Part shown: positions 1 through 64,000 of the stretch, piece after piece
Position numbering within the stretch: position 1 is the stretch's first letter
Layout: each line of letters opens with the position of its first letter
Assembly (NCBI GenBank): GCA_964016885.1
Contig: OZ024752.1
Location: forward strand, 20,708,001 to 20,772,000
Direction of reading: 5' to 3'
Length of the DNA: 64,000 nt
Source: Eledone cirrhosa
Lineage: Eukaryota
Made by a program: the position numbers and the translations under genes
Notes under the pieces: generated by a model
Seen by the model: the letters and a program-made list of their open reading frames with translations, nothing else
What the model was told of the DNA's origin: nothing
The model's database searches: none

Positions 1-59
1 TATATACAAATATATATATATATATACAAATATATATATATACAAATATATATATATAC

Positions 60-96
<37 letters not shown>

Positions 97-120
97 ACAT
101 ATACATATATATATACAAAT

Positions 121-154
<34 letters not shown>

Positions 155-1720
155 ATACAAATATATATATATATATATACAAATATATATATATACACAA
201 ATATATATACAAATATATATACAAATATATATATATACATATATATATATACACAAATATATATACAAATATATATATACATATAGAAATATAAATACAT
301 ATATATATACATATATATATACATACAAATATATATATATACACATACAAATATATATATATACATATACAAATATATATATATACATATACAAATATAT
401 ATATATACATATACAAATATATATATATATACAAATATATATATACAAATATATATATATACAAATATATATATATATACAAATATATATATATATACAA
501 ATATATATATATATATATACAAATATATATATTATATATATACAAATATATATATATACAAATATATATATATATATACAAATATATATATATATATATA
601 TACAAATATATATATATATATATATACAAATATATATATATATATATACAAATATATATATATATATATATACAAATATATATATATATATATACAAATA
701 TATATATATATATATATACAAATATATATATATATATATACAAATATATATATATATATATACAAATATATATATATATACAAATATATATATATATATA
801 TACAAATATATATATATATATATATACAAATATTTATATATATATACAAATATATATATATATATATACAAATATATATATATATATATACAAATATATA
901 TATATATATATACAAATATATATATATATATATACAAATATATATATATATATACAAATATATATATATATATATATATACAAATATATATATATATATA
1001 TATACAAATATATATATATATATATACAATATATATATATATATATACAAATATATATATATATATATACAAATATATATATATATATATATACAAATAT
1101 ATATATATATATATACAAATATATATATATATATATACAAATATATATATATATATATACAAATATATATATATATATATACATACAAATATATATATAT
1201 ATATACAATATATATATATATATACAAATATATATATATATATATACAAATATATATATATATATATACTACAAATATATATATATATATATACAAATAT
1301 ATATATATATATATATACAAATATATATATATATATATATACAAATATATATATATATATATATATATACAAATATATATATATATATATATATATACAA
1401 TATATATATATATATATATACAAATATATATATATATATATATACAAATATATATATATATATATATATACAAATATATATAATAATATATACAAATATA
1501 TATATATATATATATACACAAATATATATATATACATATATAATATATACAAATATATATATATACAAATATATATATATACAAATATATATATATATAC
1601 AAATATATATATATATACAAATATATATATATACACAAATATATATATATACACAAATATATATATATACACAAATATATATATATATACAAATATATAT
1701 ATACAAATATATATATATAC

Positions 1721-1757
<37 letters not shown>

Positions 1758-3243
1758 AATATATATATATACACAAATATATATATATATATACACACAA
1801 ATATATATATATATATATACACACAAATATATATATATATATATACACACAAATATATATATATATACACACAAATATATATATATACACAAATATATAT
1901 ATATACACAAATATATATATATATATATACACAAATATATATATATATACACAAATATATATATATATATACACAAATATATATATATATATACACAAAT
2001 ATATATATATACATACACAAATATATATATATATATATATACACAAATATATATATATATATACACAAATATATATATATATATACATATACACAAATAT
2101 ATATATATATATACATATACACAAATATATATATATATATACATATACACAAATATATATATATATATACATACACACAAATATATATATATATATACAT
2201 ACACACAAATATATATATATATACATACACACAAATATATATATATATATACATACACAAATATATATATATACATACACAAATATATATATATACATAC
2301 ACAAATATATATATATATATATATACATACACAAATATATATATATACATACACAAATATATATATATACATATACACACACACACAAATATATATATAT
2401 ATATATATACACACACAAATATATATATATACACACACAAATATATATATATACACACACAAATATATATATATACACACACAAATATATATATATACAC
2501 ACACAAATATATATATATATATATATATACACAAATATACACACATATATATATATATATATATACAAATATATATAAGAATAAAAGATGGTTAAAAGAG
2601 TTCCATGTATTTTATTATGTGCATTTCAAAAACAAATATCATCATGCAATAAGTGTTTTTTAACCTTCATATCATGTCTTCCTGTTTTATCTGATGATAA
2701 CACAAATATTATTGCATGATGATATTTGTTTTTGAAATGTGCATAATAAAATACATGGAACTCTTTTAACCATCTTTTATTCTTATATATTATGTATACT
2801 CCAGTAGAGTGCTTCTTATCCGATATCTGCATTGCTTTATTGTACTACAATAAAACTCACCTCCTACATATATATACAAATATATATATATATATATATA
2901 TATACAAATATATATATATATATACAAATATATATATATATATACAAATATATATATCTATACAAATATATATATATCTATACAAATATATATATATCTA
3001 TACAAATATATATATCTATACAAATATATATATCTATACAAATATATATATATATACAAATATATATATATATATATATATACAAATATATATATATATA
3101 CAAATATATATATATATACAAATATATATATATATACAAATATATATATATATACAAATATATATATATATATATACAAATATATATATATATATACAAA
3201 TATATATATATATATATATATATACAAATATATATATATATAT

Positions 3244-3278
<35 letters not shown>

Positions 3279-3739
3279 AATATATATATATACAAATATA
3301 TATATATACAAATATATATATATATATACAAATATATATATATATATACAAATATATATATATATATACAAATATATATATATATATACAAATATATATA
3401 TATACAAATATATATATATATACAAATATATATATATATACAAATATATATATATATATACAAATATATATATATATATACAAATATATATATATATATA
3501 CAAATATATATATATATACAAATATATATATATATATATATACAAATATATATATACAAATATATACAAATATATATATATATATATATACAAATATATA
3601 CAAATATATATATATATATATATACAAATATATACAAATATATATATATATATATATACAAATATATACAAATATATATATATATCTATATATACAAATA
3701 TATACAAATATATATATATATATATATATACAAATATAT

Positions 3740-3774
<35 letters not shown>

Positions 3775-5095
3775 AATATATACAAATATATATATATATA
3801 TATATATATACAAATATATACAAATATATATATATATATATATATATACAAATATATACAAATATATATATATATATATATATATACAAATATATACAAA
3901 TATATATATATATATATATATACAAATATATACAAATATATATATATATATATATATACAAATATATATATATATATATATACAAATATATACAAATATA
4001 TATATATATATATATACAAATATATACAAATATATATATATATATATATACAAATATATACAAATATATATATATATATATATATACAAATATATACATA
4101 TATATATACAAATATATATATATATATATACAAATATATATATATATATATATACAAATATATATATATATATATACAAATATATATATATATATATATA
4201 TACAAATATATATATATATATATATATATACAAATATATATATATATACAAATATATATATATATACAAATATATATATATATACAAATATATATATATA
4301 TACAAATATATATATATATACAAATATATATATATATATACAAATATATATATATATACAAATATATATATATATACAAATATATATATATATATACAAA
4401 TATATATATATATATATATATATACAAATATATATATATATATACACAAATATATATATATATACAAATATATATATATATACAAATATATATATATATA
4501 CAAATATATATATATATATACAAATATATATATATATATACAAATACAAATATATATACAAATATATATATATATACAAATATATATATATATACAAATA
4601 TATATATATACAAATATATATATATATATACAAATATATATATATATATACAAATATATATATATATATACAAATATATATATATATACAAATATATATA
4701 TATACAAATATATATATATATATATACAAATATATATATATACAAATATATATATATATATATACAAATATATATATATATATATACAAATATATATATA
4801 TATACAAATATCTATATATATACAAATATATATATATATATATACAAATATATATATATATATACAAATATCTATATATATACAAATATATATATATATA
4901 TACAAATATATATATATATACAAATATATATATATATATACAAATATATATATATATATACAAATATATATATATATATACAAATATCTATATATATATA
5001 CAAATATATATATATATATACAAATATCTATATATATATACAAATATATATATATATATACAAATATCTATATATATATATATATACATATATAC

Positions 5096-5144
<49 letters not shown>

Positions 5145-5269
5145 CATATATATATACATACAAATATATATATACATATATATATATATACATATATATA
5201 TACATACATATATATATACATACAAATATATACATATATATATATATATACACACATATATATATACAC

Positions 5270-5300
<31 letters not shown>

Positions 5301-6320
5301 CACATATATATACACATATATATATATATACATATACATATATAAATATATATATATATACAAATATATATATATATACAAATATATATATACAAATATA
5401 TATATATATACAAATATATATATATATATATACAAATATATATATATATACAAATATATATATATATACAAATATATATATATATATATACAAATATATA
5501 TATATATATATACACAAATATATATATATATATATACACAAATATATATATATATATATACAAATATATATATATATATATACACAAATATATATATATA
5601 TATATACACAAATATATATATATATATATACAAATATATATATATATATACAAATATATATATATATATATATACAAATATATATATATATATATATATA
5701 CAAATATATATATATATATATATATACAAATATATATATATATATATATATACAAATATATATATATATACAAATATATATATATACAAATATATATATA
5801 TATACAAATATATATATATATACAAATATATATATATATACAAATATATATATATATATATATACAAATATATATATATATATACAAATATATATATATA
5901 TATATACAAATATATATATATATATACAAATATATATATATATATATACAAATATATATATATATATATACAAATATATATATATATATATATATACAAA
6001 TATATATATATATATATATACAAATATATATATATATATATACAAATATATATATATGTTTATACATAAGTATATGTATGATTATATATATATACAAATA
6101 TATATATATGTTTATACATAAGTATATGTATGATTATATATATATATATACACAAAAATATATATATATATGTTTATACATAAGTGTAGGTATGATTATA
6201 AATGTATATATATGTTTATACATATGATTATAAACATATATATATATATGTTTATACATATGATTATATATATATATATATATGTTTATACATATGATTA
6301 TATATATATATATATATGTG
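1..6320. repeat. Very long compound (TA)n microsatellite punctuated by CAAA/CACAAA, interrupted by a ~300-bp non-repeat island (2571-2870)
   Basis: Directly visible. It accounts for all YI-rich ORFs in 532-6121. Confidence 0.97.
2571..2790. repeat. Fold-back inverted repeat, 82-bp arms with a 56-bp spacer
   Basis: 2571-2652 is the reverse complement of 2709-2790 with about 2 mismatches. Confidence 0.92.
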
Positions 6321-6519
6321 TGTGTGGACTGTCTACAGTGCTAACCCCAGAAAGACCACAAATCAAAGTAGTACTTAATGCATTGGGATGCAGAGTTAGT
6401 ATGTTGAGGAAGAAAATATTCGACTGCGATCCCCAATGGTTTCTGCTCGTGACTTTATTCAGACACTTGTGTGAAGTTATGGTCAGAAACTGTAGGAGCT
6501 GACACTCCAATATTTTCTT

Positions 6520-6581
<62 letters not shown>

Positions 6582-9034
6582 TATGTGTGTATAAATATAA
6601 ATAAATAATACTGTTAGAATCTCAAAGAATACAAATGAAGAAAGACCGGATGTGATTGTGGAGAACAGTGAGATGTTCTTCAAGAAGATCGTCGTATAAT
6701 TAAATATAGACCTACACAGATGCCGATTACCATAATTAGTCCAATAACAACAAGCATGATGCGGTTGTGGATGATCCTGAAGGTAGAGAAAAAGAACAAC
6801 CGTTAATTTACTAACAACAACAATTGTAATAATAACTATTACAATTGTTGTTTTATGGATGGAAGAAGATTAAATTTAACAAAGTTACGTTTGTAGATTG
6901 CACTAAAAGCCCGTTTCAATCCCAGAGGCTGATCAGATTTTTGTGGCATGAAGTGACAGAGTACAAGACTGCCCCTTGGACAGGGCACCAGTGCATCACA
7001 GAGTTACCCCCCCCCCCCTACAGCTATTGCTAGTACTCATTTTTAGCTGAGTATACTGAAGCAACGGTAAATGAAGTGTTTTTCTCAAGAACACAACACA
7101 CAGCCCAGTCCAAGAATGAAACCTGTGTGGATTGCACACACACACGCATATAGATATAGTCATTCCCCTCGCCATCATCATAATATCTCTTCTGTCAACC
7201 TCTCATTCCCGTTGATTTGAACAGATAAAGATCATATAGAGAAAAGTGGGTTATTTAGTCTTACTACACACAAAGTAATTCCTCTAGTAATGGTACCATG
7301 ATAGCAGCCAGTACACTATAAGGAGTGGGTGAATGAACTAGGACTACATAGAGTAGAGAAGACCCTTCAACCTTGCTGAGGACAAGATAATCTCTTTAAT
7401 GTTGGTGCCATTATAAAATGAACCCAGTTTGCTTTGTAAAGTGGTTGGTTTTAGGAAAGACATCCAACTACAGGAATTGCACCAAATGTATGTGAAAGAT
7501 GTGATCTCTGACCCACCTCGGAAGATAGTAACTTCAAATTTGAATTGAATGCCAGTGTAGAAGGTGGGCATAAAAGGATGATAGTGCTCATAAGAGTGTG
7601 TTGAAAGAAATGACCCACCGTTTCATCATGCCAGTCAAAAGACGTGAACTCTTCCCAAGTGCTGTGTTCATCTCGTCAACCTGAAATTAGTAAATGAAAT
7701 ATTGTTAAAATTCTCAAGAGATCCTGTTTTGGGTTTCAAGGACATGACAGCCTCCCTAGTGCTGGTGATCTACATAATAAAAGCACCCAGAGCATGCCAT
7801 AAAGTGGTTGGTGTTAGGAAGGTCATCCAGCCATAGAAAGCTTGCTAAACAAGGTGTTGGGAGGACCTTTCAGTTTGTGTCAAAAGATGTAACTCCTCTG
7901 CACTTGAGATGACTATGCAAGCAGGATACAGACTCACTGTGAAGTGGTAGTGTTGGTACTATGGTAAAATGCACCTCGTACACACTGAAGTGGTAGTGCT
8001 GGAGCCACAATAAAATGCACCCAGTGTACTCTGTAAAATTATTGACATTAGCTATAGAAACCACACTAAAATATGAAGTATATAGCAAAATGTGATCTCT
8101 CTGACCATGATAACCTGTCCAATCCATGTCAGCATGAAATTTCATTAGTAAGGTGGTATCTTTTATCAAATTATGTTGAGAGATTTAAATAGGAATCTTT
8201 TAAAGTGGGTGGTTTGGGGTGGGTTAGTATTAAAAAGGTTAATGATAATGGTTTCTACTTTTTGGCACAAGGCCAGCAATTACCCAGTGCATTACTGGTA
8301 CTTTATTTTATCGACCCCGTAAGGATGAAAGGCAAAGTTAACCTCGGCGGGATTTGAACTCAGAATGCCAAGGGCCGTAAACATCTATGCGTTAAAAAGG
8401 TTAATGATAATGTACCACACAGCAATTATCTAACAGTGGTTAGCTGTTAATAACCTTACATACCCTAGCTCTTGATCTGTTTATAGTCTGGCGTTGTGAA
8501 TGAAGATCTTCTAGAATGGCAGACCCAATTTGTTCTGAAAAACAAGGACATAACAATTTTACTTCTCTAAGTTTCTTTTGAAATTAAATATCAATTTTTA
8601 CATTTTTATAGGTCATATTATTTATGTATTCCTGATTCCATCAGGGAAGAGGTCTTGTTTGATATGTAGAAAAGGAGTAGGCAGAAACTCTATATGATGT
8701 AAACAATGTAAGTCTTGGGTACACAAGAGGTGTAGTGGAATAACAGGCAGACTAACAGAAAAGGTAGACTTTTACTGAGAGTATCAGTGAAAAAAACATT
8801 TTCAAATCCCATAAAAACTTCATACAAATGGTTGATAGCTTCTGATACCTAGAGGACCTAATTAGCTGTAGTAAAGGTTGCTTTGAGAACACAGTAGCTT
8901 CAATAAGAACAGGATGGAAGGTTTTTAGATAAATATAACACTTGTGTATTAGGGAACTAGGAGTGGTTTCAAGCAGTTTGGCATCAAAAAGGTTAAACAC
9001 AAAAGAGAGACAGTAAAAGAAGAAATGGAATTAC

Positions 9035-9119
9035 CAGTTTCCACAGCAGTGTGATAGCCATGATCCATCTTCCGTCCAGTCCGTTCCAATCGTTCAGTAT
9101 TCTCCAGCAACCGAGTACG
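9035..9119 (-). CDS. VTI1A: VTI1A (Qb-SNARE) coding exon 5, RTRLLENTERLERTGRKMDHGYHTAVET; later exons not found in the window
   Basis: tttgtAG acceptor and GTaatt donor. 85 nt, in frame with exon 4; matches the start of the VTI1 SNARE motif. Confidence 0.9.
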
Positions 9120-9684
9120 CTACAAAGCATCCATGAAATAAACCACAATTAATATTTTGATCAAGTTAGATGAGAAGCACAATTGGTACAACTTTGAACT
9201 GACTTAGTTTGATTCATATGATTGGAGTTCAAATACTGCTAGAGGCTGATTCCACATTTCTTCCCACTGGATGTCAGTAAGGTACCAGTCATATATGAGG
9301 GTTCAGTCAATCAATTTACCATTGAACTAAATGCCTTACTGTACTTCCTTTTATAACTATTCTTGTATTCTTTTACCGTTTCGGTGTGCTGTGGCAGCCT
9401 TGAAGGGATTTAGCTAACTATATCAATTCGAGTACTTATTTTTAAATCAAACCACTAAGTTACAAGATATAAACACAGATGTCCGTGGACACAAACACCA
9501 CCATCATCATCATTTAACATGTTTTGGATGGGACATCATGTTGAGCTTCTGCAGTTTCCACCTACCAAACTTCATTCTTAGAACATTGGTCAGTCCATGA
9601 CTCTCGTAGCAGTCACTTAAGGTGCCACACAGTAGGAGCAAATCTGAAACCATGTGGTTGCAAAGTGAACTCCTTATCCACATA

Positions 9685-12600
9685 GCCATACAATAATATA
9701 TTGTGAGGTAACCCCTTAACCACACTGTCATACAATAATATATTGTGAGGTAACCCCTTAACCACACTGCCATACAATAATATATTGTGAGGTAACCCCT
9801 TAACCACACTATCATACAATAATATATTGTGAGGTAACCCTTTAACCACACTGTCATACAATAATATATTGTGAGGTAACCCCTTAACCACACTGCCATA
9901 CAATAATATATTGTGAGGTAACCCCTTAACCACACTATCATAGAATAATATATTGTGAGGTAACCCCTTAACCACACTGTCATACAATAATATATTGTGA
10001 GGTAACCCCTTAACCACTTGTCATACAATAATATATTGTGAGGTAACCACTTAACCACACTGTCATAATATATTGTGAGGTAACCCCTTAACCACACTGT
10101 CATAATAATATATTGTGAGGTAACCCCTTAACCACACTGTCATATAATATATTGTGAGGTAACCCCTTAACCACACTGTCATACATTAATATATTGTGAG
10201 GTAACGCCTTAACCATACTGTCATACAATAATATATTGTGAGGTAACCACTTAACCACACTGTCATATAATATATTGTGAGGTAACCCCTTAACCATACT
10301 GTCATACAACAATATATTGTGAGGTAAGACTTTAACCACACTGTCATACAATATATTGTGACAGTTCCTGTATGAGCAAGGCATGGTCAGCAGACCAGAC
10401 ACTGCCCACAACAGGACAACCCGTCTAACCCATGCTAGCGTGGAAGAACGGACATAAAAACGATGATGATGAGGTAACCCCTTAACCACACTGTCATACA
10501 ATAATATATTGCGAGGTAACCCCTTAACCACACTGTCATAATATATTGTGAGGTAACCCCTTAACCACACTGTCATACAATAATATATTGCGAGGTAACC
10601 CCTTAACCACACTGTCATATAATATATTGTGAGGTAACCCCTTAACCACACTGTCATAATATAGTGTGAGGTAACCCTTTAACCACACTGTCATACAATA
10701 ATATTTTGTGAGGTAACCCCTTAACCACAATGTCATAGAATATATTGTGAGGTAACCCCTTAACCACACTGTCATACAATAATATATTGTGAGGTAACCC
10801 CTTAACCAAATTGTCATACAATATATTGTGAAGTAACCCCTTAACCACACTGTCATACAATAATATATTGAGGTAACCCCTTAACCACACTGTCATACAA
10901 TAATATATTGTGAGGTAACCCCTTAACCACTCTTATATAATATATTGTGAGGTAACCCCTTAACCACACTGTCATACAACAATATATTGTGAGGTAACCC
11001 CTTAACCACACTGCCATACAATAATATATTGTGAGGTAACCCCTTAACCACACTGTCATAATATATTGTGAGGTAACCCCTGAACCACACTGTCATACGA
11101 TATATTGTGAGGTAACCCCTTAACCACACTGTCATATAATATATTGAGGTAACCCCTTAACCACAATGTCATAATATATTGTGAGGTAACCCCTTAACCA
11201 CACTGTCAAATAATAATATATTGTGAGGTAACCCCTTAACCACACTGTCATACAATAATATATTGTGAGGTAACCCCTTAACCACTCTTATATAATATAT
11301 TGTGAGGTAACCCCTTAACCACACTGTCATACAACAATATATTGTGAGGTAACCCCTTAACCACACTGTCATACAATAATATATTGTGAGGTAACCCCTT
11401 AACCACACTGTCATAATTTATTGTGAAGTAACCCCTTAACCACACTGTCATAACATTATGAGGTAACCCTTTAACCACACTGTCATACAATAATATATTG
11501 TGAAGTAACCCCCTTAACTACACTCTCATAGAATAATATATTGTGACGTAACCCCTTAACCACTTGTCATACAATATATTGTGAGGTAACCCCTTAACCA
11601 CAGTCATACAATAATATATTGTGAGGTAACCCCTTAACCACACTGTCATACAATAATATATTGTGAGATAACCCCTTCACCACACTGTCATATAATATAT
11701 AATGAGGTAACCCCTTAACCACACTGTCATACAATAATATATTGAGGTAACCACTTAACCACACTGTCATATAATATATTGTGAGGTAACCCCTTAACCA
11801 CACTGTCATATAATATATTGTGAGGCAACCCCTTATCCACACAGTCATACAACAATATATTGTGAGGTAAGCCCTTAACCACACTGTCATACAATAATAT
11901 ATTGTGACAGTTCCTGTATGAGCAAGGCATGGTCAGCCGACCAGACACTGCCCACAACAGGACAACCCGTCTAACCCATGCTAGCGTGGAAGAACGGACG
12001 TAAAACGGTGATGATGAGGTAACCCCTTAACCAGACTGTCCTAATATAGTGTGAGGTAACCCTTTAACCACACTGTCATAATATATTGTGAGGTAACCAT
12101 TTAACCACACTGTCATACAATAATATAGAGGTAACCCCTTAACCACACTGTCATACAATAATATATTGTGAGGTAACCCCTTAACCACACTGTCATAATA
12201 TATTGTGAGGTAACCCCTTAACCACACAGTCATATAATAATATATTGTGAGGTAACCCCTTAACTACACTGTCATACAATAATATATTGTGAGGTAACCC
12301 CTTAACCACACTGTCATAATATATTGTGAGGTAACCCCTTAACCACACTGTCATATAATAATATATTGTGAGGTAACCCCTTAACCACACTGTCATACAA
12401 TAATATATTGTGAGGTAACCCCTTAACCACACTGTCATAATATATTGAGGTAACCCCTTAACGACACTGTCATAATATATTGTGAGGTCACCCCTTAACC
12501 ACACTATCATAATAATATATTGTGAGGTAACCCTTTAACCACACTGTCATAATAATATATTGTGAGTAACCCCTTAACCACACTGTCATACAATAATATA

Positions 12601-13180
12601 TTGTGAGGTAACCCCTTAACCACACTGTCATACAATAATATATTGTGAGGTAACTCCTTAACCACACTGTCATACATTAATATATTGTGAGGTAACCCGT
12701 TAACCACACTGTCATATATATTGTGAGATAACCCTTTAACCACACTGTCATAATATATTGTGAGGTAACCCCTTAACCACACTGTCATACGATAATATAT
12801 TGTGAGGTAACCCCCTTAACTACACTGTCATATAATAATATATTGTGAGGTAACCCCTTAACCACACTGTCATAATATATTCTGAGGTAACCCCTTAACC
12901 ACTTATATAATATATTGTGAGGTAACCCCTTAACCACTGTCATAATATATTGTGAGGTAACCCCTTAACCACACTGTCATATAATAATATATTGTGAGGT
13001 AACCCCTTAACCACACTGTCATATAATAATATATTGAGGTAACCCCTTAACCACACTGTCATATAATATATTGTGAGGTAACCCCTTAACCACACTGTCA
13101 TATAATAATATATTGTGAGGTAATCCTTTAACCACACTGTCATATAATAATATATTGTGAGGTAACCCTTTAACCACAGC
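9685..13180. repeat. Minisatellite, 37-42-bp unit (tcatacaataatatattgtgaggtaaccccttaaccacactg), roughly 80 copies, in VTI1A intron 4
   Basis: Directly visible tandem units, with two embedded SINE fragments (10362-10472, 11908-12017). Confidence 0.97.
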
Positions 13181-13306
13181 TATTTCTGCTTTCCATCCTA
13201 CCAGTCATATACTGAGGAGTCCATCAGCCACAAATGTATCTATTGTATGTAAACTAGGACAAGTGAAACACTGCTTTGAAATTAGAAAACCAACTGTTCA
13301 CCTTAC

Positions 13307-13378
13307 CTGATCCTCAGCATCATGATGATCATCAAGCATGGAGTCATCTTTACTGTCCAGACCTAGTTTAGCGCGTCT
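13307..13378 (-). CDS. VTI1A: VTI1A coding exon 4, RRAKLGLDSKDDSMLDDHHDAEDQ
   Basis: ttcttcttccAG acceptor and GTaagg donor. 72 nt, phase 0-0, joins exons 3 and 5 in frame. Confidence 0.85.
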
Positions 13379-13806
13379 CTGGAAGAAGAACAGCAACAAT
13401 AATAAGGGTTTCTCATATAAGCACAAAGCCAACAATTTTATGGGAGGGGAAAGTCGATTAAATCGACCCCAGTGCATTACTGGTGCTTTATTTTATCAAC
13501 CCCTTAAGGATGAAAGGCAAACAACAATAATAGGCTGAGATAAAGAATCATGACAAATATCAAGTGATACAGTTATGGCTGAAGTAAATTAACTCTACAA
13601 CTTTTGTTTGATTTAACCACACTGACTCTTGATTGGGCACGGGGACAAATATATGAAAAAGGTTATGGGGTTACCTCACAATATATTATTGTATGACAGC
13701 GTGGTTAAAGGGTTCAACTTATGTCTTTATTGTGATTTGAGAAAGACAACAATATCATACTTTCTGATTTTCTTTTTCCCCTTATAAATTTGAGGCATCA
13801 TATATA

Positions 13807-14060
13807 TCATCATCATCATCATCATCACCGTTTTACGTCCGTTCTTCCACGCTAGCATGGGTTAGACGGGTTGTCCTGTTGTGGGCAGTGTCTGGTCGGC
13901 TGACCATGCCTTGCTCATACAGGAACTGATCTGGCTTGATTTCTACAGCTGGATGCCTTTCCTAACACCAACCTCATTTACAGTGAGTGCTGGCCTACAC
14001 GTCCACTTTACAGTGTGGGCTGGGTGCTTTTTTGCCGTGGCACCTCCACGACCACCTTGC
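13807..14060 (-). mobile_element. SINE/RTE-type 3' end with (GAT)n tail
   Basis: Carries the tgttaggaaaggcatccagctgtagaa...gacgtaaaacggtgatgat tail shared with many copies in the window. Confidence 0.75.
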
Positions 14061-14156
14061 GGTGGGGGGGGGCATATTGTTTATATGCTTCAGCATGTAC
14101 CCATGGGAGGTCGGGTACCCTGTATATATATTTATATATATATATATATATATATA

Positions 14157-14725
14157 TCATCATCGTTTAACGTCCATCTTCCACGCTACCATGGGTTAGA
14201 CAGGAGTTGTCCCACTTGAGGCAAGGTTGGTCGGGTGACCATCTGGCAGGTTTTCTACGGCTGGATGCTCTTCCTAACACCAACTACATTTACAGTGTCG
14301 AACTGGTAACTTTTTACCGTGTTACCTACACGGCCACATTACAGCGTGGACTGTGTTTTTTTGTCGTGACACCTATACGACCTCGATCTCATTATCTCAT
14401 TTATTTGGACTGGATGTTGTGGTACCAACTTTACAGAGAGAGGGTGGTGTTAGTGGGAGTGGGAGGATAGGGTAGGAGTAATGGATTGGGGTGTATACTT
14501 GGTTAAGAGGTGCCTACTGATTGTAGGCAAGGCGGGTCTTCTGTATTACTGCGTAGTGCCAAAGATCTCTGTCCAGTGACATTGTCTTAGAGAGGTGCAA
14601 GTGTGTAAGGTCGGAATTTATCAAATCGTCCCAGGTTTTTCTGGGTCTACCTACTCCATAACTACCATCAATTTTGATCGCCCTGCACTTTTTTATACAG
14701 CTGTCGTCTTTCATGCGCATCATAT
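14157..14725 (-). mobile_element. RTE-clade LINE 3' fragment (ORF C-terminus GRPRKTW plus 3' UTR)
   Basis: ORF 14514-14756 carries the RTE C-terminal motif. Homologous to 41690-42390, 45030-45620 and 60350-60990. Confidence 0.85.
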
Positions 14726-14873
14726 TCCTTTTTCGTATATTTGTCCCTGTGCCCAATCAAGGGTCAGTTTGGAATAGCCTCCCCTAATATACAGTGGTGG
14801 CCATAACTGAACCCTGAAACCAATGGTTGTACATACATATTAAGTTTATGAAACATTTATACAACATATAACC

Positions 14874-15041
14874 GGCCTCTAACTTCCCATATATATATTT
14901 TGTATAAATAATTGTTTCTACTATTGGCACAAGGCCAGCAATTATCCTAAGTACAAGTAATACACTGGGATAATTGCTGGCCTTGTGCCAATAGTAGAAA
15001 CAATTATTTATACAACATATATATATGGGAAGTTAGAGGCC
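14874..15041. repeat. Fold-back inverted repeat, 74-bp arms with a 20-bp spacer
   Basis: 14874-14947 is the reverse complement of 14968-15041. Each arm includes a SINE end plus flank. Confidence 0.9.
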
Positions 15042-15383
15042 AGTCATTTGAAGATGGCCAACAGGGTGGGTGCATATCCAGTGGCAGTAAAACGAGATAC
15101 GCTCCAGCTTAATGAGTCTCTGGGCTTGGAAAGGTTTAGGACTGATTTAAGCTTAACAACTATTCTCAAAAGCCTGCTTAAGTGAAACAGGTAGAATTAA
15201 AGTAAGCCTCAATTACACAATCAAATGCCTGCAATATATCTGAACTCAAGATCTGCAAGCTGTTTCATTAATAAGATATCCATTCAGCTATTTTTCCCCC
15301 ACTATTCTTCTACTAGGCCACCAAAATGTAATAAGCATAGGACTATAAATTAAGGTTAAAACAACAATAAACAAACAACCCAC

Positions 15384-15494
15384 CACATCTGTTTGAAGTT
15401 TTGAAAGTTCTGTTTTGTAGCTTCGTACTCTTGTTTGATACTTTTGTCTGTCCTTGCCTGGTTGTTCCTTCACCTCCAGGTCCATTTGTTCAAG
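15384..15494 (-). CDS. VTI1A: VTI1A coding exon 3, LEQMDLEVKEQPGKDRQKYQTRVRSYKTELSKLQTDV
   Basis: ttttttcAG acceptor and GTgggt donor. 111 nt; LEQMDLEV is characteristic of the VTI1A Habc domain. Confidence 0.93.
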
Positions 15495-15966
15495 CTGAAA
15501 AAACAAAACAAAAACTTTACCATCATCACATTGGAATGGATTAACAGCTGTTTACAAAGAAAGTAGCTGGAGTTTAACCCTGTAATGGACTGGTGTCGTA
15601 TCCAGGGGGTAGTCTTGTACTCTCAGTTACTGAGCACCAGCCTGAGGAGATTCCAGGTTTGAGACTGAACTAACAACTCGTGTATTTTATATATATTTTA
15701 AGTACATATAGAAGGTATAGCTTTGTTGACCACAGTCATGAATTCAACCCTTGCTTTAGCCATTTTGCTGGTTACTCCTGCCTAGCTGGCTGACAAACAG
15801 GAACCAATACTTTTCCGTTGAGTGCTTACTAGTAGGAATGGCATTCAACTAATGCTGCTTTCTAATTTAGACACAAGACCAACAATTTAGTGGGTGGGGA
15901 AACTGATTAAATCAACCCCAGTATTTGATTGATACTTTATTTTACAGACTCTGGAAGGAAGAAAGA

Positions 15967-16708
15967 TGTGTCCTCCCCTGCCATTCCCGTGGAGGAGCAG
16001 CAGCAGCAGCAGCAACAACAGCAGCAACAGCAACAGCACCAGCACCACCAACACCAACACCAACACCAACAACAACCGACCAGTACAGATTTTGCGGAAC
16101 TGCAACTAATGATTTCTGCTCTGAGAAGGGAAGTTGCAGGAATAGAGGCAAGCATTCGGGTAGGACCCCACAATGAGGGGTCTTATCGGAATGCCTTGCT
16201 AAAGAATCTCCCTGTACCTCTTGCTGGAAAGACTGAAAAGACTGCGGAATCTGCTACCCATGAAGTGATTGCCATTGGGGTACCAGAGGATAAGGCCGAT
16301 CTTCAGGCATTTGCTGCCAGCTCGGCCAAAGACCTAGGCTGTGTTCCCCCAAAGGGTGCCCTCCGCCTTGGTCGACCTGGTCCAAAACCCAGACTCATCA
16401 GGCTGTCTTTCTCGGACCCCGCAGAGGCAACCTCATATCATCTGGCCTCTGCTAAAGCTGGGCGTGAAAATCGGATTACCTTCCGAACACGCCCAGGCCT
16501 ACCACCCCATGTACGTCCAAAACTACGTGCTGCAGCCTCCTTGAATCGGAACTCAGCACAAGATGAAAGTTTCAGTCTGCGTGATGATGGGCAGATCTGG
16601 AGGTTTGTCAAGGCGGGTGAAACGTGGAAGAGAGATACCAGCTGGTCTGAGTGTGATCTACCCACAATAACTGGCAATGTAAAAACTGCTACAACTCTGG
16701 GAAACTAA
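15967..16708 (+). CDS. LINE ORF1, partial, with a poly-Gln/(His-Gln)n tract
   Basis: Open frame with an ORF1-like RLGRPGPKPRLIRLSF motif, ending GGA AAC TAA. Confidence 0.7.
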
Positions 16709-19530
16709 ACCAGAACAACCTGCCACCCTCTACACACCATCATAGACTGCGAGCAGGGTACAAATTGTTGTCCTTAAATGCTCGCAGTTTATGCAACAAG
16801 ATACATCTGTTCGAATCCTACGTCAGAAGCATCGACCCTGACTTCATCACAGTCACGGAAACATGGGCACATTCCTTACTCTGTGATGGGGTTTTCACCA
16901 TTACTGGGTACAACCTTTTCCGCAAGGACCGCATTAACCGCCGTGGTGGTGGTGTGATGGTCTACGTTCGTTCAAACTTTTCGGTAATTCCTTGCGTTGA
17001 TTTGAACGAATCACAGGAAGAAGTTTTTTTCTGTGACATACGTATGACCATGTCAACACTTCTGCTTGGTGTTGTTTATCGCCCCCCAAACTACCATCAG
17101 GACACACAGCTTTGCGATATCCTCAGAGTTGCTGCCAAGAAAACAGCCACTTATGTGTTTATTGCAGGTGACTTCAATCATCCTGAGATCGATTGGGAAA
17201 CCTTTCGTTGGCCACAGGGTGCAAACGATTTCCTTGAACTAGTGCTGGACTCAAACTGGTCACAAGTAGTCACCTCTCCAACAAGAGGTGACAACACTTT
17301 GGACCTGATCTTCACCACTACTCCTGAAGTGGTTATCAGTTGTACTACTGAGGAACCTCTAGGCGACTCTGATCATGCTATGATCATTGCCAATCTGGCA
17401 CTTGAGGGCAGCAACAAAAACCAGAGCCATCTCCAATCTGCTTGCTTTGATTGGAAGAGGGCGGATTGGAACTTGTACTGCACTGAGCTACAGCGCCCAA
17501 ACTGGCATGAGATGTATAACTCTGGAGATGTGAACTCTATACTCCAGAGCATCCTGGACTCAATATGGATAGCGTGTGCAGCATCAGTGCCACGGAAGCG
17601 GAAAAATAACCACCCCAAAAGTGCAATCTGGGAAACTTCAGCAGTCCGACTTGCCAGGAAAGAACGTCGGAACGCTGAACGGGAATATAAACTGCATAGA
17701 TCAGATGCCAACAGAAAAAAGCGGAATAAATCTTCTAACCATCTCAAGCAAGTGACAAAGAAGGCAGTGCTTGAATTTGAACAGTGCATCGCAACCAATC
17801 CTGACAGTAAGGTGTTCTGGAAATATGTTCATTCAAAGCAGAGACCTCACTCTCCAGTTGGTCCTCTTCGCAATCCCCACACAAGCCAGATCACTGACGA
17901 TCCCAAGGAATGCGCAGAACTCATTGCTGAGTGCTATGCAAGTATTTTTACTGTTGAAAACCAGAATGTACCATCTCCACCATCTCTAACATCAAATTCC
18001 ATAACAACTATGGAATTTACACCTGCAATGTTGCGACGTCACCTTAAGAATAAGCGCAACTATGCCTCCCCTGGTCTTGATGGTGTGACATACCTGCTTC
18101 TCAAACGTGGCGGGGATTTCCTTTTGCGCCAGCTTTCTTTTTTCTTTCAATACTGTCTCAGCAATGGTGCTACTCCGGAGCAGTGGAAAACTGCCAGTGT
18201 CATTCCCCTGTTCAAAAAGGGCAACCGCATGTCACCTGTCAACTATCGTCCAGTCAGTCTTACTAGCTGTATGGCCAAACTGATGGAATCCTGTGTCAGA
18301 GAAACACTTTGGAACTTCTGGAGCTCTCACAGCCTCATCCGGCCCTCACAGTTTGGATTTATCCCTAACTCCAGCTGCTGTGATCAGCTTATCGAGTTCC
18401 TTGAGGACATCACCCGGATCACTGACAGCGGCTCATGGGTGGATGTTGTTTACCTTGACTTTGCTAAGGCTTTTAATTCTGTGCCACACAAAAGACTTAT
18501 GGCAAAACTCTCTGCAATGGGTGTGAGGGATGATCTTTTCGACTGGCTGAAATCCTTCATTCTCAGCCGAAGGGAAGTAGTCACGGTTCTAGGACAGCAT
18601 TCTTCACCATATGAGATGTCATCTGGTGTACCACAGGGATCTGTTCTTGGTCCTCTTTTGTTTGTGGCATATATTAATGACATAGATGCCAACTTACAGA
18701 ATGCCACGGTACTAAAATATGCAGATGACATCAAGCTGTACCTTGAAATCAAAAGGACTGATCCTGAAATTTACAACTCTTTCCTACAATCAGACCTGGA
18801 CACAATGCAGCAATGGATCACAGACTGGCAACTGAAGCTGGCTGTGGACAAGTGTACCACCATGCATTTTGGAAGGAAAAATCCAGCGTCCAGATACTCC
18901 CTCCACAACACTGACATCAAAAAGTCCTCTTGTGAACGTGACCTAGGCATTACTGTCAGCAACGATTTGCGTTGGACAAAGCATGTCTCTAAGATTGTCA
19001 AGAAGGCCGAGGGTGTCTTGGCATCACTCAGCAAGACCTTTGTTAGCCGCTCTCCAGCCATCTATTTAAAACTGTATACAGCTATGGTGCGACCACACTT
19101 GGAATTTGCATCATCAGTCTGGAACCCCTATCTTGCTCGGAACATTGACCTCCTGGAAACTGTTCAGAGACGTGCAACCAAGCGCATACCCTCCATCAGA
19201 CACCTACCATACTCTGAACGCCTTGCTTCCCTGGGCATGGATTCATTGAAGCTCCGACGTCTGGCAGTGGACTTGGTGAATACCCACAAAGTTTTTAACC
19301 ATCTCGCCAACTGCAACCCTGAGCGCCTCTTTGATCTCCATGTGTCTAACACACGTGGACATGCCTACAAGATAAGAAAACAGCACAGCTCCCATGACTT
19401 TCGCAGACATTTTTTCACGCTCAGAGTTGCTGAAACATGGAACAAACTGCCTGCGTCAATTGTTAGCTGCCGAGACACTGCATCCTTTAAGACACTCATG
19501 CTTCCCGAAATACGCCAAAACTACACCTGA
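16699..19530 (+). CDS. LINE ORF2: APE endonuclease plus reverse transcriptase, uninterrupted, with no ATG before the endonuclease domain
   Basis: Endonuclease motifs LNARS, TETW, GDFN and SDH; RT motifs NYRPVSL, LDFAKAF, GVPQGSVLGP and YADD; CR1-type C-terminal VRPHLEF and ETVQRRATK. Confidence 0.95.
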   Translation, partial: GKLNQNNLPPSTHHHRLRAGYKLLSLNARSLCNKIHLFESYVRSIDPDFITVTETWAHSLLCDGVFTITGYNLFRKDRINRRGGGVMVYVRSNFSVIPCVDLNESQEEVFFCDIRMTMSTLLLGVVYRPPNYHQDTQLCDILRVAAKKTATYVFIAGDFNHPEIDWETFRWPQGANDFLELVLDSNWSQVVTSPTRGDNTLDLIFTTTPEVVISCTTEEPLGDSDHAMIIANLALEGSNKNQSHLQSACFDWKRADWNLYCTELQRPNWHEMYNSGDVNSILQSILDSIWIACAASVPRKRKNNHPKSAIWETSAVRLARKERRNAEREYKLHRSDANRKKRNKSSNHLKQVTKKAVLEFEQCIATNPDSKVFWKYVHSKQRPHSPVGPLRNPHTSQITDDPKECAELIAECYASIFTVENQNVPSPPSLTSNSITTMEFTPAMLRRHLKNKRNYASPGLDGVTYLLLKRGGDFLLRQLSFFFQYCLSNGATPEQWKTASVIPLFKKGNRMSPVNYRPVSLTSCMAKLMESCVRETLWNFWSSHSLIRPSQFGFIPNSSCCDQLIEFLEDITRITDSGSWVDVVYLDFAKAFNSVPHKRLMAKLSAMGVRDDLFDWLKSFILSRREVVTVLGQHSSPYEMSSGVPQGSVLGPLLFVAYINDIDANLQNATVLKYADDIKLYLEIKRTDPEIYNSFLQSDLDTMQQWITDWQLKLAVDKCTTMHFGRKNPASRYSLHNTDIKKSSCERDLGITVSNDLRWTKHVSKIVKKAEGVLASLSKTFVSRSPAIYLKLYTAMVRPHLEFASSVWNPYLARNIDLLETVQRRATKRIPSIRHLPYSERLASLGMDSLKLRRLAVDLVNTHKVFNHLANCNPERLFDLHVSNTRGHAYKIRKQHSSHDFRRHFFTLRVAETWNKLPASIVSCRDTASFKTLMLPEIRQNYT

Positions 19531-21013
19531 TGTGCCCCTTCCATACACATGCACACATGTGTGCACTGTTCATTTTACTGATGTTTGTGCATTGCCCTAT
19601 GTACTGTACATGCACTTTTTTGATGGGTTGTGGTGCACCTGGGCACTGTGCACAATATTTCATTATTGTTATTGTTATTATATCATGACTCATACACTGT
19701 TTATTTTCCTGACATTTGTACATTATTCTATGTACTATACATGCACCTTTGATGAGTTGTAGTGCACCTGAGCACTGTACACAATAATTTCATTATTATT
19801 ATTATTATTATAAATTTGACCTTGGCTGGATTTGAACTTAGAATATAAAGAGCTATGATTAAATACCAAAAATTATTTTGTCTGCTGCTTTAACAATTCT
19901 GCCAAATCCAGCGCATTCAACAATAATAATAAATTACTCCAACAACATATAAACATTCAAATTTGCAGAAGTCACCCAATCACCACACCCATACTTGTAT
20001 AGAAATGAATGTAAGACAGATCTACATACATATACCTCTTTACAGGTAACCTAATTCTTATGTTTGACCTAACAAAATACATTACAAAAAAGATATTTTG
20101 TTCAGTGACAGAACAACAAAAGCATATACACACACACACAAAGGTTATTTCTAAATTTAGGATATAAATAAATAAGTAATGACTGTTTTTGTTTAAATAT
20201 TTCATCAAGAGAAGTTCATCAAGACTTTCAGTTATTGTAATTTAACCCATTTAATGCCAAACAGCCTGAAACCACCCATGGTTCATCAATACAAAACTGT
20301 TCCTTTTAAACTATTTATATTTGTCCAAAAACCTTCCATCATAATTTTATGTAAGAAACTTTAAATTATGTTCTAAACTCAAGCTTAATAATGAGAAATT
20401 TAGTCATATTACTAAATACCACCAAATTCTTATTTTCAAAACGATTTGAACTCTGAATGCAGTGTCTTTCATAAAAAAATATAGTAACAAATATAGTAAC
20501 AAAAGGGTTAATATGTCATATTTACTCAAATGCAATGACTGCCAATGAAGACCTTCAGATATAGCATTTGTCAATGGACTTATACAATAATGGTTTCTGA
20601 TTTAGGCACAAGACCAACAGTTCTTTTGAAAGACAAAGCTAACCTGAACATGATTCGAAATCAGTATGTAAAGGGCTGTAACTATATGCTGTGAAGCATG
20701 GTGTCCAAATATGCCATCTGCCAGTCAAGTCAACCGATCCTGAGGACAGGCTGAAGCATACACTGTAAAGAGGTTGTGATGGCGACAACAAAAAGCACCC
20801 AGTATTCACTGTAAATGTCGTTGGCGTTAGGAAGCTGTAGAAACCAAGCCAAAATCAGTTCTGTATGAGCAAGATATGGTCACCTGACCTGGCATTTCTC
20901 ACAACTCGTCTAACCCATACTAACGTGGAAAAATGGACGTTAAACGGTGATGGTGTGTGTGTGTGTTTGACCAATAAAAACAGAAGTCAGGTGTAGATAG
21001 AGAGTTAGTTCAT

Positions 21014-21137
21014 TGTTTTAGGATCGTTTCAGGGGTCGATTGATTGATGGAGACCGATGTATCGACTAGCAGAATAGTGAAGTTACTACCTATTTCTAGC
21101 TTCGAAAACCCTGTTCAATCGGCCGTCCTCAGAAACA
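21014..21137 (-). ncRNA. Candidate hammerhead ribozyme with extended stem II
   Basis: Minus strand reads tgttt-CTGAGGA-c-ggccgattga...tcaatcgacc-cct-GAAAcgaTC-ctaaaaca. Stem II pairs at 9 of 10 bp. Confidence 0.4.
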
Positions 21138-21922
21138 CTAAACTGATTTTATTTGCTATATGCATATAAACAGAGTCAAGAAATACGTTATACAGAAATA
21201 GATGATTTAGTGTTAAAGAATAAAAAGTAATGATAAAATAAATATATATATTTTTTAATGTAACCCGCGAGGGTGTGTGCCCCAATCTATAGCTTATAGG
21301 TAAGTCCAGCACTTCTTTGATTGTATTAATAATCAAACAGATACATTATCTTCATGCCATTTATATTTCGGCTGTGCTGACACTTTCAACACAACAGGGC
21401 ACAGTTAAAACTCCAATTTCATTGCTAAATATATTTATATTAAATGTTTGACATTTCATTTCCAAATCTTTACATCGCAAAACTGTGGCGAAAACTATCT
21501 CATTTAAACAAAATAACTGATATTAAAACGAACATATATAAGCGAGAGCATCGGAGTAGCAACGAAACACGTCAAATACGAACGTGTATATTCATGAGGT
21601 GAAGTCCTGTTTCACGTTCGTTAAAAATATCGACGATCAATTACTTGCTATGTTTACCTCTGGTGGCTAAACTCAAGTATTCCTATTCTCATTGCACTAT
21701 ATTATTTTAGTTATCCGTTACATTTTGTATTGTAAAAACAACAACAACCCCTTTTTGCTTTCTGTCCACGTTATTTGATTTTTAAATCGACCTTTCTTCG
21801 GTATGTGAACAAAGGGAAGCAATTCATTGTTTTTCATTTATTTATTTTTATGAACCTGAAACACGGCTTTGCCTTTCAATTTCTCCCTCGCACATATTTA
21901 TAAACATACATATTACACACAC

Positions 21923-21965
<43 letters not shown>

Positions 21966-22562
21966 ATGTATGTATATATATATATGTGTGCGTGTGTGTG
22001 TGTGTGTATTTGGTTCGGACGTGTAATCGTGTTTACCTTACATATATAGCAAACATATGTTAAACTCTACACAGATATTTTTATAGCAAAAAAATAAACA
22101 AACTCTTTATGAAATGCTGTTCGCTTTTCGCTGCAGTGTTTTTCTATACCTTTCATTTATATATATATATATAAAGTGTGTGTGTGTGTGTGTGTGTGAG
22201 AGTCGGAGCCCAACAGCTGAGCTCTTGCCGTGTCTAATATTGATACACTCTACTATCCCAAGCATCGAGTACTCTGTTGATTAATAGTCTAATTGGTTTC
22301 ATACTGATTTAATCCTGATACACACACACACAGTACATGATACTTGGGATGGAAGAATGTAAATATACTAGAGTCGGAGCCCGACAGTTGAGCTCTTGCC
22401 GTTGCAAAAGCAAATTCTAGACTGTCAGAATCTTAGTGAAAATAATCTTAAAATGACTCCAGTAATTTTGGTAATATAGAAATCTATTCTTTGTAGGACT
22501 CTATAATTAATGGGGTTTTTTTAATGTATGGAGTTTCTAATTAATTAATTAAAATGACTTAC

Positions 22563-22621
22563 CAACTCGGACGCCTCATCGAATAATTTCTCCACTTGAC
22601 GTACATGGCCTTGTTTCTCAA
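22563..22621 (-). CDS. VTI1A: VTI1A coding exon 2, (V)EKQGHVRQVEKLFDEASEL
   Basis: tttttcAG acceptor and GTaagt donor. 59 nt, phase 1-0. Confidence 0.92.
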
Positions 22622-22974
22622 CTGAAAAATAATGACAATTTGGTTCCTCAACATTTACAGTTGACACAACTGGGTAGTAAAAATAATTAAAACAAGTGGA
22701 TGTGTATGTATTGTGAAGTTATAATTTTAAAAGAACTATCAGTAAATAATATTAACAATCTGGGGACACTAAGAGAACTCGGAAATTCTACAAAACCAAA
22801 AGAAGACAATATATAGTTGAGGTGGCACAAACGAATAACGTTACAGCGTAGATATTAATGAAATGAATAGTTCAGCTGACTCGATAAAACCTGTTGGTTT
22901 ATGAACGTTTAGAGGAAAGAAATAGGAGTGAATATTAGAAATTAGAGAGGATCCGATATAATGAAACGACTTAC

Positions 22975-23068
22975 CTCCATGTGATATAGTTATTTTACCA
23001 ATAAGATGAGTTATATCAGCAGTTAGTGTAGAATATTGCTGTTCATAAGACTCCAATAATGAAGTCAT
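22975..23068 (-). CDS. VTI1A: VTI1A coding exon 1, MTSLLESYEQQYSTLTADITHLIGKITISHG
   Basis: ATG in a caacATG context and GTaagt donor. 94 nt; VTI1A-like N-terminus (YEQ..LTA.IT). Confidence 0.93.
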
Positions 23069-23196
23069 GTTGGTGATGACAACAACTTGTGTAGACGGCG
23101 TAAACTACTTCCGCTAAGCCTCTTTCTCGCCAACGACATTAAGGTGGCTACACTGCTCTCATCCTTATCAGGTTTTTATCATTAAACATCGTAAGT
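23069..23196. promoter_or_regulatory. Compact bidirectional VTI1A/RPL34 promoter: ETS-type ACTTCCG (23107-23113), TCT motif CTCTTTCT (23120-23127), probable non-coding RPL34 exon 1 (~23122-23190) with GTAAGT donor
   Basis: Matches the YYC+1TTTYY ribosomal-protein initiator. The RPL34 ATG sits directly after an acceptor AG, so an upstream exon is required. Confidence 0.6.
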
Positions 23197-25358
23197 ATTC
23201 GTTATTTTTTTTAATCTACAAATTATCTTATTTTATTTAACATTCACTTAACTATATATTTATGGCTATTTTATAAACATATGTCTATGTTTCTCTTCAA
23301 TATTCAGATTATTTCAAAGCGTGTCTACTTCAATCATCATAAAATAACTCGCACATTTCCTATTTTAACATTAATTTAAAAAGTTTTTTCACCCTTAATA
23401 TTAATTCAGTATTTTATCGGATATTAAATCATATAAAATATTGTAAAAGAAAAATAAACTGATAATCTAACTATATTAAAAAACGCTGCTTTGAAGACTA
23501 AAAAGCATGTATTTCTGTTCTCGGATCTTAAATTTGAGTCACGATTGTAAAATAAAATCATTTAAATGTAATTTATATGTGAAAAATATATAATTGTTCA
23601 TAAAATTATAATATAAAATGCTCTGAAAGTCTTGAATATCCGCATGTTTAATAACAATATATAATGTAATAAACTGTTTTAATTGTGAAATCGCCATTAA
23701 ATATAATAACCCAAACCTTTTTAACTTTCGGTTAGAATATTTAAAGACCACTTCACGGGGGCAATTGTAAAAATTAGCCATGTTTTCTGTTTAACTCTTT
23801 GGTAGCATTTCAATATCCATCCCACGTGTCTATCTTGGTGGACACAGTCGAGCGACATGCTAGAAAGAGCAGCCAAATATCTCTGAAACTGCACGCTCTC
23901 TTTAAAAGTATTGCATCGGTGATAGATTTCGAAATAAAATGAAAACATCCCATTACATTAACCCTGCTCATTTCGTATGCATCGCTCATTCAAATATGGA
24001 ATCACGGATCACCTTTGAAGAAAATCAAAATATCCTTTCTGATTCCTCACCTATATACGCATTACCTCATCGACTTAGTTGAGATATTTTTTATTTTATC
24101 CAAAGAAGATTTATTATCAACTGATGTCCTATATACACACGAGCCAGTGAGAGAACCTCATCTATAATTCTAACGTCTGTACATAACGAATCGAGTATCT
24201 CGATTTTGATATATTTCGAGATATTGTCAAGGATTCTCTAACTCATCCAAACAACATTTTGTGTAATTGATACAAAAATTCATTTCAATTGTTTTGTATG
24301 ATATAGTCGTCGTGCGCTGCACTTTCCTGACTAACAACTTTATTTTATTTACATAAAGCTTGATTGAAGTGTTAAATTTATAAATGTAACTCTGTAACAT
24401 ATTTGAAGAATAGTTTAACCACCTTCCCTCTTTAAAGATATTTTATTTAGTAAGTTAGATACATTGGATTAAATTAAGCTACTCTGATATCTAAGGATAT
24501 TTTTACTTATTAATGTAGATACACTGGAGTAAATTAAGGCCCCCGTGTAGTGGAGAAGAATTAAGGAGAGAATGAAAACTAGAAATCGCCTGATAAATTA
24601 AAAAAAATATACTATTATTTCAAGTCACCTCCCAAACGAGTATGAGGTTAACTTTGCCTTTCATCCTTTCAAGATCGATAAAATAAAACAGCAGTAATGC
24701 ACTGGGATAGTTGCTGGCTTTGTGCCAACAGTAGAATTTATTTTAAATTACAATTATTGTTATTTCCCTGTACAGAAAGTACACTTTCAAAGTAAACTTT
24801 AATAAAATCAAAAACCTAAATGTTCTTAGTTTTGTTTCCCTGTATACGGTCTCACAAGAATACGGAAGCTGTCTTCATGCTACAACAATAGGGAACTTCT
24901 ATACTTGAGTTCTTGCGAAACTTTCATTCTACTTTCGGACAATGCATCGAGTGTGGCAGCTGCCAAGTTATCCTCAAACTATAGATTTAGCTTATTAGTT
25001 GGATTGCGGTTCGACATATATCCAATAATGGAGAAACGTACAGTTTTAGTGATTTCAGTATATTATGGGAAGCAACAGAAAGCATCTTAACCTACCTAAA
25101 ACTTATGTGGGTTGGAGATCATCCACAATCTGTGATATTAGAATTCCAACAAAAATACTATGTTTAATTGTTGAGATTCTTCAGGTATATATGTGGCCAG
25201 CACCAGGAAGTCTCAATATATTGGGTATATGCCAGGATTGTCTTGTAAGTAGTTTATCTCTGATCTGGAGCTCTTTCATTCATACATGACTCTTCATACT
25301 TGTATACATCTCACCAACTCTTCTTCAGTAGAATTTCATTGACTTTTTCTGTTTCTAG

Positions 25359-25423
25359 ATGACTCAGAGACTTACATTCAGACGTCGATTGTCTTACAAT
25401 ACCAAGTCAAACCGAAGAAAGGT
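25359..25423 (+). CDS. RPL34: RPL34 (eL34) first coding exon, MTQRLTFRRRLSYNTKSNRRK(V)
   Basis: tttctAG|ATG start and GTaagt donor. Clear eL34 N-terminus. Confidence 0.97.
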
Positions 25424-26167
25424 GTAAGTAATTGAAATCGTCTCTACACGTCTCATTTTCTGTTTTACAGTGTTGTGTCTAATTTAGAGATCACTTGTTT
25501 TTTACCTGTCATGTTAGTAACCTTAGTATATATACACACACACGTGTACAAATATCATCACACTTAATTTTTAATTTCAATAATTGTATATAAATCGACC
25601 AATCACATTATTTGTATTTTCATATATATAGCACACCAAGTCAGCATTACATTTTTGAGTACTAACATGGCTACCATTTCAAGCGAAAAACATGCTAATA
25701 TCATTTTTTTTCACAAGGAAGGTTATTCTCAAGTGCCAAACATCTGTACGATTGGGTGTATCTAAGACTGATGTTCAAAAATTAATATTGCTCCCAAAAC
25801 ATTGACAGCTGTGGGGTTATCACTATATGGGTCACTGTTGATGCCACAGCTATTTTGACCTAGGTTGAGAGGAAAAGGGTTATGGAAGACAATTTATAAT
25901 ATAAATCTTTCTCTGTCTTCATTAATTTAATGTTTTACAGTTAGGTTTTTCTGTAACCATAAGATAAATTGCCCTATTTACTTTTGTAATTTTCTGTTAG
26001 GGCAGCACAAATTAGGAAGATAACACTGTTGAGTTGTCATTATTTAATGGAAATTTATCGTTTCCTTGAGAATTCAATTAATTATTAAAATTAAGTATTT
26101 ATGTCATAAATAAATGAATGTTTAATGCTTGTTTTCATTTCTTTTCTGTGGTGATGAACATAAACAG

Positions 26168-26181
26168 CTCCAAGACCCCTG
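26168..26181 (+). CDS. RPL34: RPL34 14-nt micro-exon, (V)SKTP(G)
   Basis: cAG|CTCCAAGACCCCTG|GTgagt. Supplies the conserved KTPG and restores the frame. Confidence 0.92.
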
Positions 26182-26218
26182 GTGAGTATTCTATTGATCC
26201 TTTTGATTTTAAATCTTA

Positions 26219-27018
26219 TTAGACTACCCATGACCCAATGGTTCACAGGTATTTTTATTGCTAGAAATAGCAGTAACTTTCTGATGCGGACAGAAGTCTA
26301 TACACACACATGATGATGATGACTATTTTTATATATATGTATTCTATGTCTTGCCTCCCATGGGCCTTCCAATTTAATTTTACAATATATATGTGTCTTA
26401 AACTTGACTGCACTAAGGCTTTTCGGAAATGAAACAACGGTAAGTGCTCTGGCGATCTGATTGGTTATCACAAAGCTGTTGTCTATTTATGAAGGTACCC
26501 GGAAAAACCCTGTATCTCAAGAATCCGTGCTCTGATTTATGTGAAATTTGTTTTCCATTTCAGAGGCAATTTCCTTTCAAAGTATTTTCCCATTATGTGT
26601 CGTTTTGGCTGTATTAAATTACAGACAAGCACACAAATCACAGAGTTTTGGTAGTATACTAGACCACCCGTGACCCGTTGGGTCCCATTCACTTAAAAAT
26701 AATTTTTGAATAATTAAAATATACACAGACATGTATATAACGTGAAATGAAACTGGAAGGCCCATATATATATGTGTTTGTATACATATATATATACACC
26801 ACCAGCTCTCTGTCTCCTCTCCTCTCTATGTCTCTCTTTCAATCTACTCTCTCTCTCTATGAAGGTGCCTGGAAAAAAAACATATCTCGGGAACCCGTGC
26901 TTCGATTTACTCGAAACTTGTTTTATCCGTTTCAGGGTCAACTTCCTTTCAAAGTATTTTCCCATTTGGTTGTATAGACAAGCAAGCAAGCTATCACAGA
27001 GTTTTAGTAGTATATAGA
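26219..27018 (-). mobile_element. Two head-to-tail non-autonomous Helitron-like units (26219-26657, 26659-27018)
   Basis: On the minus strand the second unit has a 5' TC and a hairpin plus CTAG 3' end. 26486-26657 is a diverged copy of 26857-27013. Confidence 0.55.
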
Positions 27019-27828
27019 TAGATAGGCATGGCTGTGTGGTTAAGGAGTTTGTTTTGCTACCATGTGTGGTTTTAGGCACAGTCCTTCAGCGTAACACTTT
27101 GGATATGTGTATTCTCTCTTTGACCAATGCTTTGTGAGTGTAATTTGGTAGGTAGAAGCTGTTGAAATATGATAGGTGTGTCTACACATTTACTGACCCC
27201 TATTTGTAGAACTGAACAGTTCTACAAATAGGGGTCAATGTGATTGACTAAATTCCTTCAAATTTGATTACAGTCTAATGACTAAAACCAGTAAAATATA
27301 TTAGCTGTATATTGAGAAATCTGTGCCAACTTGACCAGATGATGTTGCAATGGTCTATTTTCTGATATTACAATTGACTATTTGTTAGATATGAAATTGA
27401 TTTCACTTAATGAAGAATTTTGAGGGATTTAAGGTAGATTTATATTTAAATAGGAACCTTTCAAAATGGATAGTTTCATAAAACCAGAATCGTTTTTGAC
27501 TGGGTTGGAATCAAAAAGGCTAATCTTCATTTCAAAATCCCTAATGATCCATTTTAGATATGTATATGTCTACTAGAAAATATATAAAATTGAATATATC
27601 TGTTTGGGATAATAGCTTGAATCTTAAACCCCTGGGCAATAAATGACCAAATTTAGTACTGTTGCTATACATGACCTAGGCGAAATACACATCAAATTGT
27701 CCTAAAATGTTGAGATTTACATCCTCAGTAATTCCGTTACAATTTTCACAATGGAAATATTTGTTTATTACATGCCTACAGCTTTAAAAATATGAGAATA
27801 TCACTTGTTTCTTTTTTATTTATTTCAG

Positions 27829-27908
27829 GTGGTAAACTTGTTTATCTGTATGTAAAGAAACTTGGAACAATACCTAAATGTGGTGACTGCAAGGAGCCCT
27901 TGAGAGGG
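27829..27908 (+). CDS. RPL34: RPL34 exon, GKLVYLYVKKLGTIPKCGDCKEPLRG
   Basis: tttcAG acceptor and GTacgt donor. 80 nt, contains the CxxC. Confidence 0.96.
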
Positions 27909-28615
27909 GTACGTTAAATCAATAAGTTTATGAAAAGTAAAGTAAGATTGTAAAAACTTAGTATAAAAGTATAGAATGTTGAGATTATTATGTAGAAAAT
28001 TGTGGAGTATTTTATGGTTGAATAGAAACAATTTTTGAGAATGATGCTTTTTATTCAATTCCAAAACACCAACTTCAGTATGGAAGCACACAAGTTTGTG
28101 TGACAACTTTTATTAGAAAAGGTGGTTGCCAGCTTTTAACCCATGTACACTATATCACTGCTGGAACACTCCTATAATTTTGCTCGCTCTCCTCTTCCTT
28201 CATAGGGGCTAATATAGTCTAGAGCAAGGGTCTGAAACATTTGGCCTACTGCAGAACAATTTTCATGACTTGATAATTCGTCACTGCAAGATTCCTTTCC
28301 ATTTTTTCACTGAGCTCATCCAATCATTGATACACTAAATAATGTGCATTTGATTGCAATTTATTAAAAATGGAAATGGGAAAATAGAAATTTATCAAAA
28401 ATAAAAACAATTATGGAAAGTTTATTCCAAGTATCTGACATTTTTTTTATTGGTTTTTTTTTTTCAATCAAAATTTTTTAAAAGATTTATTGGAAAGAAT
28501 ATTTGAAAATATATATATATACTTATCTTATCTAGTCATGGGTTTTGCCATATATACTTTATGTAAGTAACATGGGGGTACTTGTAGTTATTTTTGTATT
28601 CTTTGTTTGATTCAG

Positions 28616-28719
28616 ATCACTCCAGCCAGACCCATCAAATGGATGTCTATGTCCAGACGACATAAGAAGGTATCCCGGGCATATGGAGGTTCTAGGTGTC
28701 ACCAGTGTGTTAGAAACAG
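28616..28719 (+). CDS. RPL34: RPL34 exon, ITPARPIKWMSMSRRHKKVSRAYGGSRCHQCVRN(R)
   Basis: ttcAG acceptor and GTatat donor. 104 nt, VSRAYGG signature. Confidence 0.97.
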
Positions 28720-29736
28720 GTATATATGTGTTTGTTAGCTATAAATTTCTCATTGCACCCACTGCGCCCAGCTTCATTTTATTCAATTTAACAATATCAG
28801 TGTAGTTGTTTCCTGAAAGGGTCAGTTGGATGTCAATATTGACAGTAGATTGTATCTAAATAGTTACACGAGTATTGTGTTCAGCTTTATATTTTTATTG
28901 ATTCATGCCTTTTGGTTCTGTGAAAATGCAAATGAAGATTGAGTGTAGAGTTCTGAGATATTTCTTCTTTTGAAATATGTATATCAATGGTGATTTCAGC
29001 ACAGACTTTGCCCAGGTAGTCCAACTCTTAAGTCATGTCATCATCATCATCATCATCATCATCATTTCATTTGACGTCCACTTTTTCCCTGCTTGCAAGG
29101 GTGGGATGTATGGATGTATAATCACACATATTTATATTACTAGTGAACCTGCACTGTCATAATTGACAGTGATTTGCATGTATATTAAGTTATTCATATA
29201 TACAAGGCATATGCAAAGGAATGGGAAACAATCTCTGGAATTCAAAGCTTTGATAATTGATGATTTAACCCTTTAGCATTTAAACTGGCCATGTTCGGCC
29301 AGAATTTTCTCACCTCTTTCAGTTCAAACTGGCTGTAACCAGCCACCCATACTTATGTTAAGATATTGTTCTTAAAATAAATAATGCCAAAATCTCAGAT
29401 TCGATATTGTGTAAGATAAAGCCTTTATCATGAAAATACAATAGTATATATAGAGTAACGTTAAAGTGGAAGAAAAAGCTTTTCTAGGTGGATGGATAGG
29501 ATAACATTAGAATCCTTCTAAATATATATTGTTTGGAAATTAGAGATCAATATTATATCATATGTTGGTATATTACTTGCATTTACTATTATATAAATTT
29601 TTGGTTAGTTCATTGATATAATAAAGCAATTTTATGAAGATATAAATTTATGCATTAATATGAGAAAATAAAGCATGAAATTTACATGAATCCTGTTGGT
29701 AGTTATAGGTTGTAAAAGTTTGGGTGTCATTGAATT

Positions 29737-29810
29737 TGTCAAATATGATGACTTAAGCACTGGGCTATGACTAAATATCTGATTCTAACGTGCTTTACTG
29801 ATCTTTGACA
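29737..29810 (+). ncRNA. SNORD88: Box C/D snoRNA copy 1, SNORD88/snR76-like
   Basis: Box C ATGATGA 29745-29751, guide AGCACTGGGC, D' ATGA, box D CTGA 29798-29801, terminal stem tgtcaaa/tttgaca. Confidence 0.88.
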
Positions 29811-30163
29811 TATAAATGATGGCAATTAAGTTAATATCACAGTGACCAATGTTAAATGTGAAATTATGACTAGTTTTCCACTGTAGCACTTCTGTCAAGT
29901 ATAAGATTATTGAGATAAATGTTTATGGCCAATGAATTCTATGTCAGCCAAATGACATAATCAATATATGGTTTGCCTTTTAGCATTCACATTAATTTGT
30001 CAAATGTCATGTTTATCTATTCACATTATTTTCAGTTAATCCCGCCGAGGTTAACTTTGCCTTTCATCCTTACGGGGTCGATAAAATAAAGTACCAGTAA
30101 TGTACTGGGTAATTGCTGGCCTTGTGCCTAAAGTAGAAACAATTATTTTCAGTTAATCATTTA

Positions 30164-30346
30164 GGCGGTGGATTGGCAGTATCGGTAGAGGGTCGGACGC
30201 CATGCTTTGCAGCAAAGAGTTACGGCGCTTTACGATCTGAGTTCAAATCCCCCGGTTAACTTTGCCTTTCATCCTTACGGGGTCAATAAAATAAAGTACC
30301 AGTAATGTACTGGGTAATTGCTGGCCTTGTGCCTAAAGTAGAAACA
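30164..30346 (+). mobile_element. Full-length tRNA-derived SINE, preceded by a 5'-truncated copy (30042-30141)
   Basis: A box TGGCAGTATCGG at 30174 and B box GAGTTCAAATCC at 30239. Flanked by the 17-bp repeat attattttcagttaatc. Confidence 0.85.
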
Positions 30347-30435
30347 ATTATTTTCAGTTAATCATACTCAAGGGGGTTATCAATGTTATTTGTTTGTAAT
30401 TTTCTATGTACAGACTTGATGTTTTGTCAGATGTT

Positions 30436-30958
30436 TAACCCTTTAGCATTTAAACCAGCCATATCCAGCCAGAATTCTCACATCTTTCTGTTCAAACCAG
30501 CTGTAAATGGCTACTCATACTTATGTTAAGGCATTCTTCTCAAAATAAATAGTATCAAAATCTCAGATTTAATATTATGTGAAATAAAGTGTTTACCGTG
30601 AAAATACAATAGTATATATAGAGTCATCATCGTCATTTTACGTCCGCTTTTCCCTGCTTGCAAGGGTGGGACGGGAACTGATTCTGGCTTGATTTCTACA
30701 GCTGGATGCCCTTCCTAACACCAACCTCATTTACAGTGAGTGCCGGGTGCTATTTTGCAGTGGAATGATATGGACCCCAATCCCTATCATCTCATTTCTA
30801 CAGCTGAGTAAACTGGAGCAATGTGAAATAAAGTGTCTTGCTCAAGGAAACAACACAACACCCGGTCTGAGAATTGAACTCACAACCTTTCGATTGCAAG
30901 CCCAATGCTCTAACCACTAAGCCATGTGCCTCCAGTAATGTAAATGCTAAAGGGTTAA
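30436..30958. mobile_element. piggyBac-type MITE (TTAA-CCCTTTAGCATTTA termini) with a nested minus-strand tRNA-SINE (30624-30933)
   Basis: Terminal inverted repeats bounded by TTAA. The nested SINE closely resembles 59865-60206. Confidence 0.75.
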
Positions 30959-31555
30959 GGGCAATGTACTGGTTAATTCTATTAAGAATTCAACATTTCT
31001 TACAAAACTTGAATTTATCCTCTAAAATCTAAATCATTTTAGTTCAAACAACTGGACCATTAATATTAATAAACTGATTTACTGTAAATAAATTTTGTCT
31101 GAGTTTCTGAAATGGGCAATTATTATTATATCTTTACGGGGTCAATAAAATACAGTACCAGTCACGCTGATCAGAAAAGTGTCAAAATGAATACAGGTCA
31201 TCAAAACACAACCAACAAATTCATTTTAGAATAGATTTTTATTTTAACCACCTTGCCCTGAAACTTTTTTACTTTCTAAAAAGTAATTGTTTTAAGCATC
31301 AGATTTAAAATAAGCAAAAAAAAAAAAAATGCAAATAATTTTTTTTTATTTTTAAATTAAATGTTTGCCAATTTGATCAAAATTCTATAAGAAGTTAAAT
31401 AGAACAGGAGATAAATTGTTGTTTTGGAAGATTCATTATATATAATGAATCTTCCAAAACAACAATAGGATTCACACACGCATGAGCGGAATATCACGTG
31501 TCTCATTATTTGGTTATAAAAGACGGATTATTTTGTGTATTGTACGCTCAGTATT

Positions 31556-31586
31556 TGATTCTAGCGTACTTCTCTGATTTTTGACA
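31556..31586 (+). pseudogene. Decayed 3' half of the same C/D snoRNA
   Basis: tgattctagcgtacttctCTGAtttttgaca aligns to tgattctaatgtgcttcaCTGAtttttgtca. Box C and the guide are absent. Confidence 0.55.
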
Positions 31587-32557
31587 TGGTTCTTTATATT
31601 TTACTACAAACGGGTTCATCATCATTGTCGTCTTTACGTCCGCTTTTCCACATTTGCATGGCTCTGACAGGTCGTTTTCAGCACAGCCAAAGTATTTATA
31701 TTTATCTAAAAATTTTCCATCGTGGTCTTATTTTTATGTTATGTTTCTAACACCAGCTCAATAATGAAAAAAGTTAGTTATATTACTAAATCTTTCCAGA
31801 TTCATAATTATTTCCAAAATCATAGGCAATGTCTTTAGAAATAATGGTAGAAAAAGGGTTAATCCAGGTTTGCACCTGAGTTTAATTTTTTGTTTTACTT
31901 TATTCCTTCATGTCAAGTCACCTGAATCAACCTATATCTTCTGGTGTCTGTTAAGTGAGACTCATTTAGAGGCTACTCAACAACACAGAGGCTGTTAGAG
32001 CACTTGCTGACATATTTGTCAAATTCAATATATTGGAAGAGTGTTGGTGACATGTCAAAAAGCATCCAGTCTAACCTGTTGGATGGTCGTTTTGGTGCCA
32101 TGATAAAAAGTAACATGGTTGGGTTTAGGAAAGGCATCCATCTGTAGAAACCAAACCAAAATACAGATCCATATGAGCATGCTGGTCTACAGGCATGACT
32201 TGTCACAACGTGACAACCCGTCTAACCCATGCAAGCGTGGGAAAATGAGCATTAAATGATGTCCAGAGAACATCAATGTTGGGTGACTTTACATCGGTCA
32301 GTCTAGTAAATAGTCTTCTCAAACAGCAGTAGATAGTTCCTGAATCTTGGATGGACTATGTCTAATTGCAATAGAAAACAATTCACTACGTTTTACAGGA
32401 TTTAAAGAATTTTAGTATTCAGTTTTGCACAGCTCTTACCAAAGTGTCATGAATTATGATCTTAAATGTATGTTCAGTTAAAAAAGATGGTAAAATTAAG
32501 TGTAAAAGTCTGATAGATATATGTTGTAAAAGACAATTTGGAGGTCATTGAAATTAC

Positions 32558-32630
32558 TTGATCAAATATGATGACTTAAGCACTGGGCTATGACTATCTG
32601 ATTCTAATGTGCTTCACTGATTTTTGTCAA
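32558..32630 (+). ncRNA. SNORD88: Box C/D snoRNA copy 2
   Basis: Box C 32568-32574, same guide, box D 32617-32620, terminal stem present. Confidence 0.88.
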
Positions 32631-34156
32631 GTTTATATTTCACTGTAACTAATTTTTGATAATTTGATTGCTTGTGCATGGGCAGGCATAATGGCTTGAA
32701 CAAACCATCTAAAAATATGAATCATCATTATTTAACTTCTGTTAGACAGGTCTACGTAGACCAAGTCAGTATTGAAGCAGGGCTACTGACTCTCAGACAA
32801 GCTGAGGGGTCTGCATCTCACATATGGTCATACATTTTTCCAAGTGCAGAGAAGTTATATCTTTTGACACAAATTGAAGTGTCCTCCCGGCCTCTTGTTT
32901 GGCAAGTTCCTAACACTAACTACTTTACAATGTGTACTACAAATAGTTTGGCAATTTATATTTGCACTTATCTTTCACCCTGTTCCTTCAAATTGACCTA
33001 TATCCAATACAATTGCTCTGTATTTGTCAATACCTGAATAAGATGTCTGTCAACTCATGTATAGGATTTATAATCCATTGGTTAACATACTTCTAATGAG
33101 ATACATTGCTTATGATTTTCAAATTGTTTTGAAAAGATTTAGTAATATAACTAGCTCTCCCATAATTAACCCTTTAGCATTTAAATTACTCTATATTTAC
33201 TATTGTATTTTCACGGTAAACATGTTATCTCGCATAATATCGAATCTGTGAGATTTTTATATTTATTTTGACATAACTATAAGTAGCCTGCTACGGTTGG
33301 TTTGTGCAGAAAGCGATGAGAAAATTCTGGCCAGATACGTCCGGTTTAAAACTTGAAGGTTCTTACATAAAATTATGAAACATTTAAAATAAAAATATAC
33401 AGATTTGTGTCATGGAACGGGGGCAGGTATCAGAAGCATTACAACTGGTTGCCCAGAAGATATATGTATTGCCATGGTGAGAATATAGTTAGGGGCTTCA
33501 TAATACATTCTAAATTATTTTGGTGAAAACTCCTCAAGCTCCATGTGTCAGAACCTCAATATTTTGGGATTGTGTTTCACAGGAGTTATGTATTCATTGT
33601 ACCAGTCATATCACTATTTACTTACACCAACCTTTTGAACTAGTTGTAAATTATTCATGTAAAGATTAAGTGGTTAAAATTCTAGCAGTAAATTTAATTA
33701 GGTGCTCTATGCTCAATAATGGGTCTTCTCAATCGGTATGGGCAGCCAGTTACAGCTGGTTTGAATAGAAGGGTGAGAGAAATTTGGTCGGATACAGCCA
33801 GTTTAAAGGGTTAAAATTTCAGTATAACACTAAGCTTTTTTATACTAAACCACTCTTGCTTCTATAATGCATCCAATACAATAGCCTTGTGTATACCCTA
33901 ATGAGGTTCGTCTCTCAACCCATGTATAGGATTATGTTCATCCATTTGTTATACTTCTAATGAAAAGGTGATTAAACTGTTAGCTTCTTATAAATTTAAT
34001 GAGGTTTTCTTTGCTTAATTGTACCAATATTCTACTATGGCCAATACATTTGTGTCTCTTATAGAAAGGGGTGAGTTATTGTTGTGTCTAAATTAACAAA
34101 GCATAGTTAGGTAGGGGTTGTGTTAGGTTATAATATGCTGCAATTTATGTGTCAGT

Positions 34157-34220
34157 TAAATATGATGACTTTAAGCACTGGGCTATGATTGAATGATTCT
34201 GATGTGCTTCACTGATTTCT
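34157..34220 (+). ncRNA. SNORD88: Box C/D snoRNA copy 3 (variant B)
   Basis: Box C 34162-34168, box D 34212-34215, guide AGCACTGGGC. Confidence 0.85.
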
Positions 34221-35086
34221 TGCATACATTGTATATACTTCCTATGACTCTGATTTTTGACATGGTTCTTTACATTTCACTACAAATGGGTTGTTTTATG
34301 TGGCAGTGGTCTGGCATAGACAGCCATAAGTGTTTGTTCCATCTAAAGTATATATATAGATAAAACTATTGAAGTTATACCCATCTTGTTAATCTGGGTT
34401 TCTTTGCTTCCTTCTTCAGTCAGAGAATCAATTTGTATTGACTGAGGTGTGTTAGTAGAGGAGTTAGACACATTCCACCAGTTGTTGGTCTACTGATTTA
34501 TGTAACAATTGTAGCTATGCCTTCAGTGGATAACCAATTAATAGTAAATTTAATATTCATTCCAACATGGTCACTGCTGAATACTCTTCTAGGATATCCA
34601 TTGTCAGATATTTTCGAATGATTATCTTTGTGCATAAATACACGCACAATCTTCTTGGGGGAGAAAGGATGGTGACATGTAGGCTCAATCCATCCATTGT
34701 CTTGAGATGATGACTATCTTTATGTATAGACACACACACATTCTTCTTGGGAGAGAGATTGGTGAAATTTAGACTTGATCCATTCATTGTTAGATATCTT
34801 CAGATAATGATTATCTTGGTCTATAGGGACTAAGTTTCACAACAATAAGAATTTAATGGTCTAATACGAGAAATATAACTATTTTAATGTACAACTCAAT
34901 ATTTACCATCAATACTCACATTCACTAACCCCTTGTAGCTAGATTTGATTGGGATCACGTGTTCACATGACATTGTTTTATGTCCACTTCCCATACTGGC
35001 TGCATGGGTTGGACTAAGTATTGAAGTAGATACTTTACAATGTGATCAGCCCCTAGATTAATTAGTGTGGGTGTTATTGAATTACT

Positions 35087-35162
35087 CGGTCAACTATGAT
35101 GACTTAAGCACTGGGCTATGATTAAATATCTGATTCTAGTGTGCTTCACTGATATTTGACTG
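35087..35162 (+). ncRNA. SNORD88: Box C/D snoRNA copy 4 (variant A)
   Basis: Box C 35096-35102, box D 35149-35152, stem cggtcaa/ttgactg. Confidence 0.87.
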
Positions 35163-35969
35163 ATTCTATATTTAACTACCTAATTATTACACCAAAGGGG
35201 GGGGGGGTCTCTATATGTCATGGGTTTTTTTTTATATAGGGCAGTACTCAACTAATTAAAGAATATAACATCTAAAAGTCAAAGAATGATTTGAAATCTC
35301 ATGTCAACATTGTTGAGTTGGTTCTAACAAATTACAATACCTGTGTTTCAGTTAATTTTGAAATTAATGCAACAGCAAATTTGTCATGTCGTTTTAACTC
35401 TAGCATTTACATTACTCTATATTATTGTATGTTCACAGTAAAGGGCTTTACCTCATATAACTATCCCGCATAATATTGGATCTATGAGATTTTGATGTTT
35501 TTTTATTTTGAGAACAATACTTTAATGTCGGTATGGGCGGCCAGTTACAGCTGGTTTGAATAGAAGGGTGAGAGAATTCTGGTCGGATACAGCCAGTTTA
35601 AATGCTAAAGGGTTAAAATTTCAGTATAACACTAAGCTTTTTTATACTAAACCTTGTACTAAACTCTTGCTTCTATAATGCATCCAATACAATAGCCCTG
35701 TGTTAATACCCTAATGAGGTTCGTCTCTCAACCCATGTATAGGATTATGTTCATCCATTTGTTATACTTCTAATGAAAAGGTGATTAAACTGTTAGCTTC
35801 TTATAAATTTAATGAGGTTTTCTTTGCTTAATTGTACCAATATTCTACTATGGCCAATACATTTGTGTCTCTTATAGAAAGGGGTGAGTTATTGTTGTGT
35901 CTAAATTAACAAAGCATAGTTAGGTAGGGGTTGTGTTAGGTTATAATATGCTGCAATGTATGTGTCAGT

Positions 35970-36033
35970 TAAATATGATGACTTTAAGCACTGGGCTATG
36001 ATTGAATGATTCTGATGTGCTTCACTGATTTCT
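35970..36033 (+). ncRNA. SNORD88: Box C/D snoRNA copy 5 (variant B)
   Basis: Box C 35975-35981, box D 36025-36028, external stem caatgtatgt/gcatacattg. Confidence 0.85.
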
Positions 36034-36899
36034 TGCATACATTGTATATACTTCCTATGACTCTGATTTTTGACATGGTTCTTTACATTTCACTACAAAT
36101 GGGTTGTTTTATGTGGCAGTGGTCTGGCATAGACAGCCATAAGTGTTTGTTCCATCTAAAGTATATATATAGATAAAACTATTGAAGTTATATCCATCTT
36201 GTTAATCTGGGTTTCTTTGCTTCCTTCTTCAGTCAGAGAATCAATTTGTATTGACTGAGGTCTGTTAGTAGAGGAGTTAGACACATTCCACCAGTTGTTG
36301 GTCTACTGATTTATGTAACAATTGTAGCTATGCCTTCAGTGGATAACCAATTAATAGTAAATTTAATATTCATTCCAACATGGTCACTGCTGAATACTCT
36401 TCTAGGATATCCATTGTCAGATATTTTCGAATGATTATCTTTGTGCATAAATACACGCACAATCTTCTTGGGGGAGAAAGGGTGGTGACATGTAGGCTCA
36501 ATCCATCCATTGTCTTGAGATGATGACTATCTTTATGTATAGACACACACACATTCTTCTTGGGAGAGAGATTGGTGAAATTTAGACTTGATCCATTCAT
36601 TGTTAGATATCTTCAGATAATGATTATCTTGGTCTATAGGGACTAAGTTTCACAACAATAAGAATTTAATGGTCTAATACGAGAAATATAACTATTTTAA
36701 TGTACAACTCAATATTTACCATCAATACTCACATTCACTAACCCCTTGTAGCTAGATTTGATTGGGATCACGTGTTCACATGACATTGTTTTATGTCCAC
36801 TTCCCATACTGGCTGCATGGGTTGGACTAAGTATTGAAGTAGATACTTTACAATGTGATCAGCCCCTAGATTAATTAGTGTGGGTGTTATTGAATTACT

Positions 36900-36975
36900 C
36901 GGTCAACTATGATGACTTAAGCACTGGGCTATGATTAAATATCTGATTCTAGTGTGCTTCACTGATATTTGACTG
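36900..36975 (+). ncRNA. SNORD88: Box C/D snoRNA copy 6 (variant A)
   Basis: Box C 36909-36915, box D 36962-36965. Confidence 0.87.
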
Positions 36976-37781
36976 ATTCTATATTTAACTACCTAATTAT
37001 TACACCAAAGGGGGGGGGGTCTCTATATGTCATGGGTTTTTTTTTATATAGGGCAGTACTCAACTAATTAAAGAATATAACATCTAAAAGTCAAAGAATG
37101 ATTTGAAATCTCATGTCAACATTGTTGAGTTGGTTCTAACAAATTACAATACCTGTGTTTCAGTTAATTTTGAAATTAATGCAACAGCAAATTTGTCATG
37201 TCGTTTTAACTCTAGCATTTACATTACTCTATATTATTGTATGTTCACAGTAAAGGGCTTTACCTCATATAACTATCCCACATAATATTGGATCTATGAG
37301 ATTTTAATGTTTTTTTATTTTGAGAACAATACTTTAATGTCGGTATGGGCGGCCAGTTACAGCTGGTTTGAATAGAAGGGTGAGAGAATTCTGGTCGGAT
37401 ACAGCCAGTTTAAATGCTAAAGGGTTAAAATTTCAGTATAACACTAAGCTTTTTTATACTAAACCTTGTACTAAACTCTTGCTTCTATAATGCATCCAAT
37501 ACAATAGCCCTGTGTTAATACCCTAATGAGGTTCGTCTCTCAACCCATGTATAGGATTATGTTCATCCATTTGTTATACTTCTAATGAAAAGGTGATTAA
37601 ACTGTTAGCTTCTTATAAATTTAATGAGGTTTTCTTTGCTTAATTGTACCAATATTATACTATGGCCAATACATTTGTGTCTCTTATAGAAAGGGGTGAG
37701 TTATTGTTGTGTCTAAATTAACAAAGCATAGTTAGGTAGGGGTTGTGTTAGGTTATAATATGCTGCAATGTATGTGTCAGT

Positions 37782-37845
37782 TAAATATGATGACTTTAAG
37801 CACTGGGCTATGATTGAATGATTCTGATGTGCTTCACTGATTTCT
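37782..37845 (+). ncRNA. SNORD88: Box C/D snoRNA copy 7 (variant B)
   Basis: Box C 37787-37793, box D 37837-37840. Confidence 0.85.
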
Positions 37846-38709
37846 TGCATACATTGTATATACTTCCTATGACTCTGATTTTTGACATGGTTCTTTACAT
37901 TTCACTACAAATGGGTTGTTTTATGTGGCAGTGGTCTGGCATAGACAGCCATAAGTGTTTGTTCCATCTAAAGTATATATATAGATAAAACTATTGAAGT
38001 TATACCCATCTTGTTAATCTGGGTTTCTTCTCTTCCTTCTTCAGTCAGAGAATCAATTTGTATTGACTGAGGTGTGTTAGTAGAGGAGTTAGACACATTC
38101 CACCAGTTGTTGGTCTACTGATTTATGTAACAATTGTAGCTATGCCTTCAGTGGATAACCAATTAATAGTAAATTTAATATTCATTCCAACATGGTCACT
38201 GCTGAATACTCTTCTAGGATATCCATTGTCATATTTTCGAATGATTATCTTTGTGCATAAATACACGCACAATCTTCTTGGGGGAGAAAGGGTGGTGACA
38301 TGTAGGCTCAATCCATCCATTGTCTTGAGATGATGACTATCTTTATGTATAGACACACACACATTCTTCTTGGGAGAGAGATTGGTGAAATTTAGACTTG
38401 ATCCATTCATTGTTAGATATCTTCAGATAATGATTATCTTGGTCTATAGGGACTAAGTTTCACAACAATAAGAATTTAATGGTCTAATACGAGAAATATA
38501 ACTATTTTAATGTACAACTCAATATTTACCATCAATACTCACATTCACTAACCCCTTGTAGCTAGATTTGATTGGGATCACGTGTTCACATGGCATTGTT
38601 TTATGTCCACTTCCCATACTGGCTGCATGGGTTGGACTAAGTATTCATGTAGATACTTTACAATGTGGTCAGCCCCTAGATTAATTAGTGTGGGTGTTAT
38701 TGAATTACT

Positions 38710-38785
38710 CGGTCAACTATGATGACTTAAGCACTGGGCTATGATTAAATATCTGATTCTAGTGTGCTCCACTGATATTTGACTG
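38710..38785 (+). ncRNA. SNORD88: Box C/D snoRNA copy 8 (variant A)
   Basis: Box C 38719-38725, box D 38772-38775; gtgctcca variant upstream of box D. Confidence 0.85.
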
Positions 38786-39586
38786 ATTCTATATTTAACT
38801 ACCTAATTATTACACCAAAGGGGGGTGGGGGGTCTCTATATGTCATGGGTTTTTTTTTATATAGGGCAGTACTCAACTAATTAAAGAATATTACATCTAA
38901 AAGTCAAAGAATGATTTGAAATCTCATGTCAACATTGTTGAGTTGGTTCTAACAAATTACAATACCTGTGTTTCAGTTAATTTTGAAATTAATGCAACAG
39001 CAATTTTGTCATGTCGTTTTAACTCTAGCATTTACATTACTCTATATTATTGTATGTTCACAGTAAAGGGCTTTACCTCACATAACTATCCCACATAATA
39101 TTGGATCTATGAGATTTTGATGTTTTTTTTATTTTGAGAACAATACTTTAATGTCGGTATGGGCGGCCAGTTACAGCTGGTTTGAACAGAAGGGTGAGAG
39201 AATTCTGGTCGGATACAGTCAGTTTAAATGCTAAAGGGTTAAAATTTCAGTATAACACTAAGCTTTTTTATACTAAACCACTCTTGCTTCTATAATGCAT
39301 CCAATACAATAGCCCTGTGTTAATACCCTAATGAGGTTCGTCTCTCAACCCATGTATAGGATTATGTTCATCCATTTGTTATACTTCTAATGAAAAGGTG
39401 ATTAAACTGTTAGCTTCTTATAAATTTTATGAGGTGTTCTTTGCTTAATTGTACCAATATTCTACTATGGCCAATACATTTGTGTCTCTTATAGAAAGGG
39501 GGGAGTTATTGTTGTGTCTAAATTAACAAAGCATAGTTAGGTAGGGGTTGTGTTAGGTTATAATATGCTGCAATGTATGTGTCAGT

Positions 39587-39650
39587 TAAATATGATGACT
39601 TTAAGCACTGGGCTATGATTGAATGATTCTGATGTGCTTCACTGATTTCT
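39587..39650 (+). ncRNA. SNORD88: Box C/D snoRNA copy 9 (variant B)
   Basis: Box C 39592-39598, box D 39642-39645. Confidence 0.85.
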
Positions 39651-39689
39651 TGCATACATTGTATATATTTCCTATGACTCTGATTTTTG

Positions 39690-40410
39690 AAGTATCAACC
39701 AGGTGCAAATACTGGTTTAATTTTAAATACGTTGTTTTCGGCATAATACTTGATATATAAGGATCCAGTAATTCCAGTCTTGGAAATTGTTTTATACCGA
39801 ACATAATATTTATGGTAAAAAATGCTTGCATTTCCGCAGCATCTGTCAGTTGCCAAACAGATCGGGTTTTCCTCGATTTGAAATCTGTTGTTGGGCATAT
39901 CGATTAATCTTTTCTGCCACAACTTCGAAGAAAATTTGTGGTAAAAACAAAAAGAAATAATCCAGTGCTTTAGCATCGGGAGCTAATGTGTATTATGGAC
40001 CAGTATTTTGAATAAAATCGGGAACATATATTAGTGTGGTATTTTTCAATGGCGTCCTGGTTCACTTTCAAAACAAACATCGTCGGACGAAATTTCAGAA
40101 ATATAAACATCAGATTCATTTGAATTCACTAATATTATCATTTGCTTCTTGTTTATTCTGAATGTCGTCGTGTGTAAAACCTTCAAAGTCGGTATCGCTA
40201 CTTTCATAGTCCATGTTGATACCAAAAAAATTTTTTGTACTTTCAAAGTTAAAAAAAACACTTATTTTAAGTTGTTTCACTATATTTAGTGTTAATTTTT
40301 GCGGTAAGGGCCTAATCTCGCAGTAATCTCAAATTGATGATGATATGTTTCTTTTTAGAACAATTTTTTAATGTGGGTGTTATCGGGCGGTTTGAACACT
40401 AAAGGGTTAA
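39690..40410 (-). mobile_element. piggyBac transposon 5' fragment with degraded transposase
   Basis: TTAA-CCC terminus at 40410, an acidic N-terminal region, and MQAFFTINIMFGIKQFP...MPKTTYLKLNQYLHLVD resembling a PGBD transposase. Confidence 0.75.
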
Positions 40411-40559
40411 ACTGTCAGCTTCTTATAAATTTAATGAGGTGTTCTTTGCTCAATTGTTCCAATATTCTACTATGGCCAATACATTTGTGTCTAAATTAAC
40501 AAAACATAGTTAGGTAGGGGTTGTATTAGGTTATAATATACTGCAATGTATGTGTCAGT

Positions 40560-40623
40560 TAAATATGATGACTTTAAGCACTGGGCTATGATTGAATGAT
40601 TCTGATGTGCTTCACTGATTTCT
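40560..40623 (+). ncRNA. SNORD88: Box C/D snoRNA copy 10 (variant B)
   Basis: Box C 40565-40571, box D 40615-40618; lies in a partial copy of the 1.8-kb unit. Confidence 0.85.
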
Positions 40624-41089
40624 TGCATACATTGTATATACTTCCTGCACTGGTGGTTTCATGTTAGCTGCCTGTTTTACTATGTTATTATTTCCTTCTC
40701 CACATGTCACCTGTTTCAGTTAATTTTGAAAATAATACTTTTACCATGTGGTTTTAATTTTAGTATGAATACTAAGCTTTTTTTATTCTAAACCACTCTT
40801 GCTTCTATGATCCAAAGTTGTATATTTTTTTAAATGTTCATAATTTATCCTAAAACCTTCCATTATAGTTTTATGTAAGAAACTTTGTTCCAAACACTAG
40901 CTTAATAATGAAGTTATGTTGCTAAATTCCTCAAAATGTTTTTGTGTTGAAATTTACAATTTTTCCCTTCTACAGTTCTTTCCTGTTACTTGATAGAATC
41001 TTCAGTTGGCAACTGTATATCTCCTTAGATCCTCTCTATATTTATGTATAATTACTATAAAACAAATGTTTTTTTGTTTTTTTATATAG

Positions 41090-41168
41090 AATTGTGCGAG
41101 CTTTCCTCATTGAAGAGCAGAAGATTGTGGTCCGTGTGCTGAAGGCACAAGAAGGCATGAAAAAATAA
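41090..41168 (+). CDS. RPL34: RPL34 last exon, (R)IVRAFLIEEQKIVVRVLKAQEGMKK*
   Basis: tAG acceptor, RAFLIEEQKIV signature, TAA at 41166-41168. Total CDS is 342 nt (113 aa). Confidence 0.97.
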
Positions 41169-41184
41169 ATCTTCATGACTTGTT

Positions 41185-41190
41185 AATAAA
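41185..41190 (+). terminator. RPL34 polyadenylation signal AATAAA
   Basis: 16 nt after the stop codon, followed by GT-rich sequence. Confidence 0.7.
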
Positions 41191-41689
41191 TTTTACTCTG
41201 TAAATCATTTGTTGTGTTAAAATTTATGTATAGTTTTTGTTGTAATAATGATTCAAAAAGTGCTGTCATCATTATTTCATCGTTGTTAGTATGAATTTTG
41301 TGTTAAGTACAATTTGAAGATGTGATGGAAATATTGGCTTGAAGTGTAAAGGAGGGTTTATCGCAGGAGTTGCTGTATTCTGATGAGTAAGTGGTAAAGC
41401 ATTTTGTGAGATCGAAATATAAACATTTCAAAATAAATGGTTTTGTTAAAACCAGGGGTAGTTAGGTATACAAGTTGTTATGGTAGCAACAATTTTATTT
41501 TGTAGAATGACTGACCAATAAGAATTTTACACAAATTTTGATAATGAAATTTATCCATGCCAGAATAAATATATTACAACTGACAATTTAACCAAGGTTT
41601 ATTAATTCAAATGTTTGTATCATATCTTGACTAGTTAACCCTTTAGCATTTACACAAAAGGTTTCTCTCTAAAAATGAAAGACATTGTA

Positions 41690-42390
41690 TGATGCCTGTA
41701 TATGAACAGCAATGCTACATGGGCATTGCGTGCAGAGGACCTGCGCAGACTGGAAAGGAATGAAGCATGGATGTATAATAGTAATATACATGAACGGCAA
41801 AACATAAATGAACTAAGTGAGAAATGAGGGATCAGATGCTGTTTGCTTGAGAGAAGACTATGTTGGTATGATCTCGTGGTGCGCATGAAAGACGACAGCT
41901 GTATAAAAATGTGCAGGGCGATAAAAATTGATGGAAGTTATGGAGTAGGTAGACTCAGAAAAACCTAGGAGGATTTGATAAATTCCGACCTTACACACTT
42001 GGACCTCTCCAAGACAATGTCACTGGACCGAGATCTTTGGCGCCACACAGTAATACCCACCTTGCCTATGTACAAAGCGAAACCTACAGTCAGTAGGCAC
42101 CTCTTAACCAAATATACACACCACCCTTTCTCTGTAAAGTTATGTTGGTACTACAACATCCAGTCCAAACTAATGAGATCGAGATGTGTAGGTGTCACAA
42201 CAAAAAGTACAGTCCACGCTGTAATGTGGCCGTGTCACGGTAAAAAGTTCCCAGTCCACACTGTAAATGTGGTTGGTGTTAGGAAAGGCATCCAGCCGTA
42301 GATAACCTGCCAGATAGTCCTATACAAGCGAGACCAATGGGACAATGCCCATGCTAACGTGGAAGATAAGACGTTAAATGATGATGATTA
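41690..42390 (+). mobile_element. RTE LINE 3' fragment, nested in a piggyBac-type MITE
   Basis: Degraded RT C-terminal region, shared 3' UTR and (GAT)n tail. The MITE end ttaaccctttagcatttac at 41635 resumes near 42390. Confidence 0.75.
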
Positions 42391-43823
42391 CTCTATACTA
42401 TTATATTTTCATGGTAAAGGCTTCGTCTCACATATCAAATCTATGAGATTTTGATATTTATTTTGAGAACAATACCATCACATCAGTATGAGTGGCAAGT
42501 TACGGCCAATTTGAACAGAAAGAGGTGAGAGAATTCTGGCCGGTTTAGCTTAAGAAATCTTTGAAATTGTGCGGTAAACTAAAGTAACGACTTTTAGGTC
42601 ATTGCTGTTTTGAACTTTTCAAGAACGTCTTCCTAATATTGTTTCATTAAGAGTTAATTTACTAACTCAGATTATAAAAGAAAAATATGTAAAATTCTTT
42701 TTATTCTCAGTAATTTTACAAATTATATTGATATCTCCTTTCTGTTAATATATATATACTGTGGATTGTACTGTAAAAGTTAGAAGTGCTGTAATTTAAA
42801 CAAAATAAATACTCTTGATTTCCTCAAATTTGAAAGGATATTGGGGCCACCCTTTTGATATCAACTTGGTCAGAACCAGTTCTGATTCTATGAAACAAAA
42901 TTGCACATTTTAAATTAAAATCTTAGTAATAAAATAATTTTAGTAAATCTCCACATTCTTCATTAATTGAAATATACTGCATTTCACAAGAAATGTCTTG
43001 AAAGGATTAAGATGAAAACAAAAAACACTCATTTAAAATTTAATTTTCACATAAACCTTAGGAAATAAAGAGTAAAGAATTTCTGAAATGTCACAATTAG
43101 AAATTTATATAGTAGGAGTATAGTTGAATTGACATTGTTAAAAGGTGTTGAGTTAAAGATGTTAGTATTTGTTCTGATACTGTGATCAACTTTGCCGGTC
43201 ATCTTTTGGGGTCAATAAAAAAAATTACTAATTTAAGGGTAGTGGATTAAGAGAATTATTGAAGTTGGACGGAATGTTTTGTGGTATCTGTTTGTCTCTG
43301 TGTTGAAATCTTGCCCCCCGTCACCAGGAAATGGGTGATGATTGGCAGATAGTATTCTCATTACCCAGGAAGCAATTAGCTTCATAATGTTATCATAAAT
43401 ATTCTCAAATATGATTTTTAAATGGCTGCATGACAAGACATCCTGCTCCAAATTAGTTTACTTCACTCTTCTTTTGACAGGCAATTTATCCTGAAATATT
43501 AAATAACTCCAATATAACATTCCAACATCTTTGTAATCATTATTTTAAAAATTTAATGTCCCATTTTCATTGCTGTAGCCTTCTAATACAAAACACTATT
43601 TTTCTATATTTTAAATAAATAAAAAAGAATTTCTTTACCCCTGTGGTGTGTGAATTCTGGTTCTTATGTGTGTGCACATTTTATATTATTAATGGAATCT
43701 TTTTAGCCAGAGAAGAGATAAGAAAGTGTACACCAGACATTAGACTCAGTCTGGAAGCAGGATATACTGGTCACTATTATTCTACAATCAGTTGCCCACC
43801 CTACACTATAGTAATCATTTTTA

Positions 43824-43916
43824 TCACTGTTCTTCAGATGGCTGTAAAGTCCTCATGTTTTGTACATCAATAATTTCCATTTTGTTATCACTATTCAACT
43901 TCATAATAGGTTCCAG
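43824..43916 (-). CDS. Saposin-like gene, last coding exon LEPIMKLNSDNKMEIIDVQNMRTLQPSEEQ*
   Basis: ctttcttttttcAG acceptor, phase 0, TGA at 43824-43826. Confidence 0.65.
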   Translation of the reverse strand: MEPIMKLNSDNKMEIIDVQNMRTLQPSEEQ

Positions 43917-45029
43917 CTGAAAAAAGAAAGAAATACAAGACATTTGTAGAGATTTCTAGAAGAAACAATGTCCAAGGCTAGCAACTTAAGTCTTGTACAT
44001 TTTGGCAGCATGAATACTTCTATTAACAATGAGGCTGAAATAGCTTGCAGTGGAAAACAAAATCGCTTAACCTTGAGTGGTCCTTGTTAGCTACTTGTGT
44101 AAACCTGAGAATCATATTTGCTCCAAACTTTGGCCAACAATGAGAACCTAGAAACATAACCAGTCCCTTTGAAATTGCCACAAGAGAGGCACATTGTTTG
44201 ATCCCTTCCACTAATAAGATGTCACTACATACTGTCTCTTCCAGTGCATTACCCCCACAGCCTTAATCTATATAGCTGTCAGGTATAGGTACCTGGTTAA
44301 CTAGTAATATAAAATAGATTTGTATCCAGATCAGAGGAATATTTATATCTGATTTGCTTAACATATCTTGAATTTGACATGTGCTGCTGGGTGTTGAATG
44401 AGAGAGAGCTGCTTCAACAGTGTATTACTCAGAATATGTATTTATACAGAGTATAATTATAAACTTGATGATGATGATCCAACCTATTTATATTTTTACT
44501 TTTAAATATCTATGTATTTAATCTCTGTAAAATTTGTCTCACAACGAATTTTCAGCATCTTGTGTTGAAGAGTTGAACTGTTCAGTTTTATTATATAACA
44601 ATTTATAGGGCAGTTGATTGGCTGCGTCGGATACTATGCTTCGCAGCACGGAGTTACAGCCCTTTACATTTCATCCTTAGGGGTCAATAAAATAAAGCAC
44701 CAGTAATGCACTGGAGTCAGTTTAATTGATTTTCCCCTCCCCAAAAATTGTTGGCCTTGTGCTTAACCCTTTAGTATTTTCATTACTCTACACTTTAAAG
44801 GCTTTATCTCACAATATCAAATCTATGAGATTTTGAGAACAATACTTTAACATCAGTATGAGTGGCTAGTTATGGCCGGGTTAAATCAAATTATTATTTA
44901 ACAGTTCATGTCTTCCTTTTGTGAGATTGAGATAAAATAAGGAATAGTTACTTTTTAACCCTTTTCATACTAACCTGCCTGAAACCACCCCCTGGTTCCA
45001 TGATACTATGGCACTTGTTTTAAATATAT

Positions 45030-45620
45030 ATCATCATCATTGTTTAATGTCCATCTTCCATGCTTGCATGGGTTAGACGGTTTTCCATTTGATGCGGGAA
45101 TGGTCGGTAGACCATGTCTCGCTCGTACGGAAGCGTCTCGGGTAGGTTTTTTTATTACAGCTGGATGCCCTTCCTAACACCAACCACATTTACAGTGTGG
45201 ACTGGGAGCCTTTTCACCGTGTCTCCTACACGGCCACCTTACAGTATGGACTGTTGTGTCATCGACACAGGAGAGGGAGGATGGTGTGGTGGTGGGGTGT
45301 ACATTGAGTTAAGAGGTGCCTACTGACTAGGTTTGTATGTAATGGTAGTCAGGTCTTCTGTACAACTGCATGGCGCCAAAGGTCTCGAGCCAGTGTCATT
45401 GTCTTAGAGAGGTGTAGGTGGGCAAGGTCAGTTTATATCACCTCGTCCCAGGTTTTTCTTCCATCAATTTTCATTGCCCTGCATTTTTTATACAGCTGTC
45501 GTCCTTCACATGTCCATACCAACGCAATCTCCTCTCCAGAACACAACATTTGATACCTCTTATGCTTAGTCTCTCTCTTAGTTCGTTTATGCTTCGCTTT
45601 TCGCGCACATTACTATTACT
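45030..45620 (-). mobile_element. RTE LINE 3' fragment
   Basis: Homologous to the other RTE 3' fragments, with a (GAT)n tail. Confidence 0.75.
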
Positions 45621-45964
45621 ATTATGATGGAAGTTAAGTTATATTCCAATAATGAGAAAGATGGTTCTATTAATAAATCCCTCTTGATTATTTTCAAAAT
45701 GACTTGAAAATCATAAACTGTTTTTCATTAAAAATATGTTAACAGATGGCTTTAAAATGTGAACAAAGTTGTGCCAGGTAGAAATAAAAGGGGTATCACA
45801 GAGTTCTCTATGGTGTTTTGGAAAAAGTGATTTCTTATATATGTTAAGTAATAAAGTTAATGGGTGATGTTAAGACGTAGTTTGTAATGTTTGTTCTGTA
45901 AAACTAACATCTCTAACTCTTATTATTTATGTCAATACAGTTTTAGTAAACAAGAAGGACTTAC

Positions 45965-46101
45965 ATTGACGTGGTCGTTATCATGGTGACACATTTGAAG
46001 TTCCTTGTAACACACATCTTGGATGAGTTTTAAGTAGCTGACAGGTTCAACGTTCTCATAATGTTCAATAAAGGCTTCCTTGAAGACATCACCATGATTG
46101 G
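45965..46101 (-). CDS. Saposin-like gene exon, (A)NHGDVFKEAFIEHYENVEPVSYLKLIQDVCYKELQMCHHDNDHVN
   Basis: tttttgttAG acceptor and GTaagt donor. 137 nt, phase 1-0, carries Cys5 and Cys6. Confidence 0.82.
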
Positions 46102-46267
46102 CTAACAAAAAAAACGGAAGGTAACAGAAATATTGAGAAGTGGGTTTTGCTACTGTAAGAATAATTGGTGAATATATATAAATTGGTGGCTTTATGACTA
46201 TTGTGACAGCTACACAACCTTGTTAGTCTGATTGTCACTATTGTCTAAGTGGTGATGTATATATATC

Positions 46268-48052
46268 TATATACTGTAACACAGCAGTTCCAGGGCTACA
46301 ATATACTGTAACACAGGAGTGTCACAGATACAATATACTGTAACCCCAGTGCCACAGCTACAGTATACTGTAACACAGCTACAATATACTGTAACACAGC
46401 AGTGCCACAGCTACAGTATACTGTAACACAGCTACAATATACTGTAACACAGCAGTGCCACAGCTACAATATACTGTAACACAGCAGTGCCAAAGATACA
46501 ATATACTGTAACACAGCAGTGCCAAAGATGCAATATACTGTAACCCCAGTGCCACAGCTACAGTATACTGTAACCCCAGTGCTACAGCTACAATATACTG
46601 TAACATAGTAGTGCCACAGCTACAATATACTGTAACACAGCAGTGCCACAGCTACAGTATACTGTAACCCCAGTGCTACAGCTACAATATACTGTAACAC
46701 AGCTACAGTATACTGTAACCCCAGTGCTACAGCTACAATATACTGTAACATAGCAGTGCCACAGCTACAATATACTGTAACACAGCAGTGCCACAGCTAC
46801 AGTATACTGTAACCCCAGTGCTACAGCTACAATATACTGTAACATAGCAGTGCCACAGCTACAATATACTGTAACACAGCAGTGCCACAGCTACAGTATA
46901 CTGTAACCCCAGTGCTACAGCTACAATATACTGTAACAGTAATGCCACAGCTACAATATACTGTAACATAGCAGTGCCACAGCTAAAGTATACTGTAACC
47001 CCAGTGCTACAGCTACAATATACTGTAACATAGCAGTGCCACAGCTACAGTATACTGTAACCCCAGTTCCACAGCTACAATATACTGTAACCCCAGTACC
47101 ACAGCTACAATATCCTGTAACCCCAGTGCCACAGCTACAATATACTATAACACAGCAGTGCCACAGCTACAATATACTGTAACACAGCAGTGCCACAGCT
47201 ACAATATACTGTAATTCAGCAGTGCCACAGCTACAGTATACTGTAACCCCAGTTCCACAGCTACAATATACTATAACACAGCAGTGCCACAGCTACAATA
47301 TACTGTAACTCAGCAGTGCCACAGCTACAGTATACTGTAACCCCAGTTCCACAGCTACAATATACTATAACACAGCTACAATATACTGTAACCCCAGTTC
47401 CACAGCAACACTATACTGTAACATAGCAGTGCCACAGCTACAGTATACTGTAACATAGCAGTGCCACAGCTACAGTATACTGTAACCCCAGTACCACAGC
47501 TACAATATACTATAACACAGCAGTGCCACAGCTACAATATACTGTAACACAGAAGTGCCACAGCTACAATATTCTGTAACCCCAGTGCCACAGCTACAAT
47601 ATACTCTAACCACTACCACAGCTACAATATACTGTAACACAACAGTTCCACAGCTACAATATACTGTAACATAGCAGTTCCACAGCTACAGTATACTGTA
47701 ACACAGAAGTGCCACAGCTACAATATACTGTAACCCCAGTGCTACAGTATACTGTAACACAGCAGTGCCACAGCTACAATATACTGTAACCCCAGTACCA
47801 CAGCTACAATATACTGTAACACAGCTACAATATACTGTAACCCCAGTACCACAGCTACAATATACTGTAACACAGCAGTGCCACAGCTACAATATACTGT
47901 AATACAGCAGTGCCACAGCTACAATATTCTGTAACCCCAGTGCCACAGCAACACTATACTGTAACACAGCAACACTATACTGTAACAGAGCAGTGCCACA
48001 GCTACAATATTCTGTAACACCAGTGCCACAGCTACAATATACTGTAACACAT
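46268..48052. repeat. Minisatellite with 21/30/32-bp variant units (cagcagtgccacagctacaatatactgtaaca)
   Basis: Directly visible. Confidence 0.97.
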
Positions 48053-48894
48053 AGTACCTATATACAATAGAATGGACTTTTACTGATTTCAATTAGGAGT
48101 ATTACAGTTGAGACATGAAATTAATGTGTAAGTGACATTCCATGGAGAGTCTCTCTCCAACAGGCCTCTAAACAGATTCAGTCTACCCTCTTGCCAAAGA
48201 TGCTACACTAGTTATCTGACCCACCTTGTCTTAGACTAACAACCCACTGAAGCAAGATGTAACATTACATAAACTATATATATATAATAGTAAAAAAGAA
48301 AAAGAACAGTAGAAAATGCTAAAGGGATTTTCTCTCAGAATAACAGCAAAACATTTATTTACAAAATAGGAATTTCGGTATTTTTCATACTGGTTTCAGC
48401 TTATGAGCTTCGTCATTCGATGGAAGTGTATAATGAAATTAAATTGTATAATAATAAGAATATGTGTGTGTGTGAGGGGGGGGGGGGGGGATAACATGGT
48501 TTACATACATATATATAGAAAAAAGTTCCTATTTATTTGTCATTCTATCTTTCTCTCTTGGTGTTGACCATAGCTGTGTCACGATAACTAGTGGAAGAAT
48601 CAGTTCATTGTGTAGTGGAGGGAGAAGGGGAAGCAGAAGAGGAGGAGGAGAGAGAAGAAGACAAAGAAGGAGTGACAGGGGTTAGGTGTGGTAGTAATAC
48701 CAGCACTATGGCAAGGAAGAAGGGGAAGACAGAGAAGGGGTGAGTGAAGCAGAAGGGACGAGGAGAAGGTGTAATAGTAATAGTATCACTATTAATAATG
48801 GTAAAGGGATTTGTCCGTGGGGTTGACTTAAATGGTTGAGTGTCCTTAGATTTGACTGAGGGAGTAATTGTTTCTAAAAATATTTATCTTAGTA

Positions 48895-51003
48895 CTAGCA
48901 GTAAAGCCCGGCGTTGCTCGGGGCTGCTCAGTAGCTGTGTTAAAGTTACAATGTTAAGTTCCTTTCTTGGCTTAAAAACTGTAGAGTCTACAGTGTAGAC
49001 TTTCATGTGGTACTTTTGATTAATATTCCCTCAACCAACAGTATGCCTTATGAAGTTAAGAAAACATAACCATAACCCGAATGTTAAAACAAAAGAGGAT
49101 GCTGGGGATAAAAACTGCACTGGTAATCTATTAACAAATATAAACACTGCAACACTCGTCTCAGAGAAAAACATCAGCGTAACCAAACTATCAGTTATTT
49201 TGAAACAAAGAAATTGGATGGCCATGAAAAACAAAAAAAAAAATGCAATTTCATCACCTATCACCTCTCTGCACGACTGTCTGTCTGCACAACTTTATCG
49301 CCTTTATCACCTGTCTGCATGCCTCCATCATCTATCAGCCCGACTGTGTATCTGCACAACTTTATCGCCTATATCACCTCTCTGCACGACTGTCTGTCTG
49401 CATGCCTCCATCGTCTACCAGCCCAACTGTCTGTCTGCACAACTTTATCGCCTATATCACCTCTCTGCACGACTGTCTGCACAACTTTATTGCCTATAGC
49501 AGTAAAGCCCAGTAGCTGTGTTAAAGTAGCTGTGTTAAAGTTACAATGTTAAGTTCCTTTTACATTCATCTGTAGAACAAACGTAGTCCATGTGTCAAGT
49601 TTTGTGAAAATCGGTTGCGAACTCCAGAAGTTATGACGTTTTGTTGCATTGCACTGCAGTGCTTCAGTCGACTCCAAGGAAGTGGTTAAAGGGGGTTATC
49701 TGCCGGGAGGCCCTATAATCAATATCTGGAAAAATGAAAGTGCCCATGACCATCCGGAGTACATAAGTAACCTATGTCTTAAGTTTGGTGAAAATACTGT
49801 AGAAATGTATAAGGTTTACACGCGTGCGCGCGTGTTTGTGTATGTATTTGTGTGTGCGTATGTATATGTCCGTCGGTGCATACGTATGTACTGGCCTAAA
49901 TCTTCACTATTTACTTTTACTATTTTAAGGCAAAGTTAAAATCCCGTCGAGGTTAACTTTGCCTTTCATCCTTACGGGGTTGATAAAATAAAGTACCAGT
50001 AATGTACTGGGTTATTGCTGGCCTTGTGCCAAAAGTAGAAACAACTATTTTAATAACCTCTGTCATTTTCGTTTACAATTTTATTTACATCATTCTTAAA
50101 CTCCGAGGCTGGAAATCATTCGGTTATTTTTAATAGAATATTAGTCTAACGACTCCATTTATCATAAACTTGGTCTCGTCTTTGCATGAAATTATTCTTC
50201 TTGGTCCACATAACGATGTATTATTCTCGCTTTTTTTTCCGTTCATTACTACAGAACGTCTTCACGAACCAAAATATCGTCTTCGTGTTTTCCTTCAGTT
50301 GCAACGTTTCTCGAAATATTTAATTCTGCGTTCACAGATTGAATGTTTTAGTTTCAGAAGATCCCGTTAATGTTGAAAGCAGCGATTCTTTGCTTAAACT
50401 TTCTTTCTTTCTTTCTCAACCCCTCTCCCTTTTTTCTCATACCCCCTCTCTCTCTCTCACTCATACTCCCTCTCTCTCTCTCTTCCTCTACAGAATGGAG
50501 AACAATACAGAACGCGCAGATCTCTCTCTCTCTGTCTTTATATATATGTGTTTGTGTGTGTGTGTGTGTGTGAACCAGCGTTCGTCGCCATTCTCTCTCT
50601 CTCTCTATCTGATTAACTTGTACCTCTCTCTGTATAACGACCTATCTCGCTCTCTCTCTCTACATCTCCCTTTCTCTCTTTAGATGTATATGTATATGTG
50701 TGTGTGTGTGATATATATATATAGAGAGAGAGTTGCAACATGTATGTAGTTTCATAGATTTTTTAGGGTAGTAGTGAGAGGAATTAAGCATGTAAGAGAG
50801 AGGGTTACAGCATGTATTTAGTTTTATCGATTTTTTTTCATAGAAGCAGGAAATGTTTGGCAAAGTTTATTACGTGTTGACCATCCTTGGTAAATTTGAA
50901 GCACATTGGAAAAAAAATCATCAAAATCGGTAGAGAAATGTGGAAATGCATAAAAATCATACACACACACAGACAGACATCTTCCATTTTATATATAGAG
51001 AGA
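48895..51003 (-). mobile_element. Non-autonomous Helitron-like element with nested SINE and internal repeats
   Basis: Minus strand A|TC 5' end at 51003, GC hairpin cccgagcaacgccggg (48907-48922), then CTAG|T 3' end at 48895. Confidence 0.7.
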
Positions 51004-51179
51004 TTACTGTCTGTAATGCTGGCATTCTTAATTTGTCTGTTGGTGTTAAAAATTGACCTGCAGTGTGAATGTTTCTAAAGATATCTATCTTCCTTAATAT
51101 TTCTGAAGGAAATACTATCTTTCTTAATTTGTCCATTGGTGTTAATGTTGGATGCTCGTTGCAGTTTCTTCCATGGAGG

Positions 51180-52080
51180 ATGCATTTAAACGGGTTCGTA
51201 TTTAGTGATAAAGTATGATTCTTTGTTAATGCGCTGAATGTACAAAGCGTTGTCTTTAAATTTGTAGAGAGGAAAAATTCTGAAATTGGGTTGTTCATTA
51301 GAGGCACAGATGTCAATGTGTTCACTCAGGGCTATTTTTCTGTATTCCTGTATTTTAATTTGGGATCTATGAACGGTCATACATTGGCGAAGACTGTTTT
51401 TAGTCTGTCCTATGTAGTGCTCTCGACAAGCTGAGCAAGTTAACACATAAATCAGGTTTTCTGATGCTCATGTGAAATTGTATTTCACCATAAAGTGTTG
51501 CCCTTGTTTGAAGTGGAACTCCGATCTCTCTACTAGATTGGTACATATACCAAAGTTGGGTCTTCCGCATTTTTTTTACTGTTGGTTTTGTTGTGAGGGT
51601 CAGCTGAACTTTGGCCTGTGTAAGGATGTTTTTCATTGATTTGGGTTGTCTTTTGCTCTTTATAATGTTGTGTGTTTGAAGGATTTGATTCATTCTTAGG
51701 TCTCTTTTAAGTAAGGGTATGTTCTGGAGGACGGTGTCAAAGGCCTCATTATTAAGGGGGTTGTGTGTGGAAATGCATGGTAGAGCTTTCAGTTTCGATT
51801 CATTCTTTAGTTTGGGGTGTCTAAGATCCTGGATAATGAGTTTTAGGGCATGTTGGAATCCATTGTTAATTAGGGGTGGTGGGTAATTCTTGCTAATGAG
51901 TGTCCTTTAGTTTTTCTAGTCGTATATAACAGGTGTTTCTATCAGATATTATTGTACAGATCTTTTTGGCTAGGTTGTAAGGATGTTTATTTTAGTGAGT
52001 CTCGGGTGGCATGAGTTGAATGGAAGATACTGTTTGGAGTCTGTGGGTTTATAGTATATGTCTGTTTATATTTTGTCGTA
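51180..52080 (-). mobile_element. Degraded Penelope-like element (RT thumb plus GIY-YIG endonuclease)
   Basis: Frameshifted ORFs including CSACREHYIGQTKNSLRQ...H and RINKESYFI, and a YLPFNSCHP-like motif upstream. Confidence 0.85.
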
Positions 52081-52655
52081 ATTTGTAATGTGTTCGCAGA
52101 ATTGGTCGAGAAATTTGTTCTTACCTTTTGATGGGGTGTAGTTGCTACTATTTCTAGCTAGTGAATCGACCTCATTGTACTGGTCGTGTAGTTCCTCGTT
52201 AAGTCTTAATTTTCTACAGAATTCTGCAGTCTTCCTTCATTTTGGAGTAGTTTGGACGTTGGGGGCTGGGGGGGGGGGGGGTAAATTTCAGCCCTTTGGA
52301 GAGTATGTTAATTTGGTCTGTTGTTAGTTCTTTAGTGGCTAAATTTATGACTTTTATTACTTTTGGTCTCTCCTGTATGTCTTGTGTCATCTCGTTTCCC
52401 TGTCTCTGTCTACTGGGTCTAAAAAATGGTTAAGATAGTTGCGTCGGTTGCTGATGCTGGGTTGTCTCCTGTGGTTGTGTTGTTCCCTGGTGTTGTTATT
52501 GAAGGTTTGGGTTCGTGGTTCTGGGTTGATTAGAGGACTTTGTCTTCTTCTTCTTCTACTCCCTCACACACTTCTTCTCCTTCTTCTTAGCACCCCCCCC
52601 CCCCCAATATTACCACTACAGTCGAAGCCAACATCTTAAACTGTTACCACCACTG

Positions 52656-54335
52656 TTGGTAAGGCTAATTAAGCTTAGATTAGTTGTAGGCAAGAGACTA
52701 CTGACAATCATCTCTGCCTATGCTCCCCAAGCAGGCCTAGGTAAAGAAAAGAAAGACTGCTTTTACGAGCAACTTTTACAAAGAGCCGCAATGACAGAGG
52801 ACGGAGACATCGTTATGCTAGCAGGGGATTTCAATGGTCATGCAACACTAACTTCCAGAAACCTGCCAACCACCTAATAACCTACGAATCAGGCGAGCAC
52901 ATAAGCCAGATTGACTTCTTGCTAGTTAGGCAGCGAGACAGACAGATGGTGTCAAATACCAAGGCATACCCCGGGGAAGAATGTACCCCACAGCATAGGT
53001 TAGTCGTTAGTGATATCTCAATAAACAAGAGACAAAATGAGACACACAGGAAGGTGTGGAGAAGAAAGGTCTGGAAGCTAAAAGACCTTTCACTAAAATA
53101 TAAATTTAGGAAAGCCCTTCAAGATGTGTATGACGACAAAGAAGACGATTTAGAGTCATATGACATAGATAATAACTGGAATTTCTTACGTGACAACTTA
53201 CTGCAGGCTACTGAAGAAACTTGTGGCTGGAGCAGAGCTCCAACCAGACAGAGAGTGACCTGGTGGTGGAACAGCACAGTAGACAGGGCCATTTGAGACA
53301 AAAGACTAGCATGGAACGCTTGGAAAAAGGGTGGGAGTAGAGAAGGATATACAGCCGCTAAGAGAGAAACAAGACGTCAGGTGTACTTAGCACGCAGGGA
53401 GGCTAAGAGTAGGAGGTTTGCCAATGTTCTGTGACGGGAAGATCAGAGACGTGTGATGTTCCGCATTGCAAGGCAGTGTGTCAGTGTAAATGAGGATGTT
53501 GTTGGCGATAAGTGTGTCCGGAATGATACTTAGTGTCACGAATAATCAGAAAAAAGAGGCCTGGAAATGTCATTATGAGAGACTGATGAATGTGGAGAAC
53601 GAATGGGAGAGAGAGAAATTACCCCCAGTAGAACCAGCTATTGAGATTGATGAATATAGGGTCCAAGAGGCGATTAAGGAAATGAAAAATGGTAAGGCCG
53701 CTGGACCGTCGGGGATAGTTGCTGAGATGATGAAGACATCAGGGGACGTAGGCACTTAACTGGTTGCACGCATCATCAATCAGGCTATATATGGTGGGTG
53801 TCATACCTAAAGACTGTGCAACAGTATTCTCATAAATTACTACAAAGGTAAAGGGGATGCTCTGGAGAGAACAATTATAGGGGCATAAAACTGATAGATC
53901 AGGTTATGAAAGTGACAGAAAGGATATTAGCGCAACTAATTAGAGAAAGGGTCAAACTAGATGAGATGTAGTTTGGTTTTGTGCCTGGGAAAAGTACAAC
54001 AGATGCCCTCTTCTTAATGAGACAACTACTAGAGAGGTTCTTAGAGAAGAATAAGCCACTATACTTAGCTTTTGTTGACCTAGAGAAGGCCTTTGATAGA
54101 GTACCCCGATCTGTTATCTGGTGGTCCCTAAGGAAACTAGGTGTTGAGGAATGGCTTGTGAGGACAGTGCAAGCTTTGTACAGAGGTGCTGTCAGTAAAG
54201 TGAGGGTGGGAATGGAGTTTAGTGAGGAATTCAAGATACAAGTAGGAGTACATCAGGATTCGGTCCTCAGCCTGATCTTGTTCATTATAGTCCTCCAAGC
54301 CATAACAGAGGAGTTTAAGACTGGCTGTCCATTGT
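52656..54335 (+). mobile_element. Degraded RTE LINE (endonuclease to RT)
   Basis: SAYAPQ, GDFNGH, TWWWN, GKAAGPSG and FVDLEKAFDRVPR motifs, with stops and frameshifts. Confidence 0.92.
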
Positions 54336-55480
54336 AGAACATGCTTGAACTTTCTATCCTCTGCTTCCCTTTTTGCAAGGTACATTTGTCTCCTAGCTTC
54401 TCTCCTGGCCACTTGATAGTGTTCTCTACTTCCCCCATCCTGCTTTTTGGCCTTGATTGTCTCCTCCACCTTACTGTTCCACCACCAAGTTACTCTTCTC
54501 CTGCCTATAGGTCTGCTCCAACAACAGATTTCATCCGTTACTTTCAGCAAGTTCACTTTCAAGAATTCCCACTGTTCCTCTATATTGCACGTCTCTAATT
54601 GCTCTTCCTTATTGTCAAAGGCATCAAGTAATAAGATTTTAAATTTGTCACTGGCTGTGGGATCCTTTAACTTCCATATTCTTCTCCTCAAGGTAGTCCT
54701 CCTCTGTCGTCGATTACGTCTATTCCTGACTATGAGGTCACTAACTAAATCAAGTGATTTTCTCGTTTTTTGAAGTTTGTGTTACAGATAGTTAGGTTAT
54801 TAGCGTCACAGAATTTCAGGATTCTGAAGCTTTCCTCATTTCTATTTCCAACCCCATAGCCTCCATGGATTCCATCATAGCCATCACTATGTTGTCCAAT
54901 GTAACCATTTAGGTCGCCAACAATAATTAAGTAGTCACTGTCGGTTATTTGGGAGGTAGTGTGCATTAGCAACTCATAGAACCTGTCCTTTATAACATCA
55001 GGTAGACCAGATTGGGGTGCATAAGCGGATATTATTGTCACAGTAGTTCTATTTAGAACTAGTCTTATTTTAATTATTCTGTCGTTCACTCTATTTACGG
55101 CAATTACCTTATCTACCCATTTTTTGGCCAACATAATTCCTACTCCACCCTGTCCGTTGTCATTTCCCACCCAGAAAAGTTTATAGCATCATTTTTTACC
55201 TACAGACCAACCTCTCCACCTAGTCTCTTGAACACAACAAACATCAACTTTGTTACGTTCAAGCATCTCTACAACGTCATTTGAGCGACCTTTCAATGTG
55301 CCTACATTCATGGTACCAACTCTGAAGTTGGGAGGGTGGAATGGATGAGTTGGAAGGGCAGGGAAGGGTGTGGGAGACGGAATTATGTTGGTCATCCATG
55401 TCTGAAATAAAGAGGAGTCCTTGCATTCTCGTCCTGCAGCGGGAGGTGAATTTATCTTTATCTGTGACATTGTCATTGAG
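54336..55480 (-). mobile_element. Second degraded RTE LINE (5' endonuclease part), opposite orientation
   Basis: VGTMNVGTL, VQETRW, SAYAPQ and TWWWN motifs. Confidence 0.92.
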
Positions 55481-56007
55481 TGTTCAGACCTTCCAAATTC
55501 CGCAGTCCACCTAGCAAACTGAAAATCAACCAGGTCTAAACTTAAGGAGTATTAACCGAGGTGGTAGCTTTGCTATACAGATTGGTAAGAGAACTTACTA
55601 TAAACCGTTGAGCTATGATTGGACCATATAGCAATGGTGGTGTGCAGGCAAGGGTAGGAGAGCAGGAAATGGGTAGCTTTAGGAGAAGGTTAGTTTTTAG
55701 GAAGGGTCCAAACAGAATGAGGCATATTAGTAAAACATGTAAAATATTAATTGAAAATCCGAGAGGAAAAAGGGAGATTAGGATTCTAGACTGGCATAAT
55801 ATAAAAGTTTAAAACACTGGTCATCAAATGGACTACGGAAAAAAAAATGGAAAGACAAGTGTTTTGCTTACATTTCTCAAATCGACAAATCATCCGTAAG
55901 AGAGATTAGATAGATAAATTCTGGCCTTAGAAGCCTGCAAGTTTTATTTTATACTTGCGGGCAGAAGGTGGAAACAGGGACATGAGAAGGAGCGAATATA
56001 TAAATAT

Positions 56008-56459
56008 ATATTGTTATACTTGGGGAGGGTCATATTGTTGTAATAATATTGCCAGAAATAATAACAGAACACACTCACTGTTTGGTTGGTTTTCACTTCT
56101 GTATCTTTTATATCTCCATAGTTAATTTATTTGGCAATCAATGTTTATCATAAATAAAATAAAATAAAAATGGCGTAGACATTACAATACAATACAACAG
56201 AAGGGAACATAATAGTACCACTGATGATGTTGCAGATGTGCAACGAAAGAACTTTGTTAGATTATATATATATATATATATATTTATATCTGTATTTTTA
56301 ACCGTTGGTCAATCAATGATAAACATTGATGGCCAAATGAATTAACTATGGAGGTATAAAAGATACAGAAGCGAAAACCAACCCAAAAGTGAGTGTGCTC
56401 TGTTATTCTTTCTGGCAATATTACTACAACAATATGACCCTCCCCAAGTATAACAATAT
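56008..56459. repeat. Diverged inverted repeat with 144-bp arms (old fold-back or MITE)
   Basis: 56008-56151 pairs with 56316-56459 at roughly 90% by eye. Confidence 0.85.
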
Positions 56460-56811
56460 TTGTTTCAACACACGATTTCATATCAAAAACCTTGCAAAAC
56501 AAATATAAATATATAAATATATATATATATGAAATATTTCCATAGGAAGGGTAAAGGAAAGGAGAGTGCTCTATGTAAGCTACAGAGCTATTATTATTTT
56601 TTTTTAGAAACGATCGACTTTCGTCAAATCGGACTGAGGAAACAATGTTTCCGTTGGTCTTTCTAATTGCTAATACTATCTATCGGTTGCAACTCCAGGT
56701 AGAAGGAGCAACATGAAATAAAGTGTCTTGCTCAAGGACATAACGCATCGCCTGGTCCAGGAATCGAACTCACAACCTCACGATTGCGAATCCAATTTTC
56801 TAACCACTCAG

Positions 56812-56843
<32 letters not shown>

Positions 56844-56928
56844 AATAGTGGATACCCCATCTGTGGTCACTCCATCGATGGATATCTCATTTCACTATAA
56901 CAGATTCCATAGAAACAACAAGTCTTAC

Positions 56929-57081
56929 CTAAGAGCTCCTTACAGGATGTTAGCTTTAAGGGGTCATTCATCATCAACTTCTTGTCCTCCAGGTTACATA
57001 TAGAGTTCAGTGATTTAGACACTGCTGCCTCTATACTATAGTGACCTTTTCGTCCAGTATGCTGCAGCCAACGGTCAAGTT
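56929..57081 (-). CDS. Saposin-like gene exon, (E)LDRWLQHTGRKGHYSIEAAVSKSLNSICNLEDKKLMMNDPLKLTSCKELL
   Basis: tttttgaAG acceptor and GTaaga donor. 153 nt, phase 1-1, carries Cys3 and Cys4. Confidence 0.82.
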
Positions 57082-58326
57082 CTTCAAAAAGAGTTTATTA
57101 TTTGATATTAATGTCTATATGGTTTTGCATATACGTATGAAGTACACATGGAAACATATACTCATACTCCCTCACAATCACATATATAGATTTACTTTAT
57201 ACCTACACATACATCATAACAAACAGATAAATAAATATACAGATCCTTACACTAACTCATATATATGCACACACACACTGACAGACTCTAGCACCATCAC
57301 ACTCCTTCATATATAAACTAACACTTTCACAGGCATATACAAATTCTAACAGTAACATATAGCTACATACACATACAAACTAACGCCTACATACAGACAT
57401 ACACACACAGACTATCTAACAGACATTGTGATAGCCACACTGTTTCACAATATCAGTAGATTGGAGAGTTGTAGATATCAACAGAGAAATAGTTTGCACT
57501 GGTCACTTGTCAAGACTTCAGGCATCCTTGGCCACTACACAGCTGGGCTTCGCCATAAAATTGGAATGACAGCAGCACGTCTGAGGTTGGAGCCTTCTGA
57601 GGTGGGGTGTCTGTTGCAATGGGTGTCCCTGGCCATTGTCTGTGGAAATGCCTTTACAACTTTGTCTGCAGGGCGCAGCCAGAACATTGCTCCGCTCTAG
57701 GTAAAGAGTCTTTCTCCCTCTCCTTTCCCCCTTTCTTTCTTCCACTGCCTATTAGTCCTTGCTCTTTTCCTCTCATTTAAGGCATTTATAATCCTAGGCT
57801 GGAGAGAGAAGTGTTACAAATGCATGGACCCATAACTCCTGCTGGAGTCATAGGAATGCTGCAAAGCATTCTAATCACTGATCTAACAGCTCTGCCAATT
57901 TGCTGTTTCAAGGTGTGAGGGCGAAGGAGAAGCAGACAAAGAAAATCCTGGTCCAACAACATCAAAGACTGGACTGGTCACAACACCAACACCTTTCTAT
58001 GCTTGACAGAGATTAGAGACCAATAGCGATGGCTGACTATGAAAGTGTCGAGAGTGGCACCCCAATGAATGGCTGCACCAGTTGAGGGAACATGATGATG
58101 ATATTTATCTAAAAACTATCTTAATTATATGTAAGAACCTTTGTTAAGCTATGTTCCAAACACTAGCTTAATAAAGAGAAAGATATTTTACTAAATGTCT
58201 CTATATTCTTCATTATTTGAAAATCATAAGCAATGTCTTTTATTAGAAATATGGTAACAAAATGGTGAAAGGAAATATATTCTGGACTCAATCTTAGGTT
58301 AGTCACTGATCAAAGTTATATCTTAC

Positions 58327-58362
58327 CTTTAATTGCAAATTGGCAAATTTCACAGAATGTAC
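58327..58362 (-). CDS. Saposin-like gene exon, xTFCEICQFAIK; upstream exon(s) not identified
   Basis: ttttgcAG acceptor and GTaaga donor. 36 nt, phase 1-1, carries the CxxC. Confidence 0.8.
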
Positions 58363-59744
58363 CTGCAAAAGCAAAAATGAGTTAAAAAAATGAAACATTG
58401 CTATAAAATTTTACTTTTGGAATTCAATTAAATAATCGAAATATTTGTATAAAACTTTTGCAACAATTGCTAAATGATTGGTTTTACACACAAAAACACA
58501 TGTATGCACATACACATACACATGTATGTACATACACATGTATGCACATACACATACATACACAAACGATCAAACAAGTTTCATAGGTTAAAGTGAAGAG
58601 CAGTGAATAAAATGTCCTTTTCCTATCCTTGAACCCGTAACTGCCAAGGGAGTTGGGGGGGGGGGGTAGTGACACATGTATGACATTTCTTGGTATTTTG
58701 TAAACCTGGAGGAGACCATCTCATCTTGAGGTCTGAACACATCCGATTTCTTCAAGAGAAGAGGAGAGAGTGATAGAGCAGAAGTGAGAAAGAGATATAG
58801 AGGAATAATCAATCTCAGTACTGGACTGGTATACCATTTATCGACCTCGAAATGATGAAAGACAAAGTTGACCTCGGCGGTATTTGAACTCAATGTGCAG
58901 AAAGCCAGAAGGAATACCACAAAACATTCAATTCACTGCCTTCCCCTACACACACTACCACCCTCTCCCTCAACTTTTCACACTAACCCACCTCCTCTCC
59001 TGTCCACTGCACCTCCACACACACATACAGGCCACAGCTGCCAACTACCACTCGCCTGTCTATCCCTTACCCTCTTGACTGCTATCTCCTCTCTCTTGCA
59101 TCCTTCGCCCTGCCTTCTCTACCCCCTGCTTTGACCTTCTTGACCACTTCCTGTTGCGCGCCCCCCCACAACTTTCTACTTCCTCACCAATTCCACGGAT
59201 CCTATACCACTGGTCACTCTCTCTGGACATCTACCAGATAACATCCGGTTTTTTCACCATCCGACCATACACTCACCGGAAAAACATGCAGGAACACACA
59301 CACAAACACCATTTTTGCCCACATGCAACCATGCATTCCCACGTATCCACACCACTCAAAAACACACACGAATGCGTATCCTCACATACACCTACTCTAC
59401 CTCCGGGCGCCCCCTCTCCACCACCCCTTCCGACCCCTCTCCATCCACACGCACACAGACTTACACCCCACCCCATGTACACACTGGTTTTCCTATTACC
59501 CGAGCATGGAACCTCGTTCTTCCCCAAACTCTCACAATCATATCCACACATACACCTACACACCACCTTTCGCCCTCCCTGCTCGGACCCCCTGTTTCCT
59601 TCTCACCCCTCCATCCACCCACCACCACCTCTACACAGCTCACACCCTTTCACCACTTGCTTTCATTTTAATTTTTTCACCCTCCTTTTAATGTCTTTCC
59701 ACCACTCTCCCTCACACCCTCTCGGAACTCTTTTCCTTCTCACC

Positions 59745-59785
59745 TTTCTCCTGATGAAGGGCTTATGCCAGAAACGTCGTCTCCC
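59745..59785 (+). ncRNA. Minimal hammerhead-ribozyme-like motif at the end of a pyrimidine-rich, Penelope-terminus-like tract
   Basis: CTGATGA-ag-ggc ttat gcc-a-GAAAC-GTC at 59751-59778. Stem I is poor. Confidence 0.45.
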
Positions 59786-59864
59786 ACCCCCACTCTCAAG
59801 CGTGAATCTAATACCAATTGTTCGTACTGCACTCTTTGTTATTATTTTTGTTTTTTACTTATAT

Positions 59865-60206
59865 GGAGGCACATGGCTTAGTGGTTAGAACATTTGTCTT
59901 GCAATCGAAAGGTTGTGAGTTCAATTCTCAGACCGGGTGATGTGTTGTTTCCTTGAGCAAGAGACTTTATTTCACATTGCTCCAGTTTACTCAGCTGTAG
60001 AAATGAGATGATAGGGACTGGGGTCCCTATCATTCCACTGTAAAGCGGTGGAGGTGCCACGGCAAAAAAGCACCCAGCACTCACTGTAAATGAGGTTGGT
60101 GTTAGGAAGGGCATCTAGCTGTAGAAATCAAGCCAGAATCAGTTCCCGTCCCACCCTTGAAAGCAGGAAAAAAGCGGACGTAAAATGAAATAATGATGAT
60201 GATGAT
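59865..60206 (+). mobile_element. Full-length tRNA-derived SINE with RTE-like 3' tail
   Basis: A box TGGCTTAGTGG, B box GAGTTCAATTC, (GAT)n tail. Confidence 0.88.
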
Positions 60207-60348
60207 ATATATATATATATATATATAAACAATGAGTTATTTGGTTTGTTGATTATTCAATAAAGTTAATTTACAACAGATTAGAAGCACTCAATGGTTT
60301 TTATCCGGAGTATCAATATATCAATAATATTAATATCATTGATATATA

Positions 60349-60990
60349 TCATCATCATCATCATCGTTTAACGTCCATGTTCCACACTTGCATGGGTTTG
60401 GACGGGAGTTTTCCCACTTGAGGCAAGAGTGGTTGTCTTGCTCGCATAGGACTGTCTGGCGGGTTTTCTACAGCTGGATGCCCTTCCTAACACCAACCAC
60501 ATTTACAGTGTGGGACTGGAAGGTTTTTACCGTGTTGCCTACACGGCCACATTACAGCGTGGACTGTGTGTTTTTTTGTCGTGACACCTACACAATCTCA
60601 TTTGTTTCGGCCTGGATGTTGTGTCACCAACGTAACTTTACATTGAAAGGGGCGGTGTGGATGGGGTGGGGCGGTGTGGATGGGGTGGGGTGGTGTGACG
60701 GGGGCGTATTTTGTTAGAGATGCCTACTGACTGTAGTAGGTTTACTTTTTATTTAGGCAAGGCGGGTCTTCTCTACTGAGTACCGCCAAAGATCTCGGTC
60801 CAGTGACATTGTCTTGGAGAGGTGTAAGTATGTGAGGTCGGAATTTATCAGGTCGTCCCAGGTTTTTCTGGGTCTGCCTACTCCGTGGCTACCGTCTATC
60901 TTTATTGCCCTGCACTTTTTTATACAGCTGTCGTCTTTCATGCGCATCACGTGACCATACCAACGTAGCCTTCTCTCGAGTAAACAACAT
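60349..60990 (-). mobile_element. RTE LINE 3' fragment
   Basis: RRLRWYGHVMRM...GRPRKTW in ORF 60753-61028, plus the shared 3' UTR. Confidence 0.88.
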
Positions 60991-61028
60991 CTGTATATAT
61001 ATATATATATCAATAATATTAATATCAT

Positions 61029-61063
<35 letters not shown>

Positions 61064-61079
<16 letters not shown>

Positions 61080-61544
61080 AAAGAATAGAGGTGTAACACA
61101 CGAGTTATGATATATTGGTAAAAGGAAAAGAAAATGCTGACAAATTGTTCCCAGTGAAAAATAGTTTAATTAGGAATAAGTAAAAATTAGTAATAAGTAT
61201 TGGTTAGTATTCAGTTTTAGTTTTAAGTTTTTACCGGTTGCGCATTTCTAATGCTTTTCAAAAATAATTTTGAGATAGAGCGCCCGTGATGTTTGCTCTA
61301 ATCAGATTAGAGCAAACATCACGGGCGCTCTATCTCAAAATTATTTTTGAAAAGCATTAGAAATGCGCAACCGGTAAAAACTTAAAACTAAAACTGAATA
61401 CTAACCAATACTTATTACTAATTTTTACTTATTCCTAATTAAACTATTTTTCACTGGGAACAATTTGTCAGCATTTTCTTTTCCTTTTACCAATATATCA
61501 TAACTCGTGTGCTACACCTCTATTCTTTTAAATATATATATATA
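61064..61544. repeat. Near-perfect ~480-bp palindrome centred on 61304
   Basis: 240-bp arms, 1-nt centre, one mismatch seen. Confidence 0.95.
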
Positions 61545-61657
61545 GGAACGAGTAGGACCCCGACGGCTGAGCTCAAGCCGTTTCAACAGCTAATTCTGGA
61601 CTGAATTAGCCGTCGAAACGGCTTGAGCTCAGCTGTCGGGGTCCTACTCGTTCCTAT
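61542..61657. repeat. GC-rich hairpin abutting the large palindrome
   Basis: ~55-bp arms, 6-nt loop, a few transition mismatches. Confidence 0.9.
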
Positions 61658-61776
61658 TACCTACTCTACTACCCTAAGTATTGAGTACTTTGGTGCGTTA
61701 TGGTCCACCTGGTTCCTTACCACATTTCCTTCGTTATATATATATATATTTACCTTAAACGATACCTTGTTATCCC

Positions 61777-61902
<126 letters not shown>

Positions 61903-64000
61903 AAATTCCGACCGCCGCGGATTTTACATATCTCTATACTCACTCTGCATCGAGTACTCCCATGATTAGTGGTCCTCAGTTTTAGCACCACAGACTCTCT
62001 CTGCCTATATAGATACAGATATATTTACAATTATCGAATTCTAGCTGGAGGATTTGAAAAGAAATATAAACACACACAAAAAAGAAATGTTTTGTTATGG
62101 AAACAGTTTCAGACGATTAGAAAATGCGTGTGTTTAAGGGGAGATCACTTGTGTATGGTTTAAAGGAGTCAACCCCCTTCCTGATGCACCCTCCTCTGTT
62201 GACTTCTAGTAAATATAATTAAAAAATCCCCAAAATCCAAAAAATCAGAAAGGTTACAAAAATATGAAATAAAAAGTTCAGTTTAATAAAATGGAAGATG
62301 AAAAATATATAAGAGAAGTAGAGCAGATACTTGAAAGTTCTGCATAGGTGCTATTGTCGTGTAGACCTGCATGAAGACTATGCACTGATGACTGCTGGTA
62401 TTCTTGGTTATATTTTGTAGTATTTTCCGACTTCATTTGTTTGAATAATTAGCCACAAGTTTTACTCAATCCATTCACTATATAGACGACACTAGGATCG
62501 TACAAACTACTAATCAAACCAGATGTGAAATGTAGGCTTCACCAAAGCTGGTAATAGCACCAGGCCAGATGTGGAAAATAAACGCCACCAAAGCTGTTAA
62601 TAAACCCAGGGCAGATGTGATACGTAGGCTCTACTAAACCAAGTAAAAAGCCCATACCAAGTGTGAAATGTAGGCCCGTACAATTTGCAGCAGAACCAAG
62701 TCAGATGTGGAATGTAGGGTCACCACAGCTGTTAATAGGCCCAGGCAGCTTGTAAAATGTAGGCCCTAGCAAAGTTTGGACCCCAAAACTAGGGCAACAT
62801 TTTACAATTACATCCGTCTCGTTATGTAGGTGAAATTGAAGTTTTTTTTCCTATATTTTTTTTAATTTCTTTTGAACGAATATGACTTTTAAAACGGGAA
62901 GTGTTCGATTTTTAGTTAATTAAAATATTACCAGAACTAAAAGTTGAGGCCAGTAGAGCTCTCAAAATAGAAGGCCCGTGTCCACTGGTCCACTTTGTCT
63001 GGCTTGGATAACACACACTATTAAGTAGTCTTAGACGTGTTTTGATTAACCAGTCTAATTATAGGCAACATTTAGTAACTAACCAGTCTAACTATAGACA
63101 ACACACTAATTAACTAGTCTAAATATAGACAACATAATTAATTATCAATGAATTAACCGCCAAGATTTCCAACGCAAAGTATTAGACATTATAAAATCCC
63201 GTTTCACTTTTCAATTATTTTTGTTTATTTATTTATTTGTTCTGTTTACTTTCGGCTTCCCACTTCCGTGTAACCGCCCCCTTCCACACTTTATTTTTTT
63301 CAAAATATTTCTGTCTAGATAAGCTCCGCATTTCCACTACACTCAGAGTCGATTTAAATGTAGTGACAGACCCCTCAACTCCATGGATCTTTATAGGCTG
63401 TCATGCCGCCAAGAAAACGCATTCGTTTCGCTCGTCATACCAATCTGAACCTTATTATCAAGCAGGCCCTGTTTGTGGGCAGGGGTATGTCATATCCCCT
63501 CAATTTTGGAGCCAGCCAGATTATCCAGAGTTGATGGGGGAAAGATAAGGTCTCTCATTTGTATCGCCACAGTTATGCGACTCTTTTACTCCTTCCCACA
63601 TCCTGGATACTGTGGTGAATCTGCTGTAACCGAACGAAATAAAATTCTAAAATACCAGAAACTATCGACAAACTATTTTTTCATCCTGTGGTGATCGAGG
63701 CGGGGGAGCTGGGCCGCTGGCAATGAGGTTCTTGCCATTGTTGATGGCGCGTCATTGATTGTGAATATCTTCTTCCATTTCTCTCTCTTAAATATAATTG
63801 TTTATTTGTATGTAAATATTTAGAATATTTATCTCATGAAATTATTAGTTATACTGATTTTAATGGGTCCATGACAAAACCTTCATCGGACACCCCCACC
63901 CCCCTCATTGCCGGACAAAATTCCCACAGAAAAATAATATAGAATATGAATATAGGTTTAGTTTATTCTTTATCAGATAAATTACATTTTATAATGTTAC

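What the first reader, a model, noticed from the sequence alone, without database searches (positions are those of the whole stretch)
28720..41089. Processing problem: predicted sno-lncRNAs or an unknown endonucleolytic or hidden-exon route
Established: exonucleolytic trimming of a debranched lariat stops at the outermost snoRNPs, so two snoRNAs in one intron give snoRNA-capped lncRNAs (as in the human Prader-Willi SNORD116 region). Seen: I found no convincing exons between the copies. The nearest copy is ~470 nt from the 3' splice site and the farthest ~11 kb. Copies have flanking stems (tgtcaaa/tttgaca, cggtcaa/ttgactg, caatgtatgt/gcatacattg), as expected for splicing-independent assembly. 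Inference: this probably highly expressed intron yields a ladder of 0.9-11-kb sno-lncRNAs, or needs internal cleavage, cryptic NMD exons or recursive splicing.
Basis: inference. Interest (0 to 1): 0.75.

Follow-up and report, generated by a model that had tools for sequence, protein, structure and literature searches.

The report
Octopus introns packed with guide snoRNAs
One intron of an octopus-like ribosomal-protein gene holds ten copies of a small RNA predicted to guide a chemical mark on ribosomal RNA, and five other ribosome-related genes of this genome also pack several such RNAs into single introns, so the animal likely has a general, still unidentified way of cutting them apart where vertebrates mostly keep one per intron.

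Summary
Observation confirmed. The 12.4-kb last intron of RPL34 holds ten box C/D copies (weak SNORD88/snR76-clan hits, 10-nt match to the genome's own 28S rRNA) plus one decayed copy; seven lie in a young 1.8-kb tandem repeat.

The locus is not a one-off. Of eight other protein-coding hosts with a snoRNA call, five have shared introns: RPS12 (7), RPS8 (5; 6), RPL7A (6; 7-8), RPL4 (2), NOP58 (2). Three of these introns mix families. Internal copies keep boxes and guides while their flanks fall to background identity.

Across 32 spacers, hidden-exon scores equal control introns (mean p 0.48). Recursive sites and spacer hairpins are not enriched either (31 spacers). RPL34 itself has candidate cryptic exons, and there is a weak acceptor excess behind the copies.

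Best reading (0.5): an intronic snoRNA cluster assembled without splice-site coupling and cut internally, enzyme unknown. A stable sno-lncRNA ladder (0.2) and hidden exons (0.2) stay open; nothing was tested on RNA. Intronic clusters are known (fly H/ACA, plants), and this scan found such arrays on other DNA. C/D clusters as a common animal layout were not found in my literature searches.

The parts
25359..25423 (+). RPL34 (eL34) first coding exon
   Evidence: Pfam PF01199 positions 1-21; boundaries
26168..26181 (+). RPL34 14-nt micro-exon
   Evidence: AG/GT ends; restores the KVSKTPGG stretch printed for 9EHO_g
27829..27908 (+). RPL34 exon
   Evidence: PF01199 positions 28-53
28616..28719 (+). 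RPL34 exon before the cluster intron
   Evidence: 9EHO_g residues 54-87
28720..41089 (+). Last RPL34 intron, 12,370 nt, host of the snoRNA cluster
29745..29801 (+). C/D snoRNA copy 1 (C box to D box), type c1
   Evidence: Rfam SNORD88 24.9 bits, below cut-off
31500..31607 (+). Decayed eleventh copy: upstream flank and 3' half remain, C box and guide lost
   Evidence: alignment to copy 2; blast
32568..32620 (+). C/D snoRNA copy 2, type c2
33733..39690 (+). Tandem repeat, about 3.3 units of 1.8 kb, each with one type B and one type A copy; units start inside a short repeat with TTAA-flanked ends
   Evidence: contig data
34162..34215 (+). C/D snoRNA copy 3, type B (one substitution in the outer stem)
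34420..34446 (+). Candidate 27-nt cryptic exon (repeated from 36233 and 38045); unproven
   Evidence: acceptor 9.2, donor 8.5
35096..35152 (+). C/D snoRNA copy 4, type A
35240..35883 (+). Candidate cryptic acceptor 87 nt behind type A copies (35240, 37052, 38865) with possible donors at 35567 or 35883; unproven
35975..36028 (+). C/D snoRNA copy 5, type B
36909..36965 (+). C/D snoRNA copy 6, type A
37787..37840 (+). C/D snoRNA copy 7, type B
38719..38775 (+). C/D snoRNA copy 8, type A
39592..39645 (+). C/D snoRNA copy 9, type B
39690..40410 (.). High-copy repeat fragment ending at a TTAA site, between copies 9 and 10
   Evidence: summed contig depth about 10,000; right end
40565..40618 (+). C/D snoRNA copy 10, type B, 471 nt from the 3' splice site
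41090..41168 (+). RPL34 last coding exon to stop
   Evidence: 9EHO_g residues 89-113

Best explanation
The last RPL34 intron holds ten tandem copies of one box C/D RNA predicted to guide 2'-O-methylation of a 28S rRNA cytidine, one of at least eight multi-snoRNA introns in this genome, and the copies are likely assembled into snoRNPs without help from the branch point and then likely freed by cuts in the spacers followed by exonuclease trimming. Shown: copy number, boxes, guide match, flanking stems, tandem origin, recurrence in other genes. Inferred: (1) external stems make assembly independent of position, so a copy duplicated inside an intron can still work; (2) local duplication, partly between repeat copies, and decay then change copy number (birth and death); (3) an endonuclease opens the spacers, with no shared sequence or hairpin signal that I could find, and snoRNA-capped long RNAs are passing intermediates. 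The enzyme is unknown. An EndoU/XendoU-family gene is present and is only a candidate.
For: Same layout in RPS12 (7 copies, shortest spacer 186 nt), RPS8 (5; 4+2), RPL7A (5+1; 7-8 of three families, one H/ACA-like), RPL4 (2) and NOP58 (2). Flanking exons are contiguous in reference proteins for RPL34, RPL7A, RPS12 and RPS8 intron 3. The four RPL34 types are 84-93% identical in the body but 38-60% at 40-100 nt away, with a null of 51%; most old pairs in the other clusters show the same contrast. Stems are kept with different letters in each type. 24 of 38 clustered copies and 4 of 4 single copies printed have flank duplexes at p<0.05. Last or single snoRNAs lie 99-725 nt from the 3' splice site, only 1 of 9 within 100 nt, unlike the human preference (PMC5519232). 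Hidden-exon score against snoRNA-free introns: mean p 0.48, n=32. Recursive AG|GT sites: mean p 0.63, n=31. Precedent: fly H/ACA clusters (PMC3089462; PMC6619189), plant clusters thought to be cut endonucleolytically (PMC2875012), XendoU release in Xenopus (PMC10557570); PF09412 gene on C27.
Against: No step of the processing was observed. Spacers show no excess of hairpins that an RNase III could cut (mean p 0.54, n=31). The RPS12 cluster has no significant long stem (0 of 7), so stems cannot be the whole answer. Acceptor-like sites 50-130 nt behind D boxes are modestly enriched (p 0.002 against control introns, 0.025 against distal spacer, 0.07 against shuffles), and three RPL34 spacers hold plausible exons. 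In mammals two snoRNAs in one intron can give a stable sno-lncRNA (PMC4234469). Conservation of copy bodies could partly reflect gene conversion. Rfam scores are far below cut-off, and 13% of shuffled bodies match some rRNA 10-mer.
Confidence: 0.5

Rival explanations
1. Stable sno-lncRNAs: the debranched intron is trimmed only from its ends, giving a 10.9-kb RNA capped by copies 1 and 10 and, with partial snoRNP occupancy, shorter ones down to about 0.9 kb; free guide would come from molecules on which only one copy assembled.
For: The layout meets the prerequisite. Two snoRNP ends suffice to protect an internal sequence in human cells (PMC4234469). No cleavage signal was found in the spacers.
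Against: Internal copies in 7- to 10-member clusters keep perfect boxes and guides while flanks diverge, which end caps alone do not require. Mixed clusters hold families with different rRNA targets, whose guides would be tethered. In human H9 cells 48 paired snoRNAs gave seven detected sno-lncRNAs.
Confidence: 0.2
2. Hidden splicing: cryptic non-coding exons or alternative 3' splice sites divide the intron in a minority of transcripts, which are destroyed by NMD, so each copy leaves in its own lariat.
For: RPL34 candidates: exon 34420-34446; acceptor 35240, 87 nt behind type A copies; donors 34070/35883 with a perfect GTGAGT. Weak acceptor excess behind D boxes. Precedent in human multi-snoRNA hosts (PMC4233238) and fly mfl, where a C/D cluster turned out to be one per intron (PMC1821038).
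Against: No overall excess of exon-like pairs (mean p 0.46, n=31; 0.48, n=32). 11 of 31 spacers have no pair above the 10th percentile of real exons. Strong-site counts: donors 9 in 19.9 kb of spacer against 7 in 15.1 kb of control, acceptors 11 against 5. The model was trained on only 35 donors and 38 acceptors, and non-coding exons may use weak sites.
Confidence: 0.2
3. Mostly idle duplicates: only one or two copies per intron (for example the last) give product, and the rest are recent or converted duplicates that are degraded with the intron.
For: Seven RPL34 copies come from a very young repeat; decayed and half copies exist in RPL34, RPS8, RPS12 and RPL7A.
Against: Four old RPL34 types, and different families sharing one intron, are conserved against background flanks. 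In mixed introns each family has its own rRNA target, and in the stretches scanned no copy of those families was found in a separate intron.
Confidence: 0.08
4. Assembly artefact: the tandem units are false duplications.
For: Units are 99% identical; the three runs laid are one sample and may be the source of the assembly.
Against: Each unit has private substitutions. The unit contig has depth 33-35 against 8-9.5 for the single-copy 3' flank in 3 of 3 runs, close to the assembled 3.3 units; this is a rough hint only, since the tool warns that depth is no copy number. Four diverged types would remain even without the repeat.
Confidence: 0.02

Closest known systems
Intronic snoRNA clusters of Drosophila (Huang et al. 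2005, not held; seen through PMC3089462 and PMC6619189 passages)
   Same: Several snoRNA genes in one intron of an animal host gene; ribosomal-protein genes are frequent snoRNA hosts in flies (PMC13228274).
   Different: In the fly the clusters are H/ACA, and C/D loci are said to follow one per intron. Here the clusters are almost all C/D, with up to ten members and spacers of 0.2-3 kb.
Plant and Chlamydomonas intronic snoRNA clusters (PMC2875012 passages; rice and Chlamydomonas papers seen as titles only)
   Same: Same- and mixed-family clusters in one intron; release thought to need endonucleolytic cuts.
   Different: Animal host; spacers are long and full of repeats; no cleavage hairpin was found.
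Mammalian sno-lncRNAs (SNORD116 region, RPL13A, RPL7A; PMC4234469 parts 1-2 of 6)
   Same: Two or more snoRNAs between two exons; external protection by snoRNPs is possible.
   Different: Mammalian cases are pairs, often made by exon skipping. Here 2-10 copies sit in apparently constitutive introns. No stable long RNA was shown.
SNORD88 / snR76 clan (Rfam CL00071)
   Same: All ten copies hit the clan; the D' guide pairs with the own 28S site, with C as the predicted methylated nucleotide.
   Different: Scores are 21-25 bits against cut-offs of 46/55; the RNA is shorter (53-57 nt from C to D box). The equivalence to human Cm3680 and yeast Cm2197 is recalled, not tested.

Membership tests
Box C/D methylation-guide snoRNA | C box RUGAUGA and D box CUGA at the ends | tested here: met
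   10 of 10 copies
Box C/D methylation-guide snoRNA | Antisense element to rRNA just upstream of D or D' | tested here: met
   10-nt Watson-Crick match to own 28S before a D'-like ATGA; chance 0.0075 per site, 0.13 anywhere in a shuffled body
Box C/D methylation-guide snoRNA | Terminal or external stem | tested here: met
   8 of 10 copies at p<0.05; folds (z -0.1 to -4.0)
Box C/D methylation-guide snoRNA | Expressed as a small RNA bound to fibrillarin, target methylated | not testable with these tools
   needs RNA data and RiboMeth-seq
SNORD88/snR76 clan CL00071 | Rfam gathering score | tested here: not met
   21-25 bits against 46/55; works like it, formal membership not reached
Intronic snoRNA cluster | Two or more snoRNA genes between consecutive coding exons, same strand | tested here: met
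Intronic snoRNA cluster | No exon used between the copies | tested here: inconclusive
   no statistical excess, but candidates in RPL34; RNA needed
Intronic snoRNA cluster | Members released as separate mature RNAs | not testable with these tools
   inferred from conservation
sno-lncRNA | Two snoRNAs in one excised intron | tested here: met
   genomic prerequisite only
sno-lncRNA | Stable non-polyadenylated RNA spanning the spacer with snoRNA ends | not testable with these tools
   needs poly(A)-minus RNA-seq or Northern
RNase III-processed polycistronic snoRNA (Rnt1/Pac1 type) | Cleavage hairpin between members | tested here: not met
   best 100-nt fold of 31 spacers no better than control introns, mean p 0.54; the stems closing each snoRNA were not tested as substrates
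Recursive splicing | Strong AG|GT ratchet sites between copies | tested here: not met
   mean p 0.63; RPL34 spacers p 0.60-0.99

The most novel reading that the evidence does not exclude
Octopods have dropped the one-C/D-snoRNA-per-intron rule across the genome. Most methylation guides come from polycistronic introns of ribosomal-protein genes, so either an undescribed animal endonuclease pathway frees them or these highly transcribed introns yield abundant families of snoRNA-capped long RNAs, and guide dosage evolves quickly by tandem duplication.
Probability: 0.3. Interest if true: 0.75.

Novelty: new variant of a known kind. Interest (0 to 1): 0.52.

Why it matters
How several snoRNAs leave one animal intron is unsettled: reviews still describe one per intron, sno-lncRNAs for pairs, and no proven mammalian endonuclease (PMC11028025; PMC10557570; PMC12508059). 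This genome offers at least eight natural cases in housekeeping genes, with copy-specific sequence marks and named candidate splice sites, so one total-RNA experiment could separate the three routes. The RPL34 locus alone is a large but not unique example. The value lies in the genome-wide pattern, in an animal whose ribosome is already known to be unusual (PMC13321053, listing and passages).

Tried and rejected
RNA evidence: no RNA holder listed for window 24900-33700; this says nothing about expression. Only contigs of one sample could be laid, on 37860-41300, so the left part of the intron was not checked against read data.

Whole-genome Rfam searches for SNORD18 and snR60/Z15 found nothing, although SNORD18 is present, so that route is insensitive. 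The SNORD15 search led to a probably non-coding locus, not RPS3.

Metagenome pattern scan: 118 loci, none with an RPL34 exon hit, and the convincing C/D hits look plant-like; no second animal was reached.

Spacer hairpins and recursive sites are not enriched. Spacers appear richer in exon-like pairs than their antisense strand (mean p 0.18); I rejected this as evidence because snoRNA-free sense introns score alike. The tRNA-like SINE head in the intron is antisense, so it gives no RNase P/Z entry. A second guide before the D box was rejected: that stretch pairs with the RNA's own 5' part and gave no longer rRNA match.

Dropped before counting, as likely chance or overlapping duplicates: single scan calls at C3:196734283, C15:9635615, C2:16387188, C2:16390770, C5:71752122, C11:40597270, and alternative boundaries at C15:9628490 and C19:5379186. 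The C18 locus was left out of the intron census because its exons were not mapped. The script stopped after four of six single snoRNAs. Three primary papers were not held. Supplementary Table S1 of PMC11028025, which counts intronic clusters per species, was not opened and may bear on how rare C/D clusters are in animals.
Full report
Host gene. The window holds an RPL34 (eL34) gene on the + strand with coding exons 25359-25423, 26168-26181, 27829-27908, 28616-28719 and 41090-41168, all with AG/GT ends. Three exons match Pfam PF01199 in order. The two exons around the finding match residues 54-87 and 89-113 of chain 9EHO_g at 33/34 and 25/25 identity, and 9EHO is an octopus ribosome (PMC13321053, passages). 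The genome is 3.0 Gb. I infer an octopod. No coding exon is missing in 28720-41089.

The copies. Ten elements share a C box, a guide, a D'-like box and a D box, 53-57 nt from C to D. A genome search finds only these ten. None reaches an Rfam cut-off, but all ten hit clan CL00071 (SNORD88/snR76) at 21-25 bits. The guide pairs over 10 nt with the genome's own 28S rRNA, with a C under the fifth position from D'. A 10-mer match somewhere arises in 13% of shuffles; at that fixed place the chance is 0.0075. The names of the equivalent human and yeast sites are recalled. There are four old types (c1, c2, A, B) and one decayed copy.

Origin. Copies 3-9 lie in about 3.3 head-to-tail units of 1.8 kb that differ by 0.6-1.0%, each with private changes. 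Unit starts fall inside a very high-copy short repeat with TTAA-flanked ends, which suggests unequal exchange between repeat copies (inference). In contigs of three runs of one sample, the unit contig has depth 33-35 and the single-copy 3' flank 8-9.5. The tool warns that depth is no copy number and the sample may be the assembly's source, so this is only a rough hint that the array is real.

Selection on each copy. Bodies of the four types are 84-93% identical, while sequence 40-100 nt away is 38-60% identical, against a null of 51%. Flank stems persist with different letters; 8 of 10 copies beat random pairs at p<0.05. Two of the four types (c2, A) occur only at internal positions. The simplest reading is that internal copies are used; gene conversion is a partial alternative.

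It is a genome-wide layout. I fetched 23 other loci (607 kb) chosen as likely snoRNA hosts. I scanned 597 kb with my own C/D-plus-rRNA scan and 32 of the 61 pieces with Rfam (one search cut one of 151 rows). Nine loci gave a snoRNA call that I kept; eight are protein-coding. Five of the eight have shared introns: RPS12, 7 SNORD100-like copies plus a decayed one in 3.2 kb, shortest spacer 186 nt; RPS8, 5 SNORD35-clan hits in one intron and 4+2 copies of two families in the next; RPL7A, 5 copies of one C/D family (named SNORD24-like from recall) plus one SNORD36, and a 12-kb intron with 4 intact SNORD53/92-like, 2-3 SNORD103-like and one SNORA50-like gene plus four half copies; RPL4, 2 SNORD18; NOP58, 2 SNORD70. 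Flanking exons are contiguous in reference proteins for RPL7A, RPS12 and RPS8 intron 3. For RPS8 intron 4, RPL4 and NOP58, adjacency rests on reading translations against recalled proteins. Six introns hold a single call (RPL4 twice, NOP58, NOP56, RPL3, RPL13; some weak). Leaving RPL34 out, 7 of 13 snoRNA introns are shared. The sample is small, and repeated copies are easier to call than singles.

Position and stems. The last or only snoRNA lies 99-725 nt from the 3' splice site, 1 of 9 within 100 nt. Human C/D snoRNAs prefer about 50 nt before the branch point, and long external stems remove the dependence on splicing (PMC5519232, passages). Significant flank duplexes occur in 24 of 38 clustered copies and 4 of 4 singles printed, but in 0 of 7 RPS12 copies. 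Stems are therefore general in this genome, not a mark of clusters. I infer that assembly is largely independent of position, which lets duplicates inside an intron survive.

Hidden splicing. I trained splice matrices on 35 donors and 38 acceptors of eight genes. Best exon-like pairs in spacers score like 15 kb of snoRNA-free introns: mean p 0.46 (31 spacers, exons up to 300 nt) and 0.48 (32 kept of 38 after removing duplicates, up to 700 nt). Recursive sites: mean p 0.63. Against my reading: three RPL34 spacers score p 0.12, 0.07 and 0.01, one RPS8 spacer scores 0.01, type A copies have a strong acceptor 87 nt downstream, and acceptors 50-130 nt behind D boxes are in modest excess (p 0.002, 0.025, 0.07 by three nulls; copies are not fully independent; most such sites are weak). 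Hidden splicing is unlikely as the general rule and open for RPL34.

Cleavage signal. No excess of spacer hairpins (mean p 0.54). An EndoU-family gene exists. XendoU releases intronic snoRNAs in Xenopus, while its human homologue has not been shown to (PMC10557570, passages). The cutting step is thus inferred by exclusion and by precedent, not observed.

Comparison. Intronic clusters are a named category, and animals follow one per intron predominantly (PMC11028025, passages and section 3 part 1). Flies often have several per intron (PMC6619189, passage), but these are said to be H/ACA, with C/D one per intron (PMC3089462, passages); the mfl C/D cluster is one per intron (PMC1821038, passages). 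Arabidopsis has intronic clusters, including in RPL34B (PMC2875012, passages). Sno-lncRNAs need a pair, but few pairs give one (PMC4234469, parts 1-2 of 6). Alternative splicing with NMD serves human multi-snoRNA hosts (PMC4233238, part 1 of 2). The giant squid genome lists 118 C/D loci among 34 snoRNA families, and the passages seen give no intron analysis (PMC6962438). Searches listed no paper on C/D intronic clusters in molluscs (titles and abstract starts seen); subscription papers are not covered. Earlier notes of this scan describe a six-copy H/ACA array in an invertebrate RPL3 intron and larger arrays in a Euglena-like intron (unchecked).

Verdict. The feature is real and is a new variant of a known kind. 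Internal cutting 0.5, stable sno-lncRNAs 0.2, hidden exons 0.2, idle copies 0.08, artefact 0.02. Interest 0.52.

Noticed in passing
window 26168-26181: RPL34 has a 14-nt coding micro-exon with a weak, purine-rich acceptor; the encoded residues match the octopus eL34 chain.
   Followed up: partly
G000:C21:20574530-20586500 (L075, L052): A 12-kb RPL7A intron with 7-8 intact snoRNA genes of three families, C/D and H/ACA mixed, plus four half copies.
   Followed up: partly
G000:C15:21698284-21701502 (L049): RPS12 intron with seven SNORD100-like copies, spacers down to 186 nt, and only short stems; the best test case for release.
   Followed up: partly
G000:C15:9624823-9630822 (L022, L023): Two successive RPS8 introns hold 11 C/D genes of three families.
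   Followed up: partly
G000:C18:42089696-42090350 (L016, L017): SNORD15-like gene followed within 700 nt by one or two further C/D-like elements and short splice-like sites, with no coding exon seen: probably a non-coding snoRNA host gene.
   Followed up: no
G000:C4:88595306 and 88622827: Two near-equal RPS3 C-terminal exon hits 27.5 kb apart on the same strand: tandem RPS3 duplicate or assembly duplication.
   Followed up: no
window 29265-42543: Many copies of a short repeat with TTAA-flanked inverted ends (piggyBac-like by recall), in both orientations; summed contig depth up to 2e5. Inverted pairs inside the intron could form double-stranded RNA.
   Followed up: partly
window 33002-33099, 33871-33963, 40712-40814: Older duplicated spacer pieces (74-86% alike) show that earlier duplications carried several hundred bases of flank; the piece behind copy 10 lacks the repeat insertion found behind type A copies.
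   Followed up: partly
window 30867-30924 (-): tRNA-like head of a SINE, Rfam tRNA 31 bits; similar hits recur in other fetched loci.
   Followed up: no
G000:C2:16382800-16384250 (L031, L032): Transposase-like reading-frame remnants (piggyBac-like by recall) inside a NOP56 intron.
   Followed up: no
G000:C27:9143073-9148900: EndoU/XendoU-family gene, three exon hits.
   Followed up: no
G000:C12:25170590-25178703 (L011), L014: The own 28S (Rfam match 5.1-6.3 kb) and 18S (2.9 kb) rRNA genes are much longer than the Rfam models.
   Followed up: no

Follow-up and report, generated by a model that had tools for sequence, protein, structure and literature searches.

Clustered snoRNAs in other organisms

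The standard animal route to an intronic snoRNA consists of splicing, debranching of the intron and trimming from both ends, which gives one snoRNA per intron. Intronic snoRNA clusters reportedly occur in rice, in work said to be that of Liang et al. in 2002. Both these and the Rnt1-cut clusters of yeast (PMC10557570) are polycistronic C/D precursors that need endonucleolytic separation, as the octopod introns considered here would be, but their hosts are plant or fungal. Rnt1 in yeast and XendoU in the frog are described as releasing snoRNAs by endonucleolytic cuts; the same review lists no human counterpart of Rnt1 and treats snoRNA excision as undemonstrated for the human EndoU homologue (PMC10557570).

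In Drosophila, one intron of a ribosomal-protein or housekeeping gene can hold several snoRNAs, often paralogues, as in the octopod (PMC3089462, PMC6619189). In contrast to the fly clusters, for which H/ACA snoRNAs make up 29 of the 30 cluster rows listed in Table S1 of PMC11028025, the octopod clusters are mainly of the C/D type, with up to 10 snoRNAs per intron, mixed families and spacers of 0.3–3 kb. Methylation guides lie in intronic clusters in 3/98 and are mono-intronic in 92/98 of the rows listed in that table. The mammalian sno-lncRNAs (PWS locus, SLERT; PMC11028025) also have more than one snoRNA per excised intron. However, their two snoRNAs are end caps, whereas the octopod introns hold many conserved internal copies that end-capping does not explain. 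A literature search, conducted mostly outside subscription journals, had no paper on snoRNA organisation in cephalopods among the matches listed.

Ten C/D snoRNA copies in the last intron of RPL34

The window analysed is a 64-kb stretch of the genome of the octopod Eledone cirrhosa, with RPL34 on the plus strand. The gene starts with a non-coding first exon (23143–23190, start approximate), placed by a spliced joint 23190>25359 that has 47 letters on its short side in run X4. There follow the coding exon with the start codon (25359–25423; Pfam L34e positions 1–21 and joints), a 14-nt micro-exon (26168–26181) read from the letters between the joint sides in run X4 and from a frame check, a coding exon at 27829–27908 (L34e 28–53; joints) and the coding exon preceding the snoRNA intron (28616–28719; L34e 54–87; a joint into the exon). 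The last coding exon, which runs up to the stop codon (41090–41168), was placed by the frame check and has no Pfam match alone; L34e was matched on 3/4 of the exons scanned. The last intron, 28720–41089, is 12,370 nt long with GT..AG ends. Its bounds were set by frame continuity and agree with the initial annotation, the 113-aa eL34 frame being uninterrupted across the bordering exons. Contigs of run X4 over 23000–31300 carry spliced RPL34 joints, though the run is not recorded as RNA; a joint leaving 28719 is absent among the 15 joints listed, with about 4,000 more in this run over that interval, which bears neither way on hidden exons.

All ten sense-strand copies proposed in the initial annotation were recovered in this intron by pattern search, each with box C and guide on the plus strand. 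The first, c1, extends from box C to box D at 29745–29801 and has an Rfam SNORD88 score of 24.9 bits against a cut-off of 46. The depth of run X4 over c1 is low and uninformative. Motifs and Rfam scores define c2 (32568–32620), c3 (34162–34215), c4 (35096–35152), c5 (35975–36028), c6 (36909–36965), c7 (37787–37840), c8 (38719–38775, with one substitution before box D) and c9 (39592–39645), and alignment defines c10 (40565–40618), with 471 nt separating the end of its box D from the 3' splice site. The copies span 53–57 nt, and every one has a perfect box C (RUGAUGA), a perfect box D (CUGA), an AUGA box D' and a C'-like motif. The 10-nt guide occurs ten times without a mismatch, against an average of 1.39 matches in shuffled versions of the window even with one mismatch permitted. 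With at least two sense snoRNA genes in one host intron, the RPL34 intron is an intronic snoRNA cluster. An apparent further copy on the plus strand at 31500–31590 retains C'-like and D motifs and has lost box C and guide in the alignment, suggesting a decayed snoRNA. Genome-wide, the pattern of box C plus guide is found at 23 places, namely the ten RPL34 copies and 13 scattered ones; 9/13 of the scattered matches have one repeated motif in common, and C/D boxes were absent from all five of the 13 that were inspected.

Family and predicted 28S target

The best snoRNA match of all ten copies is the Rfam clan SNORD88/snR76 (CL00071), with 21–25 bits. This upholds the family named in the initial annotation, though below the gathering cut-offs of 46 bits (SNORD88) and 55 bits (snR76), at which Rfam returns zero snoRNAs across the 64-kb window. 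The Rfam scan suggested there as a check thus gave the expected clan for 10/10 copies at scores short of formal assignment, and because of these scores we file the copies as SNORD88/snR76-like and not as formal Rfam members. The guide equals the SNORD88 consensus guide, and the bases flanking it agree as well, including a short motif before box D. That motif could be read as another guide or as additional contact with rRNA, but in the folds its base-pairing to the beginning of the guide is the tentatively preferred explanation. Complements of 8 to 9 nt to 28S in the flanks of c1 were treated as chance.

The 10-nt guide, located one base before D', is perfectly complementary to the genome's own 28S, and its complement is present in 4/4 of the own 28S copies read. 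Opposite the third C of the target lies the base five positions upstream of D'. Target and D'+5 position are therefore both as first annotated. Human 28S Cm3701 is assigned to SNORD88 (PMC5597630) and yeast L2197 to snR76 (PMC3116282); the target C is equated with human 3701 on the basis of the guide match together with PMC5597630. From this pairing, a single conserved 28S cytidine is the predicted site at which all ten copies would direct 2'-O-methylation. They would share this target with human SNORD88A/B/C (RF00604) and yeast snR76 (RF01209), from which they differ in being shorter (53–57 nt), in scoring below the cut-offs and in lying ten within one RPL34 intron.

Tandem amplification and conservation of the copies

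Self-BLAST and unit alignment reveal a tandem repeat on the plus strand at 33733–39690, made of 3.3 units of ~1.81 kb with two snoRNAs per unit and with unit starts at 33733, 35528, 37340 and 39154. It contains copies c3 to c9: c3, c5, c7 and c9 (the last in the partial final unit) are of the c3 type, and c4, c6 and c8 of the c4 type. The units are 98–99% identical, differing by 10–18 substitutions per ~1,800 nt. The c10 core is identical to the c3 type, its nearest 40-nt flanks are 86–93% identical, and it sits in a 240-nt partial duplicate (40407–40646). On these alignments, c3 to c9 are read as one recent tandem amplification and c10 as an older duplicate, so that the old types number four (c1, c2, c3-type and c4-type), not ten independently diverged copies. 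A ~200-nt interspersed repeat is present at every unit junction, and the body of the unit is confined to the RPL34 intron genome-wide; unequal crossing-over between copies of this interspersed repeat is the probable origin of the seven tandem snoRNAs.

The high identity of the units would also be expected if collapsed or over-expanded reads had produced the tandem part, with a true count of about five. We regard such an assembly artefact as very improbable: the units vary at 51 columns, most of the variants being substitutions that lie outside homopolymers, and units 1 and 4 are set apart from units 2 and 3 by a shared 9-nt indel, a distribution that fits real unequal crossing-over. Even an artefact would leave the intron with four or five copies that differ from one another. 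Ten is the number in the assembly sequence, and it matters less because seven of these stem from a single recent tandem gain.

Among the four old types, 31/32 columns of the boxes and guide are invariant versus 13/26 of the remaining core (Fisher p = 3e-5), and 23/92 flank columns are invariant. The cores are 83–93% identical, and the 200-nt flanks 50–58%, against a random baseline of 51%. Selection on the RNA, as put forward in the initial annotation, is supported for these old types, in which boxes and guide are conserved amid unrelated flanks; it is not claimable for the seven near-identical tandem copies, for which individual selection is not required. Likewise, the divergence of spacers and flanks noted there applies among the old types and not to c3 to c9 and c10. 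Conserved cores amid unrelated flanks could also be explained by short copying tracts or gene conversion. Three of the four old types are internal copies, and their intactness is not automatic, because the apparent copy at 31500–31590 decayed.

The potential of the copies to form terminal stems was assessed at several loci. The duplex of the 25-nt flanks beats 95% of background in 14/20 copies tested, 5/20 having ends off by one base and being retained. In RPL34, p values are 0.006–0.05 for c1, c4 and c10 and weaker for c2 and c3 (0.07 and 0.14); 2/5 copies exceed background at p<0.05 with 45-nt flanks and 2–3/5 with 25-nt flanks.

Multi-snoRNA introns in other ribosomal-protein genes

The same layout recurs in other ribosomal-protein genes of this genome. 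Single introns hold about 10 and 3 snoRNAs in RPL7A, 5 and 6 in RPS8 and 2 in RPL4, often of mixed families. The bordering exons join in frame in RPL7A (versus P0001), in RPL4 (versus P0058/P0059) and in RPS8 (Pfam positions 34–69 then 67–106, plus reading). Scanner candidates in the first four regions number 9, 3, 2 and 10 in sense versus 0, 0, 1 and 0 in antisense, and RPS8 has 8 versus 0. The cores of the RPS8, RPL7A and RPL4 snoRNAs are 73–98% identical versus 47–70% for their flanks. The initial annotation, which regarded several snoRNAs in one intron as unusual for an animal, agrees with the scarcity of clustered methylation guides in the fly (3/98) but missed this layout in RPL7A, RPS8 and RPL4.

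When ribosomal-protein loci were chosen by protein family alone, 1/4 had clusters (RPS8). No C/D cluster was seen at the Pfam-picked RPL3, RPS3A and putative L13-family match on C21, where 0–2 sense and 0–3 antisense scanner candidates represent noise; RPL3 has one H/ACA-like match. For a SNORD36-type guide the pattern search found nothing, and the family search did find a gene. Six U14 copies lie on C5, two of them 131 nt apart; they were left out of the single-intron clusters because their host looks non-coding.

Proposed release of the copies from one intron

Our preferred reading is that polycistronic intronic C/D clusters are a genome-wide habit and that their copies are likely released by cuts between them. 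For RPL34 itself, with a probability of about 0.55, cleavage between the copies and subsequent exonuclease trimming would turn the single intron into individual snoRNAs. Every copy would close a long flanking stem and bind core proteins without a nearby branch point; the distance from the last snoRNA to the 3' splice site is 99–725 nt, and >250 nt in 5/6 cases. Trimming a debranched intron from both ends would leave the internal copies unreleased, so the spacers would have to be cut by an endonuclease, of the RNase III type or EndoU. Such a cutting route would in turn make local intronic duplication tolerable, and copy number could drift upward.

Alternatively, only the ends may be trimmed, giving a snoRNA-capped sno-lncRNA, or a single mature snoRNA by chance breakage, with internal copies being surplus or acting within the long RNA. 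Two snoRNAs per intron do yield sno-lncRNAs in mammals (PMC11028025), and seven of the RPL34 copies are a recent tandem gain, too young for selection to show. Nevertheless, the old internal copies are as intact as the end copies, which makes end-only trimming quite unlikely. Whole snoRNA families in RPL7A and RPS8 sit only or mostly internally within the cluster, and would therefore otherwise be without a mature source in these genes.

Vertebrates have NMD-coupled isoforms of snoRNA hosts, and the one-per-intron rule could hold after all if a minor, NMD-degraded splice path used recursive splice sites or hidden poison (non-coding) exons in the gaps, giving each snoRNA a sub-intron to itself. 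Many gaps do contain AG...GT pairs that could plausibly be spliced: 15/26 score >5.5, and two gaps within the RPL34 tandem unit, at 7.2 and 8.1, are inside the true-site range. The mono-intronic placement of annotated fly methylation guides (92/98 rows listed, PMC11028025) also favors hidden splicing. However, 7/26 gaps score 3.5 or less, and the best candidates have a median of 5.2 versus 4.6 in snoRNA-free intron (n = 19 and 31, p = 0.17), in a test that is weak, with 14 donors and 16 acceptors. Outside the snoRNAs themselves, the sequence between old copies lacks conserved blocks, and some gaps are short, at 290–570 nt between RPS8 copies and 131 nt in the C5 U14 pair. We consider hidden splicing unlikely; copy-specific sequence tags at these loci can discriminate it from cutting.

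Ribosomal-protein introns are highly expressed, and an animal that conserves internal C/D copies from several families in them would require a non-standard release; the loci could help to identify the enzyme by which animals separate clustered intronic snoRNAs. More tentatively, and with somewhat more doubt than belief, we suggest that octopods dropped the rule of one C/D snoRNA per intron genome-wide, with ribosomal-protein introns as polycistronic carriers of up to 10 guides of mixed families, separated in a dedicated endonuclease step of a kind yet to be reported from any animal. If true, snoRNA dosage would be freed from intron number and amplifiable by simple tandem duplication. A shared cleavage signal was not identified among the clusters. 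The genome contains one EndoU-family gene.

RPL34 host gene and guide target

The initial annotation had placed ten sense box C/D snoRNA copies in one RPL34 intron, and these were found again in the window, all on the + strand, both by a box C plus guide pattern and by exact matches to the 10-nt guide (ten, versus a mean of 1.39 in shuffles with one mismatch allowed). Genome-wide, the same pattern occurs at 23 sites, comprising the ten RPL34 copies and 13 scattered sites; nine of the latter share one repeated motif, and the boxes are absent at all five scattered sites inspected. The span from box C to box D is 53-57 nt in every copy, and in all of them D' reads AUGA and a motif resembling C' is present. 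The proposed host is borne out as well: three exons match consecutive stretches of the Pfam L34e profile, and the frame is open for 113 aa over five coding exons with GT..AG introns. The upstream joints and a 14-nt micro-exon are confirmed by spliced contigs of one sequencing run, while the last intron (28720-41089, + strand), which holds the ten copies (c1-c10), is placed by its GT..AG ends and the continuity of the frame across it. The RPL34 snoRNA feature is real.

The earlier assignment to SNORD88/snR76 survives in part. At the Rfam cut-off no snoRNA match was obtained; in E-value mode, the best match of all ten copies is SNORD88 or snR76, which belong to a single clan, with scores of 21-25 bits. 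The guide matches the SNORD88 consensus at every base. Its complement is present in four copies of the animal's own 28S, and the third C of the target faces the fifth base upstream of D', in agreement with the pairing first suggested. SNORD88 guides human Cm3701 (PMC5597630) and snR76 yeast position 2197 (PMC3116282). The copies are predicted to work like SNORD88/snR76, yet fall short of the formal family threshold; their family and target are ordinary. The 28S matches (L021-L024) span 5.1-6.3 kb versus 3.4 kb for the model, and three of the four depart from the first at the end of the conserved stretch that lies downstream of the target, where the divergence may reflect insertions.

Four old types and a tandem gain

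Self-comparison revealed a tandem repeat at window 33733-39690 (+ strand), with a unit of ~1.81 kb carrying two snoRNAs. The units are 10-18 substitutions apart and differ at 51 columns, including a 9-nt indel common to units 1 and 4, and a genome search found no second site for the body of the unit; that the tandem part is an assembly artefact seems very improbable. Because the unit junctions carry an interspersed repeat of roughly 200 nt, gain by unequal crossing-over is suggested. This repeat, MITE-like by eye, also occurs at window 29264-29464, 30434-30627, 33172-33350 and 35398-35617, in both orientations, and the array opens with a truncated copy of it. By sequence comparison, c10 arose from an older, partial duplication of type 3. 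The tandem repeat and this duplicate therefore reduce the copies to four old types: c1, c2, type 3 (c3, c5, c7, c9 and c10) and type 4 (c4, c6 and c8). The count of ten is inflated by recent tandem gain.

Among the old types, cores are 83-93% identical and flanks beyond 40 nt 50-58%, against a random baseline of 51%; 31 of 32 box and guide columns are invariant versus 13 of 26 elsewhere in the core. The contrast between invariant boxes and diverged flanks claimed at first thus holds among these types and fails for the tandem copies (10-18 substitutions per unit).

Further traces lie nearby. Window 31500-31590 is probably a decayed snoRNA copy that has lost box C and guide. Behind each type-3 copy of the full units stands a second D-like motif (window 34240-34295), to which the Rfam snR76 matches extend and whose flank resembles that of the decayed copy; it is perhaps another remnant. 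The copies c1, c2 and c4 have in common a short motif located 15-25 nt before box C (window 29720-29736, 32544-32556 and 35072-35084), with differing downstream partners; it is possibly a processing signal or just a younger duplication.

Clusters in other host genes

RPL4 was reached through a SNORD18 family search and RPL7A through SNORD36, and named octopod proteins served to map their exons. The animal is itself an octopod: one RPL4 exon shows 99% identity with a protein of Octopus vulgaris, and the best RPL7A match is Argonauta. RPL4 has four SNORD18 copies, two sharing one intron and two alone in theirs (L029:5847-L030:3270). A 12-kb RPL7A intron (G000:C21:20574530-20586500; L034, L032, L031) holds roughly ten snoRNA-like genes, which fall into four families and all score below Rfam cut-offs: six SNORD53/92-like copies with a 12-nt guide to the animal's own 28S, two SNORD103/85-like genes, one weak SNORD24/snoR124-like gene and one SNORA50-like H/ACA gene. 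The same intron contains a C2H2 zinc-finger fragment (L032:3027-3173). A later RPL7A intron (L031:1130-5460) carries two SNORD24-like genes and one SNORD36, the last above cut-off.

Four further loci were chosen by protein family alone; one, RPS8, has clusters, and the other three of this sample showed no C/D cluster. One RPS8 intron (L037:4824-7521) has a single C/D snoRNA in five copies, and another (L037:7698-L038:923) has six C/D genes of two other families, in four copies (one recognized by eye only) and two; the second junction we take to be continuous, from the frame and the eS8 protein. In RPL34, RPL7A, RPS8 and RPL4, 35 of the 37 C/D-like genes lie in an intron that holds more than one, a count from hosts biased to snoRNA-rich genes and mostly from matches below Rfam cut-offs. 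As a control, the antisense strand of the four genes and of the U14 locus yielded 0-1 scanner candidates.

At that locus (L026:3689-6233, - strand), six U14 (SNORD14) copies of two alternating types lie within 2.5 kb, the smallest distance between neighbours being 131 nt. Two further C/D-like genes precede them, and the host looks non-coding. Two lone U14-like copies lie one each on contigs C3 and C4. Judged from the loci surveyed, this animal habitually clusters C/D snoRNAs of mixed families within single introns. The interest lies in this habit, beyond the count of ten, and it makes the separation of clustered intronic snoRNAs in animals directly testable.

Proposed release from the intron

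In the usual pathway, an intron is trimmed from its two ends after excision (PMC11028025). Conserved internal copies therefore need splicing or cuts between them, and in RPL7A, RPS8 and RPL4, too, core identity is far above flank identity. We slightly favor the prediction (probability about 0.55) that the snoRNAs are released by cuts between copies; endonucleolytic cuts in the spacers would separate the internal ones. Flanking duplexes are unusually strong in 14 of 20 copies tested. The distance between the final snoRNA of an intron and the 3' splice site is usually 270-725 nt. Hirose and Steitz reportedly found that mammalian C/D genes lie ~70 nt from the branch point and that long stems permit assembly away from it. 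Yeast Rnt1 and frog XendoU are described as releasing snoRNAs by endonucleolytic cleavage (PMC10557570). This genome has one EndoU-family gene, which indicates only that a candidate cutting enzyme is present.

Separation through hidden exons or recursive splicing appears doubtful. With a splice-site model built from 14 donor and 16 acceptor sites in these genes, a weak test, candidate exons in the gaps scored no better than those in snoRNA-free intron sequence (median 5.2 vs 4.6, p=0.17), although both gaps of the RPL34 tandem unit score as true splice sites do (7.2 and 8.1). Two snoRNAs in one intron can also yield a sno-lncRNA (PMC11028025); such a product, or surplus copies, would account for the clusters with still lower probability than hidden exons.

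Comparison with other organisms

Flies are known to carry several snoRNAs in one intron (PMC6619189), where the clusters are H/ACA and C/D genes stand one per intron (PMC3089462). The fly Me18S/Me28S rows of PMC11028025 Table S1 give 92 of 98 as mono-intronic, three as clustered and three as intergenic, and 29 of 30 cluster rows among those listed are intronic H/ACA. In contrast, the clusters here are mainly C/D and often of mixed families. Sponge snoRNA duplicates move to neighbouring introns (PMC3412847); a Xenopus paper (PMC6984369) added nothing on this point, and a literature search of limited coverage turned up no account of how cephalopod snoRNAs are arranged. In three other organisms, c1 (window 29700-29810) is covered by DNA contigs, two of which in each organism bear a variant base. 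The summed depths of 61, 22 and 12, versus 14, 2.7 and 2.6 for nearby single contigs, hint that the RPL34 snoRNA is multi-copy there, depth not being copy number and the copies being unplaced.

Other features of the window

A tRNA-like match at window 30867-30924 (- strand) probably represents the head of a SINE derived from a tRNA, and similar partial matches occur at other loci of the genome. The window also contains a 6.3-kb TA run (1-6317) as well as two minisatellites (9668-13178 and 46269-48051), whose units measure about 40 and 31 nt.
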